DNA of 64,000 bases from Planctomycetota bacterium (lineage in GTDB: Bacteria > Planctomycetota > B15-G4): the NCBI GenBank assembly GCA_029259715.1, contig JAJDEP010000014.1, positions 259,551 to 323,550 on the forward strand, written 5' to 3'. Of the stretch, positions 1-64,000 are shown piece after piece (positions within the stretch are counted from its first letter, which is position 1; the number at the start of each line of letters is the position of its first letter). The notes beneath the pieces were generated by a model. That model saw only the letters and a list, made by a program, of their open reading frames with translations. It was not told the origin of the DNA and searched no databases. The position numbers were made by a program, and so were the translations under genes.

Positions 1-864
1 CGGATCGTCCTGGGTGAGGTTGTCCCGGCGCGGCCACATCAGGTGCATCAGCCGCGCACCACCGGACGCCGCGATCGCCTCGGCCTGCTCGAGCCAGTGG
101 GCGTAGCGGGGCACCGGCAGCCGACGCACATCGCCTCGTTCGCGGGGCGGGCCCTCCCCGTCGTCGCGGCCGTCCTGCAATCGACTTGCCAGCCATTGGA
201 CGAAGCGGCTGTGCCGCAGCAGCTCGTCGAGCCCACCGGCGGGCTCGAGTCGCCCACGGTGCTCCTCATCGGTCCGCCCGTCCCACGAGCGCCCCTCGTT
301 GAAGCCCGTCGCGAAGACCACCACATCCGGTTCGAGCGCCATGCCGTCCCGTTCGAGCCAGCGCGCGGCCTGGTACGCGGTGTAGCCGGGGACGCCGGCG
401 TTGATGACCTCGACCCGCGGCCCGAGCAGCCGCTGCAACACCTGCGGATAGGCGTCGCGGCGGCGCACGCCGGAGCCGTAGGTGCACGAATCCCCGACGC
501 ACAGCACGCGCACGATGCCCTTACGCTTGGACGTGACGATCTCGTCGTCCCGCAGGCCGAGCGCGTTGGTGGCTGTGTCGACCCACAACGCGCTCTCCTG
601 AGCGGGATCGAGGGCGGGCGACGACGGTTCGAGGGCCCAGAACAGGTCCGCGTCGAAGCGCAGCAGCGCGTCGGCCGCCTCCGGCGCCAGGTCCACGCGG
701 ATGAAATCGCGGAATTGATCGCCGCGGCCGCCGGCGGCCGGCAATTCTCCCGGGGCCAGCAGCATCCGTGCGGTGAGCTCGAGCACCGCGGCCACGATCA
801 GCAGCGGAAGCATTGCCGCCAGCGTCTTGCGCAGGAGGGGAGACGCCATGTCGGTGCCGATCAT
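1..864 (-). CDS. SGNH/GDSL-family hydrolase with N-terminal signal/TM segment; 3' end lies beyond window start
   Basis: Minus-strand frame reads MIGTDMASPLLRKTLAAMLPLLIVAAVLE...VLCVGDSCTYG (block I GDSx), NAGVPGYTA (block II), ATGFNEG (block III). It runs off the window edge with no stop, so it is absent from the ORF track. The overlapping + ORF 43..1398 is R/G/A/P-rich antisense. An alternative start is at 850. Confidence 0.7.
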   Translation of the reverse strand, partial: MIGTDMASPLLRKTLAAMLPLLIVAAVLELTARMLLAPGELPAAGGRGDQFRDFIRVDLAPEAADALLRFDADLFWALEPSSPALDPAQESALWVDTATNALGLRDDEIVTSKRKGIVRVLCVGDSCTYGSGVRRRDAYPQVLQRLLGPRVEVINAGVPGYTAYQAARWLERDGMALEPDVVVFATGFNEGRSWDGRTDEEHRGRLEPAGGLDELLRHSRFVQWLASRLQDGRDDGEGPPRERGDVRRLPVPRYAHWLEQAEAIAASGGARLMHLMWPRRDNLTQDDP

Positions 865-1036
865 GCCGCCGCCCGACACCTCACCTCAAGCCCGCGAGGC
901 GGCCCGTCTTCACGCCGGGCTCCGATTCGGGGGGCGGCCATGTCACGCTGGCGGCCCGACCCACCCCCGGATCTCCCGATCAAGGCCGGCCCGTCCCGCG
1001 TCCGATGGGAATCCAACCCGAGGCCCCCACCCCCCA

Positions 1037-2185
1037 ATGCCACGCCGCCGCTACGACCTGAAGCACGCCGAGCTCGATGGGCAGATCGACGCCCTCGTCG
1101 CCCACGCCCAGGAGGTCTTCGGGCCGTCCCCGGCCGCCGACCAGGTGCGACAGATCGTCGTCACCGCCTTGCAGCTCGTGCGCGACGGCGCCAGCCCGGG
1201 CGACATCAAGCTGCTGACCAACGCGCTCAAGGAGATGCGTCACGCGGCCCGGGTGTTCGCCCCCTACGAACACATCCGCAAGGTGGCCGTCTTCGGCAGC
1301 GCCCGCACCGAGCCCGGCACGCCCGACTGGGAGGCCGCGCGGGAATTCGCCGAGCAGATCGTGCGAGCGGGCTGGATGGTCATCACCGGGGCCGGTGACG
1401 GCATCATGGGCGCGGCCCAGGGCGGCGCCGGACGCGAGCGCAGCTTCGGCGTGAACATCCGGCTGCCGTTCGAGCAGTCCGCCAACGCCACCATCAAGGG
1501 CGACGCCAAGCTGATCAACTTTCGCTACTTCTTCACGCGCAAGGTCAGCTTCGTCAAGGAGTCGCACGCGGTGGTGCTGTTCCCCGGCGGCTACGGCACC
1601 CACGACGAGGGCCTCGAGACCCTCACCCTCGTGCAGACCGGCAAGAGCGAGATCGTGCCCATCGTCTTCGTCGACGCACCCGGCGGCAGCTATTGGCGTG
1701 ACTGGGACACCTACATCCGCACCCACCTCGGCGACCGCGGCCTGATCAGCCTCAACGACCTCAACCTCTACACGGTCACCGACGACATCGAAGTCGCCAT
1801 CGCCGAGCTGACCGACTTCTACCGCAACTATCACTCCAGCCGGTACGTGCGCGACCGCTTGGTGCTGCGCGTGCACATCCCGCCGGACGCCGAGACCCTC
1901 GAACGCCTCAACGTCGAGTTCGCCGACATCCTCACCGGCGGCCGCATCGAGTGCGGGCCCGCCCTGCCCGAGGAATCGTCCAACCCTGACCTTGTGCGCG
2001 TGCTGCTCAATTTCAACCGGCGCGACCACGGGCGCCTGCGTCTGCTCATCGCGCGCCTCAACGCCCTCGCGCCGAGCGTGCCGGTCCACCCCGACGACGC
2101 CGCGCCCCACGAGATCCGGCCGGTGACCCTGTCCCCGGAGGCCGAGGAGGCGGAACGGGACGACGACCCCGCGCCGGGCTCCTAG
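1037..2185 (+). CDS. LOG-family (TIGR00730, cytokinin riboside 5'-monophosphate phosphoribohydrolase / PpnN-like) protein
   Basis: Motifs AVFGSAR, ITGAGDGIMGAAQGG and LFPGGYGTHDEGLE. Start chosen at the internal ATG (MPRRRYDLKH) so it does not overlap the divergent GDSL gene. High GC3 in frame. Confidence 0.75.
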   Translation: MPRRRYDLKHAELDGQIDALVAHAQEVFGPSPAADQVRQIVVTALQLVRDGASPGDIKLLTNALKEMRHAARVFAPYEHIRKVAVFGSARTEPGTPDWEAAREFAEQIVRAGWMVITGAGDGIMGAAQGGAGRERSFGVNIRLPFEQSANATIKGDAKLINFRYFFTRKVSFVKESHAVVLFPGGYGTHDEGLETLTLVQTGKSEIVPIVFVDAPGGSYWRDWDTYIRTHLGDRGLISLNDLNLYTVTDDIEVAIAELTDFYRNYHSSRYVRDRLVLRVHIPPDAETLERLNVEFADILTGGRIECGPALPEESSNPDLVRVLLNFNRRDHGRLRLLIARLNALAPSVPVHPDDAAPHEIRPVTLSPEAEEAERDDDPAPGS

Positions 2186-3060
2186 TCGTCGGGATCCCTG
2201 CGGTCGAAGGCACCGGCGCGCAGGAAGTGCACCACCTGCCCGATGACCGCATGGCGCCGCATGATGAAGGTGTGGCTGTGGGGCATGACGAGGAAGTCGC
2301 GCATGCCGTCGACCTTGGCGCTCTCCACCGAGACCTTGCCGTCGTCGGGTCCGGGGATCAGTGACGAGTAGAGCGGGTTGAGACTGGTGTCACCGGTGAT
2401 GACGCCCACCTCGAAGTCCACCGGGCCGAGCTGTGCGGCCACGCCGTCGGGTCCGGTGCCCAGAGACGCTCCAGCCTCGCCGGTGGCCCAACGGAACACC
2501 GCCCACTCGCCCAACTCGTCGACCAGTTCGCTGCCCTGGTTCGGCGGCGCGAGCATCACCACCCGGCCGAGCCCCGGCGGCGCGCCCGCATCAAAGGCCG
2601 CCCGCACCAGCAGGCCGCCCATGGAGTGGGTCACGATGTGGATCGGGCCGGCTTCCCGGGCAAGGTGGGCCTCGATGCGCGCGCGCACCCGCGCGGCCAG
2701 GGCCTCGAACGTCGCGTCGGTGGACGGGTAGTCGACGTTCTCCACGCGGAAGCCGGCGGCGTGCAGTCCCTCGGCCAGCGGCGCCATGGAATGACTCGAC
2801 CGTCCCAGACCGTGCAGCAGCATGACGAGCGGCGGTTCCGACCCGACCGGAAGGGGGCTTGCAACGGGCCCGGCGACGGGTCCTGAAGGAATGGCGGGCG
2901 CGGCGACGTGCGCCGGCAGCGGATCGGCGGGAGCAGTGATGTGCGCCGGCAGCGGATCGTCGATGGAGACCGGCGCCAGCTCGGGCGTTGCCGAGCAGGC
3001 CGCCGGCAGCACGGCCACATAGGCCGCGATCAGGACGGGTGCGAACAGGCGGGCGGTCAT
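2182..3060 (-). CDS. alpha/beta-hydrolase fold lipoprotein (lipase/esterase-like)
   Basis: Lipoprotein signal MTARLFAPVLIAAYVAVLPAAC. HGLGRS...THSMGGL nucleophile-elbow motif. GGAG RBS upstream of the ATG at 3060. The upstream part of ORF 2182..3405 is discarded. Confidence 0.7.
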   Translation of the reverse strand: MTARLFAPVLIAAYVAVLPAACSATPELAPVSIDDPLPAHITAPADPLPAHVAAPAIPSGPVAGPVASPLPVGSEPPLVMLLHGLGRSSHSMAPLAEGLHAAGFRVENVDYPSTDATFEALAARVRARIEAHLAREAGPIHIVTHSMGGLLVRAAFDAGAPPGLGRVVMLAPPNQGSELVDELGEWAVFRWATGEAGASLGTGPDGVAAQLGPVDFEVGVITGDTSLNPLYSSLIPGPDDGKVSVESAKVDGMRDFLVMPHSHTFIMRRHAVIGQVVHFLRAGAFDRRDPDD

Positions 3061-3116
3061 GAGCGGTCTCCGTCCGGTGCGGACACCGCCTTGTTGGGAT
3101 TCCCGCCCAGCTCGTG

Positions 3117-4970
3117 TCAGCGGTCGACCTTCATGGAGACGTGGAAGCGCTTGGGATCCTCGAGGATCCATTCCTGGCCCATGATCGTCTCGGCCGTGAG
3201 CAGGTCGGACACGCGCCGCTTCTCGGCCTTGCTCAGCGTCGCCGACTTGCCTCGGGTCAAGGCCCCGGGTCCGGCCTCGAACAGGGCCCGGGCCACGGCG
3301 TACCCCACGCGGCCCGCGTTCGACACGCCGTCCGAGGCGAGGCGGTGGAGCTGGTCCATCCACTGGCTGATGCGCGGCACCGGCTGGTCGCTCACGTAGA
3401 GCCACAGGCCCTCGTAGGGCACCGCGTCCTCCACGCTCGCGATCTCTGTGCAGATCAACCGGGTCTCACCCGCCTCGACGCGCATGGCCCACGGATCGTC
3501 GGGCACCACGCCGTCGTTGTCGCTGCGTCGATCGGCGTCGAGCAGCTGCACCTGCATGGGCAGCATCCAGGTGGGCGGGCTCAGCTCACCGAACACCGAC
3601 ATGGCGTAGACGTACTTGGGACCGTCGGTCTCGATGATGGCGCCGATGCGGTCGGCGAAGCGCACGCTGGCGACGTCCGGGTAGTAGGACACCTCCTCGG
3701 GCGCGCCGCTCTCGATGCCGGCCCGCACGCGGAACCAACGCACGTCGAGCGGCTCCTCCTCGAAGATCCAGTTGCCCGCCGTGAGGCCGGCGCCCAGGGC
3801 CAGCACCGCGGCGGCGACGATGCGACGACGGCGCAGGGCGTAGCGCCCGGAGCGCAGCAGGCGCACGAAGGCGCCGCCCTGGCTGGCGATCGGCGGCTGC
3901 TCGCGGCTGATGAAGCGGCTCAGGTCCTCGCGCAGCTCGCCGGCACTGGCGTAGCGCCGACGCGGGTCGAGCTCGATGGCCTTGAGGCAGATGGCCTCGA
4001 GGTCCCGCGGGATGCCCGGGTCGAAGGAGCGGGGCATACGGAAGCGTCCCCGCTGGATGGACGACAGCACCGCCTGGGCGTCATCACCGGGATAGGCCCG
4101 TTGCAGCGTGAGGAACTCGTAGAGCAGCAGGCCGAGCTGGTAGATGTCGCTGCGCGGGTCGTTGCCCGTGCGACCGGCGGCCACCTGCTCGGGAGCCATG
4201 TAGGCCACCGTGCCCACCAGTCCCTTGTAGGCGGACGCCACGTCGTTGTCTTCCGAACCGGCCAGACCGAAGTCGAGCACCACCGGTGAACCGTCGCCGC
4301 GCAACATGACGTTGCGGGGCTTGATGTCGCGGTGGATCACGCCCTCGGCGTGGGCCTCTTCGATGGTCCGGCTCACCTCGCGCATGATGCGCGCCACGGC
4401 TTCGTACCAGCTGCCCTTGCCGGCCAGCGAGCGCCGGCCCTGGGGCGCGGGTTCGCCGATGGCGTCGATGAGCACCGCGGCATTGCGCGGCGCCCGTCCG
4501 CCTTCAGCCCGCACGGTCCGGCGCGCGTGGGACAGCACGTCCTCCGTGGTCGCGCCCTTGACCAGGTCCATGACGAAGAAGGTCATGTCCTCGTGCTCAC
4601 CGATCTCGTGGATGGCCACGATGTTGGGGTGCTGCAGGCGGGCCAGCAGCACGGCCTCGCGCTCCAGGCTGGCCTTCTTCTCGCTCGCCTTGCGACCGGG
4701 CAGATCCAGCACCTTCACGGCCACCGCGCGTTCGAGCTTCAGGTCGCGGCCCACGAAGACCGAACCCATGCCGCCGCGGCCCAACAAGCGGTCGACCTGG
4801 TAGCGGCCGAGCAGGATCGTGCCGGGCTCGATGGACGGGCCCGCGTCGGCGGCGACGCCGGTCCCCGAGGAGTCACCCTCAAGGCTGGGACCCGTGCTCG
4901 TGCGCCCATCCCGAATGGGGCTGCCCGCATCGGGCAGGGGTGTCGTGGCGAGGGGGTCGTGGTCTTTCAT
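3117..4970 (-). CDS. Ser/Thr protein kinase with TM segment and C-terminal extracytoplasmic domain of unknown function
   Basis: Kinase motifs GRGGMGSVF, VAVK, HRDIKPRNVML, DFGLA, APE. TM RRIVAAAVLALGAGLTAGNWIF follows the kinase domain. Start at the internal ATG (MKDHDPLATT). Confidence 0.8.
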   Translation of the reverse strand: MKDHDPLATTPLPDAGSPIRDGRTSTGPSLEGDSSGTGVAADAGPSIEPGTILLGRYQVDRLLGRGGMGSVFVGRDLKLERAVAVKVLDLPGRKASEKKASLEREAVLLARLQHPNIVAIHEIGEHEDMTFFVMDLVKGATTEDVLSHARRTVRAEGGRAPRNAAVLIDAIGEPAPQGRRSLAGKGSWYEAVARIMREVSRTIEEAHAEGVIHRDIKPRNVMLRGDGSPVVLDFGLAGSEDNDVASAYKGLVGTVAYMAPEQVAAGRTGNDPRSDIYQLGLLLYEFLTLQRAYPGDDAQAVLSSIQRGRFRMPRSFDPGIPRDLEAICLKAIELDPRRRYASAGELREDLSRFISREQPPIASQGGAFVRLLRSGRYALRRRRIVAAAVLALGAGLTAGNWIFEEEPLDVRWFRVRAGIESGAPEEVSYYPDVASVRFADRIGAIIETDGPKYVYAMSVFGELSPPTWMLPMQVQLLDADRRSDNDGVVPDDPWAMRVEAGETRLICTEIASVEDAVPYEGLWLYVSDQPVPRISQWMDQLHRLASDGVSNAGRVGYAVARALFEAGPGALTRGKSATLSKAEKRRVSDLLTAETIMGQEWILEDPKRFHVSMKVDR

Positions 4971-5132
4971 GGTCGAGCACGCTCGATCGTCAGGGGCACG
5001 GACAGGCATGCATTCTAGAGGGGCTCGCGGCCCCGATCCGAAGCCGTCCCGACGAGAAATGCCCCCGAGGGCCCTGGAACGACCGTTCGGGACGCCTGCA
5101 CCGCCCCCAGGCCCCAAACCACTCCGGGCGGG

Positions 5133-6461
5133 CTACTCCTCGCGCAGGGCGGTCACCGGGTCGAGGCGCGCCGCCCGGTTCGCCGCCGGGATGCCCGCCA
5201 CCGTCGCGGCCGTCACCAGCACCACGCCGGCCAGCAGCAGCTGATTCACGTTCGACGCCGGCACCAGGCGCGCGGCCTCGCTGAACTCCAGCGGCCCCAG
5301 GAACGCGATGGCCGTCGACCCGATGCCGGCCCCCACCAGGCCACCCAGCACGCACAACAACAGCGTCTCGGCCAGCACCTCGGCCCGCACCCGCGCCGAC
5401 GTCGCGCCCATGGCCTTGCGCAACCCGAGCTCGGACGTGCGTTCGGCCACGGCGATGCCCACCACATTGGCGGCCCCGAGACAACCGAGCACCAGCGTCA
5501 ACGCGGCGATGGTGAAGATGAGCACTTCGAGGCCCAGGCTCACCGCCTCCACCTTGTCGACGAAGTCGGTGTTCTCCTTCACGTCGAGGGCGTTCGGGTC
5601 ATTGCCGTCGAACGAGTAGATCGTGCCGAGGGCCGAGCGGATCTCGGCGATGGCGTCCTTGGCCAGGTCGGGCCGGCGCGGCGCGAAGGCCAGGTGGCTC
5701 ACGTAGCGACCGCCCGTATCGCCCATCTCCATGGCCGTCGGGTAGGGCACGAGCAGGGAATAGGCAAAGTCGGCGTTGCTCTCGAAGGTCCCGATGATCT
5801 CGAAGCGGCGCTGGCTGAAGTCGATGCGCTCGCCCACGGGATAACGCCCCTCGAACAAGCCGTCGGCCAGGGGCTTGCTGACCAGCGCCAGCTCCTCGGC
5901 CTGTTGCTCCTCCTCGGCGGTGAACCAGCGACCCTCGACGATGGTCAGGTCGGTGACGTCCTTGTAGGAGAAGCCGACGCCGGTGAGGCGCGCCCAGGGC
6001 CAGCTCTTGTCGGTGGTGAAGGCCGGCCCGCCGCGTCCCGGTCGATAGGCCGGCGAGATGGCGCCCACCGACGGGCTGGCCGCGCGGATCGTATCGATGT
6101 CGCTGTAGCGGATGCGCACCTGGCGACCGCTGCGCGACCCGCCGCTCCGGCCCCACGAGCGGCGTGGCTCGACGATGAACTCCTTGCTGCCCATCGACCG
6201 CAACACATCGGCGGTGGTGTCGGGCATGCCGGTCGAGTAGGCCAGCAGGATCTGCAGCACGGCGGCGCCGAAGGTCACGCTCAGGCCGGTGAGCGCCGAA
6301 CGCAATGGGTGAGAGGCGAGGCTCCCGAGGGCCTGACCCAGGATGGCCGGCAGTGCCGACAGCCCCCGCGGCTGCGGCGGACGCACGAGCAAACGGTCGA
6401 GCTGTCGGGACGGACCCGCGCCCCGGGTCGACTCGTCGTGGTCGGGCGTCGAGCGCGTCAC
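5133..6461 (-). CDS. ABC transporter permease, FtsX/MacB-like (second of pair)
   Basis: C-terminal FtsX 4-TM region with LGLRKAMGATSARV. GTG start is preceded by GGAGG and overlaps the upstream permease stop (GTGA). Confidence 0.8.
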   Translation of the reverse strand: MTRSTPDHDESTRGAGPSRQLDRLLVRPPQPRGLSALPAILGQALGSLASHPLRSALTGLSVTFGAAVLQILLAYSTGMPDTTADVLRSMGSKEFIVEPRRSWGRSGGSRSGRQVRIRYSDIDTIRAASPSVGAISPAYRPGRGGPAFTTDKSWPWARLTGVGFSYKDVTDLTIVEGRWFTAEEEQQAEELALVSKPLADGLFEGRYPVGERIDFSQRRFEIIGTFESNADFAYSLLVPYPTAMEMGDTGGRYVSHLAFAPRRPDLAKDAIAEIRSALGTIYSFDGNDPNALDVKENTDFVDKVEAVSLGLEVLIFTIAALTLVLGCLGAANVVGIAVAERTSELGLRKAMGATSARVRAEVLAETLLLCVLGGLVGAGIGSTAIAFLGPLEFSEAARLVPASNVNQLLLAGVVLVTAATVAGIPAANRAARLDPVTALREE

Positions 6462-7732
6462 AGTGATCCTCCGTGCAAGGCGCGCACGACGGACACCCGC
6501 GACGCCCGGGTCGCGGGCCAGGCGGCGGCCGCGAGGCTCACGGCCAGCAACAGCGCCAACGGCAGGGTGGCGGCCCCCAGTTCGGCCTGCGGCGCCGCGA
6601 AGCCCTCGGGCATCTCGACCACGCGCATGAGCCGGATGACCGTCATCCCGAGCCCGAACCCCAGGGCGCCCGAGAGCATGCAGACGAGCCCCGCCTCGAG
6701 GAACACCTGAGCGAAGATCCAGCGTCGCTTGCAACCGAGGGCACGCCGCAGGCCGAACTCGTACGTGCGCGCGGCCACCGACATGAGCACCACGTTGGCC
6801 ACGCCCACGGCGCCGAGCAGCAGGATCAGCACGCCCACCGCCGCCAGGAAGAATTGCAGGCCGCCGAACACCGCGTCGATCTGCTGTCCCCGCTCGATGG
6901 CGTCGAAGTAGGGGATCAGCGTGTTCGCGTTCTCGGGGTCGAAGCCGAGCCGGCGGCCGAGCACCTGACGCAGCTCGGCCAACGACTGCTCGCGCAGGTC
7001 CGGGTGCTTCGGTCGCATCACGAAGAACTGGAAGCCCCGCGGTGACATGCGCTCCCACGTCGTGAAGGGCAGGAAGATCACGTGGCGGTGGCTGGTGTAG
7101 ATCTCGTCGCTGGCCAGCTCCTCGTCCTTGATGGCGCCGATGACCTTGACCCGCCTCACCACCGAGTCCTCGCCTTCGCCCCGGGAGAAGATCAGGTTGA
7201 CCTCTTCCCCGAGGTAGTCCTCGTCGTGGAACAGCTCGTCGCGGGCGCGGTAGCCGAGCACGGCCACCGGCAATTCCTGCTCGATGTCGTTGCTGTCGAT
7301 CCAGCGGCTGCCCTCTTCAAGCGGCACGTGGACGATGTCGGCGTATTCCGGCTCGACCCCCACCGCCGAGATGCGCGTGATGTCACCCCCGCGGAAGGCC
7401 TGGATGAACCAGTTGTTGGCCTTGGGCGAGAGGGCCTCCACCGAGGGCGAACCCTTGCGCGCCGCCTCCATGTCCTCGCCCTCGAGCAGGACGAAGGCGC
7501 CGCTGCGGACGTCCCCCCTCGAAGACGTGGCGCGGTTGATGCGCAGCAGCATGAACGAGTCGCCGAGGGCATCGAGCTGCGCCCGTTGGGTGCCCTCGAA
7601 GCCACGCGCCACGGCCACCAGCACGAACACGGCGGCCACGCCCCAGACGATGCCGGCCGCCATGGGCGCTACCCGCCGCGCTTCCCTCACGATGGAGGAG
7701 AACGATTCGGCGAGGAGGCGCAGGGGGTTCAA
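6458..7732 (-). CDS. ABC transporter permease, FtsX/MacB-like (first of pair)
   Basis: N-terminal TM, a large periplasmic domain, and the FtsX C-terminal region (GLRRALGCKRRWIF). Confidence 0.8.
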   Translation of the reverse strand: MNPLRLLAESFSSIVREARRVAPMAAGIVWGVAAVFVLVAVARGFEGTQRAQLDALGDSFMLLRINRATSSRGDVRSGAFVLLEGEDMEAARKGSPSVEALSPKANNWFIQAFRGGDITRISAVGVEPEYADIVHVPLEEGSRWIDSNDIEQELPVAVLGYRARDELFHDEDYLGEEVNLIFSRGEGEDSVVRRVKVIGAIKDEELASDEIYTSHRHVIFLPFTTWERMSPRGFQFFVMRPKHPDLREQSLAELRQVLGRRLGFDPENANTLIPYFDAIERGQQIDAVFGGLQFFLAAVGVLILLLGAVGVANVVLMSVAARTYEFGLRRALGCKRRWIFAQVFLEAGLVCMLSGALGFGLGMTVIRLMRVVEMPEGFAAPQAELGAATLPLALLLAVSLAAAAWPATRASRVSVVRALHGGSL

Positions 7733-7746
7733 GGGCGGCCGCCGGC

Positions 7747-9035
7747 CTAGCGCCGGAACCCTCCGCCGGGCGTCGCCTGCAACATCAACCGGTCACCCTC
7801 TTCGAGACCGGAGACGATCTCGGTGGTCAAGCCGTCGCTGAGACCGATCTCCACTTCGACCACCACGACCGTGGCTTCGGCGCCCGAGCCCACGACCTTG
7901 CTCACGGTCCAGCGCCCGCCCGGCTCACGGCGTAGCGTGCGGTGCGGGACGGCGAGCACGTCCGTCCGGCGGCCGAGCACCAGCCGGGCGTCGGCCGTCA
8001 TGTCGGGCTTGAGCAGCCCCTCGGGGTCTTCGACGGTGACGCGCACCTCGAAGGTGACGATGCCGTTGCCGTCCACCGAGCCGGCCGGGGCGATGCGGTC
8101 GACGCGCCCCTCGAGGGTCTTGCCCCGGTGGGCGTCGACGGTCACGAGGGCCGGCATGTCGACGCGGATGCGGCCGAGGTCGACCTCGTCCACCCGGGCC
8201 TCGATGAACATCTCGGACAGGTCGCCCAGGGTCATGATCTCGGTGGCGTTGCCGCCCGCGGTGAGGATCGACGAGACGCCGTCCCCCACTTCCTTGCTGC
8301 GCACGAGCACGATCCCGTCGATGGGACACCGGATGGTCGCCTCGCGCAGCGTCGTCTGACTGCGATCGAGGGCGGCCTGCGCCGAGGCCAGGTTGGCCTG
8401 GGCCTCCTTCACGGAGGCTTCCAGGGTGGGCACTGACGCCCTCACCTGGTCGATGCGGAACGTGACCATGCGCACGGCGAGCTCGGCATCGTCCCGCGCG
8501 ACGCGACTCACGTCGCCGGTCTCGAACAGCTCTTCGTGGCGCGCGAGCTCGCGCTGCTTGAAGGCCAGCTCGGGGTCCTCGATCTTCGCGACCGCTTCGA
8601 CCAGCCGGGCCTGCGCCGCCGCGACCCGGGCCTCCGCCGACGCGAGGTCGGCCTGGTCCTGGGCCAGGTTCGCCTCGAGCTGCTCGCGATCGAGCTCGGC
8701 CAGCACCTGGCCCTGCCGTACCGCGTCGCCCTCCTCGACCAGCAGCTCCTTGAGGATGCCGCTGGCGCGGCTCATCACCGCCACCCGCGCGAGGGGTTCC
8801 ACGCGACCGCTGGCGGTGACGGCGTCGATGATCTCGGTGCGCTCGACCTGCACGACCTTGTCGATGTCGACGGCGACGGCCTCCTCCTCGCCGGTGGCCC
8901 ACCACACGCCGGCCACGCCCGCCAGGATCACGACGGCGCCGACCATGACCGAGGCCGACGTGCCCCCGAGAAGACGGCGGGCGTCGCGCGCTGCCGTGCG
9001 GGCCGATCGGTGCGGCGCCTGGGAAATCTTGACCA

Positions 9036-9036
<1 letters not shown>
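7747..9036 (-). CDS. efflux transporter periplasmic adaptor subunit (MacA/HlyD-family membrane fusion protein)
   Basis: N-terminal TM, a biotin-lipoyl-like region, a long coiled-coil (LEANLAQDQADLASAEARVAAAQARL) and a C-terminal beta-barrel. The ATG overlaps the ATPase stop by 1 nt (TGATG). Confidence 0.8.
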
Positions 9037-9806
<770 letters not shown>

Positions 9807-9877
9807 GGAAAGCCTGCGGGTTGGTGGGCACGGGGGGCCACGAGGGCTTCGTCGATAGCCCGTGCGAACCAGACATT

Positions 9878-10915
9878 CTACCGGGGGACGGCCACCCCGC
9901 GCGCCTGTCCCGAATCGAGCGCCGAACCCCGCCCTGCCGACGCCGTCCACACCCCGGCCCCGGGGTGAAAAGCGTGCCAGGCGAACCAGTAGGCCGTGAC
10001 GCCCGGGAGGCGCTCCCCGTCGGCGGTGGTCACCTCGGCGCTGTGAGCCTCGACGTCGTAGATGATCACTACCGAGCGGCCGCCGAGGTCGTCGGGCAGC
10101 GCCAGCCGCTCCACGTCCAGGGACGCAGCCTCCCGCTCGAGCTCGTCGAGGGGCCAGGCCTTGGCCACCGACCCGATCACCAACCCCAAGACCTTCGACT
10201 TGGGCGGCCGCGAGGCGTCGTCGTGGGACACCGGATACCACAGCGCCTCGCTCTCTGCGTAACCCGGATAGAGCGGTCTTGAATAAGCCAGACCGGTGTT
10301 CGTCGGCGCCGACAGGAGAATGGTCTCGGGGTGGCGTGTGCGCCAGTCGGCCCAACTCGTCTCCACCAGCGGCAGGCGCGTCAGCGTGGCGCCGTTGAGC
10401 GGACCGGTCACCGCTTGGGCCTGCAGTTGCGACCAGAGCGACTCGGTGCCGCGGTCGAACATGAGCAGGTCGGAGTTGTGCAGCAGCCCCGAGACGCCGA
10501 AGACCAGGCGCCGGCCGTCGTACTCGGCCACGAAGGCCAGGCCCGAGGCGCACAGCGGACAATACGTGACGGCCACCGGCCGGCCGTCGAAGCGATCGTT
10601 CACAATCTCGTGATAGGTGAGCACGTCGATGCCATAGGCCTTGGCCACGCCCCCATGGACGAGGCCCAGCACACGCGCCGAGCCGCGCAGGTCGGCCTCC
10701 TCCGCGCTCACGAACGTCGGCGCGTCGAGGGCCTTGATCCCGTCGCGGCGCGTACCGACGAGGATCGTGCTCGGGGGCACCGCCGCCCCCGTGAGATCGA
10801 AGCCGTTGACCAGGGCCGGTTCGTCGTCCGGACCGCAGGCGGACGTCAGCACGAGCAGGCCGCCGAGGATGAGCGTCCCGATCATCGCGGGGATCCAGCG
10901 GCTTTCGGTCTCCAT
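9878..10915 (-). CDS. DUF3179-like lipoprotein (conserved hypothetical)
   Basis: Start METESRW. Lipobox LVLTSAC. Conserved blocks VAVTYCPLC, GLLHNSDLLMFDRGTESLW. The upstream 200 codons of the ORF are Arg/Gly-rich junk. Confidence 0.6.
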   Translation of the reverse strand: METESRWIPAMIGTLILGGLLVLTSACGPDDEPALVNGFDLTGAAVPPSTILVGTRRDGIKALDAPTFVSAEEADLRGSARVLGLVHGGVAKAYGIDVLTYHEIVNDRFDGRPVAVTYCPLCASGLAFVAEYDGRRLVFGVSGLLHNSDLLMFDRGTESLWSQLQAQAVTGPLNGATLTRLPLVETSWADWRTRHPETILLSAPTNTGLAYSRPLYPGYAESEALWYPVSHDDASRPPKSKVLGLVIGSVAKAWPLDELEREAASLDVERLALPDDLGGRSVVIIYDVEAHSAEVTTADGERLPGVTAYWFAWHAFHPGAGVWTASAGRGSALDSGQARGVAVPR

Positions 10916-10953
10916 GCGCTCACCATGCCCCGACACTTGCCGGGCGGCCCCGC

Positions 10954-11190
10954 CTATTGCTCCGAGGGCCCCCCACGTCCGCCGTCGCCGCCGCGCCGCT
11001 GGTATGCGCGCCACCCGACCCCGATGCAGACGGCCCCGATCGCCATGCAGCCCAGCCCGATCCACGCATCGGCGAAGAAGACCATGCCGATCCCGCCCAG
11101 CACGATGGTGCCGCCGATGTGCTCCCAGGGCGATCGGGCGTTGAGGTCGCCGGCCATCCAGTCCTCCCGCCCGCATTGTGGCTCGGGCAC
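10954..11190 (-). CDS. small two-TM membrane protein (hypothetical)
   Basis: High GC3 in frame. Two hydrophobic helices (IGGTIVLGGIGMVFFADAWIGLGCMAIGAVCIGVGW). Lies 38 nt upstream of the DUF3179 gene on the same strand. The start could be the internal Met at 11157. Confidence 0.4.
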   Translation of the reverse strand: MPEPQCGREDWMAGDLNARSPWEHIGGTIVLGGIGMVFFADAWIGLGCMAIGAVCIGVGWRAYQRRGGDGGRGGPSEQ

Positions 11191-11270
11191 GGTGCGATTC
11201 CCAGGCGGGACGCCGAGCCGGGGTGACCCTAGAATGCCCGCATGACCCGACCGCCCGGGACCGACCGACG

Positions 11271-12479
11271 ATGACGGCGAACGACGCCGGCCGGGTGGCC
11301 GTCTTCGGTCTCGATCGGCTCGGGACCTCGATGGCGACGCTGTTCGCGCTCAAGGGCGGCCACGTGGCGGCCTGGGATGTCGACACGGCCCTCTGCGCCC
11401 GGCTCGCCGACGGCCACAATCCCTGGCCCGACGAACCCGAGCTCACCGAGCGGCTGCAGGCCGCGCTGCGGCTGGGACGGCTCACCTTCGTCGACGCTCC
11501 CGACGCCGTGCGGGACTGCAAGACCTGGGTCATCTACACCCCCATCACCCTCGACGAGGACGACGTCCCCTGTCGCGCCGCGCTCGAACGCGACGTCCAT
11601 GCCGTCGGGAGGGCGCTGACCCCGGACCGGCTCGTGCTCTTCGCCGGGCTGCTGGGCCTGGGCGACACGCGGACGCTCGGCAGTCGCCTCGAGCAGGCCT
11701 CGGGGCTCCGGCCGGGCAAGGACTTCCGCCTGGGCTACTTGCCGCCGCGCGTCGCCGCCGGGCACGTCTTCGGGGACATCCTCTCGAGCGCGAAGTTCGT
11801 CTCCGGCATCGATGCGGCCTCCATGGAGGCGGCCACCATCTGCGCCGCGACCATGCTCGACACCATCGTGACGCCGCTGCAGACCTGCGAGGCCGCCGAA
11901 CTCACCCGACTCTGGGAGGGCGCGTCGTCGCTCCTCGGACAGGCGCTCGCGCTGGAGGCCGCGCACCTCGCCGAGGCCCACGGCATCGATGCGGCGGCGG
12001 CAGCCCGCTTCGCCAATTCGCAACCGGAGTTCCCGGTGGCCGCCCCCAGCCTGCTCGAGGCTCCCGGCGACGCCACCCTCGCCCTGGCCCTGCTCGGCGA
12101 GCATCCCGGCCTGCTGCTCCCGGCGGCGGCGCTCGCCGCTCGCCGCCGCAGCTACGCCGCCACGGCGGAGCAACTCGCCACCGCCCTCGACGGCTTGGAC
12201 GGTCGGCGGGTGACGGTCGTCGGCCGCAAGGGCGGCGCCGGTGCGGGCGCGCGCATCGCGTCGGCGTTCCTCGGGGCCCTGCGCCGCGCCGGCGCGCAGA
12301 TCGTCGCGACCGACGCGCCGGATGCGTCGGGATGCGACGCCGTCATCGTCGGTCATGACGGGGCCGACTTCGACGAGCCGCCCCTCTCGACCTGCCGCGC
12401 CGTGGTGGACGCCGCGAACCTGTTGCACCCCGAGCACGTCCGTGCCCGCGGCCTGGCCTACGTCGGCGTCGGCCGCTGA
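11271..12479 (+). CDS. UDP-glucose/GDP-mannose dehydrogenase-family protein (WecC-like, divergent)
   Basis: N-terminal NAD-binding RVAVFGLDRLG. Central helical dimerisation-region similarity to nucleotide-sugar dehydrogenases. The canonical catalytic GGxC motif is not recognisable. Start at the internal ATG (MTANDAG). Confidence 0.5.
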   Translation: MTANDAGRVAVFGLDRLGTSMATLFALKGGHVAAWDVDTALCARLADGHNPWPDEPELTERLQAALRLGRLTFVDAPDAVRDCKTWVIYTPITLDEDDVPCRAALERDVHAVGRALTPDRLVLFAGLLGLGDTRTLGSRLEQASGLRPGKDFRLGYLPPRVAAGHVFGDILSSAKFVSGIDAASMEAATICAATMLDTIVTPLQTCEAAELTRLWEGASSLLGQALALEAAHLAEAHGIDAAAAARFANSQPEFPVAAPSLLEAPGDATLALALLGEHPGLLLPAAALAARRRSYAATAEQLATALDGLDGRRVTVVGRKGGAGAGARIASAFLGALRRAGAQIVATDAPDASGCDAVIVGHDGADFDEPPLSTCRAVVDAANLLHPEHVRARGLAYVGVGR

Positions 12480-12521
12480 CGCGGACGCCACGCTCGGTTC
12501 ACGAGTGACGCCGCGGGCCGG

Positions 12522-13355
12522 TCAGGTGTACTGACCCAACGCCGGATGCTCGCCGAGCAGTCGGCGCTGCCGGGCGTTCAGCCCGTCCCGGATCACCGAC
12601 GGCACGTGCTGGTTGGGGAAGGGGCCCAACCGGGGCGCGATGAAGCGTGCGCCGTAGTGCACCTGCGCCACGCAGCGCGGCTCCGCGCCCTCATGCGGCA
12701 GCGCGTGATGCCAGACCTGGTTGTGGAACAGGATGCAATCGCCCACCTCCACCTGCAGGGCCAGCGGCCCGCGCCCGTCGTAGCGCGGCCCCGCGTCCCA
12801 GGGTTCGGGCCGTCTCCCGCTGCGCTGGCTGCCCGGCACCAACTCGGTCGGCCCGTCCTCCGGCCCCACCCGGGTCAGGTACACCATGGCCGTGACGAGG
12901 TAGACCGGGAACGGGATGCGGTCGTCCCACGGCACGTGCGCGGGGCGCGGCATGTAGAGGTTGTCGTCGATGTGCCATTGGTGGCCCGGGTCACCGGGGT
13001 CGGTGACGTTCACCGAGACGTTGATCAGGTGGCAGTCGCTCGTCGTCGGCGGCAGGTCCTCGTCGCCGGCCCCCTCCGGGCCGCCCGGTTTCACGCCCGG
13101 CTCGAACACGAGCAGTCGCTCGGCCATGTCGATCAGGGGCGTGCGGTCGATGAGCCCGAGCATCGAGCGCAGGTGCAGGTGCACGCCGGAGTGGAACCAG
13201 CGCGTCGTCCACGGCCACGGATGCGTCGAGCGCAGCGTCTCGACCTCACCCCGCAAGGCCCCGCTCTCCTCGGGCGACAGCACGCCCGGGATGTGCACGT
13301 AGCCGTCCCGCTGGAAGTCGGCCACGCAGCCGTCGAGGTCGAAGGGCGCGCTCAC
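12522..13355 (-). CDS. phytanoyl-CoA dioxygenase (PhyH)-family Fe(II)/2-oxoglutarate oxygenase
   Basis: HQWHIDD...H facial-triad context and PhyH-like length and composition. Confidence 0.65.
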   Translation of the reverse strand: MSAPFDLDGCVADFQRDGYVHIPGVLSPEESGALRGEVETLRSTHPWPWTTRWFHSGVHLHLRSMLGLIDRTPLIDMAERLLVFEPGVKPGGPEGAGDEDLPPTTSDCHLINVSVNVTDPGDPGHQWHIDDNLYMPRPAHVPWDDRIPFPVYLVTAMVYLTRVGPEDGPTELVPGSQRSGRRPEPWDAGPRYDGRGPLALQVEVGDCILFHNQVWHHALPHEGAEPRCVAQVHYGARFIAPRLGPFPNQHVPSVIRDGLNARQRRLLGEHPALGQYT

Positions 13356-13771
13356 GGCGACGATCCATCGCCTTGCAGGGCGTCCCGCACCACCTGCTCG
13401 ACGCTCTGACCCCAGGAGATCTCCAGGGTGTGACCGTCGGGATCACGCAGGAAGGCGTAGATGCCGACCTCGTCGCCCTCGGCCACGGGTTCGCCGATGA
13501 GCAGGCCCTGCGCGCGCGCGCGCTCGACGAGGGAGTCGAATTCCTCGCGACTCGCGCAGGCCACACCCAGGTGCGCCGGCGGCGCGAGCACCGTCGGCAC
13601 CACGTCCATCTCGATCAGCACTGCGACGAACGTGCGCCGGCCGTCGCCGATCCAGGCCTTGCCCTCGGCGCGCAGCACCGGCTTCAGCCCGCCGAACGCC
13701 GCATAGAAATCGATGCTCGCCGCGACATCACGGACCGGGAGCGCGATGTGGGAGAAGCCGAGGTCGGGCAT
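13352..13771 (-). CDS. VOC-family protein (glyoxalase/bleomycin-resistance fold)
   Basis: FSHIALPVRDVAASIDFY...DPDGHTLEI pattern. Its stop overlaps the PhyH start by 4 nt. Confidence 0.65.
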   Translation of the reverse strand: MPDLGFSHIALPVRDVAASIDFYAAFGGLKPVLRAEGKAWIGDGRRTFVAVLIEMDVVPTVLAPPAHLGVACASREEFDSLVERARAQGLLIGEPVAEGDEVGIYAFLRDPDGHTLEISWGQSVEQVVRDALQGDGSSP

Positions 13772-13833
13772 GGGTCGATCGTATCGCCTTGCGCGTTCAG
13801 GGATCAGCCAATGGACTCGAGCCCGTCGGTGGT

Positions 13834-16158
13834 TCAGCTCTCCAGGACGCCGCGCAAGGCGCCCAGCAATTCCTCGGTGCGGAACGGCTTCTGCAGGAAT
13901 GACGCCCGGGTCCAGCCCTCGATGCGGGACCCGATGTCGCGCTCGTCATAGCCGCTCATGAGCACGATGGGCACATCGTAACGGGTCGCCCGGAGACGCG
14001 CGAAGGCCTCCTCGCCCCGCAGGTTCGGCATGGTCAGGTCGAGGACCACCGCGGACACCTCGTCCGCACAAGAGGTGAAGGCCTCGATGCCGGCCAGACC
14101 GTCCGGTGCTTCGATCACCTCGAAGCCCGAGTCCTCGAGGGTGAGGCGCACGGCCTGTCGCACCGTCTCCTCATCATCGATGACGAGCACCGTGCCCACG
14201 TCCTTCGCCGGCGAACTCCCGGCGCCGAGTTCGCTGTTCGTCCACACGCGCCGCCGGCTGAGCGGGAAGAGCACGCGCACCGTGGTGCCTTCGCCCGGGG
14301 CGCTGATCACCTGCAGCGCACCCTGGTGGCCGCGCACGATGCCGCGCACCGCGGCCAGCCCGAGACCGCGCCCGGTGAATTTGGTCGTGAAGAACGGATC
14401 GAAGATGCGTGTGGCCGTCTTGTCGTCCATGCCCACGCCCTCGTCCCGCACCATCAGCACGGCATAGTCGCCCGGCGCCAGTTCGTCCCCGGCGGCCAGC
14501 TCGGAGAGCATGGCGTGATCGGCCTGCAAGGTGCCGGTCTCCACGAGCACCGACCCGCGGCCACCCTCGTAGGCTTCCGCGGCATTCGTCATCAGGTTCA
14601 TCACGATCTGCCGCAGCTGCGTGCCGTCACCCTCCACCGGGATCACCTCGGGACCCAGCTCCTCGTGCACCGTCACGTTCTTGCTGATCGAGGCGCGCAC
14701 CAGCCGTCCCATGTCGTGCACCAGGGCGGAGAGGTCGAGGGTCTCCACGACGAAGCGACCACGCCCCGAGAAGGCGAGCATCTGCTTGGTCAGGTCGGCC
14801 GCCTGCAGCGCCGCCCGCTCGATGTCGGCGAGCGTCGCCTGGGCCATGTTGCGCGGCGGCACCTGCCCCTTGGCCACACCGGCATTGGCCAGGATGCCCA
14901 CGAGCAGGTTGTTGAAGTCGTGGGCCACGCCGCCGGCGAGCACGCCGAGGCTCTCGAGCTTTTGCGACTCGTTCACGCGCTCGGCCACGCGCTGACGCTC
15001 CTCTTCGCTGCGCTTGCGCTCCGCCGCCTCCTTGCGCAGCTCGCCGTTGGCCTGCTCGAGGCGACGACGGGCCTCCGCGAGATCCAACGTCCGCGCCTGC
15101 ACTTCGCGCTCGATGCGCGCGTGGTTGCGCGTCACGGAGTGGACCGACGCCCCCAACAAGAGCGACGCGATCACCCCGCCTCCGAGGAGCAACCAGAAGC
15201 CCAACGCAGTGAAGGCGCTGGCCAGGGGTTCGCGCGGGCGGATCGTGGCCCGCCAGGTCCGCGGGCCCACGTCCAGCGTACGCTCGACGATGGGGCCCCG
15301 GTCGCCCGGCGGGGGCGGCTGGCCGTACAGGTCAGCCTCGGCCACCGGGGCGTCGAGATCCAGCAGGTGGACGTCGACATGATCCCGATCGGCATCCGGC
15401 AGCACCTTTGCCACCAGCGTTTGGAGGCGCACGGCCCCCAGAGCGAAACCAGCCAAGGCCTCGCGTCGGCCCTCCCGGTCTTCGATGTCGATGTCCCGGC
15501 GGTAGACCGGATGGGCCACGAGCAGGGCGTAGGAGTCGGCGGACTCCTGCACCAGCCGGAGGCGCGGCGACGTCGCCACGCGGCCGCTGTCCCGAGCCTG
15601 CTCGAGCATCCGACGTCGCACCGGATCGCTGGCGATGTCGTAGCCGATCGCCGGGAGGTTCGACGTCTTGGGGACCGCCTGCGCCACGGGGAAGTAGTCG
15701 GTCCGGTTCGCGGCCCGCATCAGCGTTCCGTCCGACGAGCGCTCGTTGACGCTGTAGCCGCCGTGCAGCCGCTGCATCTCGGCCTCGTGGGCGCCGCGCT
15801 CCTCGGCCCGCACCCGAGGCACCCACTCGAGGGCCTGGATCGCCGGGCTCCTGAGCTGCGCCGGGCCGGCGAATTCGAGAAACCGTGCGGCGTTGCCCTG
15901 CGCATCGACCTGCAGGAAGCGCGCGAGCGAGCGCACGACCTCCAGCTCCACGTCGATCTCCCGGCTCAACCCCTCGAGGATCATGAATCCGCGCCGCTCG
16001 AAGGTCGCGGTCTCGCGCGCGTCCCGGGCGCGCCAGTCATAGACGGACGCCACGGCCGTGGCGAGGAGGCCCAGGCCCACGGTCAGGACCACGAGCCACA
16101 CATTCCCACGTCGGGGCGTGCGGTCCTGTCCTGCGGCGTCGGCCTTCCCGTGCGTCAT
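13834..16158 (-). CDS. hybrid sensor histidine kinase / response regulator with periplasmic CHASE domain
   Basis: TM1 WLVVLTVGLGLL, a CHASE-like periplasmic region, TM2, a coiled coil, HisKA (GGVAHDFNNLL), HATPase_c (GVGMD, GRGLGLA), and a C-terminal REC (LVIDDEETV...DLTMP). Start at the internal ATG (MTHGKAD), preceded by a G-rich RBS. Confidence 0.85.
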   Translation of the reverse strand: MTHGKADAAGQDRTPRRGNVWLVVLTVGLGLLATAVASVYDWRARDARETATFERRGFMILEGLSREIDVELEVVRSLARFLQVDAQGNAARFLEFAGPAQLRSPAIQALEWVPRVRAEERGAHEAEMQRLHGGYSVNERSSDGTLMRAANRTDYFPVAQAVPKTSNLPAIGYDIASDPVRRRMLEQARDSGRVATSPRLRLVQESADSYALLVAHPVYRRDIDIEDREGRREALAGFALGAVRLQTLVAKVLPDADRDHVDVHLLDLDAPVAEADLYGQPPPPGDRGPIVERTLDVGPRTWRATIRPREPLASAFTALGFWLLLGGGVIASLLLGASVHSVTRNHARIEREVQARTLDLAEARRRLEQANGELRKEAAERKRSEEERQRVAERVNESQKLESLGVLAGGVAHDFNNLLVGILANAGVAKGQVPPRNMAQATLADIERAALQAADLTKQMLAFSGRGRFVVETLDLSALVHDMGRLVRASISKNVTVHEELGPEVIPVEGDGTQLRQIVMNLMTNAAEAYEGGRGSVLVETGTLQADHAMLSELAAGDELAPGDYAVLMVRDEGVGMDDKTATRIFDPFFTTKFTGRGLGLAAVRGIVRGHQGALQVISAPGEGTTVRVLFPLSRRRVWTNSELGAGSSPAKDVGTVLVIDDEETVRQAVRLTLEDSGFEVIEAPDGLAGIEAFTSCADEVSAVVLDLTMPNLRGEEAFARLRATRYDVPIVLMSGYDERDIGSRIEGWTRASFLQKPFRTEELLGALRGVLES

Positions 16159-16316
16159 CGCTTGCCCCCGGCTCCCCCGGTTCCGAGCCGGCGGTTTGAG
16201 CCCGGGTCGTCGCATCGACTTCGATGCAATCCGCAAGCACGAACCGCTCCCTCTACCCTAACGAGGTCGCCCGGATTCGGCCAAGGCGTCATCACCCTGT
16301 CGCCCCGACGCGCCGG

Positions 16317-16895
16317 CTAGGTCCCGGAATTCGGCGCCTGGGGCAACGCGCAGAAGGCACCTTCGCTGAATCCGGCCGAGCCGATGTCGAGGGCATGGTC
16401 GAAGCGCGCGCGGTAATTCTCCCACGCGATGCAGGAGGTGAGTTCCACGATCTGCCGCGCGTCGAAGTGCGTGCGCAGTTCGGCGAACAGCGCGTCCGAA
16501 ACCTCGACGGGCGTCGCCGTCATGGCGACGGTGTAGCGCAGCGCCGTCTTCTCGCGGTCATCGAAGGCGTCGCACGTCTCGAACTCAGCCAGCCCCTGCA
16601 GCTGCTCGTCAGTGACACCTTCCTGCCGGCTCACGGCCGACCCGATGTCGAGTCAGAACGGACACCCCACGAGCATGGCCGCCTTCACGTCGCACAACAG
16701 CTTGAGCCGGGCGTCGATGGTCGTGGCCGCCTCCTGGGCCATCTCCATGTGCGCGTAGCCGCGCAGCAGGCGTGGATGGTTCGCGGTCACGGCGATGGGC
16801 TCGAGCACCTGCCCCAGGCGCCGCTTGCACATGAAGTAGGCGATGCGAGCGAACGGGCTCGCCTTGTTCGCGGGGACACGTTCGATGCGTGACAT
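16317..16895 (-). CDS. AhpD-like / carboxymuconolactone decarboxylase-family protein with in-frame TGA (candidate selenocysteine) at the CxxC second Cys
   Basis: ORFs 16653..16952(-) and 16317..16634(-) are in the same frame and separated only by one TGA: ...MLVGCPF-TGA-LDIGSAVSRQEGV.... The position matches the NGCxxC(V/I)D motif of AhpD/CMD proteins. Both halves match one CMD domain. Confidence 0.55.
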
Positions 16896-16971
16896 GTCGG
16901 GCCTCCTCCGGTCGGTGTCGTGCGAGCACGCGGCGCGGGGTCGTGCGAGCACGCGGCACGGGGTCGTGCGG

Positions 16972-17757
16972 TCAGTCGTCCAGCGTGGCGATGACGGGCG
17001 CGTGGTCGGACGGTTTCTCCTGTCCGCGCTCCTCCTTGTCGACGACCACCCCCGTGCAGGCGGCGAGCGCGGGCTCGCTCATCAGGAAGTGGTCGATGCG
17101 CAGGCCGTGGTCGCGGGGGAAGCCGCGGGTGCGGAAATCCCACCAGGTGTAGTGCCCGCCGTCCTGCTCGAACTTGCGGAAGGCGTCGTGGAGGCCCGGC
17201 GCCATCATCGCAGCGAGGGCTTCGCGCTCAGGCTCGCTGCAGTGGATCTTGTCGCGCCAGCGGTCGGGGTCGTAGACGTCGCGGTCGTCGAACGTCACGT
17301 TGAAGTCGCCCGTGACCACCACCTTCTCGGTCACCGGGAACTGCCGCTCGATGAGGTCGGCCACGGCCGCCATCCAGCGCAACTTGTAGTCGTACTTCTC
17401 GTCGCCCACCTCCTTGCCGTTCACGACATAGAGGTTGAGCAGCATCACGTCGCCCACCGTGGCGCCGATGACCCGGGCCTCGTCCTTGAAGCCTTCGCCC
17501 TCGAGGCCATCGCCGACGATCCCTCGGTGGACAGACTCGATGGGCTGCTTGGCCAGGATCGCCACGCCGTTGTAGGTCTTCTGCCCGAAGGTCTCGACGT
17601 TGTAGCCCGCGCCTTCGATGTCATCGCGGGGGAACTGCTCGTCCTGGCACTTCAGCTCCTGCAGGCAGACCACGTCGGGCTGCGCGGTGGAGAGCCAGTC
17701 GAGCACCCGCGGCAGGCGCGCGCGGACGGAGTTCACGTTCCAGGTGGCGATGCGCAT
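16972..17757 (-). CDS. xth: exodeoxyribonuclease III
   Basis: MRIATWNVNS, CLQELK, DFN, SDHAP motifs. Start at the internal ATG. Confidence 0.9.
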   Translation of the reverse strand: MRIATWNVNSVRARLPRVLDWLSTAQPDVVCLQELKCQDEQFPRDDIEGAGYNVETFGQKTYNGVAILAKQPIESVHRGIVGDGLEGEGFKDEARVIGATVGDVMLLNLYVVNGKEVGDEKYDYKLRWMAAVADLIERQFPVTEKVVVTGDFNVTFDDRDVYDPDRWRDKIHCSEPEREALAAMMAPGLHDAFRKFEQDGGHYTWWDFRTRGFPRDHGLRIDHFLMSEPALAACTGVVVDKEERGQEKPSDHAPVIATLDD

Positions 17758-17857
17758 GGCGCGCAAGGATAGCGGCGCACCCCCGGCGAGGCCACGGCCG
17801 CCCCGCGGCCCGTCCGAAAACGGGCCCCCGCGACCTCGCCGGGGGAACACCTGACAT

Positions 17858-19570
17858 TCAAGGTTGGATGATCAGCAGGCCGTCCGTCCCCGCCCAACCG
17901 AAGGGCGCGACCGGGTCCTGGATCCAAGACTGCAGGTAGATCTTCTCGCCGAGCGGCAGGCCCGCCGGCCAGGTAGCCGGGATCACGATCGAGCCGGCGG
18001 CATCGGTGACGAGCAACACGATGTTCGCGGGCGGGTTCGCATCGGGCACCAGCGTGCCGCCGTTGAGCGGCGTCAGCGCCGCCGCACGTGAACCGATCAG
18101 GAAGGCGATGGCGCTGGGCCGCGCGTCCGTCAGCGCGAGCGAGACAGGGTCACCGCCCTGCAGGTCTCCCGTCGCCGTCAGCACCGGAAGGCCGACCGTC
18201 CCGGCGACGCCGGCCGGGATGCGCTTGAAGCGCGCTCCGGCGAACCTGACCACATAGGCGTAGCCGTTGCCGTCCGCGTTGGCGCCCACGATGAAGTCGG
18301 CCTGGCAGTCCCCGTCGATGTCACCCAGGCAGGAGAGCCCGGAGCCGAAGTGGTCGCTGGCCGTCACGGCCGTGCCCAGTCCTGCCGCGAACCCCGGCAG
18401 CTTGGAGGCCCCGTTCAGTGTTCCGTCGGTCTTCAGGCGCAGCAGATACAGGGCCCCCCGGTTGGTCCCGCCGTCGTCGTCGAGGGCCGCGCTGACCAGC
18501 AACTCCGTGACGCCGTCGCCGTCCACGTCACCCATCGCCGCCAGTGACCCGCCGAAGTTGTCGAAGTTGTCGAGATTCCAGGTGAAGCCGCCCACGTTCT
18601 CCGTGATGCGGGTATGGGTGCGCACCGTGCCGTCGGCGTTGAGGAACAGGATCCACACACCGCCGACCGAACCGCCCGACGGCTCGTCCATCGAGATGCC
18701 GCCCACGGCCAGATCGACCACGCCGTCGCCGTCGAGATCCCCGATGTTCTCGACGGCGAAGCCGAACCGATCGCTCTGGGCGACGTCGGTCGTCGCCAGT
18801 CCCCCGGAGCCCGAGCCGATCTTCGAGCGGGCCTTCACCGTCCCGTCGGCGTTCAACAGCAGGATCCAGACCGCACCGGTGAAAGGCGCCCCGTCGAAGT
18901 CCGAGCTGGCGCCCACGGCGATGTCCATCACGCCGTCGCCATCGAGGTCGCCCAGCGGGCTGATGTCGGAGCCGAAGTTGTCGTTGCTCTTCAACGCCCC
19001 GCCCATGCCCGAGGCGTCGCTGATGCGGGCGTGGCCCTTCACGCTGCCGTCGGCGTTGAGGAACAGGATCCAGACGGCGCCGGCGTCGCTGCCGCCCTCG
19101 TCGTCGTTGTCGGCACCGACGGCCAGGTCGGGGATGCCGTCCCCGTCGAGGTCCCCGAGGTCGCCGAGACCGTGTCCGAACTTGTCTCCCTCGGCGAGGG
19201 CGCCCGTGAATCCGCCCAGGCCATCACCGATCTCGGTCGTGGCCTTTACGGTCCCGTCGGCGTTCAGGTGCAGGATCCACACGGAACCGGTCCCGTTGTT
19301 GCCGACGGCGTCGTTGTTGCGGAACTGGCCCACCGCGACGTCGACCACGCCGTCACCATCGAGGTCGCCGATCCTGGTGGCGGAGGTCCCGAACTGCTCG
19401 CCACTCAGGATCGTTCCCCCGAAGCCACCCTGGGAGTTTCCGATCTTCTGGTGGTCGAGCACGGTCCCAGGCACTTGAGCGGCCCCCGCCGGGGCGAGCC
19501 ACGCGACGGACGCAACCGCCGAAAGCGTGAGAGCGGCGAGACGAGCATGAGCGGGATGACGTGACGACAT
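17858..19570 (-). CDS. secreted FG-GAP repeat (integrin-alpha-like beta-propeller) protein
   Basis: Signal peptide. At least 7 repeats of GDLDGDGVxDxAVG / VWILxLNADGTV. GGAGG RBS upstream. Confidence 0.8.
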   Translation of the reverse strand: MSSRHPAHARLAALTLSAVASVAWLAPAGAAQVPGTVLDHQKIGNSQGGFGGTILSGEQFGTSATRIGDLDGDGVVDVAVGQFRNNDAVGNNGTGSVWILHLNADGTVKATTEIGDGLGGFTGALAEGDKFGHGLGDLGDLDGDGIPDLAVGADNDDEGGSDAGAVWILFLNADGSVKGHARISDASGMGGALKSNDNFGSDISPLGDLDGDGVMDIAVGASSDFDGAPFTGAVWILLLNADGTVKARSKIGSGSGGLATTDVAQSDRFGFAVENIGDLDGDGVVDLAVGGISMDEPSGGSVGGVWILFLNADGTVRTHTRITENVGGFTWNLDNFDNFGGSLAAMGDVDGDGVTELLVSAALDDDGGTNRGALYLLRLKTDGTLNGASKLPGFAAGLGTAVTASDHFGSGLSCLGDIDGDCQADFIVGANADGNGYAYVVRFAGARFKRIPAGVAGTVGLPVLTATGDLQGGDPVSLALTDARPSAIAFLIGSRAAALTPLNGGTLVPDANPPANIVLLVTDAAGSIVIPATWPAGLPLGEKIYLQSWIQDPVAPFGWAGTDGLLIIQP

Positions 19571-19851
19571 GGTGAGACTCCTCCGCCCCGGGAACTTGGA
19601 GCTGTAGGAGTAGGCGTGGGAACCCCGCCGCCTCCCCGGAGGAAACCACGATCCTCCCGGTCACGCAGGCGACGTACTTCGAATCGGGTCGCCCCGTCGG
19701 CGGGGCGCCCCGACGGCGTGTCGGCGTCGCCATCCCTCGATCGCAACTGCATTTGCCGGTAACAGCAGGTCCGGTGAGAATGAACGTCGGGCGGCCCGGT
19801 GACCGCTCCCTCGGGAGATCGCCACGCCCGCCTCCACCGCCGATGAGATCC

Positions 19852-20451
19852 ATGGACCACCCGCCCCACGACGCCCCGCCCCCGGACGACGGCACACCGG
19901 ACGCCGCGCCGGGCGACCGCCCCGACCCCACCCTCGGCGAACACCCCGAGGCGGGCCAACTGCTGCCCCTCGTGTACGACGAGCTGCGGGCCGTAGCGGC
20001 CGACCATCTGCGCCGGGAGCGCGTCGACCACACGCTGCAACCCACCGCGCTCGTGCACGAGGCCTACTTGCGTCTGGCACGGCTCGATCGCATCCAGTGG
20101 AAGGACAAGACCCACTTCTTCGTGGCCGGCGCGGGCGCCATCCGGCGGGTGCTCGTGGACCACGCCCGCGGCAAGGGCGCGGCCAAGCGCGGCGGCGGCG
20201 CCCGGCGCATCACCCTCGGCGCCGTCCCCGGCGTGGAGGCGAACCACGAGGTCGACCTGATCGCCCTCGACGAGGCCCTCGGCAAGCTGGCCGGGCTCGA
20301 CCAACGCAAGGCCCGCATCGTCGAGCTGCGCTACTTCGGCGGCCTGACCATCGCAGAGACCGCGCGGGCCCTCGGCGTGGGCACCACCACCGTCGAGGAC
20401 GACTGGGTCTTCGCCCGGAGCTGGCTGCGGCGCGAGCTGGGCGAACGATGA
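19852..20451 (+). CDS. ECF-type RNA polymerase sigma factor of the Ser/Thr-kinase-associated subgroup (TIGR02999/ECF43-like)
   Basis: Sigma region 2 (LLPLVYDELRAVAADHLRRE...ALVHEAYLRL) and region 4 HTH (RIVELRYFGGLTIAETARALGVGTTTVEDDW). Its stop overlaps the kinase ATG (ATGA). The start may instead be the ATG at 19843. Confidence 0.75.
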   Translation: MDHPPHDAPPPDDGTPDAAPGDRPDPTLGEHPEAGQLLPLVYDELRAVAADHLRRERVDHTLQPTALVHEAYLRLARLDRIQWKDKTHFFVAGAGAIRRVLVDHARGKGAAKRGGGARRITLGAVPGVEANHEVDLIALDEALGKLAGLDQRKARIVELRYFGGLTIAETARALGVGTTTVEDDWVFARSWLRRELGER

Positions 20452-22985
20452 GCGACCGCTTCGCGCGGATCGAGGCGCTGTTCCAGGAGGCGCGGCGGCT
20501 GCCGGCGGATCAACGCAGCGCGCTACTGGCCGGTTCCCCGGCCGACCTCCGCGAGGAGGTCGAGTCGCTGCTGCGCGAGCACGACCGCGACACCCAACCG
20601 TTCCTCGAGACCCCCGCCCTGGGCAAGGACTTCAAGGTGGCGCCGGTGCCCGCCGAGACCATGGTGGTGCCCGAGCGCATCGGTCCCTATCGCATCCTCG
20701 AGCGGATCGGCGAGGGCGGCATGGGCGCCGTGTACCTGGCCGAGCAGGACCAGCCGCGGCGGGTCGTCGCGCTCAAGATCATCCGACCGGGCTGGGCCAC
20801 GCCGGCCATGCGCCGACGCTTCCAGCACGAAGCCGAGGTCCTCGGTCGGTTGCGGCATCCGGGCATCGCACAGATCTACGACGCCGGGCTCGACGAGCAG
20901 GAACACGGCGACTTCCCCCACATCGCCATGGAGTACGTCGACGGGCGACCCTTGCACGAGTACATCGCCAAGGAGCACCCCGACCTCGCCGAGCGGCTCG
21001 ACCTGTTCGCCCAGGTCTGTGACGCCGTCGAACACGCCCACGCCAAGGGTGTGATCCACCGCGACCTCAAGCCGGGGAACATCCTCGTGGAGGATGTCGA
21101 CGGCAAGCCGCGCCCGCGGGTGCTCGACTTCGGCATCGCGCGCATCACCGACGCCGATGTGGCTCTCACCACCATGCGCACGAGCCTCGGTCAGCTCGTC
21201 GGCACGCTGCAATACATGAGTCCCGAGCAGGCCGCCGGTGACTCGACCCAGCTCGACCACCGCAGCGACGTCTACTCGCTGGGCGTGATCCTGTTCGAGA
21301 TGCTCACGGGGCGGCTGCCCTACGACCTCGGCAAGGGCATGGTCCATCAGGCGGTGAGCGTGATCCAACACGAGGAACCCACCGCGCTGGCCGCCATCGA
21401 CACGAGCCTGCGGGGCGACCTCGACACCATCGTGGGCAAGGCCCTGGAGAAGGACCGGCAGCGGCGCTACCCGTCGGCGGGCGCCCTGGCGGCCGACATC
21501 CGCCGCTTCCTCGCCCACGAGCCGATCCTGGCCCGGGCGCCCAGCACGCTCTACCAACTCGGCAAATTCGCGCGACGCAACCGCATCCTGGTGGCCGGCG
21601 TGTCGGCCGTGATCGTGGCCTTGTCCGTGGGCCTGGCCAGCACCCTCTGGCAATGGCGCGAGACCGAGGCCCAGCGCGCACTGGCCGAGGGTCGATTCGA
21701 GGACCTGGACGAGCTCGCACGCTTCTTCATCGCCGAGTTCGACTCGACGCTCATGCACGTGCCCGGCACGCTGGAGGCTCGGCGACTGATCGTCTCGCGC
21801 GGCCTCGACTACCTCGACCGGCTCGCGCAGGAATCGGAGCTCGACCCCGAACGGCAGCAGACGATCATCTCGGGCTACTCGCGCATCGGTGACATCCAGG
21901 GCGCCCCGCAGCAACCCAACATCGGCGACGTCGGCGGCGCCCTCGCCAGCTACCGCAAGGCCCTCGCCCTCAATCAAGGCCTGCTGAACGACGAGCGGGG
22001 GTGGCACACGCCCCACCTGTCTCAGGCCAGCCTGCTCGCGCGCATGGGCGACGTGTTCTCCTACCAGCAGGCCTACGAAAAGGCGCTCGAGCACTATCAG
22101 CAGGCCCTCGTGTATTGGAACGAGTACCACGACCGGGCGGCGACGTCTCCGCGTCCCCCCAATCCCTATCGCGATCGCATCGCCGAGCGGCTGCTGACCC
22201 TCGGACGGCAGGCCCAGGCCGACGACGAGTTCCGCATCGCCCACGAGGAGGCGGTGCACTGGGCCGCGCTGCACCCGGGGGAGTGGAAGATCGAGCGCCA
22301 TGTGCTCGTGGCACTGATGAAGGTCGCCATGCAGGAGGAGCGCGGTCAACGCCTCGAGGAGAGCCTCACGCACTACGCCGAGTACCTCGAACTCGGCCAC
22401 CGGTTGTTGGCGGACGAGCCCCACAACGCGATCCTGCTGCGCGACCTCGCCACCGGCTACAACCGCCGGCGCGACGTGCAGGTGGCGCTCGGGCGCACCG
22501 CCGAGGCCCTCCGCGACAACACCCAGGCGGAGCACTACTACTCCCAGCTCGTCGAGGCCGACCCCACCAGCGCGCAGGCCCTCATGGACTGGGCCCTGGC
22601 CGTCAACGCCGCCGGCGAGATGGCCCTCGCGGCCGGCGACCTGCCCGAGGCCCGCTCGAGGTTCGAGCAGTTCTGCGACATCTCGGCGCAGCTGGTCGCG
22701 CGCGACCCCGATCACTCGGGCTACCTACGCCGTCGCGGCGTGGCCCTGTTCAAGATGGGCGAGTACCACAAGGCGCGGGAGGAGTGGGCCCTCGCCCGGG
22801 ACTGGTTCCACCAGAGTTACAAGCACTTCCGCAACATGGAGTCCCGCGGCCTCATCTGGCAGAGCGACCTCGACGCCGGCGTCATCGAGGAGATCGCGGG
22901 AGAGATCACCGCGTGCATAGGCGCGGATCTGCAGCAGGCCGAGGCCGAGCTGAAGCAGGCGCCCCTCGCGCCCGAGGGGCCGTAG
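20448..22985 (+). CDS. Ser/Thr protein kinase with TM segment and C-terminal TPR-like repeats
   Basis: GEGGMGAVY, ALK, HRDLKPGNIL, DFGIA, SPEQ. TM ILVAGVSAVIVALSVGLAS. A C-terminal helical-repeat region. Start at the internal ATG (MSDRFARIEALFQEA). The upstream 117 codons of the ORF are Arg-rich junk. Confidence 0.85.
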   Translation: MSDRFARIEALFQEARRLPADQRSALLAGSPADLREEVESLLREHDRDTQPFLETPALGKDFKVAPVPAETMVVPERIGPYRILERIGEGGMGAVYLAEQDQPRRVVALKIIRPGWATPAMRRRFQHEAEVLGRLRHPGIAQIYDAGLDEQEHGDFPHIAMEYVDGRPLHEYIAKEHPDLAERLDLFAQVCDAVEHAHAKGVIHRDLKPGNILVEDVDGKPRPRVLDFGIARITDADVALTTMRTSLGQLVGTLQYMSPEQAAGDSTQLDHRSDVYSLGVILFEMLTGRLPYDLGKGMVHQAVSVIQHEEPTALAAIDTSLRGDLDTIVGKALEKDRQRRYPSAGALAADIRRFLAHEPILARAPSTLYQLGKFARRNRILVAGVSAVIVALSVGLASTLWQWRETEAQRALAEGRFEDLDELARFFIAEFDSTLMHVPGTLEARRLIVSRGLDYLDRLAQESELDPERQQTIISGYSRIGDIQGAPQQPNIGDVGGALASYRKALALNQGLLNDERGWHTPHLSQASLLARMGDVFSYQQAYEKALEHYQQALVYWNEYHDRAATSPRPPNPYRDRIAERLLTLGRQAQADDEFRIAHEEAVHWAALHPGEWKIERHVLVALMKVAMQEERGQRLEESLTHYAEYLELGHRLLADEPHNAILLRDLATGYNRRRDVQVALGRTAEALRDNTQAEHYYSQLVEADPTSAQALMDWALAVNAAGEMALAAGDLPEARSRFEQFCDISAQLVARDPDHSGYLRRRGVALFKMGEYHKAREEWALARDWFHQSYKHFRNMESRGLIWQSDLDAGVIEEIAGEITACIGADLQQAEAELKQAPLAPEGP

Positions 22986-23050
22986 CTCTCGGCCGCAGCG
23001 TCACCCCGGCCCCCGGCCCCCGGGCGCCGGGCGCCCATGCCCCGCCCCGC

Positions 23051-24727
23051 CTAGTGCCGGAAGTGCCGCGCCCCGGTGAACACCATGGCCAGCCCATGCT
23101 CGTCCGCGGCCGCCACCGATTCCTTGTCGCGAATGGATCCGCCGGGCTGGATCACGGCCGTCACCCCCACCGCCGCCGCCTCGTCGATGGAGTCGCGGAA
23201 GGGGAAGAACGCATCGGACGCGAGCACCGCGCCCTGGGCCCGGTCGCCGGCCTTGTGCGCCGCCATGAAGGCGCTGTCGACGCGGCTCATCTGCCCCGCG
23301 CCCACGCCCACCACCGCGCCGTCCTTGACCAGCACGATGGCGTTGCTCTTCACGTGCTTGCACACGCGCCAGGCGAACTCGAGGTCGGACGACTCGGCCA
23401 CGCTCGGTTGGCGCTGCGTGGCGACCACCCGCTCCTCGTGGTTGAAGCCGACGTCGCGCGCCTGGACCAGCCAGCCGTCGGTGACGCTGCGGATGTTCGG
23501 GTCGCCCGCCAACGGCACGCCGTCGCGGGGCAGCTCGCCCACCGAGAGCAGGCGCACGTTCTTGCCCCACTTGGCGCCGGTCTTGAGCACCTCGACGGCC
23601 CCGTCCTCGAAGGACGGCGCGATGATCACCTCGAGGAAGCGGTCGGGCTTGGCGATGGATTCGGCGAAGGCCACGGTGAGCGGCCGGTTGAGCGCCACGA
23701 TGCCGCCGAAGGCCGACTGGGGGTCGCCGCTCCACGCCCGCTCGAAGGCCTCCTCGAGGGTCGCGCCCACGCCGCAACCACAGGGGTTGGTGTGCTTGAT
23801 CACCGCCGCGGCGGGACCGTCGAACTCCTTGACCAGCTCGAGGGCCGCGTCGGAGTCGAGGATGTTGTTGTACGACAGCGCCTTGCCGCCGAGCTGCTCG
23901 GCCGTGGCGATGGAGGGCCCGCTCGCGCCGGCCTTGCGGATGAAGGCCGCCGGCTGATTGGGGTTCTCGCCGTAACGCAGGGCCTGGGAGGCGCCGGCGC
24001 CCGTGAGCAGGCCGGTCCAGTCGGGCGCTCCGTCGGCGTCGGCGCCCGCAGCGTTCGCAGCCCCTGCGGCATTCCCGGCGCCCGCGGCATTCGCGGTGAA
24101 CCACTGGCCGATGGCGGCGTCGTACGCGGCCGTGCGCAGGAAGGCCTTGGTGGCCAGGGCGCGCCGCGCGGTCAGGCCCGCGTCGTCGGCGCCGCCGCCG
24201 TCGGCGCCGCCGTCAGCATCGCGGTCGGCGTCAAGCCCCGCGAGCACGTCGCCGTAGTCGGCCGGGTCGACGACCACCCACACCGAAGCGTGGTTCTTCG
24301 AGGCCGAGCGGATCATGCTCGGCCCGCCGATGTCGATGTTCTCGATGGCCTGCTCGGGCGTCACCCCGGGCTTGGAGACGGTGGCCTCGAAGGCGTAGAG
24401 GTTGCAGGCGACGACGTCGATGGCGCCGATGTCGTGCGCCTCCATGGCGGCCACGTGGCCCGGCTCGCTGCGCAGGGCGAGCAGTCCGCCGTGCACCCGC
24501 GGGTGCAACGTCTTGAGCCGGCCGTCCATCATCTCGGGGAAGCCCGTGACGTCGGCGATGTCCACCACCTCGACGCCCCCTTCCCGCAGCGCCTTCGCGG
24601 TACCGCCGGTGGAGATGATCTGGAAGTCGCGTTCGGCCAGCCCGCGGCCGAACTCCACGATGCCGGTCTTGTCCGTGACGGACAGCAAAGCCCTTCTCAC
24701 TGGTGTCGCTCCTGTGTTGTCACTCAC
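23051..24727 (-). CDS. purH: bifunctional AICAR transformylase / IMP cyclohydrolase
   Basis: RALLSVTDKTG, the MGS-like domain and the AICARFT domain are conserved. There is a low-complexity D/G/A-rich insert in the interdomain linker. Confidence 0.9.
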   Translation of the reverse strand: MSDNTGATPVRRALLSVTDKTGIVEFGRGLAERDFQIISTGGTAKALREGGVEVVDIADVTGFPEMMDGRLKTLHPRVHGGLLALRSEPGHVAAMEAHDIGAIDVVACNLYAFEATVSKPGVTPEQAIENIDIGGPSMIRSASKNHASVWVVVDPADYGDVLAGLDADRDADGGADGGGADDAGLTARRALATKAFLRTAAYDAAIGQWFTANAAGAGNAAGAANAAGADADGAPDWTGLLTGAGASQALRYGENPNQPAAFIRKAGASGPSIATAEQLGGKALSYNNILDSDAALELVKEFDGPAAAVIKHTNPCGCGVGATLEEAFERAWSGDPQSAFGGIVALNRPLTVAFAESIAKPDRFLEVIIAPSFEDGAVEVLKTGAKWGKNVRLLSVGELPRDGVPLAGDPNIRSVTDGWLVQARDVGFNHEERVVATQRQPSVAESSDLEFAWRVCKHVKSNAIVLVKDGAVVGVGAGQMSRVDSAFMAAHKAGDRAQGAVLASDAFFPFRDSIDEAAAVGVTAVIQPGGSIRDKESVAAADEHGLAMVFTGARHFRH

Positions 24728-24755
24728 GTGTCGTCGCTCCCACCGCGGGCGGCAC

Positions 24756-25851
24756 TCACCGCTTGCGGCTCCTCAGGTAGGTCTCGATGAAGGGCTGGAT
24801 GCCGCCGTCGAGCACCGATTGGGTGTTGCCGATCTCGTGGTCGGTGCGGTGGTCCTTCACCATCTGGTAGGGGTGCAGGACGTAGCTGCGGATCTGGTGT
24901 CCGAAGCCGATGTCGCCCTTCACGCCCTGGATGTCGGCGAGCTCGGCGGCCCGCTCGGACTCGGCCCGGGTGGCGAGCTTGGCGCCGAGCATCTTCATGG
25001 CCGTGTTGCGGTTCTTGTGCTGGCTGCGCTCGCTCTGGCACGCCACCACGATGCCCGTGGGGATGTGCGTCAGGCGCACGGCGGAGTCGGTCTTGTTGAC
25101 GTGCTGGCCGCCCGCGCCCCCCGCGCGGAAGGTGTCGACGCGCAGGTCGTCGCTCTTGATCTCCGGCGCCTCGGCGTCGTCGAGCTCGGGCATGATCTCC
25201 ACCGCGGCGAAGCTCGTCTGGCGCCGGCTGGCCGCGTCGAAGGGCGAGATGCGCACCAGACGATGCACGCCGTTCTCGGCGCGCAGGTAGCCGTAGGCCC
25301 AGTCGCCCTTCACGAGCATGGTGGCCCACTTCACGCCGGCCTCGTCGCCCTCGAGCTTGTCCACCAGCTCGTACTCGTAGCCCTGCTCCTCGCACCAGCG
25401 CCCGTACATGCGCATGAGCATGGCGGCCCAGTCGCACGACTCCGTGCCGCCGGCGCCGGCCTGCACCGAGAGGTAGGCGTTGCGCACGTCGTACTGACCG
25501 TCGAGCATGACGCGGAACTCGAGCCGCTCCATGTCGGCGTTGACGGCCTCCGACATCTGCTCGGTCTCGGCCACGACGGCTTCGTCCTCGGTCGCCAGCT
25601 CGACCATCACTTCGAGGTCGTCGAGCTGGGCGTCCATCGCCAGCAACGGATCGAGGCTCGCCTTCACCCGCTTGAGTTCGCCGACGACGACCTGGGCCGA
25701 CTCCTGGTCATTCCAGAAACCGTCGGCGGCCATCTTGTCTTCGAGTTCGGTCCGGCGTCCGCTCAGGCGATCCGAGTCAAAGAGAGTCCTTGATCTGGTT
25801 GAGGCGACGGCGGATGTCGGTGGCGCGGGCCTTTACGTCGTCGAGGGCCAT
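24756..25851 (-). CDS. prfB: peptide chain release factor 2 with programmed +1 frameshift
   Basis: Frame-0 start [24 protein letters not shown], then CTT TGA C. Frame +1 continues [22 protein letters not shown]..., with the SPF motif and the GGQ motif ([16 protein letters not shown]). Confidence 0.9.
25776..25782 (-). promoter_or_regulatory. prfB: RF2 autoregulatory +1 frameshift heptamer CUU UGA C with upstream SD-like AGGA
   Basis: Minus-strand mRNA reads AAGGACUCUCUUUGACUC. The in-frame UGA is followed by a +1 reading frame encoding the rest of RF2. Confidence 0.85.
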
Positions 25852-26154
25852 GATTCGTTCCGGACTCTGGGGTGGCGAAAACGGCAGAGTCTAGCGAATC
25901 ACCGGGAGCCGATCAGCGGGCGGGCGCCGATCACTGGGCGGGCCCTGCCCCGGGGTCCGGATGGTCTCTGAGTGCGGTCGGGCCGAGAACTGAGGCTGGT
26001 GCATCCTGGTGTCGAATCAACGAGGGACGACCCGACCGCGTGTCAGGAGAGACGTGTGCCGGCCCCTCGAGCCGATCACAACCCACCCTTCGTCGACACC
26101 CGCCGGTGTCTTGAGCGCTCGGGATCACGCTGGGCGTGAGCGAGCCCGTTGGCT

Positions 26155-26240
26155 GGGCCCCGTCGAGGGGGCCCCGTCGAGGGGGCCCCGTCGAGGGGGT
26201 CCCGTCGAGGGGGTCCCGTCGAGGGGGTCCCGATGAGTCG
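26155..26240. repeat. 14-bp direct tandem repeat (GCCCCGTCGAGGGG x3, GTCCCGTCGAGGGG x2, plus a degenerate partial copy)
   Basis: Read directly in the sequence just 3' of the coaC stop. Each unit can fold as a CCCC-GUCGA-GGGG hairpin. 14 is not a multiple of 3, so it is non-coding. Confidence 0.85.
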
Positions 26241-26247
26241 GGCCCGC

Positions 26248-26793
26248 TCAGTCGGCGGAAGCGTGGGCCGCCTCGATGGCCGCGATGATGTCCGCTTCAA
26301 GGGCGAGGGCGCCCTGACCCGTCTCGCCGCACGCCAGGGTCTTCTCCACCGGCTCAACGATGTGGAAGCGTTCCCACCCGGCGAGGGTGTCGAGGTTCGC
26401 GCGCACGGCGGGGTTCTCCCACATGGCGGTGTTCATGGCCGGCGCGAGCACCACCGGCACCGACGCACGGCTGGCCAGCACCACCGTGCTGAGCAGGTCG
26501 TCGGCCAGGCCATGGGCGAAACGGCCGAGCGTGTTGGCCGTGGCCGGCGCCACGGCGATGACGTCGGGCCAACGGGCGAGCTGGATGTGCTCGATGCTCG
26601 CGTCGGCCGTCTCCCAGAGGGAGGTGGCCACCGGGCGGCCCGAGAGCACCTCGAACGTCATCGGCGTCACGAAGCGCTGCGCTGCGTCGGTCATGACCAC
26701 CTGCACCTCGTGGCCGTGATCCGTCAAGCGACGCAGCACCTCGCAGGACTTGTAGGCCGCGATACCGCCGGTGATGCCGAGGAGCACCTTCAC
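26248..26793 (-). CDS. coaC: phosphopantothenoylcysteine decarboxylase (flavoprotein)
   Basis: GITGGIAAYK, PAMNTAMW. GTG start overlaps the coaB stop (GTGA). The ORF-track start at 26832 would overlap coaB by 43 nt. Confidence 0.8.
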   Translation of the reverse strand: MKVLLGITGGIAAYKSCEVLRRLTDHGHEVQVVMTDAAQRFVTPMTFEVLSGRPVATSLWETADASIEHIQLARWPDVIAVAPATANTLGRFAHGLADDLLSTVVLASRASVPVVLAPAMNTAMWENPAVRANLDTLAGWERFHIVEPVEKTLACGETGQGALALEADIIAAIEAAHASAD

Positions 26794-27434
26794 GAGGTGG
26801 TCAGCTCCGACTGCGAGCGCTCGCCGATCCATGTCATCAGCGCAGACGCGAGCGAGGCCTTGCCGCGGACACGGGCCTCGACGCCGCGGGGGCCCACCAG
26901 CACGGCCGCATGATCGTCGTCGCCGATGGCCGCGGCATCGTTCGCAACCACCAGGTCGAGGTGTGCCCGTTGCCGCAGCGACTCGGCGGCCTCGACGAGT
27001 CGGCCTTCATCGACATCCGAGAGCAGCTTGAATCCCACCAGCAACGCCTCGGGGGCCAGCGCGCGCAGCCCGTCGATGAGCTTGGGAGCCCGCCGCAGTC
27101 GGATCACCAGCTCCTCGGCATCGGAGCTCAGCTTGCCCGACGACCGTTCGGGGATGTAGTCGGACACCGCCGCCGCATGGATGACCACATCGGCCTCCGG
27201 CACCCACTGCCGCAGCAGGTCACACAGCTCCGCCGACGTGTCGAACCAGTGCGTCTCCACGGTCGCGTCGGGACGAGCCCTCGCTCCCCGCGCCATCAGC
27301 AAGACCACGTCGAATCCAGCCTGCACGGCGGCATCAGCCACGCGGGCGCCGAGGCGTCCGGTACTGGTGTTCGCCACGACCCGCACGTCATCGATGGGTT
27401 CGCGGGTGCCGCCCGCGGTCAAGACGATGCGCAT
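26790..27434 (-). CDS. coaB: phosphopantothenate--cysteine ligase
   Basis: LTAGGTREPIDDVRVVANTSTGRLG, AAAVSDY, FKL motifs of CoaB. Confidence 0.8.
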   Translation of the reverse strand: MRIVLTAGGTREPIDDVRVVANTSTGRLGARVADAAVQAGFDVVLLMARGARARPDATVETHWFDTSAELCDLLRQWVPEADVVIHAAAVSDYIPERSSGKLSSDAEELVIRLRRAPKLIDGLRALAPEALLVGFKLLSDVDEGRLVEAAESLRQRAHLDLVVANDAAAIGDDDHAAVLVGPRGVEARVRGKASLASALMTWIGERSQSELTTS

Positions 27435-27439
27435 GGGCG

Positions 27440-28168
27440 CTACTTGGCGTTCGCCCCGCCGTGGACCGGCGCATACACCGCACCCGACGAGAGCACCAGC
27501 AGGTCGTCCACCACGAAATCACCGAGGACTTCAGAGGGCGGCAAGACCAGGTCGACCGATCCGACGGACAGTTCGACCCAGCCGATCACGATGCTCGAGA
27601 GCGACGCAGAGGTCCCGTCGTCGCCGTTGATGGAGACCGACGCGGACGTCGGGCCGATGATGGGATCGTTGAGCACCACGGCGATGTCGTAGCCGACCTT
27701 CGGGACGTACGGCATGACGATGTTGCCCGCCACCACGATGTCACCGCTGGGCGTGAACTCGACGTCGATGAGCGGCGTGTCGCCCTCGTCGGAGACGCGC
27801 ATGTAGAAGTGACCCACGGACCGTCGCGGCTCGATGAAGATCGAAGCCGAGATGCGCGTGCTCTGGGCTTCAGTGGTGTCGACCAGGCCCCGCAGCACGG
27901 CGAGGGAGCCCGTGTTGGTGGCGATGAGCCGTCCGCCTCCCTGGGGATCGACCTCGACGACGAACGCGTCGTTGGCCGACAGGTCGTCGAATTCGCCGAC
28001 CTGGGCCATGGGCGTAGCCCCGAGCGTTCCGCCGTCGCCGTCGGCGTCGAAGTTGGCCAGGAACAGCACGGTCGGACGCAACATCAGTCCCGTCACCGGA
28101 ATCGTGGCGGCCAGCAACAGCGCGCACAGCACCGGGAACCCGCGTCGTGAACGGATGGTTCGGGACAT
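27440..28168 (-). CDS. hypothetical secreted protein (possible Tat signal SRRGFPVL)
   Basis: High-GC3 ORF. N-terminal MSRTIRSRRGFPVLCALLLAATIPVTG. No recognisable domain. Ends 5 nt before coaB. Confidence 0.5.
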   Translation of the reverse strand: MSRTIRSRRGFPVLCALLLAATIPVTGLMLRPTVLFLANFDADGDGGTLGATPMAQVGEFDDLSANDAFVVEVDPQGGGRLIATNTGSLAVLRGLVDTTEAQSTRISASIFIEPRRSVGHFYMRVSDEGDTPLIDVEFTPSGDIVVAGNIVMPYVPKVGYDIAVVLNDPIIGPTSASVSINGDDGTSASLSSIVIGWVELSVGSVDLVLPPSEVLGDFVVDDLLVLSSGAVYAPVHGGANAK

Positions 28169-28300
28169 CGAAGTCTTCACGGAGAGAGAGCAGCTGTCGG
28201 GAGCGTTCGTCCGTACGAATCGGGACGCACCCTGCCCACCATGGAGCGGCCCAAGTATACACCCTGCGTCCAGAGCCCGGGGCCAGCGGAACTGCTCAGG

Positions 28301-31300
28301 TCACGATAAACCCAGCCTGGCCAGCATCTTGTAGAAGGTACGGGTTCCCACCCCCAGGCTGCGGGCAGCGGCCGCCTTGTTGCCCTGCGAGCCCTCCAGG
28401 GCCCTCAGGACCTGTTCACGCTCGAAAGCGAGAAGCCGGTCCTTGATGGATCCGTCCCCGCCCTGGGGGCTCTCGTCGCCACCGGGATCGGATCCGGGGG
28501 TTCCGCCACCGACCACCCCGGACCCGCCTCCCGCCGCTCCCCGGTCGATGGGGCCGGCCGGGCTGAGCACACGGGTCACCAACTCGAGCGAGAACGACGA
28601 GCTCTCCCGATCGAACATGAGCAGGTTGCTCACCAGGTTCTGGAGCTCGCGCACGTTGCCCGGCCAGGTGTGGCGCTCGAGCGCCCGCAGGGCTTCGGGG
28701 TCGAGCGTGCGCGGCTCGCCGTCGTGATCGGCGACGAAGTGCTCGATGAGCAACGGGACGTCCTCGACACGATCGCGCAACGGCGGCAGGTGCACCTCGG
28801 CCACGGCGAGCCGATAGAACAGGTCCTCGCGGAAGGTGCCCTCGGGGATCATCTTGCGCAGGTCGCGGTTGGTGGCGCTGAGCACACGCACGTCAACCTG
28901 CCGCTCCTCGCGACCGCCGACGGGCAGGAAGGTGCCCTCCTGCAGGACGCGCAGGAGTCGCTTCTGCACGTCGAGGCTCATGTCCCCCACCTCGTCGAGG
29001 AACAGCGTGCCGCCGTCGGCCTGCTCGAACAGGCCGCGGTGATCGCGGTCGGCGCCCGTGAACGCCCCCCGCACATGCCCGAACAGCTCGCTCTCGATCA
29101 GGTGCTCGGGGATGGCCGCGCAGTTGAGTGAGACGAAATTGGCCAGCTTGCGGGGGCCGTTGAAGTGGATCGCCCGGGCGATGAGCTCCTTGCCCGTGCC
29201 GCTCTCGCCCTGGATCACCACGGGGTACTCGGTGTCGATGATGCGATCCATCAGGTCGAGCACGTCGTGCATCTTCGGGCTGCGCGTGACGATCTGGCTG
29301 TAGTCGTACTTGAGGCTCAGGGCCCGGCGACTCGCGTCGAGGGACTCACGCACCTCCACCAGCTCGGCCTCGCGCTGGTCGAGCCGCGATTGCAGCGCAT
29401 CGTTGAGACGCGCGACCTCGTCCTGGCTCGCCCGCAGCTCGTCGTTGGTGGTGCGCAGGCCTTCCTGCAGGCGCGCGTTCTCGAGCGCGATGGTCGCCTG
29501 CTCGGCCAGGCCGGTGGCCAACTCGAGGTGGCCCTCGTCGAAGCGGGACACCACCTGGGGGTGGTCGAGGTAGATCGACCCGATACCGCGCTCCTTGATG
29601 ATCAGCGGCACGCACAGGATCGAGAGCAGCTTGAGCTCGGAGATGCTGCGGGCGGACGCCAGGCGCGGGTCGTCGATGGCGTTGTCGGTCAGGATGGGCT
29701 GCTTGCTCTGCATGACCTGACGCGAGACCGAGTGGCTGATCTCGAACTCGGGGTTGTCGATGTCGCTCTCGTCGATGTTGCGCGCCACGCGGAATTCCTG
29801 GGCGGACCCCTGGAACAGGATCAGGAAGCCCCGGGCCGCGCCCGTCATCTCGATGGCCGCGTCGACGATCAGGTCGAGCAGCTGCTGGGTGTCGTGCACG
29901 CTGTTGAGCGCCTTGGTGATCTCGGCCAGGCGTTCGAGGTTGCGGACACGTTCGGCGAATCGGGACAGAGCGGTCATGTCTTCTCCCTGGTGCTCCATCT
30001 TCGCTTGTCCAACGGCCAGCGCATCGAGTTTCTCCGACAGCGGGACCAGGTCGAGCAGCTTCACCAACAGCCGCGCGCGGTCGCCGTCCCGCTGCAGGCG
30101 CACGAGCAACCCGCCCACGACGCCGTAGTCGAGGTGGGGCTCCTGCATGGCCGCTTCCAGGCGCGCCAGGTCGACGGTGCCCCGGTCGACGAGCCCCGCC
30201 GCCTCCACGGGGCCGTCCGGGGACTCGCCCAGGATCGTGTGGGCCAGCTCGAAGTCGGCATCCGCCTCCGCCGCCCGGGCCTGCCGTTCACGCCCGACCG
30301 CCCGGGTGAACAGCAGCGCCGCCAGGTGGGGCCCGCGTTCCTCGACGGTCGCATCCACGTCCTCGAGATCGTCGGCGCCACACCGTCCCAGCAGCGCCCG
30401 TGCCACGAGCTGCTCCTCCCGATGGCCGACGGAGCGGGCCTGCTCGAGGGCCGCCTGCGCCGAGGCTCGAGCCGCCTCGCGGTCCCCCTCGTAGAGCTCG
30501 ATGCGCGCCAGCTGCAGGCGCGACTTGATCTCATACTCGGGCACCGTGACCCGGGTGAGCAGCTCGCGCGCGCGCTCGATGTCCGCGCGCGCCTCGGCCG
30601 GTCGCCCCCGGAGCAGGCGCCAGTGGCCGCGCGTCGTGAGGACGATGGCCTGGCCCCGGTCGTCACCGCGCGCGGCGCGGATGGTGAGGCTGCGCTCGAA
30701 GGCCTCTTCCGCCTCGTCGAGACGGCCTTCCGACGCCAGTGCCCGGCCGGTGTTGTTGTGCACCACGGCCTGCAACCACTCGTCGCCGATCCGCTCGGCC
30801 AGGGCCAGCGAGCGCTGGAACTGCCGGCGCGCCGTGTCGACGCGTCCCAACTCGAGCCAGCCGATGCCCAGGCCGTTGAGCGCGTGCGCCAGGCCGAGGG
30901 AATTGCCCGCCATCTCCATGCGTCGGGCGGCCTCTTCCTGGATGGCCAGGCCCCGCCGCCGCTCACCGCGCACGCGCACGATGCGTCCGAGGTTGCTCAT
31001 CATCGGGCCGATGAGCACGTCCTGGCCGAGCTCCTTGGCCATGGAGATGGACGACTCGAGCTGAACCATGGCCTCGTCGTGGTGTCCCAGCTTCTCCTCG
31101 ATCAAGCCCACCCGCGCGCGGATCATCATGGTGCGGCGATGCGGGCGCGCGCCCTGCCGGCGCATGGCTTCGCGCATGTCGCGCAGGGCTTCCTCGGAGC
31201 GGCCCAGGATGTCGAGGGCATCCGCGCGCGTCTCGAGCAACAGGGCGGCGTCCGCGTCCGCCAGGGGATCGGCGTCGACGTCGATGAGCAGGTCGATGGC

Positions 31301-33370
31301 GTCGTTGGCGCGCCCGCGCAGGATCTGGATGCGGGCTTCGCGCTGGGTCAGGCCCACGTCACCGGGGAGTCGGCGGCGGGCCTCTTCGACCGTCGACAAG
31401 GCGGCGTCGTAGTCGGCCGCCCGGATGGTCACGTCGATCAGGTCGAGCCATACCGCCCGCGCTCCGACGTCCTCCAGCGCCACACCCTTCACGCCGCGAC
31501 GCAACAGGCCCATGGCCCGCTCGAGGCGCCCCACCCGCCGGAGCTGCTCGGCCGCCCGCCGGATCAAGGCGCGCGTGGCGACGCCGTCGCCGTCCTCGGG
31601 CGGGTGATCGCCGAGGACGTCCGCGACAGCGACCGCCGCCGCCGCATCGAGGGGTTCGATGTCGAAGCGTTGCGCCAGGGCCACGCGATGGGCCGCGGAC
31701 ACGTCCACCCCCGCGCGGAGCTGACGACGCAGGCGCTCGTCGGCCGGCGAATAGAGGTCCTCGGGCTGCGACCGCTCCCGCCGCAGGATGCCCCGGGCCA
31801 CCAGGGCGGCGAGTGCCGCACCGACGTCCCGCCCGAGGACCTCGGCGCACGCCCCCGCGGAGAGCGGGCGCGGACACAGGGCCAGCACGCTCAGTAGTTC
31901 CTTGTCGAGGCCCGTGAGCAATTCGTCGAGGTCACCCTCGGAGGCCACGGGCCACTCGGCGGCGAGTCGGCCCTCGTGCACGCCCACGCCCTGCGCACCG
32001 CGCACGACGACGCCGCGCATGGGCAGCGCGCCGAGGGCGCCCACCAGCTCGCCGTGCTCGCGCAGCGGTGTCGCTTCGAGGCGCTCTTCGAGCACGGGCT
32101 GACGACCGATCCACTCGCGCAGCACCTCGATGTCCTCCCCGGGCGCCAGGCCGGCGCCGGCGCGCAGCCTCAGCCCGCGCACGTCCGCGAGCTGCCGCGC
32201 GACCGCGTCTCGAGACCGCGCCGCCCGCTCGTCGGGCGCCGCCGCGCGCCCGATGGAAACCACCAACGGCCGACACTCGGCCAGGGCCTCGATCAATCCG
32301 GCGAGATCGGCGGCACTCGCCCGGCCCGTGCGCACTTCGGCCGCGGCGAGACGCGCGGACAGGCGCGCCGGCGCCGCGTCGACCGTGGCCGCGAGGGCAA
32401 CCAGCTGCGACATGGCCTGACCCAGCGATGTCTCCGGCGCCGCAAACGGTGCGAGCCAGACCGCGCCGCCGGCCACGGCGTCCAGCCGGGCCGAGCGCTG
32501 AGAATCGTGACGGGCCAGCGCTGCCGAGAGTTTGCCGACCAGGGCGGCCTGCTCCTCGCCTTCGACCAGCGCCGGCGCCGCACCCGGCAGCGACGCGATG
32601 GCCTCAAAGCCATCGGCCGGACGCACGGCCGGATCCGGATGGAGCAGGCGCTCGAGCAGCGCGATCAGGTCCGCGTCCCCCACCCGCGCGGCCGCCTCGG
32701 ACGGCAGTCCGGCGAAGGCCTCGCGCTCGGCCGCCATCCCCGCCGGATCGCTGGCCGAGAAGAGCAGGTGCCCGGTGAGCCCCTCGGCCAGGACGAGCCC
32801 CACCGCCCACAGGTCACTGGACGTCGACGGCGCCTGCCCCCGCAGCAACTCGGGCGCCATGTTCCGGGGGGTGCCGGCGAGGGGACGCGCAGCGGCCTCC
32901 TCCCGCGGACACGACAGACCCAGGTCGAGGATCACGGGACGGCCGGTGGCCCTTTCGAGGCGCACGTTGTCGGGCTTCAGGTCGCGATGCAGCAACCCCA
33001 GTTCGTGCAGGAAGCCCACGGCCGAGAGCAGCTGCACCGCCAGGGTGACGCCGTCGCGGCGCGCCGCGCCGCCCCCCCCCTCACCCGCCGTGCCCGGCCC
33101 GAAGGCCACGCCTTCCACGTACTCGGTGACGGTGTAGATCCTGCCCGAGCCGGGGAGGCGATTGGCATCCAGGCAGGCCACCAGACCGGGGTGGCGCACC
33201 CCCAGCAGCGCCATCTCCGCCGCTGCCTGATCCTCGCTCTCGGGGCCGTGCAGCTTGAGCGCCACCTGCCGCCCGCCTGCGTCTCCGGCGCGCCAGACCT
33301 CGGCGCCGTCGGCGCGCGACAGGCATTCCTCGAGGCGATATCCGGCGACGCGGGGAGCGTTCATGACCAC
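28301..33370 (-). CDS. multidomain regulator: N-terminal Ser/Thr kinase, helical/TPR-like region, GAF, sigma-54-interaction AAA+ domain, Fis-type HTH (NtrC-family enhancer-binding protein fused to an STK)
   Basis: Kinase: [22 protein letters not shown]: [40 protein letters not shown]: [32 protein letters not shown]: [23 protein letters not shown]. Confidence 0.85.
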
Positions 33371-33478
33371 CTCAGGGGACCCACAACCCCCTCAACGATA
33401 CGCCGCGAAGCAGGGCGAGGCATGCGGCGAGCGGGATCCTCGTGGCGGACTCGGGGCGACAGGCTCACGCAGCGAGGC

Positions 33479-35014
33479 TCATCGAGGCGGCGTCGGCGGG
33501 GGATTCGGCGGCAGGCCCGGGGGCGCATTGGGCACGGGCTTCGGGCCGCCCCCCGAGGTGTCCATGGCGTTCACCAGGCGGCGCAAGCGCGCCATGGGCG
33601 GCACCTGCCCGGCGAGGGGCGCGGTCAGGTCGACGCGCGAGGCGGCATCCACTCCCTTCTTCAGGATGTAGAGGGCGCACGAACGCAGCGGCATGGGCAG
33701 CGACTCGTCCTCCAGCATGGCGAGTGCCTTCGAGGCCAATGGACCGTCGAGCAGTTCGAGGTAGCCCTCGACCAGGGCCGGGTGCACCGGCTGGCGCGTG
33801 ATGTTGCGCACGAACCACTCGCGCTGCCGGCGCTCCACCTTCTTCTCGATGATGCGCACCTTGGGGTCGACACCCGTCTGGCCCAGCAGCCGAGCGATGT
33901 CGTCGCGCCACTGGGTCCCGAACGAGGCGTCAGTGATGCGTTGCCGCAGGTCGGTGCCGCCCTCACCGAGGTCGGCCACCAGGCCCCGGCCGGTCTTGGC
34001 GATGCGCTCCATGGACTTGCGCGTCTCGACCATGCGATCCGAGCCGCCGAGACCGTCGGCGGTGCCGGTGTAGAGCACGTTGACGAGCGAATTGTCGTCC
34101 CGCGCGAAGCGGCGGATGGTCGACAGCAGCGGCGAGACCCTGTCTTCGTGGGGCGGCGCATCGCCCACCAGGATGATCACGCGCCGCGCCTCAGCGCGCC
34201 ACGCGAGCTGTTCCGCCGCCACGGTGACGCCGACGTCCACGGCCTCGGGGAAGTCGCCGCCCCCGACCGCGTCGAGGTCGAGCAGGAAATTCTGGATCTG
34301 GTAGCGGTCATCCGACAGGTCGACGTGCCGGGAGATCCACGCGTCGTCGGCGTCGCGGTAGGCGACGAGCCCGAGGCGCAGGCTCGGCACCACCGTCGCC
34401 AGGTCCACGATGATGTCGTCGATGGTGGCGCGCGCCGCGGCGATGAAGGGCCCCATGCTGGCCGTCGCGTCCACCACGAAGACGACGTCGAGGCCCCGAC
34501 CGCGCAGATCGATCACGAATTGCTGGAAAGGGGAGGCACCGCCGCCGAGACCGAGATCGGAGGTCTCCGAAGGAGCCGCCACGAGGCCGCCGCCCGTCCC
34601 GCCCCCGCCTCCGCCGAAGCCGCCCCCCACGCCGAGCACGTCGAGCCCCGGCGGTTCGTCCAGGTCCGATTCCTCGGACGCCACCGGGTCGGGCAGGACT
34701 TCCTCGGGATCCTGGGGCGTGTCGTCCAGGTCGTCATCCGAGGGCGGCGTCCATTCCTCGGTCTCGAGCACCGTCGAGCGGATCTCCAGGGGCTTGATCA
34801 GGCCACCGTCGGGCTCCCCAGGGAGCAGCGAGAGCAGGACGAAGGCGACGACGTGCAGCAGCGCCGCCACCACGAAACTGGGCACCGCTCGCCCTATCTG
34901 TACGCGCCGCTCGACCTGCTGGCGTTGCTCCCGACCGGTGGTGGCCACCGCGGGCAGTGAGCGGCCGCGGCCACCCCACCGGCGCTTTCCATCCTTCGGG
35001 CTCTCAGCGGACAT
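33479..35014 (-). CDS. membrane-anchored von Willebrand factor A (vWA) domain protein with acidic/Gly-rich linker
   Basis: TM VPSFVVAALLHVVAFVLLSLL. MIDAS DATASM. VIILVGDAPPHE. Start set at ATG 35014 (MSAESPK), because the ORF-track GTG at 35089 would lie 20 nt from the divergent rsmD start. Confidence 0.65.
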   Translation of the reverse strand: MSAESPKDGKRRWGGRGRSLPAVATTGREQRQQVERRVQIGRAVPSFVVAALLHVVAFVLLSLLPGEPDGGLIKPLEIRSTVLETEEWTPPSDDDLDDTPQDPEEVLPDPVASEESDLDEPPGLDVLGVGGGFGGGGGGTGGGLVAAPSETSDLGLGGGASPFQQFVIDLRGRGLDVVFVVDATASMGPFIAAARATIDDIIVDLATVVPSLRLGLVAYRDADDAWISRHVDLSDDRYQIQNFLLDLDAVGGGDFPEAVDVGVTVAAEQLAWRAEARRVIILVGDAPPHEDRVSPLLSTIRRFARDDNSLVNVLYTGTADGLGGSDRMVETRKSMERIAKTGRGLVADLGEGGTDLRQRITDASFGTQWRDDIARLLGQTGVDPKVRIIEKKVERRQREWFVRNITRQPVHPALVEGYLELLDGPLASKALAMLEDESLPMPLRSCALYILKKGVDAASRVDLTAPLAGQVPPMARLRRLVNAMDTSGGGPKPVPNAPPGLPPNPPPTPPR

Positions 35015-35109
35015 CGCGATCTCGTCTGCGCGTCGCGCTACCATCAGTCCGACACCGGTGCCGCGGGGCGTCCCGCTCGGACCGGCCACCCGATCGCGCG
35101 AGTCCGTCC

Positions 35110-35667
35110 GTGCCGACCCGCTCCTCCCCGACGATCATCGCGGGCGCCTTCAAGGGGCGCCGGCTCGACGTGCCGACGGGCAGCCCCGTGCGACCGACGC
35201 GCTCGCTCGTCCGCGGCGCCCTGTACGACATGATCGGTCCGCGGGTGCAGGACTCGGTGGTGCTCGACCTCTTCGCCGGCGCCGGCGTGCTCGGCCTCGA
35301 AGCGCTCAGCCGCGGCGCACGCCATTGCCTCTTCGTGGAGCGCGACCGTCGCGCGCTCTCGGCGCTGCGCGCCAACATCGCCGCCTGCGGTGTGTCGAAG
35401 GACGCCTTCACCTTGCTCCCGATGGACGCCGACCACGTCAGCGTGCCGCCGTCGACGGTGGTCGACCTGTTGCTGCTCGACCCGCCGTTCGCCCGGTCGG
35501 ATCCCCTGCCTGCCACGGTTGCATCGAGCCTGGTCACTTCCGAAGACGTCCTCGTTGCTCTGCATGCACCGTCTGAGCGCCCGGCGCCGCCCCGGGTCGG
35601 TCCCTGGAGTCTGCAGCGCGAGCGCCGCCATGGGCGGTCCCTACTCTGCCTCTATGCTCCGGCATGA
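35110..35667 (+). CDS. rsmD: 16S rRNA (guanine966-N2)-methyltransferase
   Basis: IIAGAFKGRRL, VLDLFAGAGVLGLEALSRGA, LLLDPPF. GTG start (VPTRSSPTIIAG). Confidence 0.75.
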   Translation: MPTRSSPTIIAGAFKGRRLDVPTGSPVRPTRSLVRGALYDMIGPRVQDSVVLDLFAGAGVLGLEALSRGARHCLFVERDRRALSALRANIAACGVSKDAFTLLPMDADHVSVPPSTVVDLLLLDPPFARSDPLPATVASSLVTSEDVLVALHAPSERPAPPRVGPWSLQRERRHGRSLLCLYAPA

Positions 35668-35801
35668 GGCTCGGCGCACCGCCCCGAATCCCGCTGGGTC
35701 GTCGAATTGTGGAGGAAAAGGGGTCGTCGATCGGCCTCAAGATACTCATGCGTTCTCTTCGATACATCAGGCACACCCGGACGGTCACCCCGCAGCCTTT
35801 C

Positions 35802-35999
35802 ATGACAGACGCCTCAGACCTCCCGCACTACACCGACCTGCGCGACCAGCTCGCGCGCCTCACGGCCGATGCCCCCCTCGAAGGGGGAGCCAGCCCCGAG
35901 GTGGTCGACGCCTGGAGGGTCTACGTCCACGATCTCCCGGACGAGCTCCTGGACGAAGAGTTGGTGCGGCTGCTCGAGCTCGTTCACCATAAGCTGTAG
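35802..35999 (+). CDS. small acidic hypothetical protein (65 aa)
   Basis: High GC3 in frame. Preceded by a lower-GC stretch (35700-35800) consistent with a promoter/RBS region. Confidence 0.4.
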   Translation: MTDASDLPHYTDLRDQLARLTADAPLEGGASPEVVDAWRVYVHDLPDELLDEELVRLLELVHHKL

Positions 36000-36086
36000 C
36001 CCCGCGCCTCCGCCCCGCGGACCTCGACGGTCCCGAGGGTCCTGCGCCCGCTCGCTTCCCGCCCGCCGTTCGGACGCACGCTCTCC

Positions 36087-37025
36087 GTGTCCACCCGCCC
36101 CCTGTCGCTCAAGCTCGACCCGCGTCCCGTCGCGCGTCCCTGGGGTGGTGTGCGCATCCCGCCCCTGTTCGGCTGGACGCCTCCTGCCGGCGAGCCGTGT
36201 GGCGAGTGGTGGCTGGCCAGCTGTCACCCCGGCGCCGAGACCATGCTCTCGGATCACGCTGTCGACCTGGCTCAATGGATCGACGCGGAAGGCCACGCCC
36301 TGGGCTACACGGCGGCGACGTTCCCGCTCCTGGTGAAGTTCCTCGACTCCGAGCAGGTGCTCTCGGTGCAGGTGCACCCCAGCGACGAGGTGGCCCGACG
36401 GCAGGGTTTGCCCCGCGGCAAGACCGAGGCCTGGCACGTGCTCTCCGCCGAGGCGGGCGCCGGCGTGTACCTCGGTACGGCCGATGGCATCACGGCCCAC
36501 GAATTCGTCGAGCGCGTGGCGGCCGGGGCCGGCGACGAGGAGGTCCGCAGCCTGCTGCGGCGGGTGCCCGTCACCGCCGGCGACACGCTGCTGGTGGAGG
36601 CCGGCACCATCCACGCCCTCGACGGCGGTCTGGCCCTCTACGAGCTGCAGCAGAATTCCGACACCACCTACCGCATCCACGATTGGGGCCGCGGCCGGGA
36701 ATTGCACCTCGACCGCGCCCGCGAGGCCGTGGTCGATCACCCCCCCGCCCTGCCGCTGCGCAGCGCCTTCCGACCCGATGAATGGCAGCCGCTCGTGCGC
36801 GGCCACGCCTTCACTTTCTGGCGCGGCCGGCCCGAATACGAGCTCGAGTTCGCGCCCATGGGGCCCTTCGGCCTGCTGACCGTCATCGGGGGCAAGGGTG
36901 AGCTGGCCTCGGGCCACGAGAGCCTCGACCTCGTCGCCGGCGACACGGTCTTCGTGGTGGGCGAGGCCGTCCTCACCGGCGACGACCTCGACGTGCTCGC
37001 GGTGGAACCGCCGCCGCGCCGCTAG
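36087..37025 (+). CDS. type I phosphomannose isomerase (cupin, ManA-like)
   Basis: RPWGG, FLVKFLDSEQVLSVQVHP, KTEAWHVL, YRIHDWGR motifs. Confidence 0.75.
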   Translation: MSTRPLSLKLDPRPVARPWGGVRIPPLFGWTPPAGEPCGEWWLASCHPGAETMLSDHAVDLAQWIDAEGHALGYTAATFPLLVKFLDSEQVLSVQVHPSDEVARRQGLPRGKTEAWHVLSAEAGAGVYLGTADGITAHEFVERVAAGAGDEEVRSLLRRVPVTAGDTLLVEAGTIHALDGGLALYELQQNSDTTYRIHDWGRGRELHLDRAREAVVDHPPALPLRSAFRPDEWQPLVRGHAFTFWRGRPEYELEFAPMGPFGLLTVIGGKGELASGHESLDLVAGDTVFVVGEAVLTGDDLDVLAVEPPPRR

Positions 37026-37080
37026 TCCGATCCGGCCGCATCGCTGGCCCGGGCCACCGCATCCGTGGTATCGAAGGGCG

Positions 37081-38193
37081 ATGGCACGTCAACGACTGCA
37101 GAAGTTCATGGCCGCGTGTGGGCTCGCCTCGCGACGGGCCTGCGAGGAGATCATCGCCTCGGGCCGGGTCGAGGTGGACGGCGAGATCGTCGTCACTCCC
37201 GGCACCCTGGTCGATCCCGACAGCCAGGACATCCGCTGCGACGGCTCCCGCATCAAGACCCGCAGGCTGCTCTACTACCTGCTGAACAAGCCCAAGGGCG
37301 TGATCTGCTCGGCGAAGAGCGCGCCCGACAAGCCGCGCGCCATCGACTACGTGCCCCCGGAGGCCGAGGGCGAGCGCCTGTTCACCATCGGCCGTCTCGA
37401 CGTGGCGTCCGAGGGCGCGATCATCATGACCAACGACGGCGACCTGGCCCACAAGGTCAGCCACCCGCGCTTCGAGGTCGAGAAGACCTACCGCGTCGAG
37501 GTCGAAGGCGTGCCCGAGACGAGCACCCTGGCCCGCATGCGCAAGGGCGTCTGGCTCTCCGAGGGTCGCACCGGACCCGTGCGCGTCGAGCTGCTCAAGA
37601 GCGCGCGCGACAAGTCCGTGCTCGAGATGCGCATCAAGGAGGGCCGCCAGCGCGAGGTGCGCCGCATCTGCGCGCGCTTCGGCCACGAGGTGCGGCGGCT
37701 CGTGCGCATCTCCGTCGGCCCGGTGGAATTGGGTCGGCTACCCCGCGGACACGTGCGCGTGCTGACGCCCGCCGAGATCGACGCCCTGCGGGACACCACC
37801 GACGTCGTCATCCGCCTGGGCAGCCCACGGGCCTCGGCCGCGAGCCGCACCAAGGGCGGGGCGCGGCGCCGCGGCCAGCGACCCGACGTCGCCGGCTCGC
37901 AGCGCAAGCCCGCCACCCGCAAGAAATCGACGCGCAAGAAGCCGGCTCCCAAGGCGCCGGCGTCCAAGTCGCCCGCGGGCAAGCAGCCCGCCGGTCGCAA
38001 ACCCGCGGGACGCAAGCCGGTCGGCAAAAAGCCCGCCGGCCGCAAGCCCGCAGGCCGCAAACCGGCAGGCAAGAAGCCCGCAGGCCGCAAACCGGCAGGC
38101 AAGAAGCCCGCCGGAAAACGGCCGGCCGCACGCAAGCCGGCGCCCAAGCGCTCCGGCGGCAAGCCCGGCAAGAGTCGCGGCCGCTCCCGCTAG
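37081..38193 (+). CDS. RluB/RsuA-family 23S rRNA pseudouridine synthase with S4 domain and C-terminal Lys/Pro-rich repeat tail
   Basis: S4: RLQKFMAACGLASRRACEEII. Catalytic GRLDVASEGAIIMTNDG. A KPAGR-type 15-nt coding repeat forms the tail. Confidence 0.8.
   Translation: MARQRLQKFMAACGLASRRACEEIIASGRVEVDGEIVVTPGTLVDPDSQDIRCDGSRIKTRRLLYYLLNKPKGVICSAKSAPDKPRAIDYVPPEAEGERLFTIGRLDVASEGAIIMTNDGDLAHKVSHPRFEVEKTYRVEVEGVPETSTLARMRKGVWLSEGRTGPVRVELLKSARDKSVLEMRIKEGRQREVRRICARFGHEVRRLVRISVGPVELGRLPRGHVRVLTPAEIDALRDTTDVVIRLGSPRASAASRTKGGARRRGQRPDVAGSQRKPATRKKSTRKKPAPKAPASKSPAGKQPAGRKPAGRKPVGKKPAGRKPAGRKPAGKKPAGRKPAGKKPAGKRPAARKPAPKRSGGKPGKSRGRSR
37960..38150 (+). repeat. approx. 15-bp in-frame tandem repeat encoding (KPAGR/KKPAG)n tail
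   Basis: Protein tail PAGRKPAGRKPVGKKPAGRKPAGRKPAGKKPAGRKPAGKKPAGKRPAARKPAPK. The DNA shows repeated cccgc(a/c)ggccgcaa(a/g)cc units. Coordinates are approximate. Confidence 0.7.
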
Positions 38194-40541
38194 GAGTCGT
38201 CGACGACTCCGAGCAGTCGCTTCAGCGTCGGCGTCCAGGCCTCGCCGGCATCCGGCTGGGCGATCAGGCTGCGAGCGTAGGTCCGCGCCGTCTCGTCGCC
38301 TTCGAGCAGCCCGAGCACGAGGGTGGGCATGGGCGGGAAGGTGTCGGGGCCGAAGGCACGCCGTGCCGCGTGCAGCGTTTCCCGCGCCTCGTCGTCCCGT
38401 CCCACGCGGGCATAGGCGCTGCCGAGATGCACGAGCACCGCACGGTTGCCGGGCGTCACAGCCTGGGCCCACTCGAGGATGCCCACCGCCGTGTCGTCGT
38501 GGCCGAGCATGAGCAGCACGCCGCCGTAAGGCGTCGCGAGGGCCACGTCGCCATGGTGCGCCAGGGCCGCCTCCAGCAGGCTGGCCATGCGGCCGGCCTC
38601 GTCGCGGCCTTGCAACTGGGCGGCGCGCTCGAGGATCGCGGCCCGCACGTCGGCGTGTCCGGGCGTGGCGGTCCAGGCCGCCAGCAAGCCGCCGTCCAGG
38701 TCGTCGTCGAGACCCTCGCGCTCGTGGGAATTGCGCCACAGGTCGGGGTCCTGCACGGGGTCGTCGGCGGTGACCAGCAACTCGAGGCGTGCGGCGCGAG
38801 CCCGCAGCAACGACGCCAACGACTCGGCCCGCGCGCCGAACTCCTGGGCCAACTCGCGCTGCTCACGGCCGTCGATGGGTCCCCGCTCCAAGGCCGACGG
38901 ATCGAGCGCTTGCACCATCGCCGCGAGCAGGCGCAGGTTTGCGGCGGCGACGAGACCTTCCCGGCCTCGGGCCGACAGACTCGCGAGCTCCACCCGCAGA
39001 GGCGTGCGGGTGGCGGGATCCACTCCGTCCATGCGTTGACGCAACACCCACGCGTCAGCCACGGCGAGACCGTACACCGACGCCGCGTCCGCCGGGCCGA
39101 AGGGATCGGGCCGTCCGACGAGCATCGCGTCGATGTCCTCCGCCGCAGGCAGACGCGCGCGCCCACCCACCAGCGCCAGCATGGGCTGGTCGGACAGCGG
39201 CGTCGCCACGAAGGCCCGGGACTCGGGGAACGCCTCCAGGAACGACAAGATCACTGCTTGTAGGACCGTCCACGGCATGCGGTCCAGCGGCAGCCAGACG
39301 ATGGCCAGCCCCTCGTCGGTGAGCCCGCGGCGGAGCCGCTCGAAGTGTTCGAGCGAGAGGCGCGCACCGGCGCCCTGCTTCCAGGGCGTCACCGGCGCAC
39401 ACACGATCAAGTCGAGGATCCCGAGACTCAACTCCCGGGCGTCGGCCGTACCCCGATCTCCGATGCTGTCGTGGCCGACACTCCGCAGACCCTCCCCGAG
39501 GGCGACGTCGATGTCCGCCCGCGTCTCGTCCGCCCGGAGCAGCAGGATGTCCTCTGCACCGGGGGCGAGGGCCGCCGACAGACGCCCCATACGATGAGCC
39601 AGGGCCTGGGCACGCGGCCCCGACTCCTGCTCCCAGAGTTTTCCGGGCGCCTCCGATGGACTGCCGCTCTGCTGGTCCATGACCAGGATGGCGGCACCCG
39701 CGCCCACGAGCAGCAGCAACAGAGCGGCGCCCCACGATCGGCCCCGCCAGGAGGAAGAGCCGGCGCCAACGGGACCTTCGCGCCAACCCGCCACCAGAGC
39801 CGCCGCCGTGGCGAGGGCCGTCACCAGCGCGAGTCGCCACGCGAGCATGCGCGAGGCGGTCAAGACGGTCCCGTCCGGTTCGACGAACTCGGCCAGCGCC
39901 GACGGTGTGCCCGCGCCCGCTCCGAAGGCCAGCAGGGCACCGGCGAGCAACGCGCCGATGAGTGCGGTGCCCCCCACGCCGCCCTGACCGGCCGGCGGAT
40001 CGGGCCGCTCGGACGCGAACGGCGCGAGCACCGCGCAGACCACGGCGGCCGCGGCCATGACGACGGCGATGCCGACCCGCGGTTCCATCGGCGAGGCGCA
40101 CACGTCGGGAAGGAAAAAGGCGCCGCTTGTCGCACCGAGAGCGCACGCCGCGACGGCGCCCCAGAGCGCATGCCACGGGCCGAGGCCGCTGCGTCCCCGA
40201 TGGATGACGAGGCTCACCAGCGCGAAGCCCGCGAAGATGGTCAGAAAGGACACGGGCAGGTGGGCAGACCCGTCAAAGTCCGAGAAGCTCTCCGACGCGA
40301 GGACCACCAGGGAGGAGAGCCCGGCATACCCGGCAGCCATGGAGAGTTGCCCGCGGCGCTCGCGCGAATCAAAGATGGCCGTGAAGGGGCCAATTGCACC
40401 CATGACGACGATGACGAGTCCCAGGCGCCAGCCCCCGGCGACGTCGTCTCCAGCTGCGATGCGCGGCCACCACCCGGCGAAGAGCGTCACGGAGGCGCCC
40501 AGCAGTGCGGCCGCGACGAGCGAGAGCAAGGAGGTGTTCAC
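38190..40541 (-). CDS. polytopic membrane protein with spermidine-synthase-like (SAM-MTase fold) domain and C-terminal TPR-like region
   Basis: About 8 N-terminal TM helices. Central region similar to fused membrane spermidine synthase-like proteins. C-terminal helical repeats. GTG start overlaps the folC stop (GTGA). Confidence 0.5.
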   Translation of the reverse strand: MNTSLLSLVAAALLGASVTLFAGWWPRIAAGDDVAGGWRLGLVIVVMGAIGPFTAIFDSRERRGQLSMAAGYAGLSSLVVLASESFSDFDGSAHLPVSFLTIFAGFALVSLVIHRGRSGLGPWHALWGAVAACALGATSGAFFLPDVCASPMEPRVGIAVVMAAAAVVCAVLAPFASERPDPPAGQGGVGGTALIGALLAGALLAFGAGAGTPSALAEFVEPDGTVLTASRMLAWRLALVTALATAAALVAGWREGPVGAGSSSWRGRSWGAALLLLLVGAGAAILVMDQQSGSPSEAPGKLWEQESGPRAQALAHRMGRLSAALAPGAEDILLLRADETRADIDVALGEGLRSVGHDSIGDRGTADARELSLGILDLIVCAPVTPWKQGAGARLSLEHFERLRRGLTDEGLAIVWLPLDRMPWTVLQAVILSFLEAFPESRAFVATPLSDQPMLALVGGRARLPAAEDIDAMLVGRPDPFGPADAASVYGLAVADAWVLRQRMDGVDPATRTPLRVELASLSARGREGLVAAANLRLLAAMVQALDPSALERGPIDGREQRELAQEFGARAESLASLLRARAARLELLVTADDPVQDPDLWRNSHEREGLDDDLDGGLLAAWTATPGHADVRAAILERAAQLQGRDEAGRMASLLEAALAHHGDVALATPYGGVLLMLGHDDTAVGILEWAQAVTPGNRAVLVHLGSAYARVGRDDEARETLHAARRAFGPDTFPPMPTLVLGLLEGDETARTYARSLIAQPDAGEAWTPTLKRLLGVVDDS

Positions 40542-41806
40542 GCGGGAGCGGGGCCGGAGGGAGGTTCGGTGAGGGCGGGCGCTTCGGGCAGCAACAGCCC
40601 CACCAGGTGCAGCGAGCCCGTCACCACGACGAGGGCATCGGGCCCGGCCTGACGGCGCGCGAGCGCCAGGGCCCGCTCGGGATCGGCTTCCAGCGTCGCG
40701 TCGGGGCACGCCGCCCACAAGTCGGCCGGGTCGAGACCACGCTCGCCCGGCGCCCGGGTGAGGACCATGGGGATGCCCGTGGCCGCGAGGGCCGCGACCA
40801 TGGCGCCACCGTCGCGTCCCGAGGTGGCGCCGAAGACCAGGGCGCCCACCGTGCGGCCCGCGGCTCCGAGCCGGGCCAGGTGGGCGGCCAGCAGGCCGGC
40901 CGCCGCCACGGTGTGCGCGCCGTCGAAGAGCACGCCGTCGATCTCGTGCAGGCGCCCGGCCACCCTCGAGGTCGTCAACGCGGCCTCTACGGCCTCCGAT
41001 GTCGCCGCGCCCGCGGGCAAGAGGGCCCGCTCCTCGAGGGTCGCGAGCACCGCGCGCGCGAGGGCCACGCTGCGAGCATCAAGATCATCGAGGGCATCGT
41101 CCGCCACGACCACGGCACAGCCCCCGTCGGCGGCGCACGCGTCGAGGACGGCCCGCGCCTCGTCGGGCAGCGTCGCCGACACCACCACGGGCGCCCCGGG
41201 GCGCAGGATGCCCGCCTTCTCCGTCGCGATGGCCGCCAGGGTGTCGCCCAGGATCGCCGTGTGCTCGAGGCTGATGGAGGTGATCACGGCGAGATCCGCC
41301 GGCAGGTGACGGGTGGCGTCGAGGCGCCCGCCGAGCCCGGTCTCCCACACGGCGGCCTGCACCCGCGGCGGCACGAACAGCACCCGGGCCAACGCCGTGA
41401 GGAATTCGAACCACGAGGGCGACAGCTCCCGGGCGGCGGCGGCCACCACGTCCACGGCCGCGCACAACTCGTCGTCAGCGGGAAAGGCGCCGTCGATGCG
41501 CAGGCGTTCGCGGACGTCGCGCAGATGCGGCGAGGTGTAGGTGCCCACCGACAGCCCGCACGCCCGCAACCCGAGGCCGATGCGTTCGGTGGTGCTCGTC
41601 TTGCCCTCGGACCCGGCCACGTGGACGCAGACCGGCGGGCGCTGCAAGTCCGGCAAGGCCGCCATGAGCCGCTCGGCCACCAGGGGATCGATGGCCTCGA
41701 CACCGGCGTGGAAGCGCCGGGATCGCTCCCGGTCGAGCAGGTCGTCCAGGATCGAGAGGCAGGCGGGCGGCGGTGTCACGGCGACCATCGTGGTCACTAT
41801 AATCAC
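40538..41806 (-). CDS. folC: bifunctional folylpolyglutamate synthase / dihydrofolate synthase
   Basis: VHVAGSEGKTST P-loop, YTSPHL, Mur-ligase fold. The start may be the Met at 41788. Confidence 0.8.
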   Translation of the reverse strand: MIIVTTMVAVTPPPACLSILDDLLDRERSRRFHAGVEAIDPLVAERLMAALPDLQRPPVCVHVAGSEGKTSTTERIGLGLRACGLSVGTYTSPHLRDVRERLRIDGAFPADDELCAAVDVVAAAARELSPSWFEFLTALARVLFVPPRVQAAVWETGLGGRLDATRHLPADLAVITSISLEHTAILGDTLAAIATEKAGILRPGAPVVVSATLPDEARAVLDACAADGGCAVVVADDALDDLDARSVALARAVLATLEERALLPAGAATSEAVEAALTTSRVAGRLHEIDGVLFDGAHTVAAAGLLAAHLARLGAAGRTVGALVFGATSGRDGGAMVAALAATGIPMVLTRAPGERGLDPADLWAACPDATLEADPERALALARRQAGPDALVVVTGSLHLVGLLLPEAPALTEPPSGPAPA

Positions 41807-41811
41807 GGCGA

Positions 41812-42513
41812 ATGGGACCCTTCATCGGCGTCACTTGCAGTGCCGACCCGGACGGCGAGCCGCGGGTCAATCCACGCTACGTCCGTGCGCTGCATCGCAT
41901 GGGCGCCCTGCCCGTGGCCCTGCCCTTCCTGACCGACACGGCGGCCGCCCACGCGCTCCTCGATCGCCTCCATGGCGTGCTCCTCACCGGCAGCGAGGAC
42001 ATGGACCCGAGCTTCTGGCAGGAGCAGCCGCATGCCGCGACGGTGCTCATGCACCCCCACCGCATGACCACCGAGGTGGAATTGTGCCGCGCGCTGCTCG
42101 AGCGCGACCTGCCGACCCTGGGCATCTGCGGCGGGATGCAGAACCTCAACGCCGTGGCCGGTGGCTCCATCCACCAGCACATCCCCGACCTCGGCGACGT
42201 CGGTCCCCACAGCGACCCCACCTTCGCCGCGCGGCACGCGGTGGAAGCCGTCGGCGACTCGCGCCTCGGCACGCTCCTCGGGACCGCGTTCGAGACGAAC
42301 ACCGAGCACCACCAGGCCTGCAACCGCCTCGGCGAGGGGCTCGTCGCCACCGCGTGGTGCACCGACGGCGTCATGGAGGGGCTCGAGGCGCCGGACAAGC
42401 GCTTCTTCGTCGCCGTCCAATGGCATCCCGAGCTGATGCTCGACGACCCGGCCCAGGCGGGTCTCATCGCCGCCCTGGTGGACGCCGCCCGCGACGTCCC
42501 CTGCGGCGGCTGA
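41812..42513 (+). CDS. class I glutamine amidotransferase-like peptidase C26 (gamma-glutamyl hydrolase / PuuD family)
   Basis: IGVTC, GICGGMQNLN (nucleophile Cys), WHPE. Confidence 0.75.
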   Translation: MGPFIGVTCSADPDGEPRVNPRYVRALHRMGALPVALPFLTDTAAAHALLDRLHGVLLTGSEDMDPSFWQEQPHAATVLMHPHRMTTEVELCRALLERDLPTLGICGGMQNLNAVAGGSIHQHIPDLGDVGPHSDPTFAARHAVEAVGDSRLGTLLGTAFETNTEHHQACNRLGEGLVATAWCTDGVMEGLEAPDKRFFVAVQWHPELMLDDPAQAGLIAALVDAARDVPCGG

Positions 42514-42522
42514 CCCCCGGCC

Positions 42523-43995
42523 ATGGATCGCAACCGCATCCGCAAGGCCGCCATGGGTAAGCGTGCGGCGGCCGCCCGCACCGGCGCCACCGGCCGCGAG
42601 AAGATCCGGCTGATCGCCTACGGCTTGCTCATCGTCGTCATCGGGGGCTACTTCGCGGCCCGCCCGGCCGACAAGGAGGACGCCGCCGTCGAAGCGGTGC
42701 GCCATCCGGTCTCGCCCCGCAACGCGACGCCCATCGCCGTTGTCGATGTGGCCCGCCTGACCGCAGTGCGGGACGACACGCCGACGGCCCGGGCCGTGCT
42801 CGAACCCGATGCCCGCGACCACCTCGTCTCACAGGCGGGGCGCCTGGTGTTCGGCGACATGGAACAGCTCGGCGTCCGCGCGCTCCCGCGCGCAACCGTC
42901 GTGTCCGACCCCGGGGCCCACCGCGGCGCCCCGCTCTCGGTGCTCGGACGCCTGCTCTGGTACGAGCCCGAGCTCGCCACGACGCCGCACACCTTCCGGG
43001 GCGAGATCGAGGACGAGCAGGGCGGCGCCTGGACCTTCCTCGTCGTCAACCTGCCCTGGGGCCTCGAAGTGGGCGAGGTGGTGCGGGTCAGCGGCTTCTT
43101 CTTCAAGCTGCACGACATGCTGCGACCGGACCGCACCTTCGCCACCGGGCCGCTGCTCGTCGCCGAGGAGCTGCTGCCGTCGGCCTACCGCATCGCGCCG
43201 GTCAAGGTGCTGCGGGACGATCTGTTCCTGGGCACCCGCGACCTCGACCTGTCCGACGCCAGCCGGCCGCTCGACAGCCTGGCCTACTTCGAGCTGCTCA
43301 GCTACGTGCAGAACACCGCTGCCGACGTGCTCTTCGGACCGGTGGCGACGCGCGAACCGATCTACGCCCGCGACATGCGCAGCGACCCGACCCGCTGGCG
43401 CGGCCGGGCGGTGACCGTGCGCGGCAAGGTGCTGCACACCCAGCGCTCGTCGCTCGGCCCCATGGGCGAGAACCCCCTCGGCATCCCCTGGGTCTGGGAG
43501 GTGTACCTGCTCAACAGTGTCGGCGGGCCGACCCGGGCCATCACCCTCGAGGAACCGGTGGGCATCGAGCCCGACATGACGGTCGACGTCGACGGCATCT
43601 TCTTCCGGCGCTTCGCCTACGAGAACAAGTTCAACGACCCCATCGTCTCGACCGTGATCATCGCCGGCGACGTACGCCCCTTCGTCATCCCCCCGGACGA
43701 GATCACGCCGTTCATCCAACGCTTCGTGCTCTTCGGCGGACTGGGCCTGGTGGCGCTCATCGTCCTGGCGCAACGGCGCGAGGGCCGCCAGCGCGGACGC
43801 GATCGTCACCGCTCCGCCGACCGCAAGAAGAAGCTCATCGCCCTGCCGGGGACCCTGCATCGCGCGCCGCCCGGCCGCGAAGGCGAAGGCGATGGCACGG
43901 GCACGGCACACGCGCCACCGGCCACCCCACCGCCGACGACCCCGCCGCCAACGACACCGCCCCCGGCGCCTCCCTCGCCGTCGTCTCCGCTGTGA
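42523..43995 (+). CDS. hypothetical membrane protein with N- and C-terminal TM segments and a Pro/Thr-rich tail
   Basis: High-GC3 ORF. TM IAYGLLIVVIGGYFA and FVLFGGLGLVALIVLA. Tail PPATPPPTTPPPTTPPPAPPSPSSPL. No known domain recognised. Confidence 0.55.
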   Translation: MDRNRIRKAAMGKRAAAARTGATGREKIRLIAYGLLIVVIGGYFAARPADKEDAAVEAVRHPVSPRNATPIAVVDVARLTAVRDDTPTARAVLEPDARDHLVSQAGRLVFGDMEQLGVRALPRATVVSDPGAHRGAPLSVLGRLLWYEPELATTPHTFRGEIEDEQGGAWTFLVVNLPWGLEVGEVVRVSGFFFKLHDMLRPDRTFATGPLLVAEELLPSAYRIAPVKVLRDDLFLGTRDLDLSDASRPLDSLAYFELLSYVQNTAADVLFGPVATREPIYARDMRSDPTRWRGRAVTVRGKVLHTQRSSLGPMGENPLGIPWVWEVYLLNSVGGPTRAITLEEPVGIEPDMTVDVDGIFFRRFAYENKFNDPIVSTVIIAGDVRPFVIPPDEITPFIQRFVLFGGLGLVALIVLAQRREGRQRGRDRHRSADRKKKLIALPGTLHRAPPGREGEGDGTGTAHAPPATPPPTTPPPTTPPPAPPSPSSPL

Positions 43996-45038
43996 GCCGC
44001 TCGCACGTCGAGGTGCAGACCGGCCTGCTGGCCCGACGCGCTGCCCAACTGGCGACCCGCGCCGCCCTGGTGCTCACGGACGAGAACGTCGCGGCGCTCC
44101 TGCCCGCCGCGCTCGCCGAGCGCCCCCGTCACGTCCTGGTGCCCGGCGAAGCGAGCAAGTCGTGGGACGAGCTCGGGCGGCTGCTGCGGGCCCTCGATGC
44201 CGGCGGCGTCGACCGCGACGGACACCTGGTCGCCGTGGGCGGCGGTGTGGTCACCGACCTCGGAGGACTGGCCGCCTCGCTGCATCGCCGCGGCATCTCC
44301 TGGTCGGCCGTGCCGACGTCGCTCGTCGGTCAGGTCGACGCGGCCCTGGGCGGCAAGACCGCCGTGAACCTCGGCGGCGGCAAGAACACCGTGGGCAGCT
44401 TCCACCCGCCCGCCGACGTGGTCATCGACCCGGGCGTCCTCGCCACCCTGCCGCGTCGACACCTGTGCGCCGGCATGGCCGAGGTGCTCAAGACGGCCCT
44501 GATCTCCGGGCCGGAGGCGCTCGATGCGGCGGCCGCCCTGGAGCCCGACGACTTCGCCGCCGCCACCCCCGCGGCCGTCGCCGTCATCGAGGCCTGCGTC
44601 GCGACCAAGTCCGCCCTCGTCGAGCAGGATCTCCACGACCGCGGTCCTCGCCGGGCCCTCAACCTGGGCCACACCTTCGGTCACGCCTTCGAGGCCCTGG
44701 CCCTGGCCGGCGACCCCGCGGACAGCCTGTTGCACGGCGAGGCGGTCGCCCTGGGCCTGCTGTGCGCCGCCCGGCTGGCGGCCGGTCTCCCCGACGCCGA
44801 TCGCGAGCTGCCCGCTCGCCTGACCGGGACGCTGAGACGCTGGGGGCTGCCGACCTCCTCGCCCCTGACCGCCGAGCCGCTGCTGGCCGAGATGGGCCGC
44901 GACAAGAAGCGCGCCGGGGGAGCCCTGCGCCTGGTCCTGGCGCCGCGGCCCGGCCGGGTGGAGATCGAGGACGCGGTGCCGGCCGACCGGATCCGGGCGG
45001 GCCTCGAAGCGGTGAGGAAATCGGCCTCAACTTCGTGA
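43992..45038 (+). CDS. aroB: 3-dehydroquinate synthase
   Basis: GGGVVTDLGG, NLGHTFGHAFE, and the DHQS fold. GTG start overlaps the upstream stop (GTGA). Confidence 0.8.
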   Translation: MSRSHVEVQTGLLARRAAQLATRAALVLTDENVAALLPAALAERPRHVLVPGEASKSWDELGRLLRALDAGGVDRDGHLVAVGGGVVTDLGGLAASLHRRGISWSAVPTSLVGQVDAALGGKTAVNLGGGKNTVGSFHPPADVVIDPGVLATLPRRHLCAGMAEVLKTALISGPEALDAAAALEPDDFAAATPAAVAVIEACVATKSALVEQDLHDRGPRRALNLGHTFGHAFEALALAGDPADSLLHGEAVALGLLCAARLAAGLPDADRELPARLTGTLRRWGLPTSSPLTAEPLLAEMGRDKKRAGGALRLVLAPRPGRVEIEDAVPADRIRAGLEAVRKSASTS

Positions 45039-45072
45039 GCGAAACGGGCCGACGAGGAGCTTCGGAGGCTCC

Positions 45073-45741
45073 ATGGACTCGACCCCTGCAATGCCCGCCG
45101 CCCTTGCTGCCGCCTGCAGCCAAGGCCATCCCCTCGAACTCTGGGTCCTCGTGGACGGCGAGATCGTCCAATGCCCGGGGTTGTTCCTGCAACCGGATGA
45201 GCAGGGTCGCCCCCAGCTCACGGCGGCGCTGCCCGACGACTTCGTCGGCGTGATCCGCAACGGCTCGGCCGTGCGCGGCTTCTTCGCCGACCATGCCGGG
45301 ACGATCCACACCTTCCTCACCAGCGTGCATCGCTGGGTGCCGTTCGACGACAACCCCCGCTCGGCGCGCATCCACCTCGACGCGCCGGTCATCGTCGCGC
45401 CCTGCCAGCGTCGCCGCAGTCGCCGCAAGGGCGCCGGCAACCTGCCCGTGCAGCTCTCGGTCACGATCCGCGGGAACCGCGAGTCGGTCCAGGGTCGACT
45501 CGTCGACGCCTCGACCAACGGCATCGGCGTGCGCCTCGTGCGCACGGCCAGCAACTGGTTCGGCAAGGGCACGCGCGTCAACGTCGAGGTCGACATGCCC
45601 GACCGCGCCGAGCCCCTGTCCTTCGACGCCATCGTCAGCCGCGCCAACACCGAGGCGTTGCATTACCTCTACGGACTGCGCGCCGCGGATGCCCGCGAGA
45701 GCCGCAAGGTCCTGCGCGACATCCTCGACCAGGTGATCTAG
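45073..45741 (+). CDS. PilZ domain-containing protein (c-di-GMP receptor-like)
   Basis: RRRSRRK (RxxxR) followed by DASTNGIGVRL (DxSxxG). Confidence 0.65.
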   Translation: MDSTPAMPAALAAACSQGHPLELWVLVDGEIVQCPGLFLQPDEQGRPQLTAALPDDFVGVIRNGSAVRGFFADHAGTIHTFLTSVHRWVPFDDNPRSARIHLDAPVIVAPCQRRRSRRKGAGNLPVQLSVTIRGNRESVQGRLVDASTNGIGVRLVRTASNWFGKGTRVNVEVDMPDRAEPLSFDAIVSRANTEALHYLYGLRAADARESRKVLRDILDQVI

Positions 45742-45800
45742 CCACCCCACCGCGGCTCGCCCCCTGCGTGGAGGCGGACGCTCGCGGCGACAGGCCCGGC

Positions 45801-48800
45801 TCAGTATCCGGGCGGCGGCGGGGCCGGTTCGCACTTCTCCGGCGACAGGTCGACGAAGCCGACGAGCAGGTTCGACAGGCCGATGCGGATGATGCCCGCG
45901 TCCTCTTCCTCGGTGTAGAGCTGCATGAAGATGACTTCGTCACCCGTCAACCCGGACGGATCGGGGTTCACCCGGAACGGCAGGCTGAATTGCGGCGCCG
46001 GCGTGGGGAAGATGATCAGGAAGTGGAGGCCCGTCACGTCCGGCCCGAAGCTGCCGCCCCGTAGTTCGAGCGGCGGGTCGAATTCCTCCAGGCTGATGAA
46101 CAGACCGGCCGCCGTGGTCTCGGGGGCGAAGCGATCGGCCAGGACGAGCACGTCGCAGCCCGGGCTCAGCTCGCCGGACATGCGCAGCCGCGGCGGCAGC
46201 GGGCCGAAGCCGGTGCCGGCGTAGCTCAAGCTCTCGTCGTAGTCGTCGCGCTGCTCGAAGTCGCTCTCTGCGTAGGTGAAGCCGTCGACCAGCGTGTCGG
46301 TGCCGGTGGAGTCGGTCACGCGCAGGTCCATCAGCGTCTCGACGGGACCCTTCAGGTTGCTCGGCAAGGTGAACGTGAACACGTTCTCGTCGAGGGAGGC
46401 GGGCACGACCTCGAAACCCTGCTCGTCGTTGCCGAACTCGAAGACCAGGTCCACGGGCGGGATGATCGAGCTGTCGATGGTCACCTCGACGTCGATGGCC
46501 TCTTCGCCCATGAACGGCGGCGGTCCCGTCTGGTCCTCGTCGAAGATGCCCGATTCGGCGGGTCCCGTCGCCGGCTCGACGCCGGTCACCATGATCGTCT
46601 TGTAGGTGAAGGCGTTCTCGAGCACGTCACTGCCGTTGCTGTTGCGCACTTCGATGTCGACGAGCTCGTTCAGCTGCGGGCCCTTCTCCAGCAACACCGT
46701 GATGGTGGCCGTGAGCACGTCCGGGTCGCCGTCGCCGCCCTCTTCAGGATCGTCGAACACGACGGATTGCACCGTCATGGGCACGCCGTCGATGAACACC
46801 TCGGTGTCGCGCACGCCGAATTCCTCGACGTCGTTGAAGGCGATGCCCCGCACCGCAATGGTCTGGCCGGGCAGCCCCCGGTCCGGCTCGGGCGGTTCGG
46901 TGATCTCCGTCTCGACGAACTGGATGAAGTTGTCGAAGGTCTGGGTGCCGAGCGGCGTGGTGAGTGTGAGGTCGCTGAGCGGACCGAAGGGCGGCGCGCC
47001 CGGCGGTGGCGGCACCCGAAAGGTGATCGAGCCCGTGCTCCCGGACATCGAATCGACGATCTCGACCGTCAGGCCGTCGACCTCGACGGTGAACGGCTCG
47101 ACGAGATTGAAGACCTCCATCTCGACATCGGGGCCGCCGAAGAACACGTCGGTGGGCGCGACGTTGCCGAGACGGAAGATGGGTCCGTAGACCGCGTGGG
47201 CCCTCCCCGTCTCCCGCCAGGCCACCGACCCGAAGGGCTCGGCACTCGGGCGCGAAGCGGCACCGGGCGCGCCGGTCGCGAGGTCGGGGTCGCCGTCGTT
47301 GTTGAGATCGCCGGCGGCGACGGTCGTGCCGGCATGAAAACCCGCGGCCTCTCCCGAGAACTGGAGCTGGAACACGCCCGGCGGCGGGAAGTCGAGGTTG
47401 ACCGTCGAGCCGTGCAGCCCGGACAGCACACCGCCGTCGAGCACGCGCAGGCGGCCGGCCTCCGGGAAGGTCACGAAGTTGATGTCGAGGTGGGCCGAAG
47501 ACGGCGTCCCCAGCAGCAGCTCGTCGATGCCGTCGGAGTTCCAGTCTCCCCCGGGCACCGCGAACACGCCGAGGACGCCCTCGCCCGTGGCCTGCCCGAG
47601 GATCTCGAGGGACAGGGGGCGCGCCGGCGTACCGGCCAGCGAGAGGTCGTAGCCCGCGGGCGCCGCGCTGTCGAAGGCCCCCGAGATGACATACGTGGCG
47701 CCCCGTTGGGGACGACCCAGGTCGCCGTTGAGCGGGGCGGTGATGATCAGGTCGTCGTAGATGTCGGCGCCGCCGCCCTCCTCGAAGAAGTCACCGGCCG
47801 GGCCGACGAAATGGCCGGCGCGATCGCCCTGGGCGCCCCCCGTGAACACGGGCCCCGCGTCGTCGGGGCCGTCGCCGAAGTCGTCCAAGGTGAGCAACGC
47901 TGCCGGCGTCGCGGGCAACTCGACACCCCGCAGCACCGCCACCGCCCCCGACAGCAGCTTGCCGTTCAACGAAGCCGAGGGTGCACCGATGGCGAACTCG
48001 TCGCCGATCAACGACGTGGCGCCCGCCTGTCCCGGCAGCACCGGGTCGAAGCGGCCGATCCCGGCGACCGAGGTGCCCAGCAGCTGGAAGTTGTCCGAGC
48101 CGCGCACCTCCGTAAGCCCCCCGGGCAGCGCGCCATTCAGGATCCGGGTGGAGACATTGGCCATGCTGTTGAAGCCGTAGGCGATCCAGGCGCTGCCGTT
48201 CTGGAGCAGGCCATCGGACGAGTCGAACGGCGCGCCGAGGATGATGTCGTCGCTGCCGTCACCGTCGGCGTCGATCCCGCCGCCCAGGGCGCTGCCCACC
48301 ATGGCCATGGAGCGATTGCCCCGCAGGAATGTGCCCGCGGTCGTGGCGCGCAGGTTCTCGAGGAACTGCTGGTGCGAGCCGTTGCCGATGGTCGCGCCGC
48401 CGAGCACCAGATAGGCGCCGCCGTTGAGGTTGAGTCCGCCCTCACTGCGCAGCGGCGCCCCGATGACGAAGTCAGGGAAGGCGTCGTTGTTGATGAAACC
48501 GACGGCGGCCACGGCCGTCCCGGTGTGGGAGCCGGGCGGGCCGATGAAGTCGATGCCCTCGCCGGGACCCAGGTTGCGCAGGTCGATCTCGGCATCGCTC
48601 CCGGGCGTGCCCTTCTCGGCGCTGCCGAAGATCAGGTAGGCGTGGCCCGCCTCGTCCGGCGCCGGGAAGGGGTTCGTCACCAGGGCCGGGTCGAGCGGAT
48701 CGGTGGGCATCAGCGGCGCGCCGATGAGCAAGTCGTCGTAGCCGTCCTGGTTGGCGTCGAGAATGGCGACGCTGCGACCGACAGCGCTGGTCACGGGCTG

Positions 48801-48968
48801 GACGAAGCCCTCGATGAGGATCCCGTGCAGCCCGCCCTCACCGCGGGTGGTGAGTCCGCGCGGGCCGCTCAGGTCATTGAGCAACGAGACGGTCTGGCCG
48901 GAGGCAACGGCTGCCAGCAGGCACAGGGCCGCGAAGGCGCGAAGGGTCGGGAGGGTTGCCGTAAACAC
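45801..48968 (-). CDS. very large secreted surface protein with FG-GAP/integrin-alpha repeats and IPT/TIG-like beta-sandwich domains
   Basis: Signal (V)FTATLPTLRAFAALCLLAAVASGQ. Repeats DxDGDGxDDxxxGAP. Start set at the GTG/TTG near 48968-48974. The upstream part of ORF 45801..50045 is antisense to dprA. Confidence 0.7.
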   Translation of the reverse strand: MFTATLPTLRAFAALCLLAAVASGQTVSLLNDLSGPRGLTTRGEGGLHGILIEGFVQPVTSAVGRSVAILDANQDGYDDLLIGAPLMPTDPLDPALVTNPFPAPDEAGHAYLIFGSAEKGTPGSDAEIDLRNLGPGEGIDFIGPPGSHTGTAVAAVGFINNDAFPDFVIGAPLRSEGGLNLNGGAYLVLGGATIGNGSHQQFLENLRATTAGTFLRGNRSMAMVGSALGGGIDADGDGSDDIILGAPFDSSDGLLQNGSAWIAYGFNSMANVSTRILNGALPGGLTEVRGSDNFQLLGTSVAGIGRFDPVLPGQAGATSLIGDEFAIGAPSASLNGKLLSGAVAVLRGVELPATPAALLTLDDFGDGPDDAGPVFTGGAQGDRAGHFVGPAGDFFEEGGGADIYDDLIITAPLNGDLGRPQRGATYVISGAFDSAAPAGYDLSLAGTPARPLSLEILGQATGEGVLGVFAVPGGDWNSDGIDELLLGTPSSAHLDINFVTFPEAGRLRVLDGGVLSGLHGSTVNLDFPPPGVFQLQFSGEAAGFHAGTTVAAGDLNNDGDPDLATGAPGAASRPSAEPFGSVAWRETGRAHAVYGPIFRLGNVAPTDVFFGGPDVEMEVFNLVEPFTVEVDGLTVEIVDSMSGSTGSITFRVPPPPGAPPFGPLSDLTLTTPLGTQTFDNFIQFVETEITEPPEPDRGLPGQTIAVRGIAFNDVEEFGVRDTEVFIDGVPMTVQSVVFDDPEEGGDGDPDVLTATITVLLEKGPQLNELVDIEVRNSNGSDVLENAFTYKTIMVTGVEPATGPAESGIFDEDQTGPPPFMGEEAIDVEVTIDSSIIPPVDLVFEFGNDEQGFEVVPASLDENVFTFTLPSNLKGPVETLMDLRVTDSTGTDTLVDGFTYAESDFEQRDDYDESLSYAGTGFGPLPPRLRMSGELSPGCDVLVLADRFAPETTAAGLFISLEEFDPPLELRGGSFGPDVTGLHFLIIFPTPAPQFSLPFRVNPDPSGLTGDEVIFMQLYTEEEDAGIIRIGLSNLLVGFVDLSPEKCEPAPPPPGY

Positions 48969-49088
48969 CTGCAAATCAAAGGGCTGCGTGCGGTTTGAGG
49001 GCCCGGATCGTACTGCCCTGCCGGGAGAGCGTCTAGCAGCGGTCGGGGGACCGGGGTAACCCAGCGACCAGGGGCCCGTCGGGGGGCT

Positions 49089-50207
49089 GTGGGACGCACG
49101 ACGGCCACCGTTTCGATCGATGAAGTCTGCCTCCATCTGGCCGGGGCCACCGCCGTGGACGCGCGCCGCCTCGCCGTGGCCTTCGGAGAACCCGAGCGGT
49201 CCTGCGATGCGCCCAAGGGCCCGGGGTGGCGTCGTCAGCCCCTCACGGCCCTGCGTCGGGCCGGTCTCGCCCCTTCCCTCGCGCGCCGCCTCGACGAGCT
49301 TCGAGACGGGCGGGAGGCGGCCGCCGAGCTCGACCGGACGCAGCGAGCCGATGTGCGCCTGGTGCCTCACCGCGACCCCTCCTGGCCCGAGGCACTGGAG
49401 CACCTGCCGCGGCCGCCCGTGCTCCTGGCCGTGCGCGGGAGCTGGCCTCCGCCCGAGCCCGCCCTCGCGGTGGTGGGCGCCCGTGCCGCCACCGCCTACG
49501 GGCGCGCGGCGACCCTGCGGCTCGCGAAGACCGCCTCCCGTGCCGGCCTGGCCATCGTCAGCGGGCTGGCCCGCGGCGTCGACCGCTACGCGCTCGAGTC
49601 CGCCTTCGACGAGGCGGGCCGGCCGGTCGCCGTGCTCGGGTGCGGGCTCGGCATCGTCTACCCGCCCGAGCATCACGCGCTGCAGGCGCGCATCGCTCGG
49701 GAGGGCACGTTGGTGAGCGAGTTCCCGCTGCGGCAGCCGCCGACCCGCTGGGCCTTCCCGAGGCGCAACCGCATCATCGCCGCGCTTGCGCGGGCCGTGC
49801 TCGTCGTGGAAGCCGGTGCCCGTAGCGGCGCCTTGATCACCGCGGCCCACGCGCTCGAACTGGGGCGCGACGTCCTGGCCGTGCCCGGCCCCATCGACGG
49901 TCCGCAATCCGAGGGGACCAACCGGCTCATCGCCGACGGAGCCGCCCCGGTGCTCGACGGTGCCGGGCTGCTCGAATTGCTCGGACACGGGTCGACACCG
50001 ACCGACGAGGGCGCCGCGCCGGCCGGCGCGGCGGGCACGCTGCATCCGCTCATCGCGGCTCTCGAACGCAAGGCCCTGGGTGTCGACGAGTTAGCCACCC
50101 TGTGCGGCCTCGCGGTCCCGCGGGTGCGCGCGGAGTTGGTGGCCCTCGAGTTGGAGGGGCGCGTCACACCGCTGCCGGGCGGTCGCTGGGAGAAACGCCG
50201 TCGTTGA
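49089..50207 (+). CDS. dprA: DNA-processing protein DprA (Smf)
   Basis: Rossmann-like DprA core GxARGxD (GLARGVDRYA), AVLGCGLGIVYPPEH, GALITA. Confidence 0.8.
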   Translation: MGRTTATVSIDEVCLHLAGATAVDARRLAVAFGEPERSCDAPKGPGWRRQPLTALRRAGLAPSLARRLDELRDGREAAAELDRTQRADVRLVPHRDPSWPEALEHLPRPPVLLAVRGSWPPPEPALAVVGARAATAYGRAATLRLAKTASRAGLAIVSGLARGVDRYALESAFDEAGRPVAVLGCGLGIVYPPEHHALQARIAREGTLVSEFPLRQPPTRWAFPRRNRIIAALARAVLVVEAGARSGALITAAHALELGRDVLAVPGPIDGPQSEGTNRLIADGAAPVLDGAGLLELLGHGSTPTDEGAAPAGAAGTLHPLIAALERKALGVDELATLCGLAVPRVRAELVALELEGRVTPLPGGRWEKRRR

Positions 50208-50265
50208 GCGCGGGGTCCCGACGAGCGGGCTCCCGACACCCGACTTCCCGACGATCGCCGACGCC

Positions 50266-50469
50266 TCAGAGGATGTTCGAGAGCCAGCCGGTGCTGACCA
50301 GGGCGAGCAACACCACCCCGCCGAGGAACTTGAACCAGCGCACGACGCCCATGCGCGCCGCCCGCCCCACCGATTCCTCGCGCAGTCCGCTGTAGACGAG
50401 GAAGCAGAACAGGGACAGGACCCCGAACCACATCAGGTGCTCGACGAGTCCGAGGGGACCGACGCCCAT
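50266..50469 (-). CDS. small membrane protein (67 aa, two TM)
   Basis: High GC3. The ATG overlaps the stop of the upstream membrane gene (ATGA). Confidence 0.5.
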   Translation of the reverse strand: MGVGPLGLVEHLMWFGVLSLFCFLVYSGLREESVGRAARMGVVRWFKFLGGVVLLALVSTGWLSNIL

Positions 50470-50858
50470 CAGCTCGTCACCTTCCCGGTCTTTGGCGCCG
50501 GCTCGACACGCCGCACCGTCTCGTAGGCATCCACCATCACGACCAGATTCATGATGCCGGCCACCGTCGAGAACACGACCCCCAGCTCGAGGCGGTCGAT
50601 GGTGTGCCCCGTGGGACGGTTCCCGAGCAACGCGTCGGCGAGGATTGCGGGCAGCCCGGCGCCGATCTGTCCGTACCAATGCAGCGGAAAGCGCTCCTGG
50701 CTCACGCTCGCGCCTTCCCCCAGCAGGACGCCCAGGCCGAACACGACCAGGACCAGGCCACCGAGGTAGAGCGCCTTGGCCCCGCGCCCGAGGATCACAT
50801 GCCCCAGGCCCGGCACCAGCCATGCACAGACCGCCGCGACCAGGGCACGTGCGATCAT
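50469..50858 (-). CDS. small polytopic membrane protein (129 aa)
   Basis: High GC3. 3-4 hydrophobic helices. The upstream part of ORF 50469..51395 is antisense to the thioesterase gene. Confidence 0.5.
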   Translation of the reverse strand: MIARALVAAVCAWLVPGLGHVILGRGAKALYLGGLVLVVFGLGVLLGEGASVSQERFPLHWYGQIGAGLPAILADALLGNRPTGHTIDRLELGVVFSTVAGIMNLVVMVDAYETVRRVEPAPKTGKVTS

Positions 50859-50975
50859 GGGGAGCAGCTCCGGGGCGTGCGCCGGCCGTGGCGCCTTGCG
50901 TACGTCGGGGATTTTGCCGAATCTGGCCTCCCTCTGGCGAGCTTCGCCACGAGCGCCTTCCGGGTGGGCCTGCCC

Positions 50976-51422
50976 ATGTCCGAGTTCCTCGTCTCCATCC
51001 GGCCTCGCTACGGCGAGGTGGACTCCATGGGCTTCGTGTATCACGCCCATCATCTGGTCTACTTCGACATCGGCCGGACCGAGTTCATGCGGGCTCACGG
51101 CGTCGTCTATGCCGATCTCGAGCGCCGCGGCTTCCGGCTGCCGGTCGTGGACGTCTCCCTCGAGTACCGGCGTCCGGCCCACTACGACCAGGAGCTGGAG
51201 GTGGCCGTCTGGCTCGAGGATCTCGGCCGGGCCAGCGTCGTCTTCCGCTATGAGTTGTGGGACGCCGAGGGCGTGGTGCTCGCCTCGGGCAGCACCCGGC
51301 TCGGGTGCATCGCGGCGGACGGCCGCCCCACGGCCCTGCCCGCCGACGCCCACGCCGCTCTGAGCGCCGGCCTCGGCTCGACGGGAAGAGGACACGGCCG
51401 CCGGTCGTCGGAGCGGTCATGA
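50976..51422 (+). CDS. acyl-CoA thioesterase, hotdog fold (YbgC/4HBT family)
   Basis: YGEVDSMGFVYHAHHLVYFDIGRTEFMR. Start at the internal ATG (MSEFLV). Confidence 0.75.
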   Translation: MSEFLVSIRPRYGEVDSMGFVYHAHHLVYFDIGRTEFMRAHGVVYADLERRGFRLPVVDVSLEYRRPAHYDQELEVAVWLEDLGRASVVFRYELWDAEGVVLASGSTRLGCIAADGRPTALPADAHAALSAGLGSTGRGHGRRSSERS

Positions 51423-52396
51423 GGCCTCGCCCCCTGAATCTGCCTCTGCTCCTGGTCGCGCTGGGACTGAGCGCCTGCGCGTCCACGGATGACGGTCCCC
51501 AGCCCATCCCCCTCCCCCGCGACACCGCAGGCACCGGCCTGCTCGAGACTGCCGGCGAGCGGGATCTGGCGAGCCGGGTGGCCGAACGCCTGAAGCGCTC
51601 GGACCGGCTCGGGTCGGGCGAGCTCTTTCTCGAACTCGAGCGGTTGATGCCGAGTTGGCAGATGGAACAGCGGCACGGGCGGGCGCGTCCCATCGAGGTC
51701 CGGTTGACCCAAGAGGTGGTGGCCCACTTCGACCAGGTGACGGCCGCTCTGCACGCCGGCCCCCACGAGCGGCGGGTGGTCGCCGCCTGGGCCCTGGGGT
51801 TCAGCCGCGTCCCCGACAACTCGCTGGGTGTGCAGACGCCCCATCGCCAGGCCGTGCAGGAGCTCGTGAAGGCCGTGGAGACGGCCGACGACGTGGTCAT
51901 GAGCAACATCATGCTGGCCCTCTGGCGCCTGGGTGAGCCCTCCACGCCGTTGCAGCCGCTGCTCGACGTGCTGGCGCAGCACCACGATGCGGCCTCCCGC
52001 GCGAACGCCGCGCTGGCCATCGCGACGACGCTCACCGTGGGCACCGCGCCGCAGGCCGTCCCGACGGTGACCGCGGCCCTCGCGGACAGCGACCCCAAGG
52101 TGCGCTTGCACGCGGCGACCGTGGCGCAGCGCTACGCTCACCCGACCTACACCACCCACCTCGTGTCCGCCCTGCCCCATGAGCCCATGTCGCTGGTGCG
52201 CGCCGCCATGGCCGCGGCCCTCGGGCGCTCGGGCGACCCGGCCCGCGCAGCACCGGCGCTGATCCCCCTGCTCGATTCCAGCGAGCCCATGGAAGTCGCC
52301 CACGCCCACCGCGCCCTGGTCGCGCTGTTCGGCACCGACCGGGGCCGCTTCCCCGATGACTGGCGCGGGCTCGTCCCCGCAGCCGGCCAACGCTGA
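51419..52396 (+). CDS. HEAT/armadillo-repeat lipoprotein
   Basis: Lipoprotein signal MRPRPLNLPLLLVALGLSAC. Repeated helical HEAT-like units (SDPKVRLHAATVAQ...). ATG overlaps the thioesterase stop (ATGA). Confidence 0.6.
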   Translation: MRPRPLNLPLLLVALGLSACASTDDGPQPIPLPRDTAGTGLLETAGERDLASRVAERLKRSDRLGSGELFLELERLMPSWQMEQRHGRARPIEVRLTQEVVAHFDQVTAALHAGPHERRVVAAWALGFSRVPDNSLGVQTPHRQAVQELVKAVETADDVVMSNIMLALWRLGEPSTPLQPLLDVLAQHHDAASRANAALAIATTLTVGTAPQAVPTVTAALADSDPKVRLHAATVAQRYAHPTYTTHLVSALPHEPMSLVRAAMAAALGRSGDPARAAPALIPLLDSSEPMEVAHAHRALVALFGTDRGRFPDDWRGLVPAAGQR

Positions 52397-52469
52397 GCGC
52401 GCTCAAGAGCGCGGCCCCGTCGTGGTCGAGCCGGTGGATACAGGGTCCGGCTCTCCCCCGGAACGGAAC

Positions 52470-52501
52470 GAGCCCCCCGGACCTCGCGGTCCGGGGGGCT
52501 C
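52470..52501. terminator. bidirectional intrinsic-terminator-like hairpin between convergent genes
   Basis: Perfect 14-bp inverted repeat GAGCCCCCCGGACC-tcgc-GGTCCGGGGGGCTC between the HEAT gene (+) stop and the FG-GAP gene (-) stop. Confidence 0.6.
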
Positions 52502-52530
52502 GCCGAGTCAGACCCGAAGGCCTGCTGTGA

Positions 52531-54621
52531 TCAGTCCACGCCGGCGCCCGACGTCCTGATCTGCAGCGCGTTGGACAGCGCCACGCCACCCAGAGCACCA
52601 CCATCTTCGACGGCGGTCTGCAGGTAGACATCGAGGCCGCAAGGGATGCGCTTCGAAACGGTGTAGGGCAGGTGCGCCTCACCCGAACCGTTCGTCAGCA
52701 AGACCACCTGCAACTGCCACGGCACCGGAATCAGGTTGCCACCAAAGGCCGGCGTCGGGTTGTTGGTGAAGCCGACGAAGATCACGGCGATCGCGCTCGA
52801 CGCTGCATTGGTCAGGTCGATCGTGATACCCGTATCCGGCTCCCAGCTGCCCGTGCCACCCAGCAGCGGGGTACCGCCGCCACCCGCCAGGCCGCTGCCC
52901 AGGTTGGTGTAGACGGTGCCGCTCTGGAGGTACGAACGCGTCGGCGAGATGCCGGTGTTGCCCGCGAGGTCGGTGACCTCGATCCAGTACTGGACGGTGC
53001 CGTTCTGCGGAGGAATGGAACCGCGGAACTGCTGGCCCATCTGCGAACGCAAGTCGACGCGCTGCTCACTACCACCGTTGACCTTGTACACGACGTCCGT
53101 GTCGTAGTAGGCGATCTGGTAGTAGTTGTGATTGTCCCGGACCTGAGCGTGGATGATCGTGTTCGTGCTCAGCGGCTTGTCGCACTGATCCGTGAACTGG
53201 TGGATCGTCGGAGCGTGCGTGTCGGGAATACCCAGCGTGTTCTTGCCGAGACGGTTCTGCTGACCGGCATCGTCGGCGCGCAGGATGTCCACGTCGCCAT
53301 CGTTGTCGATGTCGGCGCAGGTTCCGTCGAGGGACTGACCGGAGTTCTGCGAACCGAGCTCGGTGTGCGGGTACAGGCTGCCACCCGACGAGGTGCCGAC
53401 GCGGTGGAAGTCCGGGTTGCCGTTCTGCGCCTGCGAGCCGGCGTAGAGCCAGTTCGTACCCAGGAAGTTCGCCGAGTAGGCATCCAGGTCGCCGTCACCG
53501 TCGAAGTCGAGGAAGTCGATCTCGTTCTCGTCGACGTTCGGGTCACCCTTGATGCGCGAATTCACCTGCGTGAAGGTGAAGCCGCCCGCCGAGGGGCCGT
53601 TGTTCCGCATGATGCGATCGAGGTTGCCGTTGTAGTTCTTGATCCAGACGTCGAAGTCGCCGTCCTGATCGAGATCCGCGTACTCAGCCTCGTAGTTGTT
53701 CGTCGCACCCGACTGCGTGGCGCCCTGGTTGATCAGAGCGGCCTGGGTGATGTCGTTGAACGGGCTGTCGCTGAGCGGGCCGTAGCAGTTGTTGTGGTAG
53801 ACGCGTGCCTGGCTGTCGCGGCTGCTCATGAAGACGTCGAGGTCGTAGTCACCGTCGAAGTCGGCGAGGTCCAGGTCCATGCAGTGAGTCCTGATGTCCG
53901 CGCCGGCGTTGGCCCACGGGAACAGCTCGTCGAACTGACCACTTCCGTTGTTCAGGAAGATGCGGGACGGCTCGCTGCCGTCGATGGTCGGGCCGTAGGA
54001 GCTGTGGAACAGGTCGAGGTCACCATCGTCGTCGAGGTCACCGAAGTCGCAATCGCAGCTCCAGTCCCGCCACGCGCCGTGCCCGTCGTCGGGGTTCACC
54101 TCAGAGGCAGACGAGACTGACAGGAGGTCGCCCCAGCGGTTGTCGGTGTCCTCGGCGAAGAAGCCGATGGTGCCGCCCTGCAGGCCGCCCTGGTTGACGT
54201 AGAAGCGGCTGACTTCGCCGGTTCCTGCCGTGCCGCGGTTGGACACGTAGATGTCGAGGTCGTCGTCGTTGTCGATGTCGACGAACTCGATGTCGCGCGA
54301 GGTGTCGTTGGGGACACCGGCGAAACGAGCGCCTGTCTGATCGAGGAACGAACCCACGGTGCCGCCCTGAAGGCCGCCCTGGTTGATGTAGATGCGGTTT
54401 GCCTGCGCACCGGAATCACCACCGTTGGCGATGATGACATCCATATCACCGTCGTTGTCGGCATCACCGACGTCGAGGTTCTCGGAGTGACCACCTCCGA
54501 ATGTCGAAACGAAACTCGGGAAATTCTGACCAGGCTGCAGGTCCGCGAGCTGTGCGCTCGCATTGGTACCGCAGATCAGAATGCCGAGCCCGACGAACGT
54601 CGTGACTAGATTCAGACGCAT
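52531..54621 (-). CDS. secreted FG-GAP/VCBS-repeat beta-propeller protein (CRTAC1/ASPIC-like)
   Basis: Signal MRLNLVTTFVGLGILICGTNASA. Repeats DADNDGDMDVIIANGG...RIYINQGG and DIDNDDDLDIYVSN...RFYVNQGG. Confidence 0.7.
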   Translation of the reverse strand: MRLNLVTTFVGLGILICGTNASAQLADLQPGQNFPSFVSTFGGGHSENLDVGDADNDGDMDVIIANGGDSGAQANRIYINQGGLQGGTVGSFLDQTGARFAGVPNDTSRDIEFVDIDNDDDLDIYVSNRGTAGTGEVSRFYVNQGGLQGGTIGFFAEDTDNRWGDLLSVSSASEVNPDDGHGAWRDWSCDCDFGDLDDDGDLDLFHSSYGPTIDGSEPSRIFLNNGSGQFDELFPWANAGADIRTHCMDLDLADFDGDYDLDVFMSSRDSQARVYHNNCYGPLSDSPFNDITQAALINQGATQSGATNNYEAEYADLDQDGDFDVWIKNYNGNLDRIMRNNGPSAGGFTFTQVNSRIKGDPNVDENEIDFLDFDGDGDLDAYSANFLGTNWLYAGSQAQNGNPDFHRVGTSSGGSLYPHTELGSQNSGQSLDGTCADIDNDGDVDILRADDAGQQNRLGKNTLGIPDTHAPTIHQFTDQCDKPLSTNTIIHAQVRDNHNYYQIAYYDTDVVYKVNGGSEQRVDLRSQMGQQFRGSIPPQNGTVQYWIEVTDLAGNTGISPTRSYLQSGTVYTNLGSGLAGGGGTPLLGGTGSWEPDTGITIDLTNAASSAIAVIFVGFTNNPTPAFGGNLIPVPWQLQVVLLTNGSGEAHLPYTVSKRIPCGLDVYLQTAVEDGGALGGVALSNALQIRTSGAGVD

Positions 54622-55083
54622 GTCCAGGGACTCCGGGAAGAGAGACAGGTACAGGAGGGCAGAGGAACAGGGAGAACAACCTCCTCGGTCCGTCCGAAGA
54701 CGAAATGAAGCAAAGCCGAGGGGGGATACGGCGATTCCGAAGGGAATCCGGGGAGTACGCCGGTCTACGACCTGCGTCGGATCGGGCCCGATCGGTGCGA
54801 GGAGTCTAACCGAGGTTTCGCGGAGCCCACAATACTCATATTCGCAAGAGCGGCTCAGTTTTATGCGGCCGGCGTCGCATGGAGGTGTTGTGATCGACCT
54901 AACCAGCTGTTCAACAGGAGCTTAAGTCGTGCGGTCGCGTATGACCGGGTCACCCGTTGCAGGCCGGAATCGCGCTGGATCGACGGTTCTGGCACTCCAG
55001 GGCCCTCTCGGGCTCCGATCAGGCCTGTGCCGGCCCCTTCCGGCTGTCTCCGCGTGGCCCGCCCGCAGTCCCCGATGCCGCCC

Positions 55084-55986
55084 TCAGGGGTGATGAGGTG
55101 TTTCGCCGACCCTGCCGTCCGCCTCGGAAGGCCAGAAGAGACGGTGGGCCGCCACCCGCTGTCGCAGGCGCCGGCGCACGACGCGCAGCCATGCCGCTGC
55201 CGATCGTCCTCCGGAGGTGCCGTAGGCCGTGAAGAAGTGACGGGTCCACCACACACCGCTGGAGTCGTCGGCCGTACCCGCGGGCCCCAGGCCGTGCTTG
55301 AGCGCGGAGCGACCCAGCCGCGCCAGCGAGGCCACGCGCTCAGCCTGCGCCAGCGGGCCCGCCAGCGTGCAGCGGTCGAGATCGAGGACCACCAGGTCCT
55401 TCCCGTCCGCCGGCCCTCCGGGCGCCACCAGGAGATTCTTCAGCTGCAGGTCCCGGTGTCGCAGGCCCGCATCGTGCAATCGCCGCACGGTCAGGCCCGC
55501 CGCTCGGGCCAACCGATCCAGGCCTGAACCGGCCGCGCGCGCCTCGGTGGCCACCTCGAGCAGGTCCCGCCCGCCCGGCACCCGGGCCGTGGCCAGCTCG
55601 AGCCGCCAGCCCCCCGGCCCCGCCCGCGTGCACCGCACCGCCACGACGGGCGGCGTCCGACACCCCCCCACCCGCAAGGCCTCGGCCACGGCCGCCTCGC
55701 GCACGGGCCGCCAGCGATCGAAGTAGGTGTGCCGGGCCAGTCCGCCGGCGAGACCGCCGCGCGAGAGTTGTTTGGCGACGATCTCCCCGTTCGCCGTGTC
55801 CATCACGTGGACCGGCCCCCGACCGGCCAGGCGGTGGTGAACAGGGCGCCCCCATTGCTCGAGAGGCAGGCCGGAGAGCATCGCGTCCACCGGCAGGGCG
55901 TCGCGCCAGTCCCGGCGCACCACCACCATCACGCCTTCGCGCTCGACCCACTCATGCGTCGTGGCCAGCGAGGTCGGCATGCCCAT
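55084..55986 (-). CDS. lipopolysaccharide kinase (Kdo/WaaP/InaA) family protein
   Basis: HRDLQLKNLLV catalytic-loop-like motif, DLDR. Start at the internal ATG (MGMPTS). The upstream part of ORF 55084..57108 is antisense to the heptosyltransferase gene. Confidence 0.6.
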   Translation of the reverse strand: MGMPTSLATTHEWVEREGVMVVVRRDWRDALPVDAMLSGLPLEQWGRPVHHRLAGRGPVHVMDTANGEIVAKQLSRGGLAGGLARHTYFDRWRPVREAAVAEALRVGGCRTPPVVAVRCTRAGPGGWRLELATARVPGGRDLLEVATEARAAGSGLDRLARAAGLTVRRLHDAGLRHRDLQLKNLLVAPGGPADGKDLVVLDLDRCTLAGPLAQAERVASLARLGRSALKHGLGPAGTADDSSGVWWTRHFFTAYGTSGGRSAAAWLRVVRRRLRQRVAAHRLFWPSEADGRVGETPHHP

Positions 55987-56079
55987 GGACGACGACCCTA
56001 CTCCCCTCCGACGGGCCGCGGCAAACTCCGGAACAAGCCCCGGGAGCGTCGACGAGCGGCCGTTTGCTAGCCTCTGGTC

Positions 56080-57114
56080 GTGCCCGCCCTCGGCTCTGTG
56101 CTGGTCATCCGGCTCTCGTCGCTGGGCGACGTCTTGTTCGCCGTGCCTGCGGTGCAGGCGCTGCAGCGCAGCGGCTTGGCTGAGCGAGTGACCTGGCTGG
56201 TGGAGGACCGCGCCGCCGGTCTGCTGGCCCTCGCCTCCGGACTCTCCGAAGTGATGGTCTACCCGCGCAGCCGTCCGGCGCTCTGGCTCGCCCACGCTGC
56301 CGCCTTGAGGCGACGCCGGGACGACCTGGTGATCGACCTGCAAGGCAACCTCAAGAGCCGCGCCCAGCTCATGCTCCTGCGGGCGCCCCGCAAGCTGGGG
56401 TTCGACCGGCCCATCGCCCGCGAGGGCAGCCACCGGGCGCTGACCGAACGCTTCGTGCCCACCTACGCGTCGCGCCACCGGGTCGCCTCCCACCGGGCGC
56501 TCATCGGGACCCTGGCGCCCTTGCCGCCGGGCCCCGCACCCCGCCCGGACCTCCACATCGCGCCGGCCGCCGCCGAACGGGCGAGGACCTGGCTCGACGA
56601 CCAGGCCGGCGACGGCCCCCTCATCGTCCTGCACCCGGGCACCAGCGCCTTCGGGGCGCTCAAGCGCTGGGCCCCCGCACAGTTCGGCGCTCTCGGCGAT
56701 CGACTCACGCAGGAACACGACGCTCGCCTGCTGATCACCGCCGGGCCCGCGGAAGCTGAACTCGCGCAACAGGTCCAAGCCAACCTGGCGACCCGCGCGC
56801 TGCGCCCGCCGCCGGGGACCCTGCCGGACCTGGCGGCCCTGCTCGCCGCGGCCGACCTGGTCATCGCGGCCGACTCCTTCCCGCTGCACCTGGCCAATGC
56901 CCTGGGCACCCCCGTGGTCGGCCTCTACGGCCCGAAGTCCCCGAACGTCACCGGGCCCTACTGGGATCGCTCCGAGGTGGTCACGGCGGGCGTCGACTGC
57001 AGCCCCTGCACGCTGCGGCGGTGCTCCGACCGCATCTGCATGGAGCGCCTCGACGTCGAGTCCGTCCAAGGCGCGGCCGCTCGGCTGCTGGCCACTCCGC
57101 GGACGCACTCGTGA
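56080..57114 (+). CDS. glycosyltransferase family 9 (LPS heptosyltransferase-like)
   Basis: VLVIRLSSLGDVLFAVPA, LIVLHPGTS, GPKSP. GTG start; GTG at 56098 is an alternative. Confidence 0.75.
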   Translation: MPALGSVLVIRLSSLGDVLFAVPAVQALQRSGLAERVTWLVEDRAAGLLALASGLSEVMVYPRSRPALWLAHAAALRRRRDDLVIDLQGNLKSRAQLMLLRAPRKLGFDRPIAREGSHRALTERFVPTYASRHRVASHRALIGTLAPLPPGPAPRPDLHIAPAAAERARTWLDDQAGDGPLIVLHPGTSAFGALKRWAPAQFGALGDRLTQEHDARLLITAGPAEAELAQQVQANLATRALRPPPGTLPDLAALLAAADLVIAADSFPLHLANALGTPVVGLYGPKSPNVTGPYWDRSEVVTAGVDCSPCTLRRCSDRICMERLDVESVQGAAARLLATPRTHS

Positions 57115-60113
57115 CCCCGGCCCGGGTGGATCCGTCGGAGGACCTGCGGCGCCTGGCGCAGCTGCGACAGACCGGTCACCTCGACACCAGCGCCTGCCGG
57201 GAGGACCTGTCGCGTGCCGGCTTCGCCGACGGGCGCGCCGCCACCGAGGCCCTCGACCAGTACCTGGACGCGCCGGCCGCCGACACCCCCGCCGACGCCC
57301 TGCTGGCGGCGTGCGGATCGAGCGCGGACCCCGACCGAGCCCTGCTCAACGCGGTGCGACTGCTCGGGCTCACGCCGAGATCGGAGCGCCCCGAGCGCGC
57401 GGTCGACCTGGCGCACCTGGCGGCGTTCCTCGGGGCCAGCCAGCACATGGCCGACCTGCTGCACCGTCGTCCCGACCTGCTCGCCACCCTCGGCGAGCCG
57501 TTCGATGCCGACGGGGCCGTCGAGCGCTACGTCACCGCCGGGGCGGGCGGCGACCGTGAGCGGGCGTTGCGGCTCACCCAGCAGGCCGACCTGATCGCCA
57601 TCGCGTGGATGGACATGATCGATGGCGAGGACATCGAGCACGTCACCTCCATGATCTCGCGCCTGGCCGACGCGGCGGTCATCGGCGCGGCCCGCGGCCT
57701 CGGGGCGGACGAGCGCTTCGCGATCATCGGTTTCGGCAAGCTCGGCGGCTACGAGCTCAACTACAGCAGTGACATCGACCTGATCTTCGTGCGGCCCGAC
57801 GACGTCACCGACGGGGCCTCGGCCGACCGAACGGCGCGCGCCTTCGTGCAACTGCTCGGGCGCCAGACGGCGGACGGGCACCTCTACCGCGTCGACATGC
57901 GGCTGCGCCCCGAGGGGGGCGCCGGGCAGCTCACCCGCGGGCTGACGTCGTGCCTCGACTACTACCACAGCACCGGTCGGCCCTGGGAGCGACAGATGCT
58001 CACCAAGGCCCGGGTGATCTGCGACGCCGGCACGACCGGCGCGCAGTTCGTCGAGGGCACGCGTCAGTGGATCCTGCAGTGCGGCCTCGACCACGCTTCG
58101 GTGCGACAGTTCAAACGCCTGAAGGCGGCATCCGAGGCCCGGGCCTCGCAGCAGTCGTCGGACGACGGCCGCGCGGACATCAAGCAAGCGCCCGGCGGCA
58201 TCCGCGACATCGAGACGGTGATGCAATTCCTCTCGCTGCAGCACGCGACCAAGAACCCCGAGCTGCTGTGCCCGAACACGTTGCAGGGGCTCGAACGGCT
58301 GCGCGTCGCGGGCGCCCTCACGAGCCTCGAGTCGTCGCGGCTGCGGCTGGCCTACCGCTTCCATCGCCGCGTCGAGAACCTGCTGCAGGTCATGCACCGG
58401 GTGCAGACGCACCGCCTGCCCGAACACCGCGAGGCCCTCGCCCGGCTCATGGGTCGCCGGGACGTCGAGGCCTTCGATAGCGAGCTGGGCGAGCACCAAC
58501 GACGCGTGCGCGACATCTTCGAGCGTCACTTCCTCCGACCCTTCGCCGACATCGAAGGCGAGGCCGCACACCTCGCCGACTGGTTCCTCGATCCGCGCGG
58601 GGGGCGCGAGAAGGCCCTGCTCGCCCTCGAGGCGCTCGGTTTCCACCAGCCCCAGGCGAGCTTCGACGTGCTCGAGCGGGCGTCCACGCCGGTCTCCCGC
58701 TTCCTGCCCGCGTCGCCGCGGCTGCTGTCGGCCTTCGCCGACGTCGCGCCCAAGCTGCTGGAGCGGCTCGCGCTGCAGCCCGACGCCGACACCGCGCTCG
58801 ACCGCTTCGAACGCATGACCCGCGGCGTCGGCGCCCGCGAAGTGCTCTACCAACAGCTGGCGGCCGAGCCGCAGCTGCTCGAGATGCTGTGCGACCTCGC
58901 CGGCGGCAGTCCCTATCTGGCCGACATCCTCATCCACCAGGCCCACATCTTCGACGACTTCGTGGATGCGCTGCTCACCGGCGAACGGGGTCAGCGGGTG
59001 CGCCGTCGCCTGCTCGACGAACTGGGCGCCGCCACGGCGGGCGATCCCTGGCTGGTGCTCAACGATCACCGCCAGCTCGAGTTGCTGCGCATCGGCCTGC
59101 TCGACCTGACCGACCTGACGCCCACCCGCGAGACGCTGGGTGACCTCAGCCAGCTGTGCATCGACGTGTTGCGGCACGCCTTCAACGTGATCGGGTCATC
59201 CGCCCGCCGCACATGGGGCGACCCGATGAGCGTGCGCGGCCTGTCGGCCAAGGTCTCGGCCGGCATGGTCGTCCTGGCCATGGGCAAGGTCGGCGGGATG
59301 GAGGCCAACTACGCCAGCGACGCCGACCTGGTCTTCATCTACAGCGGCGACGGGAACACCGACCAGGGCGTGGAGAACCGGATCTTCTTCACCCGTGTGG
59401 CCGAGGAGCTCATCGCCCACGTGGGCGGGAACAAGGGCGGGCCGCGGCTCTACAAGATCGACACGCGCCTGCGACCCGAGGGCAACAAGGGTCCGCTGGT
59501 CATGAGCCTGAAGGCCTTCGAGGCCTACTACCGGGGACCCCGGGCAGCGCTGTTCGAGTTCCAGGCGCTGTTGAAGGCCCGCGTGGTGGCAGGCGACGCC
59601 GCGCTCGGACAGAAGGTGCTGGCCCTGACGCGCACGCTCGTGCGGCGTTACGACATCCCGCACGACCTGGCCGAGCGCATGCGCACCATGCGCGGCAAGA
59701 TCGAGGCGGCGGCGCCCGAGCGGGACCTGAAGCGCGGCACCGGGGGCATGATCGACATCGAGTTCCTGACCCAGCACCTGCAACTCGTGCACGCGGCCCA
59801 GCACCCGTCGCTGCTGGTCCCCGAGACCCCGCGCGCCCTCGAGATCGCCGCCGGGCTCACGGTGTTGCCGGTCCGCGTCGCGCACTGGCTGCGCGACACC
59901 TACCTCTTCTTCCGGCGCGTGGAGACCCGGCTGCAGATCGCCATGGGCCTCGACACGAAGGAGGTCCCCACCGACCCGGCCGCGCTGCGTTCCCTGGCCC
60001 TGCGCCTCGGCTACGCCGACGCCGCGGAAGGCGATGCCGGGCACCAGCTGCTGGTCGACCTCGAGGACTCCGCCAAGGAGACCCGCGCCTGGTACGACCG
60101 CCTGCTCGTGTGA
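57111..60113 (+). CDS. glnE: bifunctional glutamine synthetase adenylyltransferase / adenylyl-removing enzyme
   Basis: Two nucleotidyltransferase domains (GKLGGYELNYSSDIDLIFV and GKVGGMEANYASDADLVFIY). GTG start overlaps the heptosyltransferase stop (GTGA). Confidence 0.85.
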   Translation: MTPARVDPSEDLRRLAQLRQTGHLDTSACREDLSRAGFADGRAATEALDQYLDAPAADTPADALLAACGSSADPDRALLNAVRLLGLTPRSERPERAVDLAHLAAFLGASQHMADLLHRRPDLLATLGEPFDADGAVERYVTAGAGGDRERALRLTQQADLIAIAWMDMIDGEDIEHVTSMISRLADAAVIGAARGLGADERFAIIGFGKLGGYELNYSSDIDLIFVRPDDVTDGASADRTARAFVQLLGRQTADGHLYRVDMRLRPEGGAGQLTRGLTSCLDYYHSTGRPWERQMLTKARVICDAGTTGAQFVEGTRQWILQCGLDHASVRQFKRLKAASEARASQQSSDDGRADIKQAPGGIRDIETVMQFLSLQHATKNPELLCPNTLQGLERLRVAGALTSLESSRLRLAYRFHRRVENLLQVMHRVQTHRLPEHREALARLMGRRDVEAFDSELGEHQRRVRDIFERHFLRPFADIEGEAAHLADWFLDPRGGREKALLALEALGFHQPQASFDVLERASTPVSRFLPASPRLLSAFADVAPKLLERLALQPDADTALDRFERMTRGVGAREVLYQQLAAEPQLLEMLCDLAGGSPYLADILIHQAHIFDDFVDALLTGERGQRVRRRLLDELGAATAGDPWLVLNDHRQLELLRIGLLDLTDLTPTRETLGDLSQLCIDVLRHAFNVIGSSARRTWGDPMSVRGLSAKVSAGMVVLAMGKVGGMEANYASDADLVFIYSGDGNTDQGVENRIFFTRVAEELIAHVGGNKGGPRLYKIDTRLRPEGNKGPLVMSLKAFEAYYRGPRAALFEFQALLKARVVAGDAALGQKVLALTRTLVRRYDIPHDLAERMRTMRGKIEAAAPERDLKRGTGGMIDIEFLTQHLQLVHAAQHPSLLVPETPRALEIAAGLTVLPVRVAHWLRDTYLFFRRVETRLQIAMGLDTKEVPTDPAALRSLALRLGYADAAEGDAGHQLLVDLEDSAKETRAWYDRLLV

Positions 60114-60123
60114 ACCGTCGCCT

Positions 60124-61317
60124 CTAGGGCGCTCCGGTCAGGACCCGGCGCGCCTCGGTGCACCAGGCATCCCAGCGGGGCTCGCCACCGGCCACGTTCC
60201 AGGTCAGGTCACCGCGGCGGGAGACGGCGAACTGGATGCGCCAGTCGACGCCGCCGATGATCTCGCCTTCGGGGCTGATCATGGCCGACTGCACGTCGGC
60301 GACGATGCGCATGTCGTGCAGCTCGTGGAAGTTGGGCGCCGCGGTGTTGATCACGGGCTGGACGTCCTGGGCCACGAGGTATTCGTCGTACAGGAAGCGC
60401 GCGGGGAAGCCATCGGCCTCCGCAGAGCGCACCGGACGCCAGGGGATCTCTTGCACCAGGGCGTCGCCGCGCATGATGCGGTGCCGGTAGACCTGGGCGA
60501 ACGAGTAGGACCCGGCGTCGCGCGGGCCGTCGTGACGGTAGACGAGCATGCACCGGGGCGCGCCCTCGAACTCGTCGCCGCCGATGAACAGCATCAAGCG
60601 GCCGTCGAGGGCTTCCTCGGCCCCTTCGATGCCGAACGACGAGAACGACTCGAGCAGCTCGAGGCCGCGGGCCTTGTCCTGTTCTCGGGCGGACTCGAGG
60701 CTGTCGATGTTCACGGCGCTGTCGAGCACCTCGTCCAACGCCGTGAGGCGCAGGTCGAGCTGACGGTCGCCGGTGAGCCCGTTCTCGAGGAACGGCTGCG
60801 AGGTGGCCATGTCGAGAGCGATCTGCGTGGCGGTCGCCATGGCGAGCCCCTGGAGCTGGCTCAGCTGGCCCCGCGCCGTGTCGTAGGCGGCGTCCACCTC
60901 GGCCTGGAAGCTGCGGCGTTCTGCCGCGCCCCAGCCCTTCAGACCCCGCTCGTCGGTCGCGAGCTTGAGCGGCGCGTGCAGGCCGCCCACGCGCTGGGCG
61001 AGCTGCCCGGTGACCGCGTTCACCGCCGGCCCCGTCTCCAGCAGCAGCATGTCGATCACGGCGTCGAGGCGCTCACCCCGATCGCGGCTCACCTGTCCGT
61101 GGGTCGGCTGCCCCGACACCAGGGTCGTTCCGTTCGACGAGGGTGCGAAGGACGTCACCATCGGCGCCGCCGTCACCGGCCGCGGTGGCGGCGCAGCGCT
61201 CGGCGGGGAATAGAGCCATTCCGGCGCCGTGCAGCCGGCGCTCAAGGCGACCAGGGCGAGCCCGGCCGCCGCCAGACGGCGGCGAGGGCGGGCGGGCTTC
61301 TCGGCAGGGTTCGTCAT
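60124..61317 (-). CDS. hypothetical lipoprotein
   Basis: Lipobox LVALSAGC. High-GC3 ORF. No recognisable domain. Confidence 0.55.
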   Translation of the reverse strand: MTNPAEKPARPRRRLAAAGLALVALSAGCTAPEWLYSPPSAAPPPRPVTAAPMVTSFAPSSNGTTLVSGQPTHGQVSRDRGERLDAVIDMLLLETGPAVNAVTGQLAQRVGGLHAPLKLATDERGLKGWGAAERRSFQAEVDAAYDTARGQLSQLQGLAMATATQIALDMATSQPFLENGLTGDRQLDLRLTALDEVLDSAVNIDSLESAREQDKARGLELLESFSSFGIEGAEEALDGRLMLFIGGDEFEGAPRCMLVYRHDGPRDAGSYSFAQVYRHRIMRGDALVQEIPWRPVRSAEADGFPARFLYDEYLVAQDVQPVINTAAPNFHELHDMRIVADVQSAMISPEGEIIGGVDWRIQFAVSRRGDLTWNVAGGEPRWDAWCTEARRVLTGAP

Positions 61318-61495
61318 CGCGTGCGGTGTCTTCGCCTGGGAACAGTGGTGACCACGGACGTGACCACGGGAATCGCCACCCCGGGGTCGCCCTTCGACGA
61401 GGACAGAGCGGCCACTCTTCCTGTCCCGGTCCCGGGATTCAGGGCCACGGGCCTCGCGGCACCGTCATACCAGCCGGAGCGGGCGGATACCCGCA

Positions 61496-62542
61496 CTAGC
61501 CGGGCAGCAGCCCGTGGGAACGCATCCACGCCACCGTCTCGGCCAGGCCCTCGGCCAGGGGCCGCGCCCTGTAGGCGAAGTCCTTGGCCGCGAAGTCCGA
61601 GCTGTAGGCCCAGCTGTGGCTGTCCATGGCGAAGCGCTCGGGGCTGCGCGGGTCGCCGCTGCCCAGCAGCTTGCCCAGCAGGCCGCCGCGCGGCTTCACG
61701 TGACCGGGCGCCGCCACTCCGGCCAGCGCGCCGAACTTCGAGAACAGCTCGTTCACCGTGACGTTCTCGCCGCCGAGGAAGTAGTGCCAGTGCAGGAAGC
61801 CCGGCGGCGGCCAGGTGCCCGAATCGTCGCCCGACTCCATGGCGGCCACGTGCCCGGCGGCCACGTCCGCCACATGGACGAGGTTCCAGATCTGCTCACC
61901 GTCCCCGGGGATGCCCGGGTAACGCCCCGCGGCGTGATCGGCCAACATGCGCAGGATGCGATTGCCCGGGCGCAGGTCGTCGACGCCGGAGACCGCGGCG
62001 AGCTCGGGTCCGTACATCATCGTCGGCATCAGCGCGAGCACCGGCTCGGAGGTGGAGACGTGCTGGTTGACCGCGTTCTCGCCGTCGTACTTGCTCTCCT
62101 CGTGAGCGTCGTGCATGTCGCTCGGATCGTGGGTCCAGTACTCGTCGGCCACCTGGTCGGGGGCGCTGCGGGGCAGGCCCGTGCGTCCCACGGCGAAGTA
62201 GCTCGAGGTGCAGACCACTCGCTCGACGTCCCGCTCGTGGGCGAGGGCCAGCAGCGTCTCCACCGCCTGGTGGTTGACGGCGTCGTAGGCGTCGCGCGAG
62301 AGCCCGTCGCGCACCTCGGCAGCGCCGTGGAACACGCGCGTGATGCCGTCGAGGGCCGCGGCCACGTCCTCGCGTCGCGTCACATCGCCGCGCACCACCT
62401 CGACGTCGCCGCCGTCCTGCAGTCCGTCGATGTCGCTGGACGGGCGGGCCAGGATGCGCAACGCATTGCCGCGTTGCTTGAGGGCCGCGACGAGGTGTCG
62501 GCCCAGGTAGCCCGTTCCGCCCGTGACGAGGATGCGTCCCAT
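61496..62542 (-). CDS. NAD-dependent epimerase/dehydratase (SDR) family protein
   Basis: VTGGTGYLGRHLV Rossmann motif. YxxxK context (SKYDGE). Confidence 0.75.
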   Translation of the reverse strand: MGRILVTGGTGYLGRHLVAALKQRGNALRILARPSSDIDGLQDGGDVEVVRGDVTRREDVAAALDGITRVFHGAAEVRDGLSRDAYDAVNHQAVETLLALAHERDVERVVCTSSYFAVGRTGLPRSAPDQVADEYWTHDPSDMHDAHEESKYDGENAVNQHVSTSEPVLALMPTMMYGPELAAVSGVDDLRPGNRILRMLADHAAGRYPGIPGDGEQIWNLVHVADVAAGHVAAMESGDDSGTWPPPGFLHWHYFLGGENVTVNELFSKFGALAGVAAPGHVKPRGGLLGKLLGSGDPRSPERFAMDSHSWAYSSDFAAKDFAYRARPLAEGLAETVAWMRSHGLLPG

Positions 62543-62552
62543 GTCCGGCCCG

Positions 62553-64000
62553 TCAGCTGTCGCTGAACCGGATGGCGGAACCGTCCATCTCGGTCTTCGT
62601 CGGATCGATGCCGTACCTCAAGAGCACCGTAGGAGCCACGTCCTCGAGGCCGGCGCGACGCGTCTCGCTCTGGCGCTTGGACGTGAACAGAACGCCCTGC
62701 ACGTGGGACGGGTCCACCGACACGTGGTCGCCCGACCAGTGCCCTTCGTTGTCGGTGACGGCGGCCTTGGCCAGGTCGCCCATGGTGTTGCTGCCCGCCA
62801 CCCGGTGGTACGGCGTGTAGCCCATGAACAGGTCGGCGAAGCCGGCGTTCTCGTAGGGCACGTCGCGCCCGCTCTCGCGGCGCATGAGCGTGCCTTCACG
62901 CCACCACGGCCCGTCGAACAGCTCGTCGCGGCGTGAGCACGAGGTCACCAGCTTGACCCCGTTCTCGTCGGTCACCTCGAGCAGGTCGGCGCGGATGGCC
63001 TCGATCACGGCGTCGTAGTCGTCCGGCTCGACGAACCCGTCGGGCTCGCGGCCCTTCAGGTTGATGAAGACCTTGCCGAGCCCCATGGAGTAGGCCTGGG
63101 TCTGCGTCCAGTCGACGTAGTTGAGCAGGTTGGTGGGCTCACCCGACGCCAGGTACTCCTCGACGGTGTCGGCGCCCTTGAGCTTCAGGTAGCCGAGGTC
63201 GGCCAGCAGGTTGTTCAGGTTGATCGAGCGGCGCCACGACGTGAACCCGTGGTCGGAGATGATCATCAGCAGGGGATCGTTCCCGAGGGCGCCCGACTCC
63301 ATCGTGTCGAGCACCGTGCCCACCAGCCGGTCCGCCTCCTTGTAGATGTGCTGGATCGCCTCGCTGAGCGGGAAGGTCTCACCGAACATCTCGACCTGCG
63401 TCTCGTGGTAGCCGGGCTTGTGCCCGGGGTGGTCCGGGTTGCGCAGCGGGTGTTCGGGGTCGAACTCGCGGAAGAGCATGTGCGCCACGCGGTCGGTGTC
63501 GCCCCACACCTGGTAGTACACGTCCCACTCGTCGGGCGACTCCAGGCTCTTGGCCAGGATCTTGCCGCGCCAGCTGCAGTTCTCCTCGGTGTCGTCGAGG
63601 AACGACTGGGCCGAGAACTCGGTGTCCTCGATGTCTTTCAGCGGGTTGGCCATGCAGCCCCAGCCGAGGGTCTCGAAGGGCTGACCGATCATCGCGGCCA
63701 GGCGCGGCGCGAAGTCGGGCGGCGAGCTGATGGGCAGCCACTCGGGCGGCTCGCGCGGATCGATGCAGATGGGCGGCGTGAAGATGTGCACCACCTCGTC
63801 GTCGCAGCGGATGACGTGGAAGCGCACCAGGCCGTGGGCGGTGAACTTGCCGCCGAGGCCGAAGTCGACGTCGAGGTAGTCGGTCCAGCCGCCCACCGGC
63901 ACGGTCTCCGAACGCCCCTGCACCACGAAGGTGACCGTCCCTGCCGACGGGTCTGAACGCATCGTCACCGGGACGGTGACCTTCTCGCCGCGCCCCTTCC
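62553..64000 (-). CDS. alkaline-phosphatase-superfamily protein (type I phosphodiesterase / nucleotide pyrophosphatase-like); 5' end beyond window
   Basis: IISDHGF and downstream His motifs of the AP superfamily. The reading frame continues without a stop to the window end, so it is N-terminally truncated here. Confidence 0.65.
   Translation of the reverse strand, partial: KGRGEKVTVPVTMRSDPSAGTVTFVVQGRSETVPVGGWTDYLDVDFGLGGKFTAHGLVRFHVIRCDDEVVHIFTPPICIDPREPPEWLPISSPPDFAPRLAAMIGQPFETLGWGCMANPLKDIEDTEFSAQSFLDDTEENCSWRGKILAKSLESPDEWDVYYQVWGDTDRVAHMLFREFDPEHPLRNPDHPGHKPGYHETQVEMFGETFPLSEAIQHIYKEADRLVGTVLDTMESGALGNDPLLMIISDHGFTSWRRSINLNNLLADLGYLKLKGADTVEEYLASGEPTNLLNYVDWTQTQAYSMGLGKVFINLKGREPDGFVEPDDYDAVIEAIRADLLEVTDENGVKLVTSCSRRDELFDGPWWREGTLMRRESGRDVPYENAGFADLFMGYTPYHRVAGSNTMGDLAKAAVTDNEGHWSGDHVSVDPSHVQGVLFTSKRQSETRRAGLEDVAPTVLLRYGIDPTKTEMDGSAIRFSDS

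Follow-up and report, generated by a model that had tools for sequence, protein, structure and literature searches.

The canonical AhpD active site has the form CxxCxxxH, as in M. tuberculosis AhpD. AhpD-like proteins of the COG2128/YciW type, in which selenocysteine (Sec) creates a CxxU motif, were first reported as a selenoprotein family in 2005, in the Sargasso Sea selenoproteome, which supplied 27 sequences (PMC1088965), and in the GOS survey "AhpD-like 1", represented by 299 Sec and 902 Cys sequences, was among the most abundant GOS selenoproteins (PMC2398784). AhpD-like selenoproteins are also listed in reviews (PMC9312934; PMC13188914). The gene examined here lies in a 64,000-nucleotide stretch of DNA, a metagenome-assembled consensus that we refer to as the window, and resembles this family in its CMD/AhpD fold, in the predicted replacement of the second Cys of CxxC by Sec, in a SECIS-type hairpin that follows the UGA closely and has a conserved apical-loop G, and in belonging to a group that is widespread in environmental bacteria and has many Cys homologues. 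The comparisons described below indicate that its in-frame TGA very probably encodes selenocysteine in an AhpD-like (YciW/COG2128) redox selenoprotein.

The gene is located on the minus strand at 16895..16317, and contains 192 codons followed by a TAG stop codon at 16319-16317. It starts with the ATG at 16895-16893, where the homologues also begin with an aligned Met, and a Shine-Dalgarno sequence, GGAGGAGG, can be read 6 nt before this ATG (16902..16909, minus strand). The sole internal in-frame stop is the TGA at 16655-16653, in the context ...AAMLVGCPF*LDIGSAVSRQ..., and if this codon (16653..16655, minus strand) is read as Sec, it provides residue 81 of a C78-P-F-U81 motif, with 111 further codons before the TAG. 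Sequence and translation thus agree with the original prediction that two same-frame minus-strand ORFs are split here by one TGA, and the two gene halves do appear as separate ORFs in the program-made ORF list. Gene callers were also expected to break the locus in two, and the public collection (NCBI and Logan sources) indeed holds only a 105-aa C-terminal piece that starts at an internal GTG (16317..16634, minus strand; P0001, 99% identity, 55% coverage), which is entered there as a protein of its own and is an annotation artefact. Taking together the sequence, its translation, the Pfam CMD and NF053654 matches, the AlphaFold2 model and the Foldseek comparisons, we consider it highly likely that the complete CDS (16317..16895, minus strand) is one intact gene, encoding an AhpD-like (CMD-fold, YciW/COG2128-type) thiol/selenol oxidoreductase with a predicted Sec81.

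The joined protein matched the Pfam CMD model (PF02627) with 36.7 bits, above the gathering cutoff of 23, which bears out the expectation that the two ORFs form a single CMD/AhpD domain, and since this domain spans the TGA, neither half constitutes a complete fold. An AlphaFold2 model, based on 120 homologues, had a pLDDT of 94.8 and was all-helical, with nine helices, one of them (62-76) preceding the C78-x-x-U81 centre and another (83-91) following it. In Foldseek comparisons, the model gave TM scores of 0.73-0.80 to AhpD-core and "peroxidase-related" structures of ∼185 residues. Both the Pfam score and the all-helical AhpD-core fold place the protein in the CMD/AhpD superfamily.

The solved AhpD-core proteins used for comparison (3c1l, 2prr, 2pfx, 6k40 from D. 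radiodurans AhpD, 6e8l from S. pneumoniae AhpD, 7xw1/2ijc from PA0269, and 1knc from M. tuberculosis AhpD) share the all-helical fold, and carry a CxxC-type motif at the same position, although the M. tuberculosis AhpD structures were weak Foldseek matches (E > 1). Pairwise alignments with Cys homologues and with solved CMD/AhpD structures put the TGA opposite the second Cys of CxxC, where it had been predicted to fall, with GCAYC of the PDB CMD proteins aligned to GCPF[TGA]. Unlike the solved proteins, the window protein would have Sec for the second Cys, and it has Gly85 for the His that is found four residues past the second Cys in PA0269-type proteins (GCAYCVNMH), and therefore lacks the CxxCxxxH arrangement of canonical AhpD. 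It also contains a near-invariant extra Cys, Cys182 (C-A-L-P), close to the C-terminus, and the presence of Gly in place of His together with the additional Cys suggests that the catalytic details probably differ from those of canonical AhpD. Judged from these residues, the protein is AhpD-like, and not an AhpD orthologue. The Bmp8 debrominase of the CMD family (6ohi/6ohj) was among the few solved structures to match over the full length in both sequence and fold (residues 23-170, E 3.5e-8, TM 0.76-0.79), but with a sequence identity of 18-19%, and we found no support for a dehalogenase role or a bmp-type cluster. Around the family, no neighbour is conserved.

Relatives of the gene were collected by scanning species-representative bacterial genomes (one per species), which yielded 571, and the best 80 were examined. 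TGA was present at the Sec codon in all 80, of which 78 were recognised by the motif GCPF-TGA and the remaining two (CHF-TGA and CPF-TGA-LDIN) by inspection. The hosts of these 80 genes are MAGs of Phycisphaerae/Planctomycetota, Bryobacterales/Terriglobia, other Acidobacteriota, "Deltaproteobacteria"/Myxococcales, Binatia, Dormibacterota and Marinimicrobia. TGA was likewise found at the Sec codon in all seven loci of two sampled metagenome clusters, at GC contents of 0.30-0.57. The UGA therefore occupies the same codon across lineages, and the frame is open on both sides of it, with exactly one internal stop over 146 codons in 78 of 79 sequences; the exception (L026) merely ends earlier. Among the best 120 database homologues, Cys was the commonest residue at the Sec position (80 proteins), followed by "Trp" (25), Gly (8), Ser (4), Leu (1) and Arg (1). 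The alignment to homologues that had been suggested as a check on the prediction thus pairs the in-frame UGA with a redox Cys in 80 of 120 database proteins, and with TGA in every one of the 80 genome relatives.

In the E. coli fdhF-type SECIS, a hairpin lies within the coding sequence directly 3' of the UGA, after an 11-nt spacer, and has a GGUC-containing loop. A SECIS-type hairpin is predicted in the window at 16625..16641 on the minus strand, where the alifold consensus, pairing counts, covariation, synonymous collapse and local fold all point to it. Its 5' arm is GUCGGC (16641-16636), its loop CGUGA (16635-16631) and its 3' arm GCCGGC (16630-16625), forming a 6-bp stem (G-UCGGC / GCCGG-C) that begins 11 nt past the UGA, a geometry that we take to be the canonical one of E. 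coli fdhF and the Moorella SECIS-SelB complexes. Like the fdhF element, it is placed in the CDS 3' of the UGA with an 11-nt spacer and an invariant G-U in the loop, and some family members have GGUC-containing loops (GGUCG or GGUCA). It differs from fdhF in its shorter stem of six pairs, in having no evident bulged U, and in the loop CGUGA of the window copy; binding of SelB is presumed.

The RNA alignment on which the consensus structure is based contained 81 sequences, extended from TTY-TGA through 63 nt downstream, and was free of gaps. RNAalifold returned one hairpin, in columns 18-34, of the form N-UCUGC-NGUNN-GCAGA-N'. Standard pairs accounted for 96% of the UCUGC/GCAGA stem, compared to 37-55% when the 3' partner was slid by 1-3 columns, and the G and U of the loop were invariant across the aligned sequences, as in the conserved G(U) of a SECIS-type loop. 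Codon choice within the hairpin was similarly restricted, with TCT used for Ser +5 in 77 of 78 sequences, GGC for Gly +8 in 71 of 71, and AGA or AGG for Arg +9 in 78 of 79. Elsewhere in these genes, Ser, Gly and Arg columns drew on many codons, Arg being encoded mostly by CGC or CGG. This collapse of synonymous variation was confined to codons +5 to +9. The closing pair is made between the third position of Gly +4, which is fourfold degenerate, and the base that immediately follows Arg +9, and was formed in 55 of 81 sequences, mainly as GC (23), CG (18) and UA (13); shuffling of these columns gave 24.3 ± 3.5 paired sequences, and 55 was reached in none of 100,000 shuffles, a figure that is inflated by the relatedness of the sequences, although pairs of three types occur. 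The window is the only sequence to have TCG...CGG in place of TCT...AGR, a change that replaces U-A by G-C without loss of the stem, and this compensatory double substitution implies selection on the hairpin along the lineage of the window. Synonymous collapse, covariation and the compensatory change are three independent signals, and they show a constraint on the RNA and not on the protein only.

The original prediction had also described a hairpin, GCCG-UGAGC-CGGC, starting about 18 nt after the UGA; its location was correct, but its register was shifted and is not conserved, and the conserved hairpin starts at 11 nt. The outcome of folding the sequence downstream of the UGA, as had been proposed, depended on the length that was folded. 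A 28-nt segment of the window adopted the register seen in the relatives (−11.1 kcal/mol, 73% of the ensemble), whereas a 71-nt segment did not stand out in stability, and when compared with shuffled sequences, the single-sequence hairpin was not significant in either case (z −1.44 for the 28-nt and z +0.21 for the 71-nt segment). The minimum free energy hairpin of the 71-nt segment encloses the UGA, and was rejected in favour of the comparative structure since it is not conserved in the relatives. Scanning the whole window with Rfam at gathering thresholds gave no match. The composite pattern TGA-N12-TCKGC-NGTNR-GCMGR had a single occurrence in the window, and 100 shuffles produced none, which excludes chance; 83 related loci also have the pattern at the homologous codon. 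Support for the predicted hairpin is thus comparative, and not single-sequence.

At a number of loci, the Sec codon of CPF-type relatives has been exchanged for another sense codon: TTA (Leu) in L008, TCG (Ser) in L009-L011 and GGA (Gly) in L002-L007. The Leu and Ser variants lie within the TGA clade and the Gly variants outside it, and TTA and GGA are each one substitution away from TGA. In L008, the consensus hairpin is still intact, and in L002, there is an extended hairpin of 10 bp (−21 kcal/mol) with a loop that lacks G-U. A different arrangement was seen in L023, a groundwater MAG of Planctomycetota, which contains tandem paralogues ∼670 nt apart (9573-9602 and 10241-10270), both of which carry a TGA and a consensus hairpin; no second paralogue of the selenoprotein gene was found in the window. 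Replacement of Sec by Gly, Leu or Ser in some relatives suggests that the residue is dispensable in some lineages, and it is possible, although we think it doubtful, that the gene belongs to a distinct and very large YciW-type clade of AhpD-like selenoproteins whose function can in some cases dispense with the second redox residue. Such a clade would comprise at least 571 relatives among species-representative genomes, with UGA in all of the closest 80; it is covered by no curated model, and its SECIS-type hairpin is nearly sequence-invariant across several phyla. The Leu, Ser and Gly replacements would then hint at a 1-Cys mechanism via C78 and the conserved C182, or at a non-catalytic role.

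The main residual alternative to a functional Sec codon is a relic (orphaned) Sec gene, which was inherited as a true Sec gene by an organism that has recently lost its Sec machinery, such that the UGA now terminates translation and decay is starting. Searches of ∼40 window ORFs with Pfam and NCBIfam found no selA, selB or selD within the 64-kb window, and ARAGORN detected no tRNA of any kind, and hence no tRNA-Sec, in the window, nor any tRNA-Sec in 60 related loci; this absence from the window, together with the losses of Sec to Gly, Leu or Ser elsewhere in the family, is what a relic would lead one to expect. A gene in decay should also be losing its constraints, but no sign of this was found. 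Downstream of the TGA, 28 columns show a conservation of at least 95% among the 78 other sequences, and the window agrees with all 28; upstream, it matches 7 of 7 columns of the same conservation. Nei-Gojobori dN/dS values, obtained against the six closest relatives, were ∼0.2-0.3 in both halves of the gene (∼0.25), demonstrating that the downstream half is under purifying selection. In addition, the Shine-Dalgarno sequence and start codon are intact, and the SECIS stem was maintained through a compensatory double substitution. We therefore regard a relic as quite unlikely, and a gene still read through its UGA as the preferred explanation.

A second possibility is that the TGA is a recent nonsense mutation, which converted the second Cys codon (TGC or TGT) of an AhpD-like gene of the Cys type and created a pseudogene. 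TGA is indeed one substitution from either codon, Cys is the residue in many of the more distant homologues, and public annotation treats the locus as fragments, but the ancestry of the codon makes this very improbable. When a neighbour-joining tree was built from 198 sequences with the Sec column masked, the window protein was placed inside a clade of 98 leaves, 95 of which have TGA, the others being one TTA, one TCG and one Cys. Since the window nests within this clade, and since its nearest genome relatives (80 of 80) already carry TGA, a fresh nonsense mutation is excluded, and the TGA is, on the evidence of the tree, ancestral. A nonsense mutation would also not be expected by chance to be accompanied by a matching SECIS hairpin or by purifying selection on the downstream half. 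The nearest TGA-bearing relatives were Phycisphaerae/Planctomycetota MAGs (58-62% identity), and the best named matches of the window's RF2 were Planctomycetota MAGs as well (71-72% identity), which fits vertical inheritance in a Sec-using lineage. The original prediction of a selenoprotein and not a pseudogene is therefore upheld by the conservation of the TGA, the conservation of the hairpin and the selection acting on the downstream half.

Recoding of UGA as Sec must further be distinguished from reassignment of the codon to Trp or Gly (code 4 or 25), and from a locus that makes two separate products. In many database entries, annotation pipelines have put Trp for the homologous TGA, in line with reassignment, but the window itself argues for the standard meaning of the codon. 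It contains a prfB (RF2) gene (24756-25851, minus strand; TIGR00020, 474.8 bits) with a UGA-dependent autoregulatory frameshift site, in which a 24-codon leader starting at ATG 25851 ends in CTT TGA C, placing the +1 frameshift site at 25782-25776. With this site, the window contains a second case of UGA recoding, of a well-known kind. TGA also terminates most of the genes in the window, and prfB with its CTT-TGA-C site together with the TGA-ended genes shows that UGA in this organism is a true stop, which is subject to recoding and not to reassignment. The GC content of 71% and the Planctomycetota-like character of the sequence are furthermore unlike those of code-4 and code-25 lineages, and two separate products would require that the CMD domain, which crosses the TGA, be divided into halves of which neither is a complete fold, so that reassignment and separate products are both hardly credible. 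An error of sequencing or assembly, which the origin of the sequence in a metagenome assembly might suggest, and which the original prediction had named as grounds for rejecting it, has a negligible chance of explaining the TGA, since the homologous codon is TGA in the best 80 genome relatives and an independent Logan assembly of the same population (run SRR15505512) contains the same TGA on a contig that differs from the window at 1 of 2842 bases.

At two further places in the window, a single TGA separates strongly coding ORFs of one frame. Both were evaluated as Sec candidates and rejected as ordinary stops. At 42511-42513 (plus strand), a complete Peptidase_C26 domain precedes the stop, and at 28301-28303 (minus strand), the stop is preceded by a C-terminal HTH_8 domain.

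By analogy with described Sec systems, a ribosome arriving at the UGA (16655-16653) would encounter the hairpin that starts 11 nt downstream, which would recruit SelB-GTP-Sec-tRNA(Sec). In competition with RF2, Sec would then be added as residue 81, and translation would continue to the TAG. The C78-x-x-U81 centre of the resulting protein probably cycles between selenol/thiol and selenenylsulfide forms, and the target that it reduces would probably be a peroxide, a peroxiredoxin partner or another oxidised substrate. The gene structure, the fold, the conservation of UGA and hairpin and the selection on the downstream half are shown here, whereas we infer the insertion of Sec in this organism and the redox function.

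The surroundings of the gene were examined in the related loci as well as in the window. No neighbour was common to more than 10 of 79 loci, and the neighbourhood therefore offers no operon-based clue to function. In the window, a 76-nt spacer separates the selenoprotein gene from an exonuclease III-like gene (16972-17850, minus strand), and the greater part of this spacer is taken up by a 23-nt tandem repeat in ∼2.5 copies (16913-16970), the unit of which holds the palindrome CGTGC-GA-GCACG. The repeat might act as an operator or form an RNA hairpin; a search of its vicinity gave no consensus for a sigma-70 promoter or a terminator.

Several other features of the window were recorded. A CoaB-like ORF (26790-27434) precedes a CoaC-like flavoprotein ORF (26248-26832), both on the minus strand, with a 43-nt overlap in a different frame, and their order is the reverse of the domain order in fused CoaBC; they may be separate genes or the product of a frameshift. 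Ser/Thr protein kinases and large FG-GAP repeat proteins are abundant (3117-5117, 20097-22985, 28301-33370, 17858-19570, 45801-50045 and 52531-54621), and one protein of 1689 aa combines kinase, TPR, GAF, sigma-54 activator and HTH domains. This richness in kinase and FG-GAP proteins, and a GC content of 70.9%, fit the Planctomycetota-like matches of RF2.

Among NCBIfam models, the best match of the window protein was NF053654, 'GroundWater_YciW' YciW-related (seleno)protein, which has the same architecture and aligned end to end (positions 1-174 of 179, E 1.4e-38). The score of 132 bits was well below the model's curated cutoff of 310, as were the scores of ten diverse relatives (108-134), and the clade is therefore a sister group of NF053654 and not a member. 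Homologues carry the COG2128 product name in JGI annotation, and marine members are present (L016-18). From the COG/YciW naming, the CxxU motif and the marine members, we infer that the clade probably corresponds to the published AhpD-like (COG2128/YciW) subfamily.

The same codon has been handled differently in other database entries. The 25 "Trp" residues among the best 120 database homologues occur in proteins that read "GCPFW" (P0005, P0016, P0029, P0031, P0073 and 20 others). For the P0073 and P0031 clusters, the DNA was checked (loci L012-L018), and in each case the W proved to be a TGA to which metagenome gene callers had applied code 4, within the sequence TGY CCN TTY TGA ATT GAY ATY GGT TCT GC... 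Soil-type contigs of 55-57% GC and TARA ocean contigs of 30-32% GC make up these two clusters. By extension from these two, all 25 "CPFW" proteins probably represent the homologous TGA read under code 4. Public protein sets thus carry systematically mistranslated selenoproteins, and as the nearest NCBIfam model scores below its cutoff for this clade, splitting or mistranslation of the gene probably affects hundreds of environmental genomes. The pattern TGA-N12-TCTGC-NGTNR-GCAGR offers a simple diagnostic motif for the family.

The gene is an expected and ordinary member of an abundant, known bacterial selenoprotein family, and its main import is for annotation. When called correctly, this gene enlarges by one protein the selenoproteome inferred for an uncultured lineage that is probably planctomycete, and the presence of a selenoprotein gene implies that the organism uses selenocysteine.

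Follow-up and report, generated by a model that had tools for sequence, protein, structure and literature searches.

The locus consists of a large kinase-activator gene flanked upstream by a vWA/MIDAS membrane protein gene and downstream by a gene for an exported protein, all within the analysed 64-kb stretch of DNA (hereafter, the window). Its features are as follows:

27440..28180, minus strand, downstream gene for an exported 246-aa protein of no assigned function (N-terminal hydrophobic segment)
28301..33364, minus strand, kinase-STAND-GAF-sigma-54 activator gene (ORF list, translation, GC3 0.90)
28319..28426, minus strand, Fis-type HTH_8 DNA-binding domain, residues 1649-1684 (Pfam)
28604..29293, minus strand, sigma-54 interaction AAA+ domain and lid, residues 1360-1589 (Pfam, NCBIfam, motifs)
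29294-29476, minus strand, predicted helical linker of ~60 residues after the GAF domain (helicity judged from sequence)
29477..29896, minus strand, GAF domain, residues 1159-1298 (Pfam GAF_2, GAF and GAF_3)
30071..31450, minus strand, TPR solenoid in the STAND sensor position, about residues 641-1100
31451..32608, minus strand, degenerate STAND NOD (NBD-HD-WHD), residues 255-640
32585..33346, minus strand, Hanks-type Ser/Thr kinase domain, residues 9-262 (Pfam, PDB profile, motif alignment)
33365..33478, minus strand, spacer from the vWA stop to the kinase-activator start (114 bp)
33479..35014, minus strand, vWA/MIDAS membrane protein gene, upstream neighbour (Pfam, orthologue alignment, hydropathy)

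ORF listing and translation placed the kinase-activator in a long minus-strand ORF of 1689 codons (28301..33370). The likely start is ATG 33364, preceded by GAGG, yielding a 1687-aa product that is 100% identical to NCBI protein P0001; the alternative GTG at 33370 gives the 1689-aa frame used here for residue numbering. The 108-bp gap to the upstream gene reported in the initial annotation is right from the GTG start and becomes 114 bp from the ATG. Both the kinase-activator and vWA ORFs are regarded as real genes because of their high GC3 (0.89-0.90). The kinase-activator is a predicted cytoplasmic, REC-less protein, with no hydrophobic segment found by hydropathy analysis and, consistent with the annotated lack of a REC domain, no Pfam Response_reg match at E ≤ 0.01. 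Pfam, NCBIfam and PDB-profile matches and motif coordinates agree on a single polypeptide combining a Hanks kinase, a GAF domain, an AAA+ domain with GAFTGA and a Fis-type HTH, as first annotated. The "long helical repeat region" between kinase and GAF is more specifically a degenerate STAND NOD followed by a TPR sensor. PADLOC returned just generic kinase and RtcR/PspF domain matches for this protein, and a defence-system role was rejected on that basis.

The C-terminal output module is resolved motif by motif. GAF_2 matches residues 1159-1297 (Pfam, E 6.5e-17). Sigma54_activat covers residues 1360-1526 with an E-value of 3.6e-69 and 232 bits against a cut-off of 20.2, followed by AAA_lid_14 at residues 1532-1589. 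The Walker A (GESGTGKE, 29186-29209) and Walker B (LFLDEVG, 28985-29005) motifs bracket the GAFTGA sigma-54 contact loop (residues 1435-1440, 29051-29068), which is almost invariant among 30 homologues, and the AAA+ motifs downstream of it are present as well. By these motifs, the AAA+ ATPase and its GAFTGA loop are intact. The HTH_8 match reaches 27.8 bits against a cut-off of 22 (Pfam, E 2.1e-6). NCBIfam NtrC, NifA and NorR models match at E ~1e-92 to 1e-99, all under their equivalog cut-offs, with the NtrC models aligning solely from profile position ~127 onward.

The region between the kinase and GAF domains adopts a STAND architecture, with an NBD-HD-WHD fold followed by a repeat sensor. 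The best structural matches of the NOD fold are MalT and the TPR-sensor STAND protein PH0952, and TPR_12 and other Pfam TPR models match around residues 828-938. Both nucleotide-binding motifs have been lost from the NOD in the window's orthogroup, not in paralogues: an 11-residue stretch occupies the Walker A position (residues 308-318) and LVVSIGR the Walker B position (residues 369-375), where paralogues carry GxxGSG(K/R)(S/T) and hhhhDD. Pfam gave no AAA_16 match in the kinase-activator. With Walker A and B gone, the ADP/ATP switching on which STAND proteins rely for activation cannot work here.

The N-terminal kinase domain is matched by Pkinase at residues 37-252 (Pfam, E 1.5e-25, 90.5 bits against a cut-off of 31.7) and by StkP and PknB in profile comparison against the PDB (E ~1e-35). 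It retains K38 (VALK), the alpha-C Glu, HRDLKPDN (residues 128-135), DLG (149-151) and GTPRNMAPE (166-174). Orthologues only 25-51% identical in the kinase region show no variation in the Lys, alpha-C Glu, HRDLKPDN, D(F/L)G, activation-loop Thr or APE, with invariant columns comprising K, H-R-D, K, N, D-x-G, T and P-E; where the orthologues read DFG, the window protein reads DLG. The glycine-rich loop (LSRADGAEV, residues 17-25) is degenerate and lacks GxGxxG; motif alignment revealed no such consensus across nine close orthologues, whereas paralogues retain it. Going by this loop, the kinase may be inactive.

The window's orthogroup is small. Out of 1.84 billion, its representatives at 50% identity number about 6 of full length, with 3 more that are truncated or fragmentary. 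The fusion had been put forward as possibly undescribed, which is not supported: Pkinase and Sigma54_activat occur together in at least 55 of the 120 homologue clusters listed, under generic names only, from sources labelled Sorangium, Polyangiales, Labilithrix, Myxococcales, Planctomycetota and Thermoanaerobaculia. The protein is an uncharacterised yet already catalogued type of REC-less sigma-54 activator. P0020 (Sorangium sp. So ce321), P0012, P0013, P0018 and P0019 display the order Pkinase-AAA_16-TPR-GAF-Sigma54_activat-HTH_8, the same as in the kinase-activator; proteins of this type likewise measure 1500-1800 aa and are 39-47% identical to it over the GAF-AAA+-HTH third. Unlike the window's orthogroup, many of these paralogues have a GxGxxG-like kinase loop, and several have a STAND P-loop (Walker A K or R) together with Walker B. 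A literature search found no paper describing or testing a kinase/sigma-54-activator fusion. Such fusions are said to be mentioned in the Sorangium genome report of Schneiker (2007), and the myxobacterial kinome survey of Perez et al. (PNAS, 2008) reportedly lists the sigma-54 activator as one kind of domain with which eukaryotic-like kinases are partnered in Sorangium.

The upstream gene encodes a protein of 511 aa from ATG 35014, or 536 aa from GTG 35089. VWA_4, VWA_2 and VWA match residues 201-371 (Pfam, E 8e-10), and a DxTxS MIDAS motif and one TM helix (34820-34885) are present, in line with its earlier assignment as a membrane vWA/MIDAS protein. The vWA domain spans about 33977-34489 and is accompanied by a conserved helical C-terminal region; DATxSM, GGGDF.EA and VGDAP.H are conserved in the orthologue alignment. 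The TM helix is flanked by a charge bias (11 K/R versus 4 D/E on the N-side, 2 versus 21 in the next 60 residues), and the predicted location of the vWA domain is the periplasm or otherwise outside the cytoplasm. No terminator-like or promoter-like site was found in the 114-bp spacer, whose counterpart measures 94 nt in L001 and 40 nt in L003; in L002 the two genes overlap by 11 nt. As annotated, no phosphatase is visible: neither a PP2C nor an FHA gene occurs among the window's GC3-filtered ORFs, no PP2C gene was found in the orthologous loci, and no FHA or similar candidate substrate gene is conserved nearby.

The comparison of loci excluded L006-L085, unrelated kinases matched via generic kinase motifs. 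Direct adjacency of the vWA and kinase-activator genes is restricted to four loci, the window and L001-L003, which are syntenic throughout the region. In L004, L087 and L170, an opposite-strand gene of ~500 aa separates the two, with the vWA gene still within about 1.7 kb; L088 and L169 apparently have the same interrupted arrangement, both ending at a contig edge. Because the intervening gene lies on the opposite strand, no shared vWA/activator transcript is possible in L004, L087 and L170. The inserted gene has no Pfam match; we considered a flipped vWA homologue and rejected it, the gene being unrelated. L005, with the most distant of the syntenic orthologues, retains the downstream gene order and lacks the vWA gene; three paralogues have no vWA neighbour either. 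Viewed from the vWA side, the kinase-activator occurs in 1 of 80 vWA-homologue loci and is absent from 79, close vWA homologues (L086, 51% identity; L090) reside in other contexts, and a divergent rsmD-like gene (Pfam Cons_hypoth95) adjoins the vWA gene in more loci than the kinase-activator does.

Conservation of the vWA neighbour beside homologues, on which the proposal of a two-gene module depended, therefore fails outside a narrow clade. The pairing seems to reflect a chance arrangement of genes within a single narrow lineage rather than a signalling module; the vWA gene is a syntenic neighbour, probably placed beside the activator by loss of the intervening gene, and probably no obligate partner. 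A functional linkage between the two is not supported, although the tight spacing in the four genomes, with the 11-nt overlap in L002, is compatible with co-transcription and some functional tie within the clade. As a candidate for a new signalling module, the pairing should be dropped.

Among the kinase-activator's neighbours on its own strand, the downstream gene for the 246-aa exported protein is conserved most consistently, followed by coaB, coaC, prfB and purH. Homologues of the 246-aa protein, which has no Pfam or PADLOC match, occur in 7 aligned loci at 22-34% identity. In L169 and L170, a Pfam-less gene comparable to it in size and position is present. Intergenic alignment revealed a conserved TATACT/TATAAT-like box upstream of the 246-aa gene and no conserved sigma-54 motif. 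A sigma-54 promoter, proposed as a check upstream of neighbouring operons, was not found: exact TGGCAC-N5-TTGCW is absent from the 64-kb window, and 45 sites with ≤2 mismatches were found there versus 57 expected. Neither these searches nor a weighted scan, run on the window plus six orthologous loci, gave an intergenic or positionally conserved candidate near the genes. rpoN is likewise absent from the window. No operon boundaries were obtained, because the scan of 26.0-36.2 kb yielded no consensus sigma-70 promoter and one weak terminator hairpin, located inside the 3' end of the kinase-activator gene. The presumed sigma-54-dependent targets may lie elsewhere in the genome.

We favour, at a probability of roughly 50%, a cytoplasmic REC-less sigma-54 enhancer-binding protein in which a NifA-like output is mounted on a PknK/MalT-type chassis and gated by phosphorylation, ligand or partner, with the vWA protein no obligate partner. 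The GAF domain and the preceding TPR/NOD scaffold would keep the AAA+ domain inactive and prevent it from forming hexamers, as the GAF domain does in NifA and NorR. A GAF ligand, a protein or peptide partner bound to the TPR sensor, or both, would lift this block, with auto- or trans-phosphorylation by the N-terminal kinase, at the conserved activation-loop Thr of GTPRxMAPE, tuning the switch. Ser/Thr phosphorylation would thereby take the role that Asp phosphorylation has in NtrC-type regulators. The NOD would serve as a nucleotide-independent scaffold instead of an ATP switch, and the promoters controlled would be located elsewhere in the genome.

The strongest competing explanation, which we consider rather unlikely, treats the kinase as a pseudokinase scaffold that carries out no phosphotransfer and acts in docking or allostery like the P-loop-less NOD, leaving control wholly to the GAF ligand and TPR partner. 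The loss of GxGxxG in all nine close orthologues and its retention in paralogues, the parallel loss of nucleotide-binding motifs from the adjacent NOD, and the DLG in place of DFG in the window protein are consistent with it. The invariance of the catalytic residues at such low orthologue identity, however, is unexpected for a dead catalytic centre.

The same conserved catalytic residues would also suit a bifunctional protein with two independent outputs, a kinase acting in trans as in M. tuberculosis PknK and a separate sigma-54 activation, merely co-localised and co-expressed by fusion under one STAND/TPR sensor. PknK-type STAND kinases phosphorylate separate substrates, and many other outputs occur joined to this chassis. 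PknK itself belongs to the STAND kinase family (PMC4381067). We consider this arrangement doubtful, and less probable than the pseudokinase: sequence offers no way to tell trans from cis phosphorylation, and the neighbourhood holds no conserved FHA-like candidate substrate gene. A two-gene transmembrane module resembling TerY-P without its phosphatase, with the vWA protein as signal sensor and the kinase-activator under its control, is very improbable, since its same-strand tight spacing, terminator-free gap and the nearby vWA gene in the interrupted loci are set against the intervening opposite-strand gene, the loci without vWA, the single co-occurrence among 80, the more frequent rsmD-like neighbour and the separation of a predicted periplasmic vWA domain from a cytoplasmic activator with no TM segment.

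Beyond the favoured enhancer-binding reading, we tentatively suggest a more specific scheme that is possible but less probable: in this lineage-specific orthogroup, Ser/Thr autophosphorylation by the fused Hanks kinase, and no REC Asp phosphorylation, would directly gate activator hexamerisation, with the non-nucleotide-binding STAND NOD acting as a rigid lever that links the TPR sensor to the GAF-AAA+ output. A weaker addition, conceivable in the clade lacking the intervening gene, is recruitment of the vWA protein as a co-transcribed membrane input via its short cytoplasmic tail. Sigma-54 activators are usually triggered by two-component phosphorylation or small ligands. If shown, the scheme would be the first case defined by experiment in which a single polypeptide leads from Hanks-type phospho-signalling to sigma-54 transcription. 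A family with a STAND sensor and a eukaryotic-like Ser/Thr kinase built into the sigma-54 machinery would give kinase-rich bacteria, from sources labelled Myxococcota, Planctomycetota and Acidobacteriota, a way of its own to enhancer-dependent transcription. The orthogroup is also of evolutionary interest, its STAND ATP switch and kinase glycine-rich loop having decayed together around a conserved catalytic core.

Among known systems, TerY-P (vWA TerY, PP2C phosphatase and Ser/Thr kinase) resembles the locus in that a vWA/MIDAS gene adjoins a Ser/Thr kinase gene. The analogy drawn initially breaks down in the missing phosphatase gene, the 0 PADLOC family matches for the vWA protein at E ≤ 0.01, the unconserved adjacency, and the membrane anchoring and predicted external vWA domain. 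NtrC-type enhancer-binding proteins carry an N-terminal REC domain, which the kinase-activator lacks. The closer likeness is to NifA, NorR and FhlA, composed of a GAF domain, an AAA+ domain with GAFTGA and a Fis-type HTH, with no REC. The NifA model spans the C-terminal ~545 residues (residues 1144-1678, profile 3-519 of 534, E 2.8e-98), and in NorR the GAF domain is known to repress the AAA+ domain (PMC2941729). Identity with NifA (TIGR01817) or NorR was rejected, the scores being 330 bits versus 528.85 and 310 versus 476, respectively; the neighbourhood contains no nif, nor or hyc genes, and unlike these regulators the kinase-activator possesses about 1140 extra N-terminal residues comprising the kinase, STAND NOD and TPR. 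That N-terminal part resembles M. tuberculosis PknK, in which a Hanks kinase likewise precedes a STAND NOD and a sensor made of helical repeats, as in descriptions of the PknK/MalT-clade STAND family (PMC4381067, PMC6468293). Unlike PknK and MalT, its NOD lacks Walker A and B, and the outputs differ: PknK has no DNA-binding domain, MalT a LuxR HTH, and the kinase-activator a sigma-54 AAA+ activator.

The window has a G+C content of ~70%, and the GC3 values of the kinase-activator and vWA ORFs are the signature of real genes. The kinase-activator start codon is likely the ATG at 33364, preceded by GAGG, giving a 1687-aa protein identical (100%) to NCBI entry P0001 on a 334-kb contig. The two ORFs and their Pfam domains, the large protein being numbered in the 1689-aa frame, are as follows:

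28301..33370, minus strand: kinase-activator ORF, 1689 codons, GC3 0.90
aa 37-252: Pkinase
about aa 828-938: TPR models
aa 1159-1297: GAF
aa 1360-1526: Sigma54_activat, E 3.6e-69
following domain: AAA_lid_14
aa 1649-1684: HTH_8
33479..35089, minus strand: vWA ORF, 536 codons, GC3 0.89
aa 201-371 of the upstream protein: VWA_4, VWA_2 and VWA

The Pfam search revealed no receiver (REC) domain in the large protein, and aa 1144-1678 can be aligned with the NifA model, though no model, NifA included, reaches its equivalog cut-off. The AAA+ motifs found are Walker A (GESGTGKE), GAFTGA, Walker B (LFLDEVG), FREDLFYRL and another 10-residue motif. The description of this protein in the initial annotation, as a REC-less kinase-GAF-sigma-54 activator-HTH fusion, is therefore accurate. 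The protein contains no hydrophobic segment and should thus be cytoplasmic.

The middle region, initially described as helical repeats, does hold a TPR sensor, and it also holds a P-loop-less STAND NOD that the description missed. Pfam AAA_16 is present in many paralogues (proteins of like architecture), whose STAND signature comprises GR-x-EL followed by GxxGSG(K/R)(S/T) and, in several, hhhhDD; at the latter two positions the window protein has an 11-residue segment and LVVSIGR instead. AF2 models of aa 255-1145 (pLDDT 89) and aa 255-640 (pLDDT 87) were obtained, the former matching TPR proteins, MalT domain III among them. Together, the paralogue motifs, models and structural matches define the order Hanks kinase, P-loop-less STAND NOD, TPR sensor and NifA-like GAF-AAA+-HTH. 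Many paralogues in alignment A4 carry Arg for the Walker A Lys (GSGR[ST]; P0014, P0016, P0022-P0024, P0026, P0029, P0031 and P0034), which suggests, at the level of sequence, that weakened or lost NOD nucleotide hydrolysis is widespread in the kinase-STAND-EBP family, beyond the window's orthogroup.

What the sequence itself establishes is limited to the domain anatomy and the state of each motif. The best-supported reading, to which we assign a probability of about one half, is a cytoplasmic REC-less enhancer-binding protein in which the GAF domain and the N-terminal scaffold would keep the NifA-like module inactive, ligand or partner binding to the GAF or TPR would release it, Ser/Thr phosphorylation by the protein's own kinase would tune it, and the NOD would serve as a nucleotide-independent scaffold.

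None of the nine close orthologues has an intact glycine-rich loop (the degenerate sequence in the window protein is LSRADGAEV), whereas GxGxxG is retained in the paralogues; a pseudokinase scaffold is consistent with this loop and is a possible, though rather unlikely, alternative. Across the orthologues, the distant syntenic one included, there is no variation in the catalytic Lys, alpha-C Glu, HRDLKPDN, D(F/L)G, activation-loop Thr or APE, and a kinase profile of six orthologues matched StkP and PknB at E ~1e-35.

Among 120 listed homologue clusters, at least 55 combine PF00069 with PF00158, with sources labeled Sorangium sp. So ce321, Polyangiales, Labilithrix, Myxococcales, Myxococcaceae, Planctomycetota and Thermoanaerobaculia. 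All are generically named, for example "sigma 54-interacting transcriptional regulator". The architecture, proposed earlier as possibly undescribed, is already catalogued. Our literature search found no paper describing or testing a kinase/sigma-54-activator fusion; a myxobacterial kinome survey reportedly noted sigma-54 domains fused to kinases. Histidine-kinase or PP2C-type outputs are likewise found on the kinase-AAA_16-(TPR)-GAF chassis; that kinase and activator act as independent dual outputs, as against the kinase tuning its own activator module, is improbable. The window's orthogroup is small: across 1.84 billion proteins, end-to-end matches comprise ~6 full-length representatives at 50% identity and 3 truncated or fragmentary ones, beyond which scores fall from 634 to about 180 bits, and the orthologues' sources are labeled Planctomycetota. 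The architecture is an uncharacterised, already catalogued sigma-54 activator type, represented here by a small orthogroup with a decayed STAND switch.

The upstream neighbor is a vWA protein, as initially described, with the three Pfam matches and the conserved motifs DATxSM, GGGDFxEA and VGDAPxH. On the N-side of its single TM helix the charge is strongly basic (11 K/R vs 4 D/E), on the C-side acidic (2 vs 21). The topology predicted from this by the positive-inside rule is N-in, C-out, which would leave the N-terminal tail (aa 1-43) in the cytoplasm and put the vWA domain outside it. It matched no PADLOC model. Gene order around the kinase-activator orthologues is as follows:

window, L001, L002, L003 (self, P0002, P0004, P0009; 48-56% identity): vWA directly adjoins kinase-activator; order rluB-like, PMI, rsmD-like (divergent), then vWA, kinase-activator, ~240-aa unknown, coaB, coaC, prfB, purH
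L004, L087, L170 (P0005, metagenome contig, P0003 at 54% identity): vWA, ~500-aa opposite-strand gene, kinase-activator
L088, L169 (partial contigs): apparently the junction of L004, cut by contig ends
L005 (P0010): downstream unknown-coaB-coaC-purH block kept, two copies of the ~500-aa gene, no vWA
L004:1412-2920, minus strand; L005:6428-7933, minus strand; also L087, L088, L169, L170: ~500-aa gene

Since the entire region is syntenic in the window and L001-L003, vWA adjacency in these loci says little about a link. The ~500-aa protein (30-48% identity), for which Pfam has no match, is conserved: in most relatives its gene lies directly upstream of the kinase-activator in divergent orientation, and as an adjoining gene it is more widespread than the vWA gene. 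Because it is missing from the entire window and from L001-L003, direct vWA adjacency is most simply a derived state reached through its loss. No vWA neighbor was found at three paralogues (P0013, P0020 and P0031), and a vWA-centered metagenome scan recovered the kinase-activator in one of 80 loci (L087) vs the divergent rsmD-like gene in six; the gene after the vWA homologue is convergent and encodes 765 aa in L086 (51% identity), and in L090 it is an unrelated ORF. Neither a PP2C nor an FHA gene occurs among the window ORFs passing the GC3 filter or in the related loci. In the directly adjacent clade the vWA and kinase-activator genes are tightly spaced (gaps of 114, 94 and 40 nt, and in one locus an overlap of 11 nt), and they may be co-transcribed there. 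With the two genes separated or the vWA gene absent in the other relatives, no vWA neighbor at the paralogues and no kinase-activator in 79/80 vWA loci, conservation of the vWA neighbor fails outside one narrow clade, the TerY-P-like partnership proposed initially is not supported, and a vWA-coupled module is very improbable.

Directly downstream of the kinase-activator, a 246-aa protein (27440-28180, minus) begins with a signal-like hydrophobic stretch and matches no family. Its homologues (22-34% identity; the protein is fast-evolving) keep this position in the six other aligned loci, distant L005 included; L169 and L170 have a Pfam-less gene of similar size there, placed by size and position. 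The spacer before this exported protein gene contains a conserved TATACT/TATAAT-like box in place of a sigma-54 motif. CoaBC is usually fused, C domain first; here coaB (DFP domain, 26790-27434, minus) and coaC (Flavoprotein, 26248-26832, minus) are separate and in B-then-C order, as in all related loci examined. In the coaC-prfB spacer the 14-bp unit GGGCCCCGTCGAGG is repeated in tandem (5.6 copies, 98% matches, 26155-26232), and a second, 18-bp repeat (2.3 copies) lies at 25903-25943. prfB (RF2) has a classical programmed +1 frameshift (25777-25851, minus, upstream of ORF 24756-25733), its short ORF0 running from an ATG at about 25851 to CTT TGA C at about 25777-25783, which is why the PCRF domain is without its N-terminus in the mechanical ORF (325 aa).

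The exact sigma-54 consensus does not occur within the 64 kb, and relaxed matches in the window are not enriched (45 observed vs 57 expected). In a weighted scan covering the window and six orthologous loci, no site was conserved in position, and the matches near the kinase-activator and neighbors in the window fall within coding sequence. The targets therefore probably lie elsewhere in the genome. The window's best sigma-54-like site, TGGCAAGTCGATTGCA (1 mismatch, 177-191, minus), lies before the first ORF passing the GC3 filter (773-2185) and is directed off the window edge. A planctomycete-type ECF sigma factor (19753-20451, plus; PF07638, E 2.9e-51) and a 962-aa Pkinase-TPR protein (20097-22985, plus), immediately after or overlapping its ORF, may form a second, unrelated kinase-to-transcription link. 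The genome is signaling-rich, the window also encoding:

3117-5117, minus strand: third Hanks kinase, 666 aa
13834-16236, minus strand: CHASE-HATPase-REC hybrid histidine kinase
45073-45741, plus strand: PilZ protein
57021-60113, plus strand: glnE
17858-19570, 45801-50045, 52531-54621: several large FG-GAP proteins

In the reading of a GAF- and scaffold-restrained activator, every regulatory step is modeled on the precedents of NifA/NorR and of MalT and the kinase PknK, the latter two both being STAND proteins (PMC4381067).

Follow-up and report, generated by a model that had tools for sequence, protein, structure and literature searches.

The question raised by this locus was how a folC-family gene on the minus strand and a peptidase-C26 gene on the plus strand, which diverge from almost the same point, could both be expressed. 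Comparison of the window (the whole stretch of 64,000 nucleotides that was analysed) with orthologous loci suggested that the spacer between the two genes is a single core promoter that works in both directions through overlapping -10 hexamers and would produce two leaderless operon mRNAs (0-2 nt leader); a probability of roughly two in three was given to this reading. Promoter architecture in Planctomycetota is, to our knowledge, almost uncharacterised, and the locus provides this phylum with a candidate -10 consensus of housekeeping type and a candidate case of leaderless expression, both backed by comparison across loci.

Identity and start codons of the two genes

The longest ORF on the minus strand (40538..41806) scored 229.5 bits against TIGR01499 (cutoff 162.65) and its product contained the Mur_ligase_M (PF08245) and Mur_ligase_C (PF02875) domains, which bore out the FolC-family assignment of the earlier note. 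The closest solved relatives in the PDB were FPGS/FolC structures. The protein has the same Mur-ligase architecture as E. coli FolC and L. casei FPGS, with the P-loop GSEGKTS, which fits the pattern GxxGK(T/S), instead of the aligned GTNGKGS of L. casei FPGS. As a family member, the protein is predicted to use ATP to add glutamate to dihydropteroate or folates. The protein was rejected as an equivalog of the E. coli bifunctional DHFS/FPGS (NF008101, 141.6 bits against a cutoff of 360).

The plus-strand gene (41812..42513, 233 aa) encodes a peptidase-C26/class-I glutamine-amidotransferase-like gamma-glutamyl hydrolase that scored 178.1 bits against PF07722 in Pfam (gathering threshold 20.5); both this family and the head-to-head layout were as first described. 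The Cys-His-Glu triad was intact, with C106, H205, and E207 invariant in alignments of 29 and 42 sequences. The nearest solved structures were 3fij (Lin1909), 7d4r (P. aeruginosa SpuA), and 6vtv (E. coli PuuD), which have the same fold family and triad, and the clade C26 profile aligned with them over the full length at 144-174 bits. Human GGH (1l9x) shares MEROPS family C26 and the class-I amidotransferase fold, and its match was a partial one of 23.4 bits, confined to profile positions 13-67 (about 55 residues in the first part of the profile). On these comparisons, the C26 protein is grouped with Lin1909/SpuA/PuuD and not with eukaryotic folate gamma-glutamyl hydrolase. Two candidate identities were rejected, namely the PuuD (gamma-glutamyl-GABA hydrolase) equivalog, with 74.9 bits for NF008471 against a cutoff of 266, and a eukaryotic GGH type by full-length similarity. 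Unlike that of PuuD, the C26 gene context was devoid of polyamine-utilisation genes.

The start codons had been placed about 5 bp apart, with the conclusion that either each promoter lies inside the partner gene or one start is mis-assigned. Comparison of the orthologous loci favoured the second option over the first. GTG 41806, the first start of the longest folC ORF and the one used by the public gene call P0121 (422 aa), was found in the present window alone among the orthologous loci, and the equivalent of ATG 41788 was the only FolC start kept in position and frame across the 12 orthologous loci, as GTG instead of ATG in two of them. With the start at 41788 (40538..41788, minus strand, 416 aa), FolC residue 18 pairs with residue 20 of E. 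coli FolC and the N-terminal lengths agree within 2 residues; 41788 is accordingly given here as the corrected start in place of 41806. The C26 start at 41812 was upheld: it is fixed by an in-frame TAA at 41800-41802, and M-x-P-F-I-G-V-T-C opens every C26 orthologue. The 5-bp distance was an artefact of the longest ORF, and the conserved starts leave a spacer of 23 bp.

The 23-bp spacer and its invariant 9-mer

The spacer CGTGGTCACTATAATCACGGCGA (41789..41811, no strand) is all the non-coding DNA between the two start codons, whose first bases lie 24 nt apart (25-26 nt in four loci). Its length was 23 bp in 8 of the 12 aligned loci, 24 bp in 1, and 25 bp in 3. Within it, the 9-mer CACTATAAT (41795..41803, plus strand), the core of the putative shared promoter, formed nine consecutive invariant columns in the 12-locus alignment (A3), while the flanking spacer bases varied freely. 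It was present once per orthologous locus, always at the folC/C26 junction, in loci with C26 identities of 47-62% and a GC content of 62-77%. In the three loci with longer spacers, the CAC/GTG of the 9-mer is out of frame with folC, and the 9-mer is therefore non-coding and not a conserved start codon.

The plus strand of the 9-mer carries the -10 consensus hexamer TATAAT (41798..41803), placed 8 nt before the C26 ATG in 11 of the 12 loci and 9 nt before it in one. The minus strand carries the -10-like hexamer TATAGT (41796..41801), 7 nt before the folC start in nine loci and 9 nt in three. Both hexamers have A at position 2 and T at position 6, as -10 elements do, and they overlap by 4 bp (TATA), an arrangement conserved in the 12 loci. 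TATAAT occurred once on both strands of the 64-kb window (0.16 copies expected), exactly in the folC/C26 spacer; GC content was about 71% for the whole window and ranged from 64 to 81% per 100-nt segment near the junction. At locus L172, a 291-bp insertion parts folC from C26, and folC has kept a variant form of the motif, CACTATCAT, at 8 nt from its ATG, in which the hexamer still has its -11 A and -7 T. A recognisable -35 hexamer was found on neither side of the spacer, and a scan for consensus promoters gave no hit; both results count against the promoter reading. Some 18-20 nt to the left of the 9-mer is a second patch conserved at the nucleotide level, TGTC(A/G)C, which imposes a rare ACA codon on folC.

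The spacers of the aligned loci contained no purine-rich run that could act as a Shine-Dalgarno sequence for folC or C26, whereas pilZ in the same loci was preceded by GGAGG-like runs 5-12 nt upstream (8 loci); the two genes thus lack a signal that their lineage uses elsewhere. GTG is usually less efficient than ATG in leaderless translation, and the GTG start of folC in two loci counts against a leaderless folC. The hexamers stand 8-9 nt (C26) and 7-9 nt (folC) from the starts, in agreement with leaderless operons, in which about 6-8 nt part the Pribnow box from the start of the gene (PMC6028130); the match at both genes was counted in favour of leaderless mRNAs. Planctomycetes have few Shine-Dalgarno sequences and a leaderless or S1-type signal according to sequence statistics (PMC5397173). 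A few other TANNNT-N6-8-ATG candidates, about the number due to chance, were seen in the window; this is at best weak evidence that leaderless organisation is common there, and it was counted against the promoter reading.

A putative bidirectional promoter and its alternatives

A housekeeping sigma-70-type RNA polymerase would be able to use the AT-rich island ACTATAAT in both orientations. For rightward transcription, TATAAT would serve as the -10 element and the start would fall at the A of the C26 ATG or 1-2 nt earlier (41810-41812), giving a leaderless mRNA that carries C26, a 490-aa protein, aroB, and pilZ. With 8-9 nt, the gaps fall in the upper part of the range from which sigma-70 selects a start site, and short leaders of 1-2 nt are therefore possible. 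For leftward transcription, TATAGT (41801 down to 41796) would take this role, with the A of the folC ATG 41788 or an adjacent base as the start and a leaderless mRNA that carries folC and a 783-aa membrane/TPR gene. The -35 or upstream contacts would fall in the first codons of the partner gene. Because the hexamers share TATA and their -11 adenines are on adjacent base pairs, one polymerase would open the site at a time. If transcription starts at the start codons, the two start sites would be 24 nt apart, or 23 with a 1-nt C26 leader. The overlapping divergent promoter proposed in the earlier note is thereby supported in a sharper form, with both candidate -10 elements inside the 23-bp spacer and a 4-bp overlap.

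In many bacteria, divergent transcription is driven by near-symmetrical -10 elements common to both directions, and the starts are commonly 18, 10, or 23 bp apart (PMC12825309, PMC10268837). Promoters of this class are expected to have divergent start sites on opposite strands at a distance of 7-25 bp. Like these Warman/Grainger promoters, the folC/C26 spacer has overlapping -10-type hexamers on opposite strands, and its predicted initiation points, about 23-24 bp apart, are near the 23-bp class; in both cases (by prediction here) a very short DNA suffices and binding of one polymerase excludes the other. The folC/C26 element differs in its two predicted leaderless protein-coding operon mRNAs with start codons 24 nt apart, in an overlap of 4 bp (TATA), where the commonest class (18 bp) has 5 bp in a crossed arrangement, and in being invariant across a deep clade, hosted by Planctomycetota and known from sequence alone. 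Compared with the leaderless promoters of Actinobacteria and Deinococcus-Thermus (GeneMarkS-2 group C, PMC6028130; D. deserti, PMC4007540), the Pribnow spacing of 6-8 nt is similar, Shine-Dalgarno sequences are likewise missing, and the mRNA is predicted to begin with ATG or GTG. The differences are the phylum, gaps of 7-9 nt, two genes on one -10 core, and the fact that leaderless use in Planctomycetota comes from sequence statistics only (PMC5397173). Known mechanisms would be at work, and the spacer is a tidy example of them that probably fires both ways. It is an unusually clean natural case, in that 23 bp make up the whole putative regulatory region of two operons, and it could serve as a compact bidirectional promoter in Planctomycetota genetic tools. 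It is also well suited to testing how polymerases compete where -10 elements overlap.

Of the other readings of the motif, the one that survives best, though unlikely, is that TATAAT serves the C26 operon only and folC has a leadered mRNA from a promoter inside or beyond C26, antisense to the C26 5' end. It agrees with the perfect consensus being on the plus strand only, the minus-strand hexamer matching at 5 of 6 positions. Against it, the CAC upstream of TATAAT is invariant and supplies the minus-strand -7 T, the folC start is 7-9 nt from the motif throughout 13 loci, and at L172 the motif remained with folC when 291 bp displaced C26. A leadered folC mRNA would also be without a Shine-Dalgarno sequence, although the lineage has them at other genes.

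A sequence-specific regulator of both operons that binds the 9-mer, with the promoters elsewhere, was considered improbable. Such an operator would account for the invariance of all nine positions, beyond the strict needs of a -10 element, and for the conserved TGTC(A/G)C patch with its forced ACA codon, but the motif matches the universal -10 consensus exactly and is suitably spaced from both starts, and it was neither palindromic nor part of a repeat structure conserved across the 12 loci. Moreover, separate promoters do not fit in a 23-bp spacer, and a consensus promoter scan of the flanking 1 kb found none. Least probable of all is an A/U-rich, Shine-Dalgarno-independent, S1-dependent ribosome landing site in two leadered mRNAs, which would suit the AU-richness of both strands and the upstream A/U-type biases of Planctomycetes ascribed to leaderless mRNA and/or S1 (PMC5397173) but would allow A-to-T swaps where every base is invariant and reads TATAAT, next to a pilZ gene with ordinary Shine-Dalgarno-like sequences.

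Gene neighbourhood and the folate question

Downstream of folC, the 783-aa membrane/TPR protein (38190..40541, minus strand) gave only weak TPR matches and no relatives were found for it in the PDB. The GTG start of its gene overlaps the folC stop (GTGA), so the gene probably shares a transcript with folC and has its translation coupled to that of folC; it holds the same place in all orthologous loci. The rest of the rightward operon (42523..45741, plus strand; annotated with Pfam and NCBIfam) comprises the 490-aa protein gene (42523-43995), aroB for 3-dehydroquinate synthase (43992-45038), and pilZ for a PilZ-domain protein (45073-45741), with spacings of 9 nt, a 4-nt overlap, and 34 nt from C26 on and a gene order conserved in the orthologous loci. 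Together, rluB, the membrane/TPR gene, folC, C26, the 490-aa gene, aroB, and pilZ form a syntenic block of about 10 kb. The folC/C26 pairing was present in 13 of 13 loci of the clade, and a folC-like gene was found near none of the more distant C26 homologues (0 of 159 loci). Among the observations that the earlier note had named as counting against its reading, the FolC start at 41788 was found and a loss of synteny was not.

The earlier note had further proposed opposed control of folate polyglutamylation, which gained no independent support and stays speculative. As an addition compatible with the bidirectional promoter, C26 might strip the gamma-glutamyl tails that FolC adds, and a mutually exclusive promoter might balance the two; this was regarded as unlikely. 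In eukaryotes, GGH removes the tails that FolC/FPGS adds. Gamma-glutamyl bonds are the target of both families, the pair is retained throughout the clade, and family C26 spans many substrates that include those of folate gamma-glutamyl hydrolases (bioRxiv 10.1101/2023.02.02.526638). On the other side, rluB, aroB, and pilZ are equally syntenic, and since the whole block is conserved the folC/C26 adjacency is not specific to the pair; the distant C26 loci lack folC, the clade profile favours Lin1909/SpuA/PuuD (144-174 bits) over human GGH (23 bits, partial), and an overlapping promoter alone would keep the pair together without a common function. At five E. coli bidirectional promoters that were tested, polymerases did not compete when transcription was at its basal level (PMC12825309). 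A survey of folate genes in bacteria by comparative genomics reports no bacterial gamma-glutamyl hydrolase clustered with folC and names the enzyme only via a plant-enzyme reference (PMC1971073).

A stronger form, in which C26 is a bacterial folylpolyglutamate hydrolase and an asymmetrical promoter sets the ratio, or toggles, between tail addition and removal, was held to be less likely still; if true, a bacterial folate-tail cycle would be encoded by 23 bp of regulatory DNA. The promoter finding by itself reveals no new folate biology. With regard to the hexamers themselves, the putative promoter is asymmetrical, with the consensus TATAAT directed towards C26 and the 5-of-6 match TATAGT towards folC.

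Gene identities and start codons

The minus-strand gene (longest ORF at 40538..41806) encodes a FolC-family protein, which scored 229.5 bits against TIGR01499 (cutoff 162.65), contained both Mur-ligase domains, and had L. casei FPGS and E. coli FolC as its best solved relatives. The divergent plus-strand gene (41812..42513) encodes a peptidase-C26/class-I amidotransferase-like hydrolase, referred to here as C26, in which Cys106, His205, and Glu207 were invariant in the orthologue alignments. PF07722 was matched at 178 bits, compared with 24.8 bits for NF005849 (cutoff 308), and a PabA/TrpG-type amidotransferase for folate synthesis was rejected. A MurT/GatD-like ligase-amidotransferase pair was also rejected, with the ligase scoring above the folC model cutoff and C26 matching PF07722 and PF00117 alone in Pfam. 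The gene identities and head-to-head layout described in the earlier note are thus correct. Nearly all close relatives of both proteins that carried a source name were from Planctomycetota bacterium MAGs; an exact-sequence look-up gave no record for the C26 protein of the window itself. The GC content was about 71% for the whole window and 64-81% in 100-nt windows round the junction. Neither the Rfam scan nor the tRNA scan, each run over all 64 kb, gave a hit.

A total of 13 orthologous loci were obtained (10 via C26 and 3 independently via FolC), and the junction could be aligned in 12. The C26 start cannot be shifted upstream because an in-frame TAA (41800-41802) precedes the ATG at 41812; all orthologous C26 proteins start M-x-P-F-I-G-V-T-C, exactly at the equivalent position, and the start proposed earlier for this gene is right. 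The longest folC ORF opens with the GTG at 41806, and the publicly annotated protein P0121 (422 aa) has this start as well. This GTG was rejected as the folC start, since the window was the only one of the 12 aligned loci with an equivalent. A GTG inside the spacer motif CACTATAAT was in frame with folC in nine loci and out of frame in three, which removes it as a conserved folC start and shows the motif to be non-coding, its CAC being no conserved start codon. The equivalent of ATG 41788 was the sole folC start common to all 12 loci in position and frame (ATG in 10, GTG in 2), and the peptide from it reads M-x-x-(V/A)-T-(P/S); with this start, FolC residue 18 aligned to residue 20 of E. coli FolC. 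The true spacer between the two genes is therefore 41789-41811 (23 bp), with the first bases of both start codons 24 nt apart (one locus has 25 nt and three have 26), and the folC start at 41806 and gap of about 5 bp stated earlier were wrong. Gene callers placed the folC start inconsistently across the orthologous loci (at the conserved site, at the promoter-motif GTG, or at an internal codon), so FolC-family N-termini in databases are unreliable.

Conserved spacer element and predicted shared promoter

The spacer sequence is CGTGGT-CACTATAAT-CACGGCGA. The nine columns of CACTATAAT were invariant in all 12 loci of the junction alignment, while the spacer bases on either side varied freely; the aligned loci had a GC content of 62.5-77% and their C26 proteins just 47-62% identity to that of the window. 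The 9-mer occurred once per orthologous locus, each time at the folC|C26 junction. Within the spacer, TATAAT (41798-41803, plus strand) and TATAGT (41796-41801, minus strand) overlap by 4 bp, and TATAAT has its single occurrence in the 64-kb window here (both strands, 0.16 expected). TATAAT ends 8 nt from the C26 ATG (9 nt in one locus). For TATAGT, the distance to the folC start is 7 nt in nine loci and 9 nt in three.

Bidirectional promoters have a near-symmetrical -10 element read on both strands, with start sites mostly 18 bp and also commonly 10 or 23 bp apart (PMC12825309; PMC10268837), and leaderless operons have a Pribnow box 6-8 nt ahead of the start codon (PMC6028130). The spacer anatomy combines these two known things, and the junction is proposed, on its sequence features, as a new, well-conserved case of a shared -10 bidirectional promoter with leaderless mRNAs. 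What makes it of interest is its minimal size, 23 bp, in a phylum with poorly characterised promoters. The promoter half of the interpretation in the earlier note, an overlapping divergent architecture, thus gains support in modified form.

RNA polymerase would open the ACTATAAT island in either orientation. The rightward mRNA (C26, a 490-aa unknown, aroB, and pilZ) would begin at 41810-41812 and the leftward mRNA (folC and a 783-aa membrane/TPR gene) at 41788-41789, with predicted leaders of 0-2 nt on both. The tight packing of the downstream genes fits two putative operons: the end of C26 lies 9 nt from the next ATG, and the folC stop TGA and the GTG start of the 783-aa ORF share bases in GTGA (40538-40541), which implies translational coupling of the two. 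The predicted -11 adenines occupy neighbouring base pairs (top strand, 41799; bottom strand, 41800), so that rightward and leftward open complexes could not coexist. For five bidirectional promoters tested in E. coli, basal transcription was too low for competition to matter (PMC12825309); on that basis, co-expression of the folC and C26 operons would be expected rather than antagonism.

The C26-facing hexamer is a perfect consensus and the folC-facing one matches at 5 of 6 positions, an asymmetry kept in all 12 loci. A promoter serving C26 alone was considered improbable. The folC side of the proposed shared promoter is supported by locus L172 (GCA_029259745.1, 4709-5001). There, folC and C26 are still divergent neighbours, separated by 291 bp, and this is the sole orthologous locus with such a gap, the others having 23-25 bp. 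Its variant motif CACTATCAT is still 8 nt from the folC ATG, and the minus-strand hexamer GATAGT keeps the -11 A and -7 T intact. The region upstream of C26 in this locus differs and carries an AGAGAG run, and the pilZ gene is inverted.

A consensus sigma-70 scan (-35 plus -10) of 41300-42300 gave no match, and no -35 hexamer was recognisable. GTGTCA/TGTCAC was not accepted as a -35, because it would give a spacing of 18-19 nt, or of 20-21 nt in the loci with longer spacers. That the conserved motif is instead a regulator-binding site was judged to have little probability. A second patch was observed inside folC, where the Thr5 codon is the rare ACA in 11 of 12 loci (window 41774-41779, folC codons 4-5, and L081, L082, L084, L085, L087, L145, L167, L168, L170, and L171); ACA makes up 2.3% of Thr codons in the window genes (16/698). 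This suggests selection at the nucleotide level on G(T/C)GACA (TGTC(A/G)C when read on the plus strand). The patch is some 18-20 nt to the left of TATAAT, where the -35 zone of the putative C26 promoter would fall. It is unexplained, and candidate causes are a promoter contact upstream, half of a regulator site, and a codon effect at the 5' end.

Ribosome-binding signals

No purine-rich Shine-Dalgarno sequence was found in either spacer arm of any of the 12 aligned loci. A role of the conserved motif as an A/U-rich translational element was thought improbable. Planctomycetes reportedly use few Shine-Dalgarno sequences, with a nucleotide bias ascribed to leaderless mRNA and/or protein S1 (PMC5397173); in a literature search, no study of transcription starts in Planctomycetes was found to mention leaderless mRNAs. 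The last gene of the putative rightward operon, which encodes the PilZ-domain protein, had GGAGG-like runs 5-12 nt upstream in 8/8 loci with no invariant bases, so Shine-Dalgarno sequences are in use in the lineage for leadered or internal genes, and this control shows that ordinary intergenic DNA is unconserved at this divergence. The runs were GGAGG, GAGGAGA, AAGGGG, and similar, in window 45028-45072 and its equivalents in L081, L082, L084-L086, L167, and L168. TANNNT was also observed 6-8 nt before other ORF starts of the window, at 13771(-), 17757(-), 56080(+), and 55986(-), among them TACGAT-N6-ATG at 13771 and TATCCT-N8-ATG at 17757. Additional leaderless genes may be among these ORFs; such candidates were few in the window, and their number was close to chance expectation.

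Gene pairing, suggested folate function and neighbouring proteins

The folC|C26 pairing was present in all 13 loci of the clade, and the whole block (rluB, membrane/TPR gene, folC, C26, unknown, aroB, and pilZ) was equally conserved. Genes joined by an overlapping promoter are, for mechanical reasons, difficult to part. Distant C26 homologues, obtained by scanning genome and metagenome contigs with C26 alignments, served as a negative control for folC adjacency and came from many phyla, other Planctomycetota included. Among the matches listed (almost all 30-46% identity), none of 159 loci had a folC-like gene in the flanks. Identity dropped sharply below the clade for both proteins, from 48% to 38% for FolC and from 47% to 45% for C26.

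The clade C26 profile scored 174 bits for Lin1909, 161 for SpuA, and 144 for PuuD, and just 23 bits, over a fragment only, for human gamma-glutamyl hydrolase; the protein was no PuuD equivalog either. Members of the C26 family cleave very different gamma-glutamyl compounds, glutathione among them (bioRxiv 10.1101/2023.02.02.526638), so the sequence does not reveal which substrate is used. In a comparative-genomics survey of folate genes in bacteria, gamma-glutamyl hydrolase is named only in a plant-enzyme reference and no bacterial example is reported to cluster with folC (PMC1971073), and our literature search found no description of a bacterial folC-C26 pairing. Opposed control of folate polyglutamylation, the other half of the earlier interpretation, was a reasonable guess that is left unsupported and unlikely by the synteny of the whole block, the distant loci, and a profile nearer Lin1909, SpuA, and PuuD.

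Pfam and PDB searches with the 783-aa and 490-aa co-operonic proteins were uninformative, and the 783-aa protein also had no informative NCBIfam match. In the RluB-like pseudouridine synthase gene, a tandem repeat of 15/30/45 nt in the 3' part (37972-38114) encodes a basic (K/R)KPAG-type repeat tail, KPAGRKPAGRKPVGKKPAGRKPAGRKPAGKK..., and the 3' end of the 490-aa gene, just before its 4-nt aroB overlap, contains a 15-nt tandem repeat (43913-43965) encoding a Pro/Thr-rich tail (PPATPPPTTPPPTTPPPAPP).
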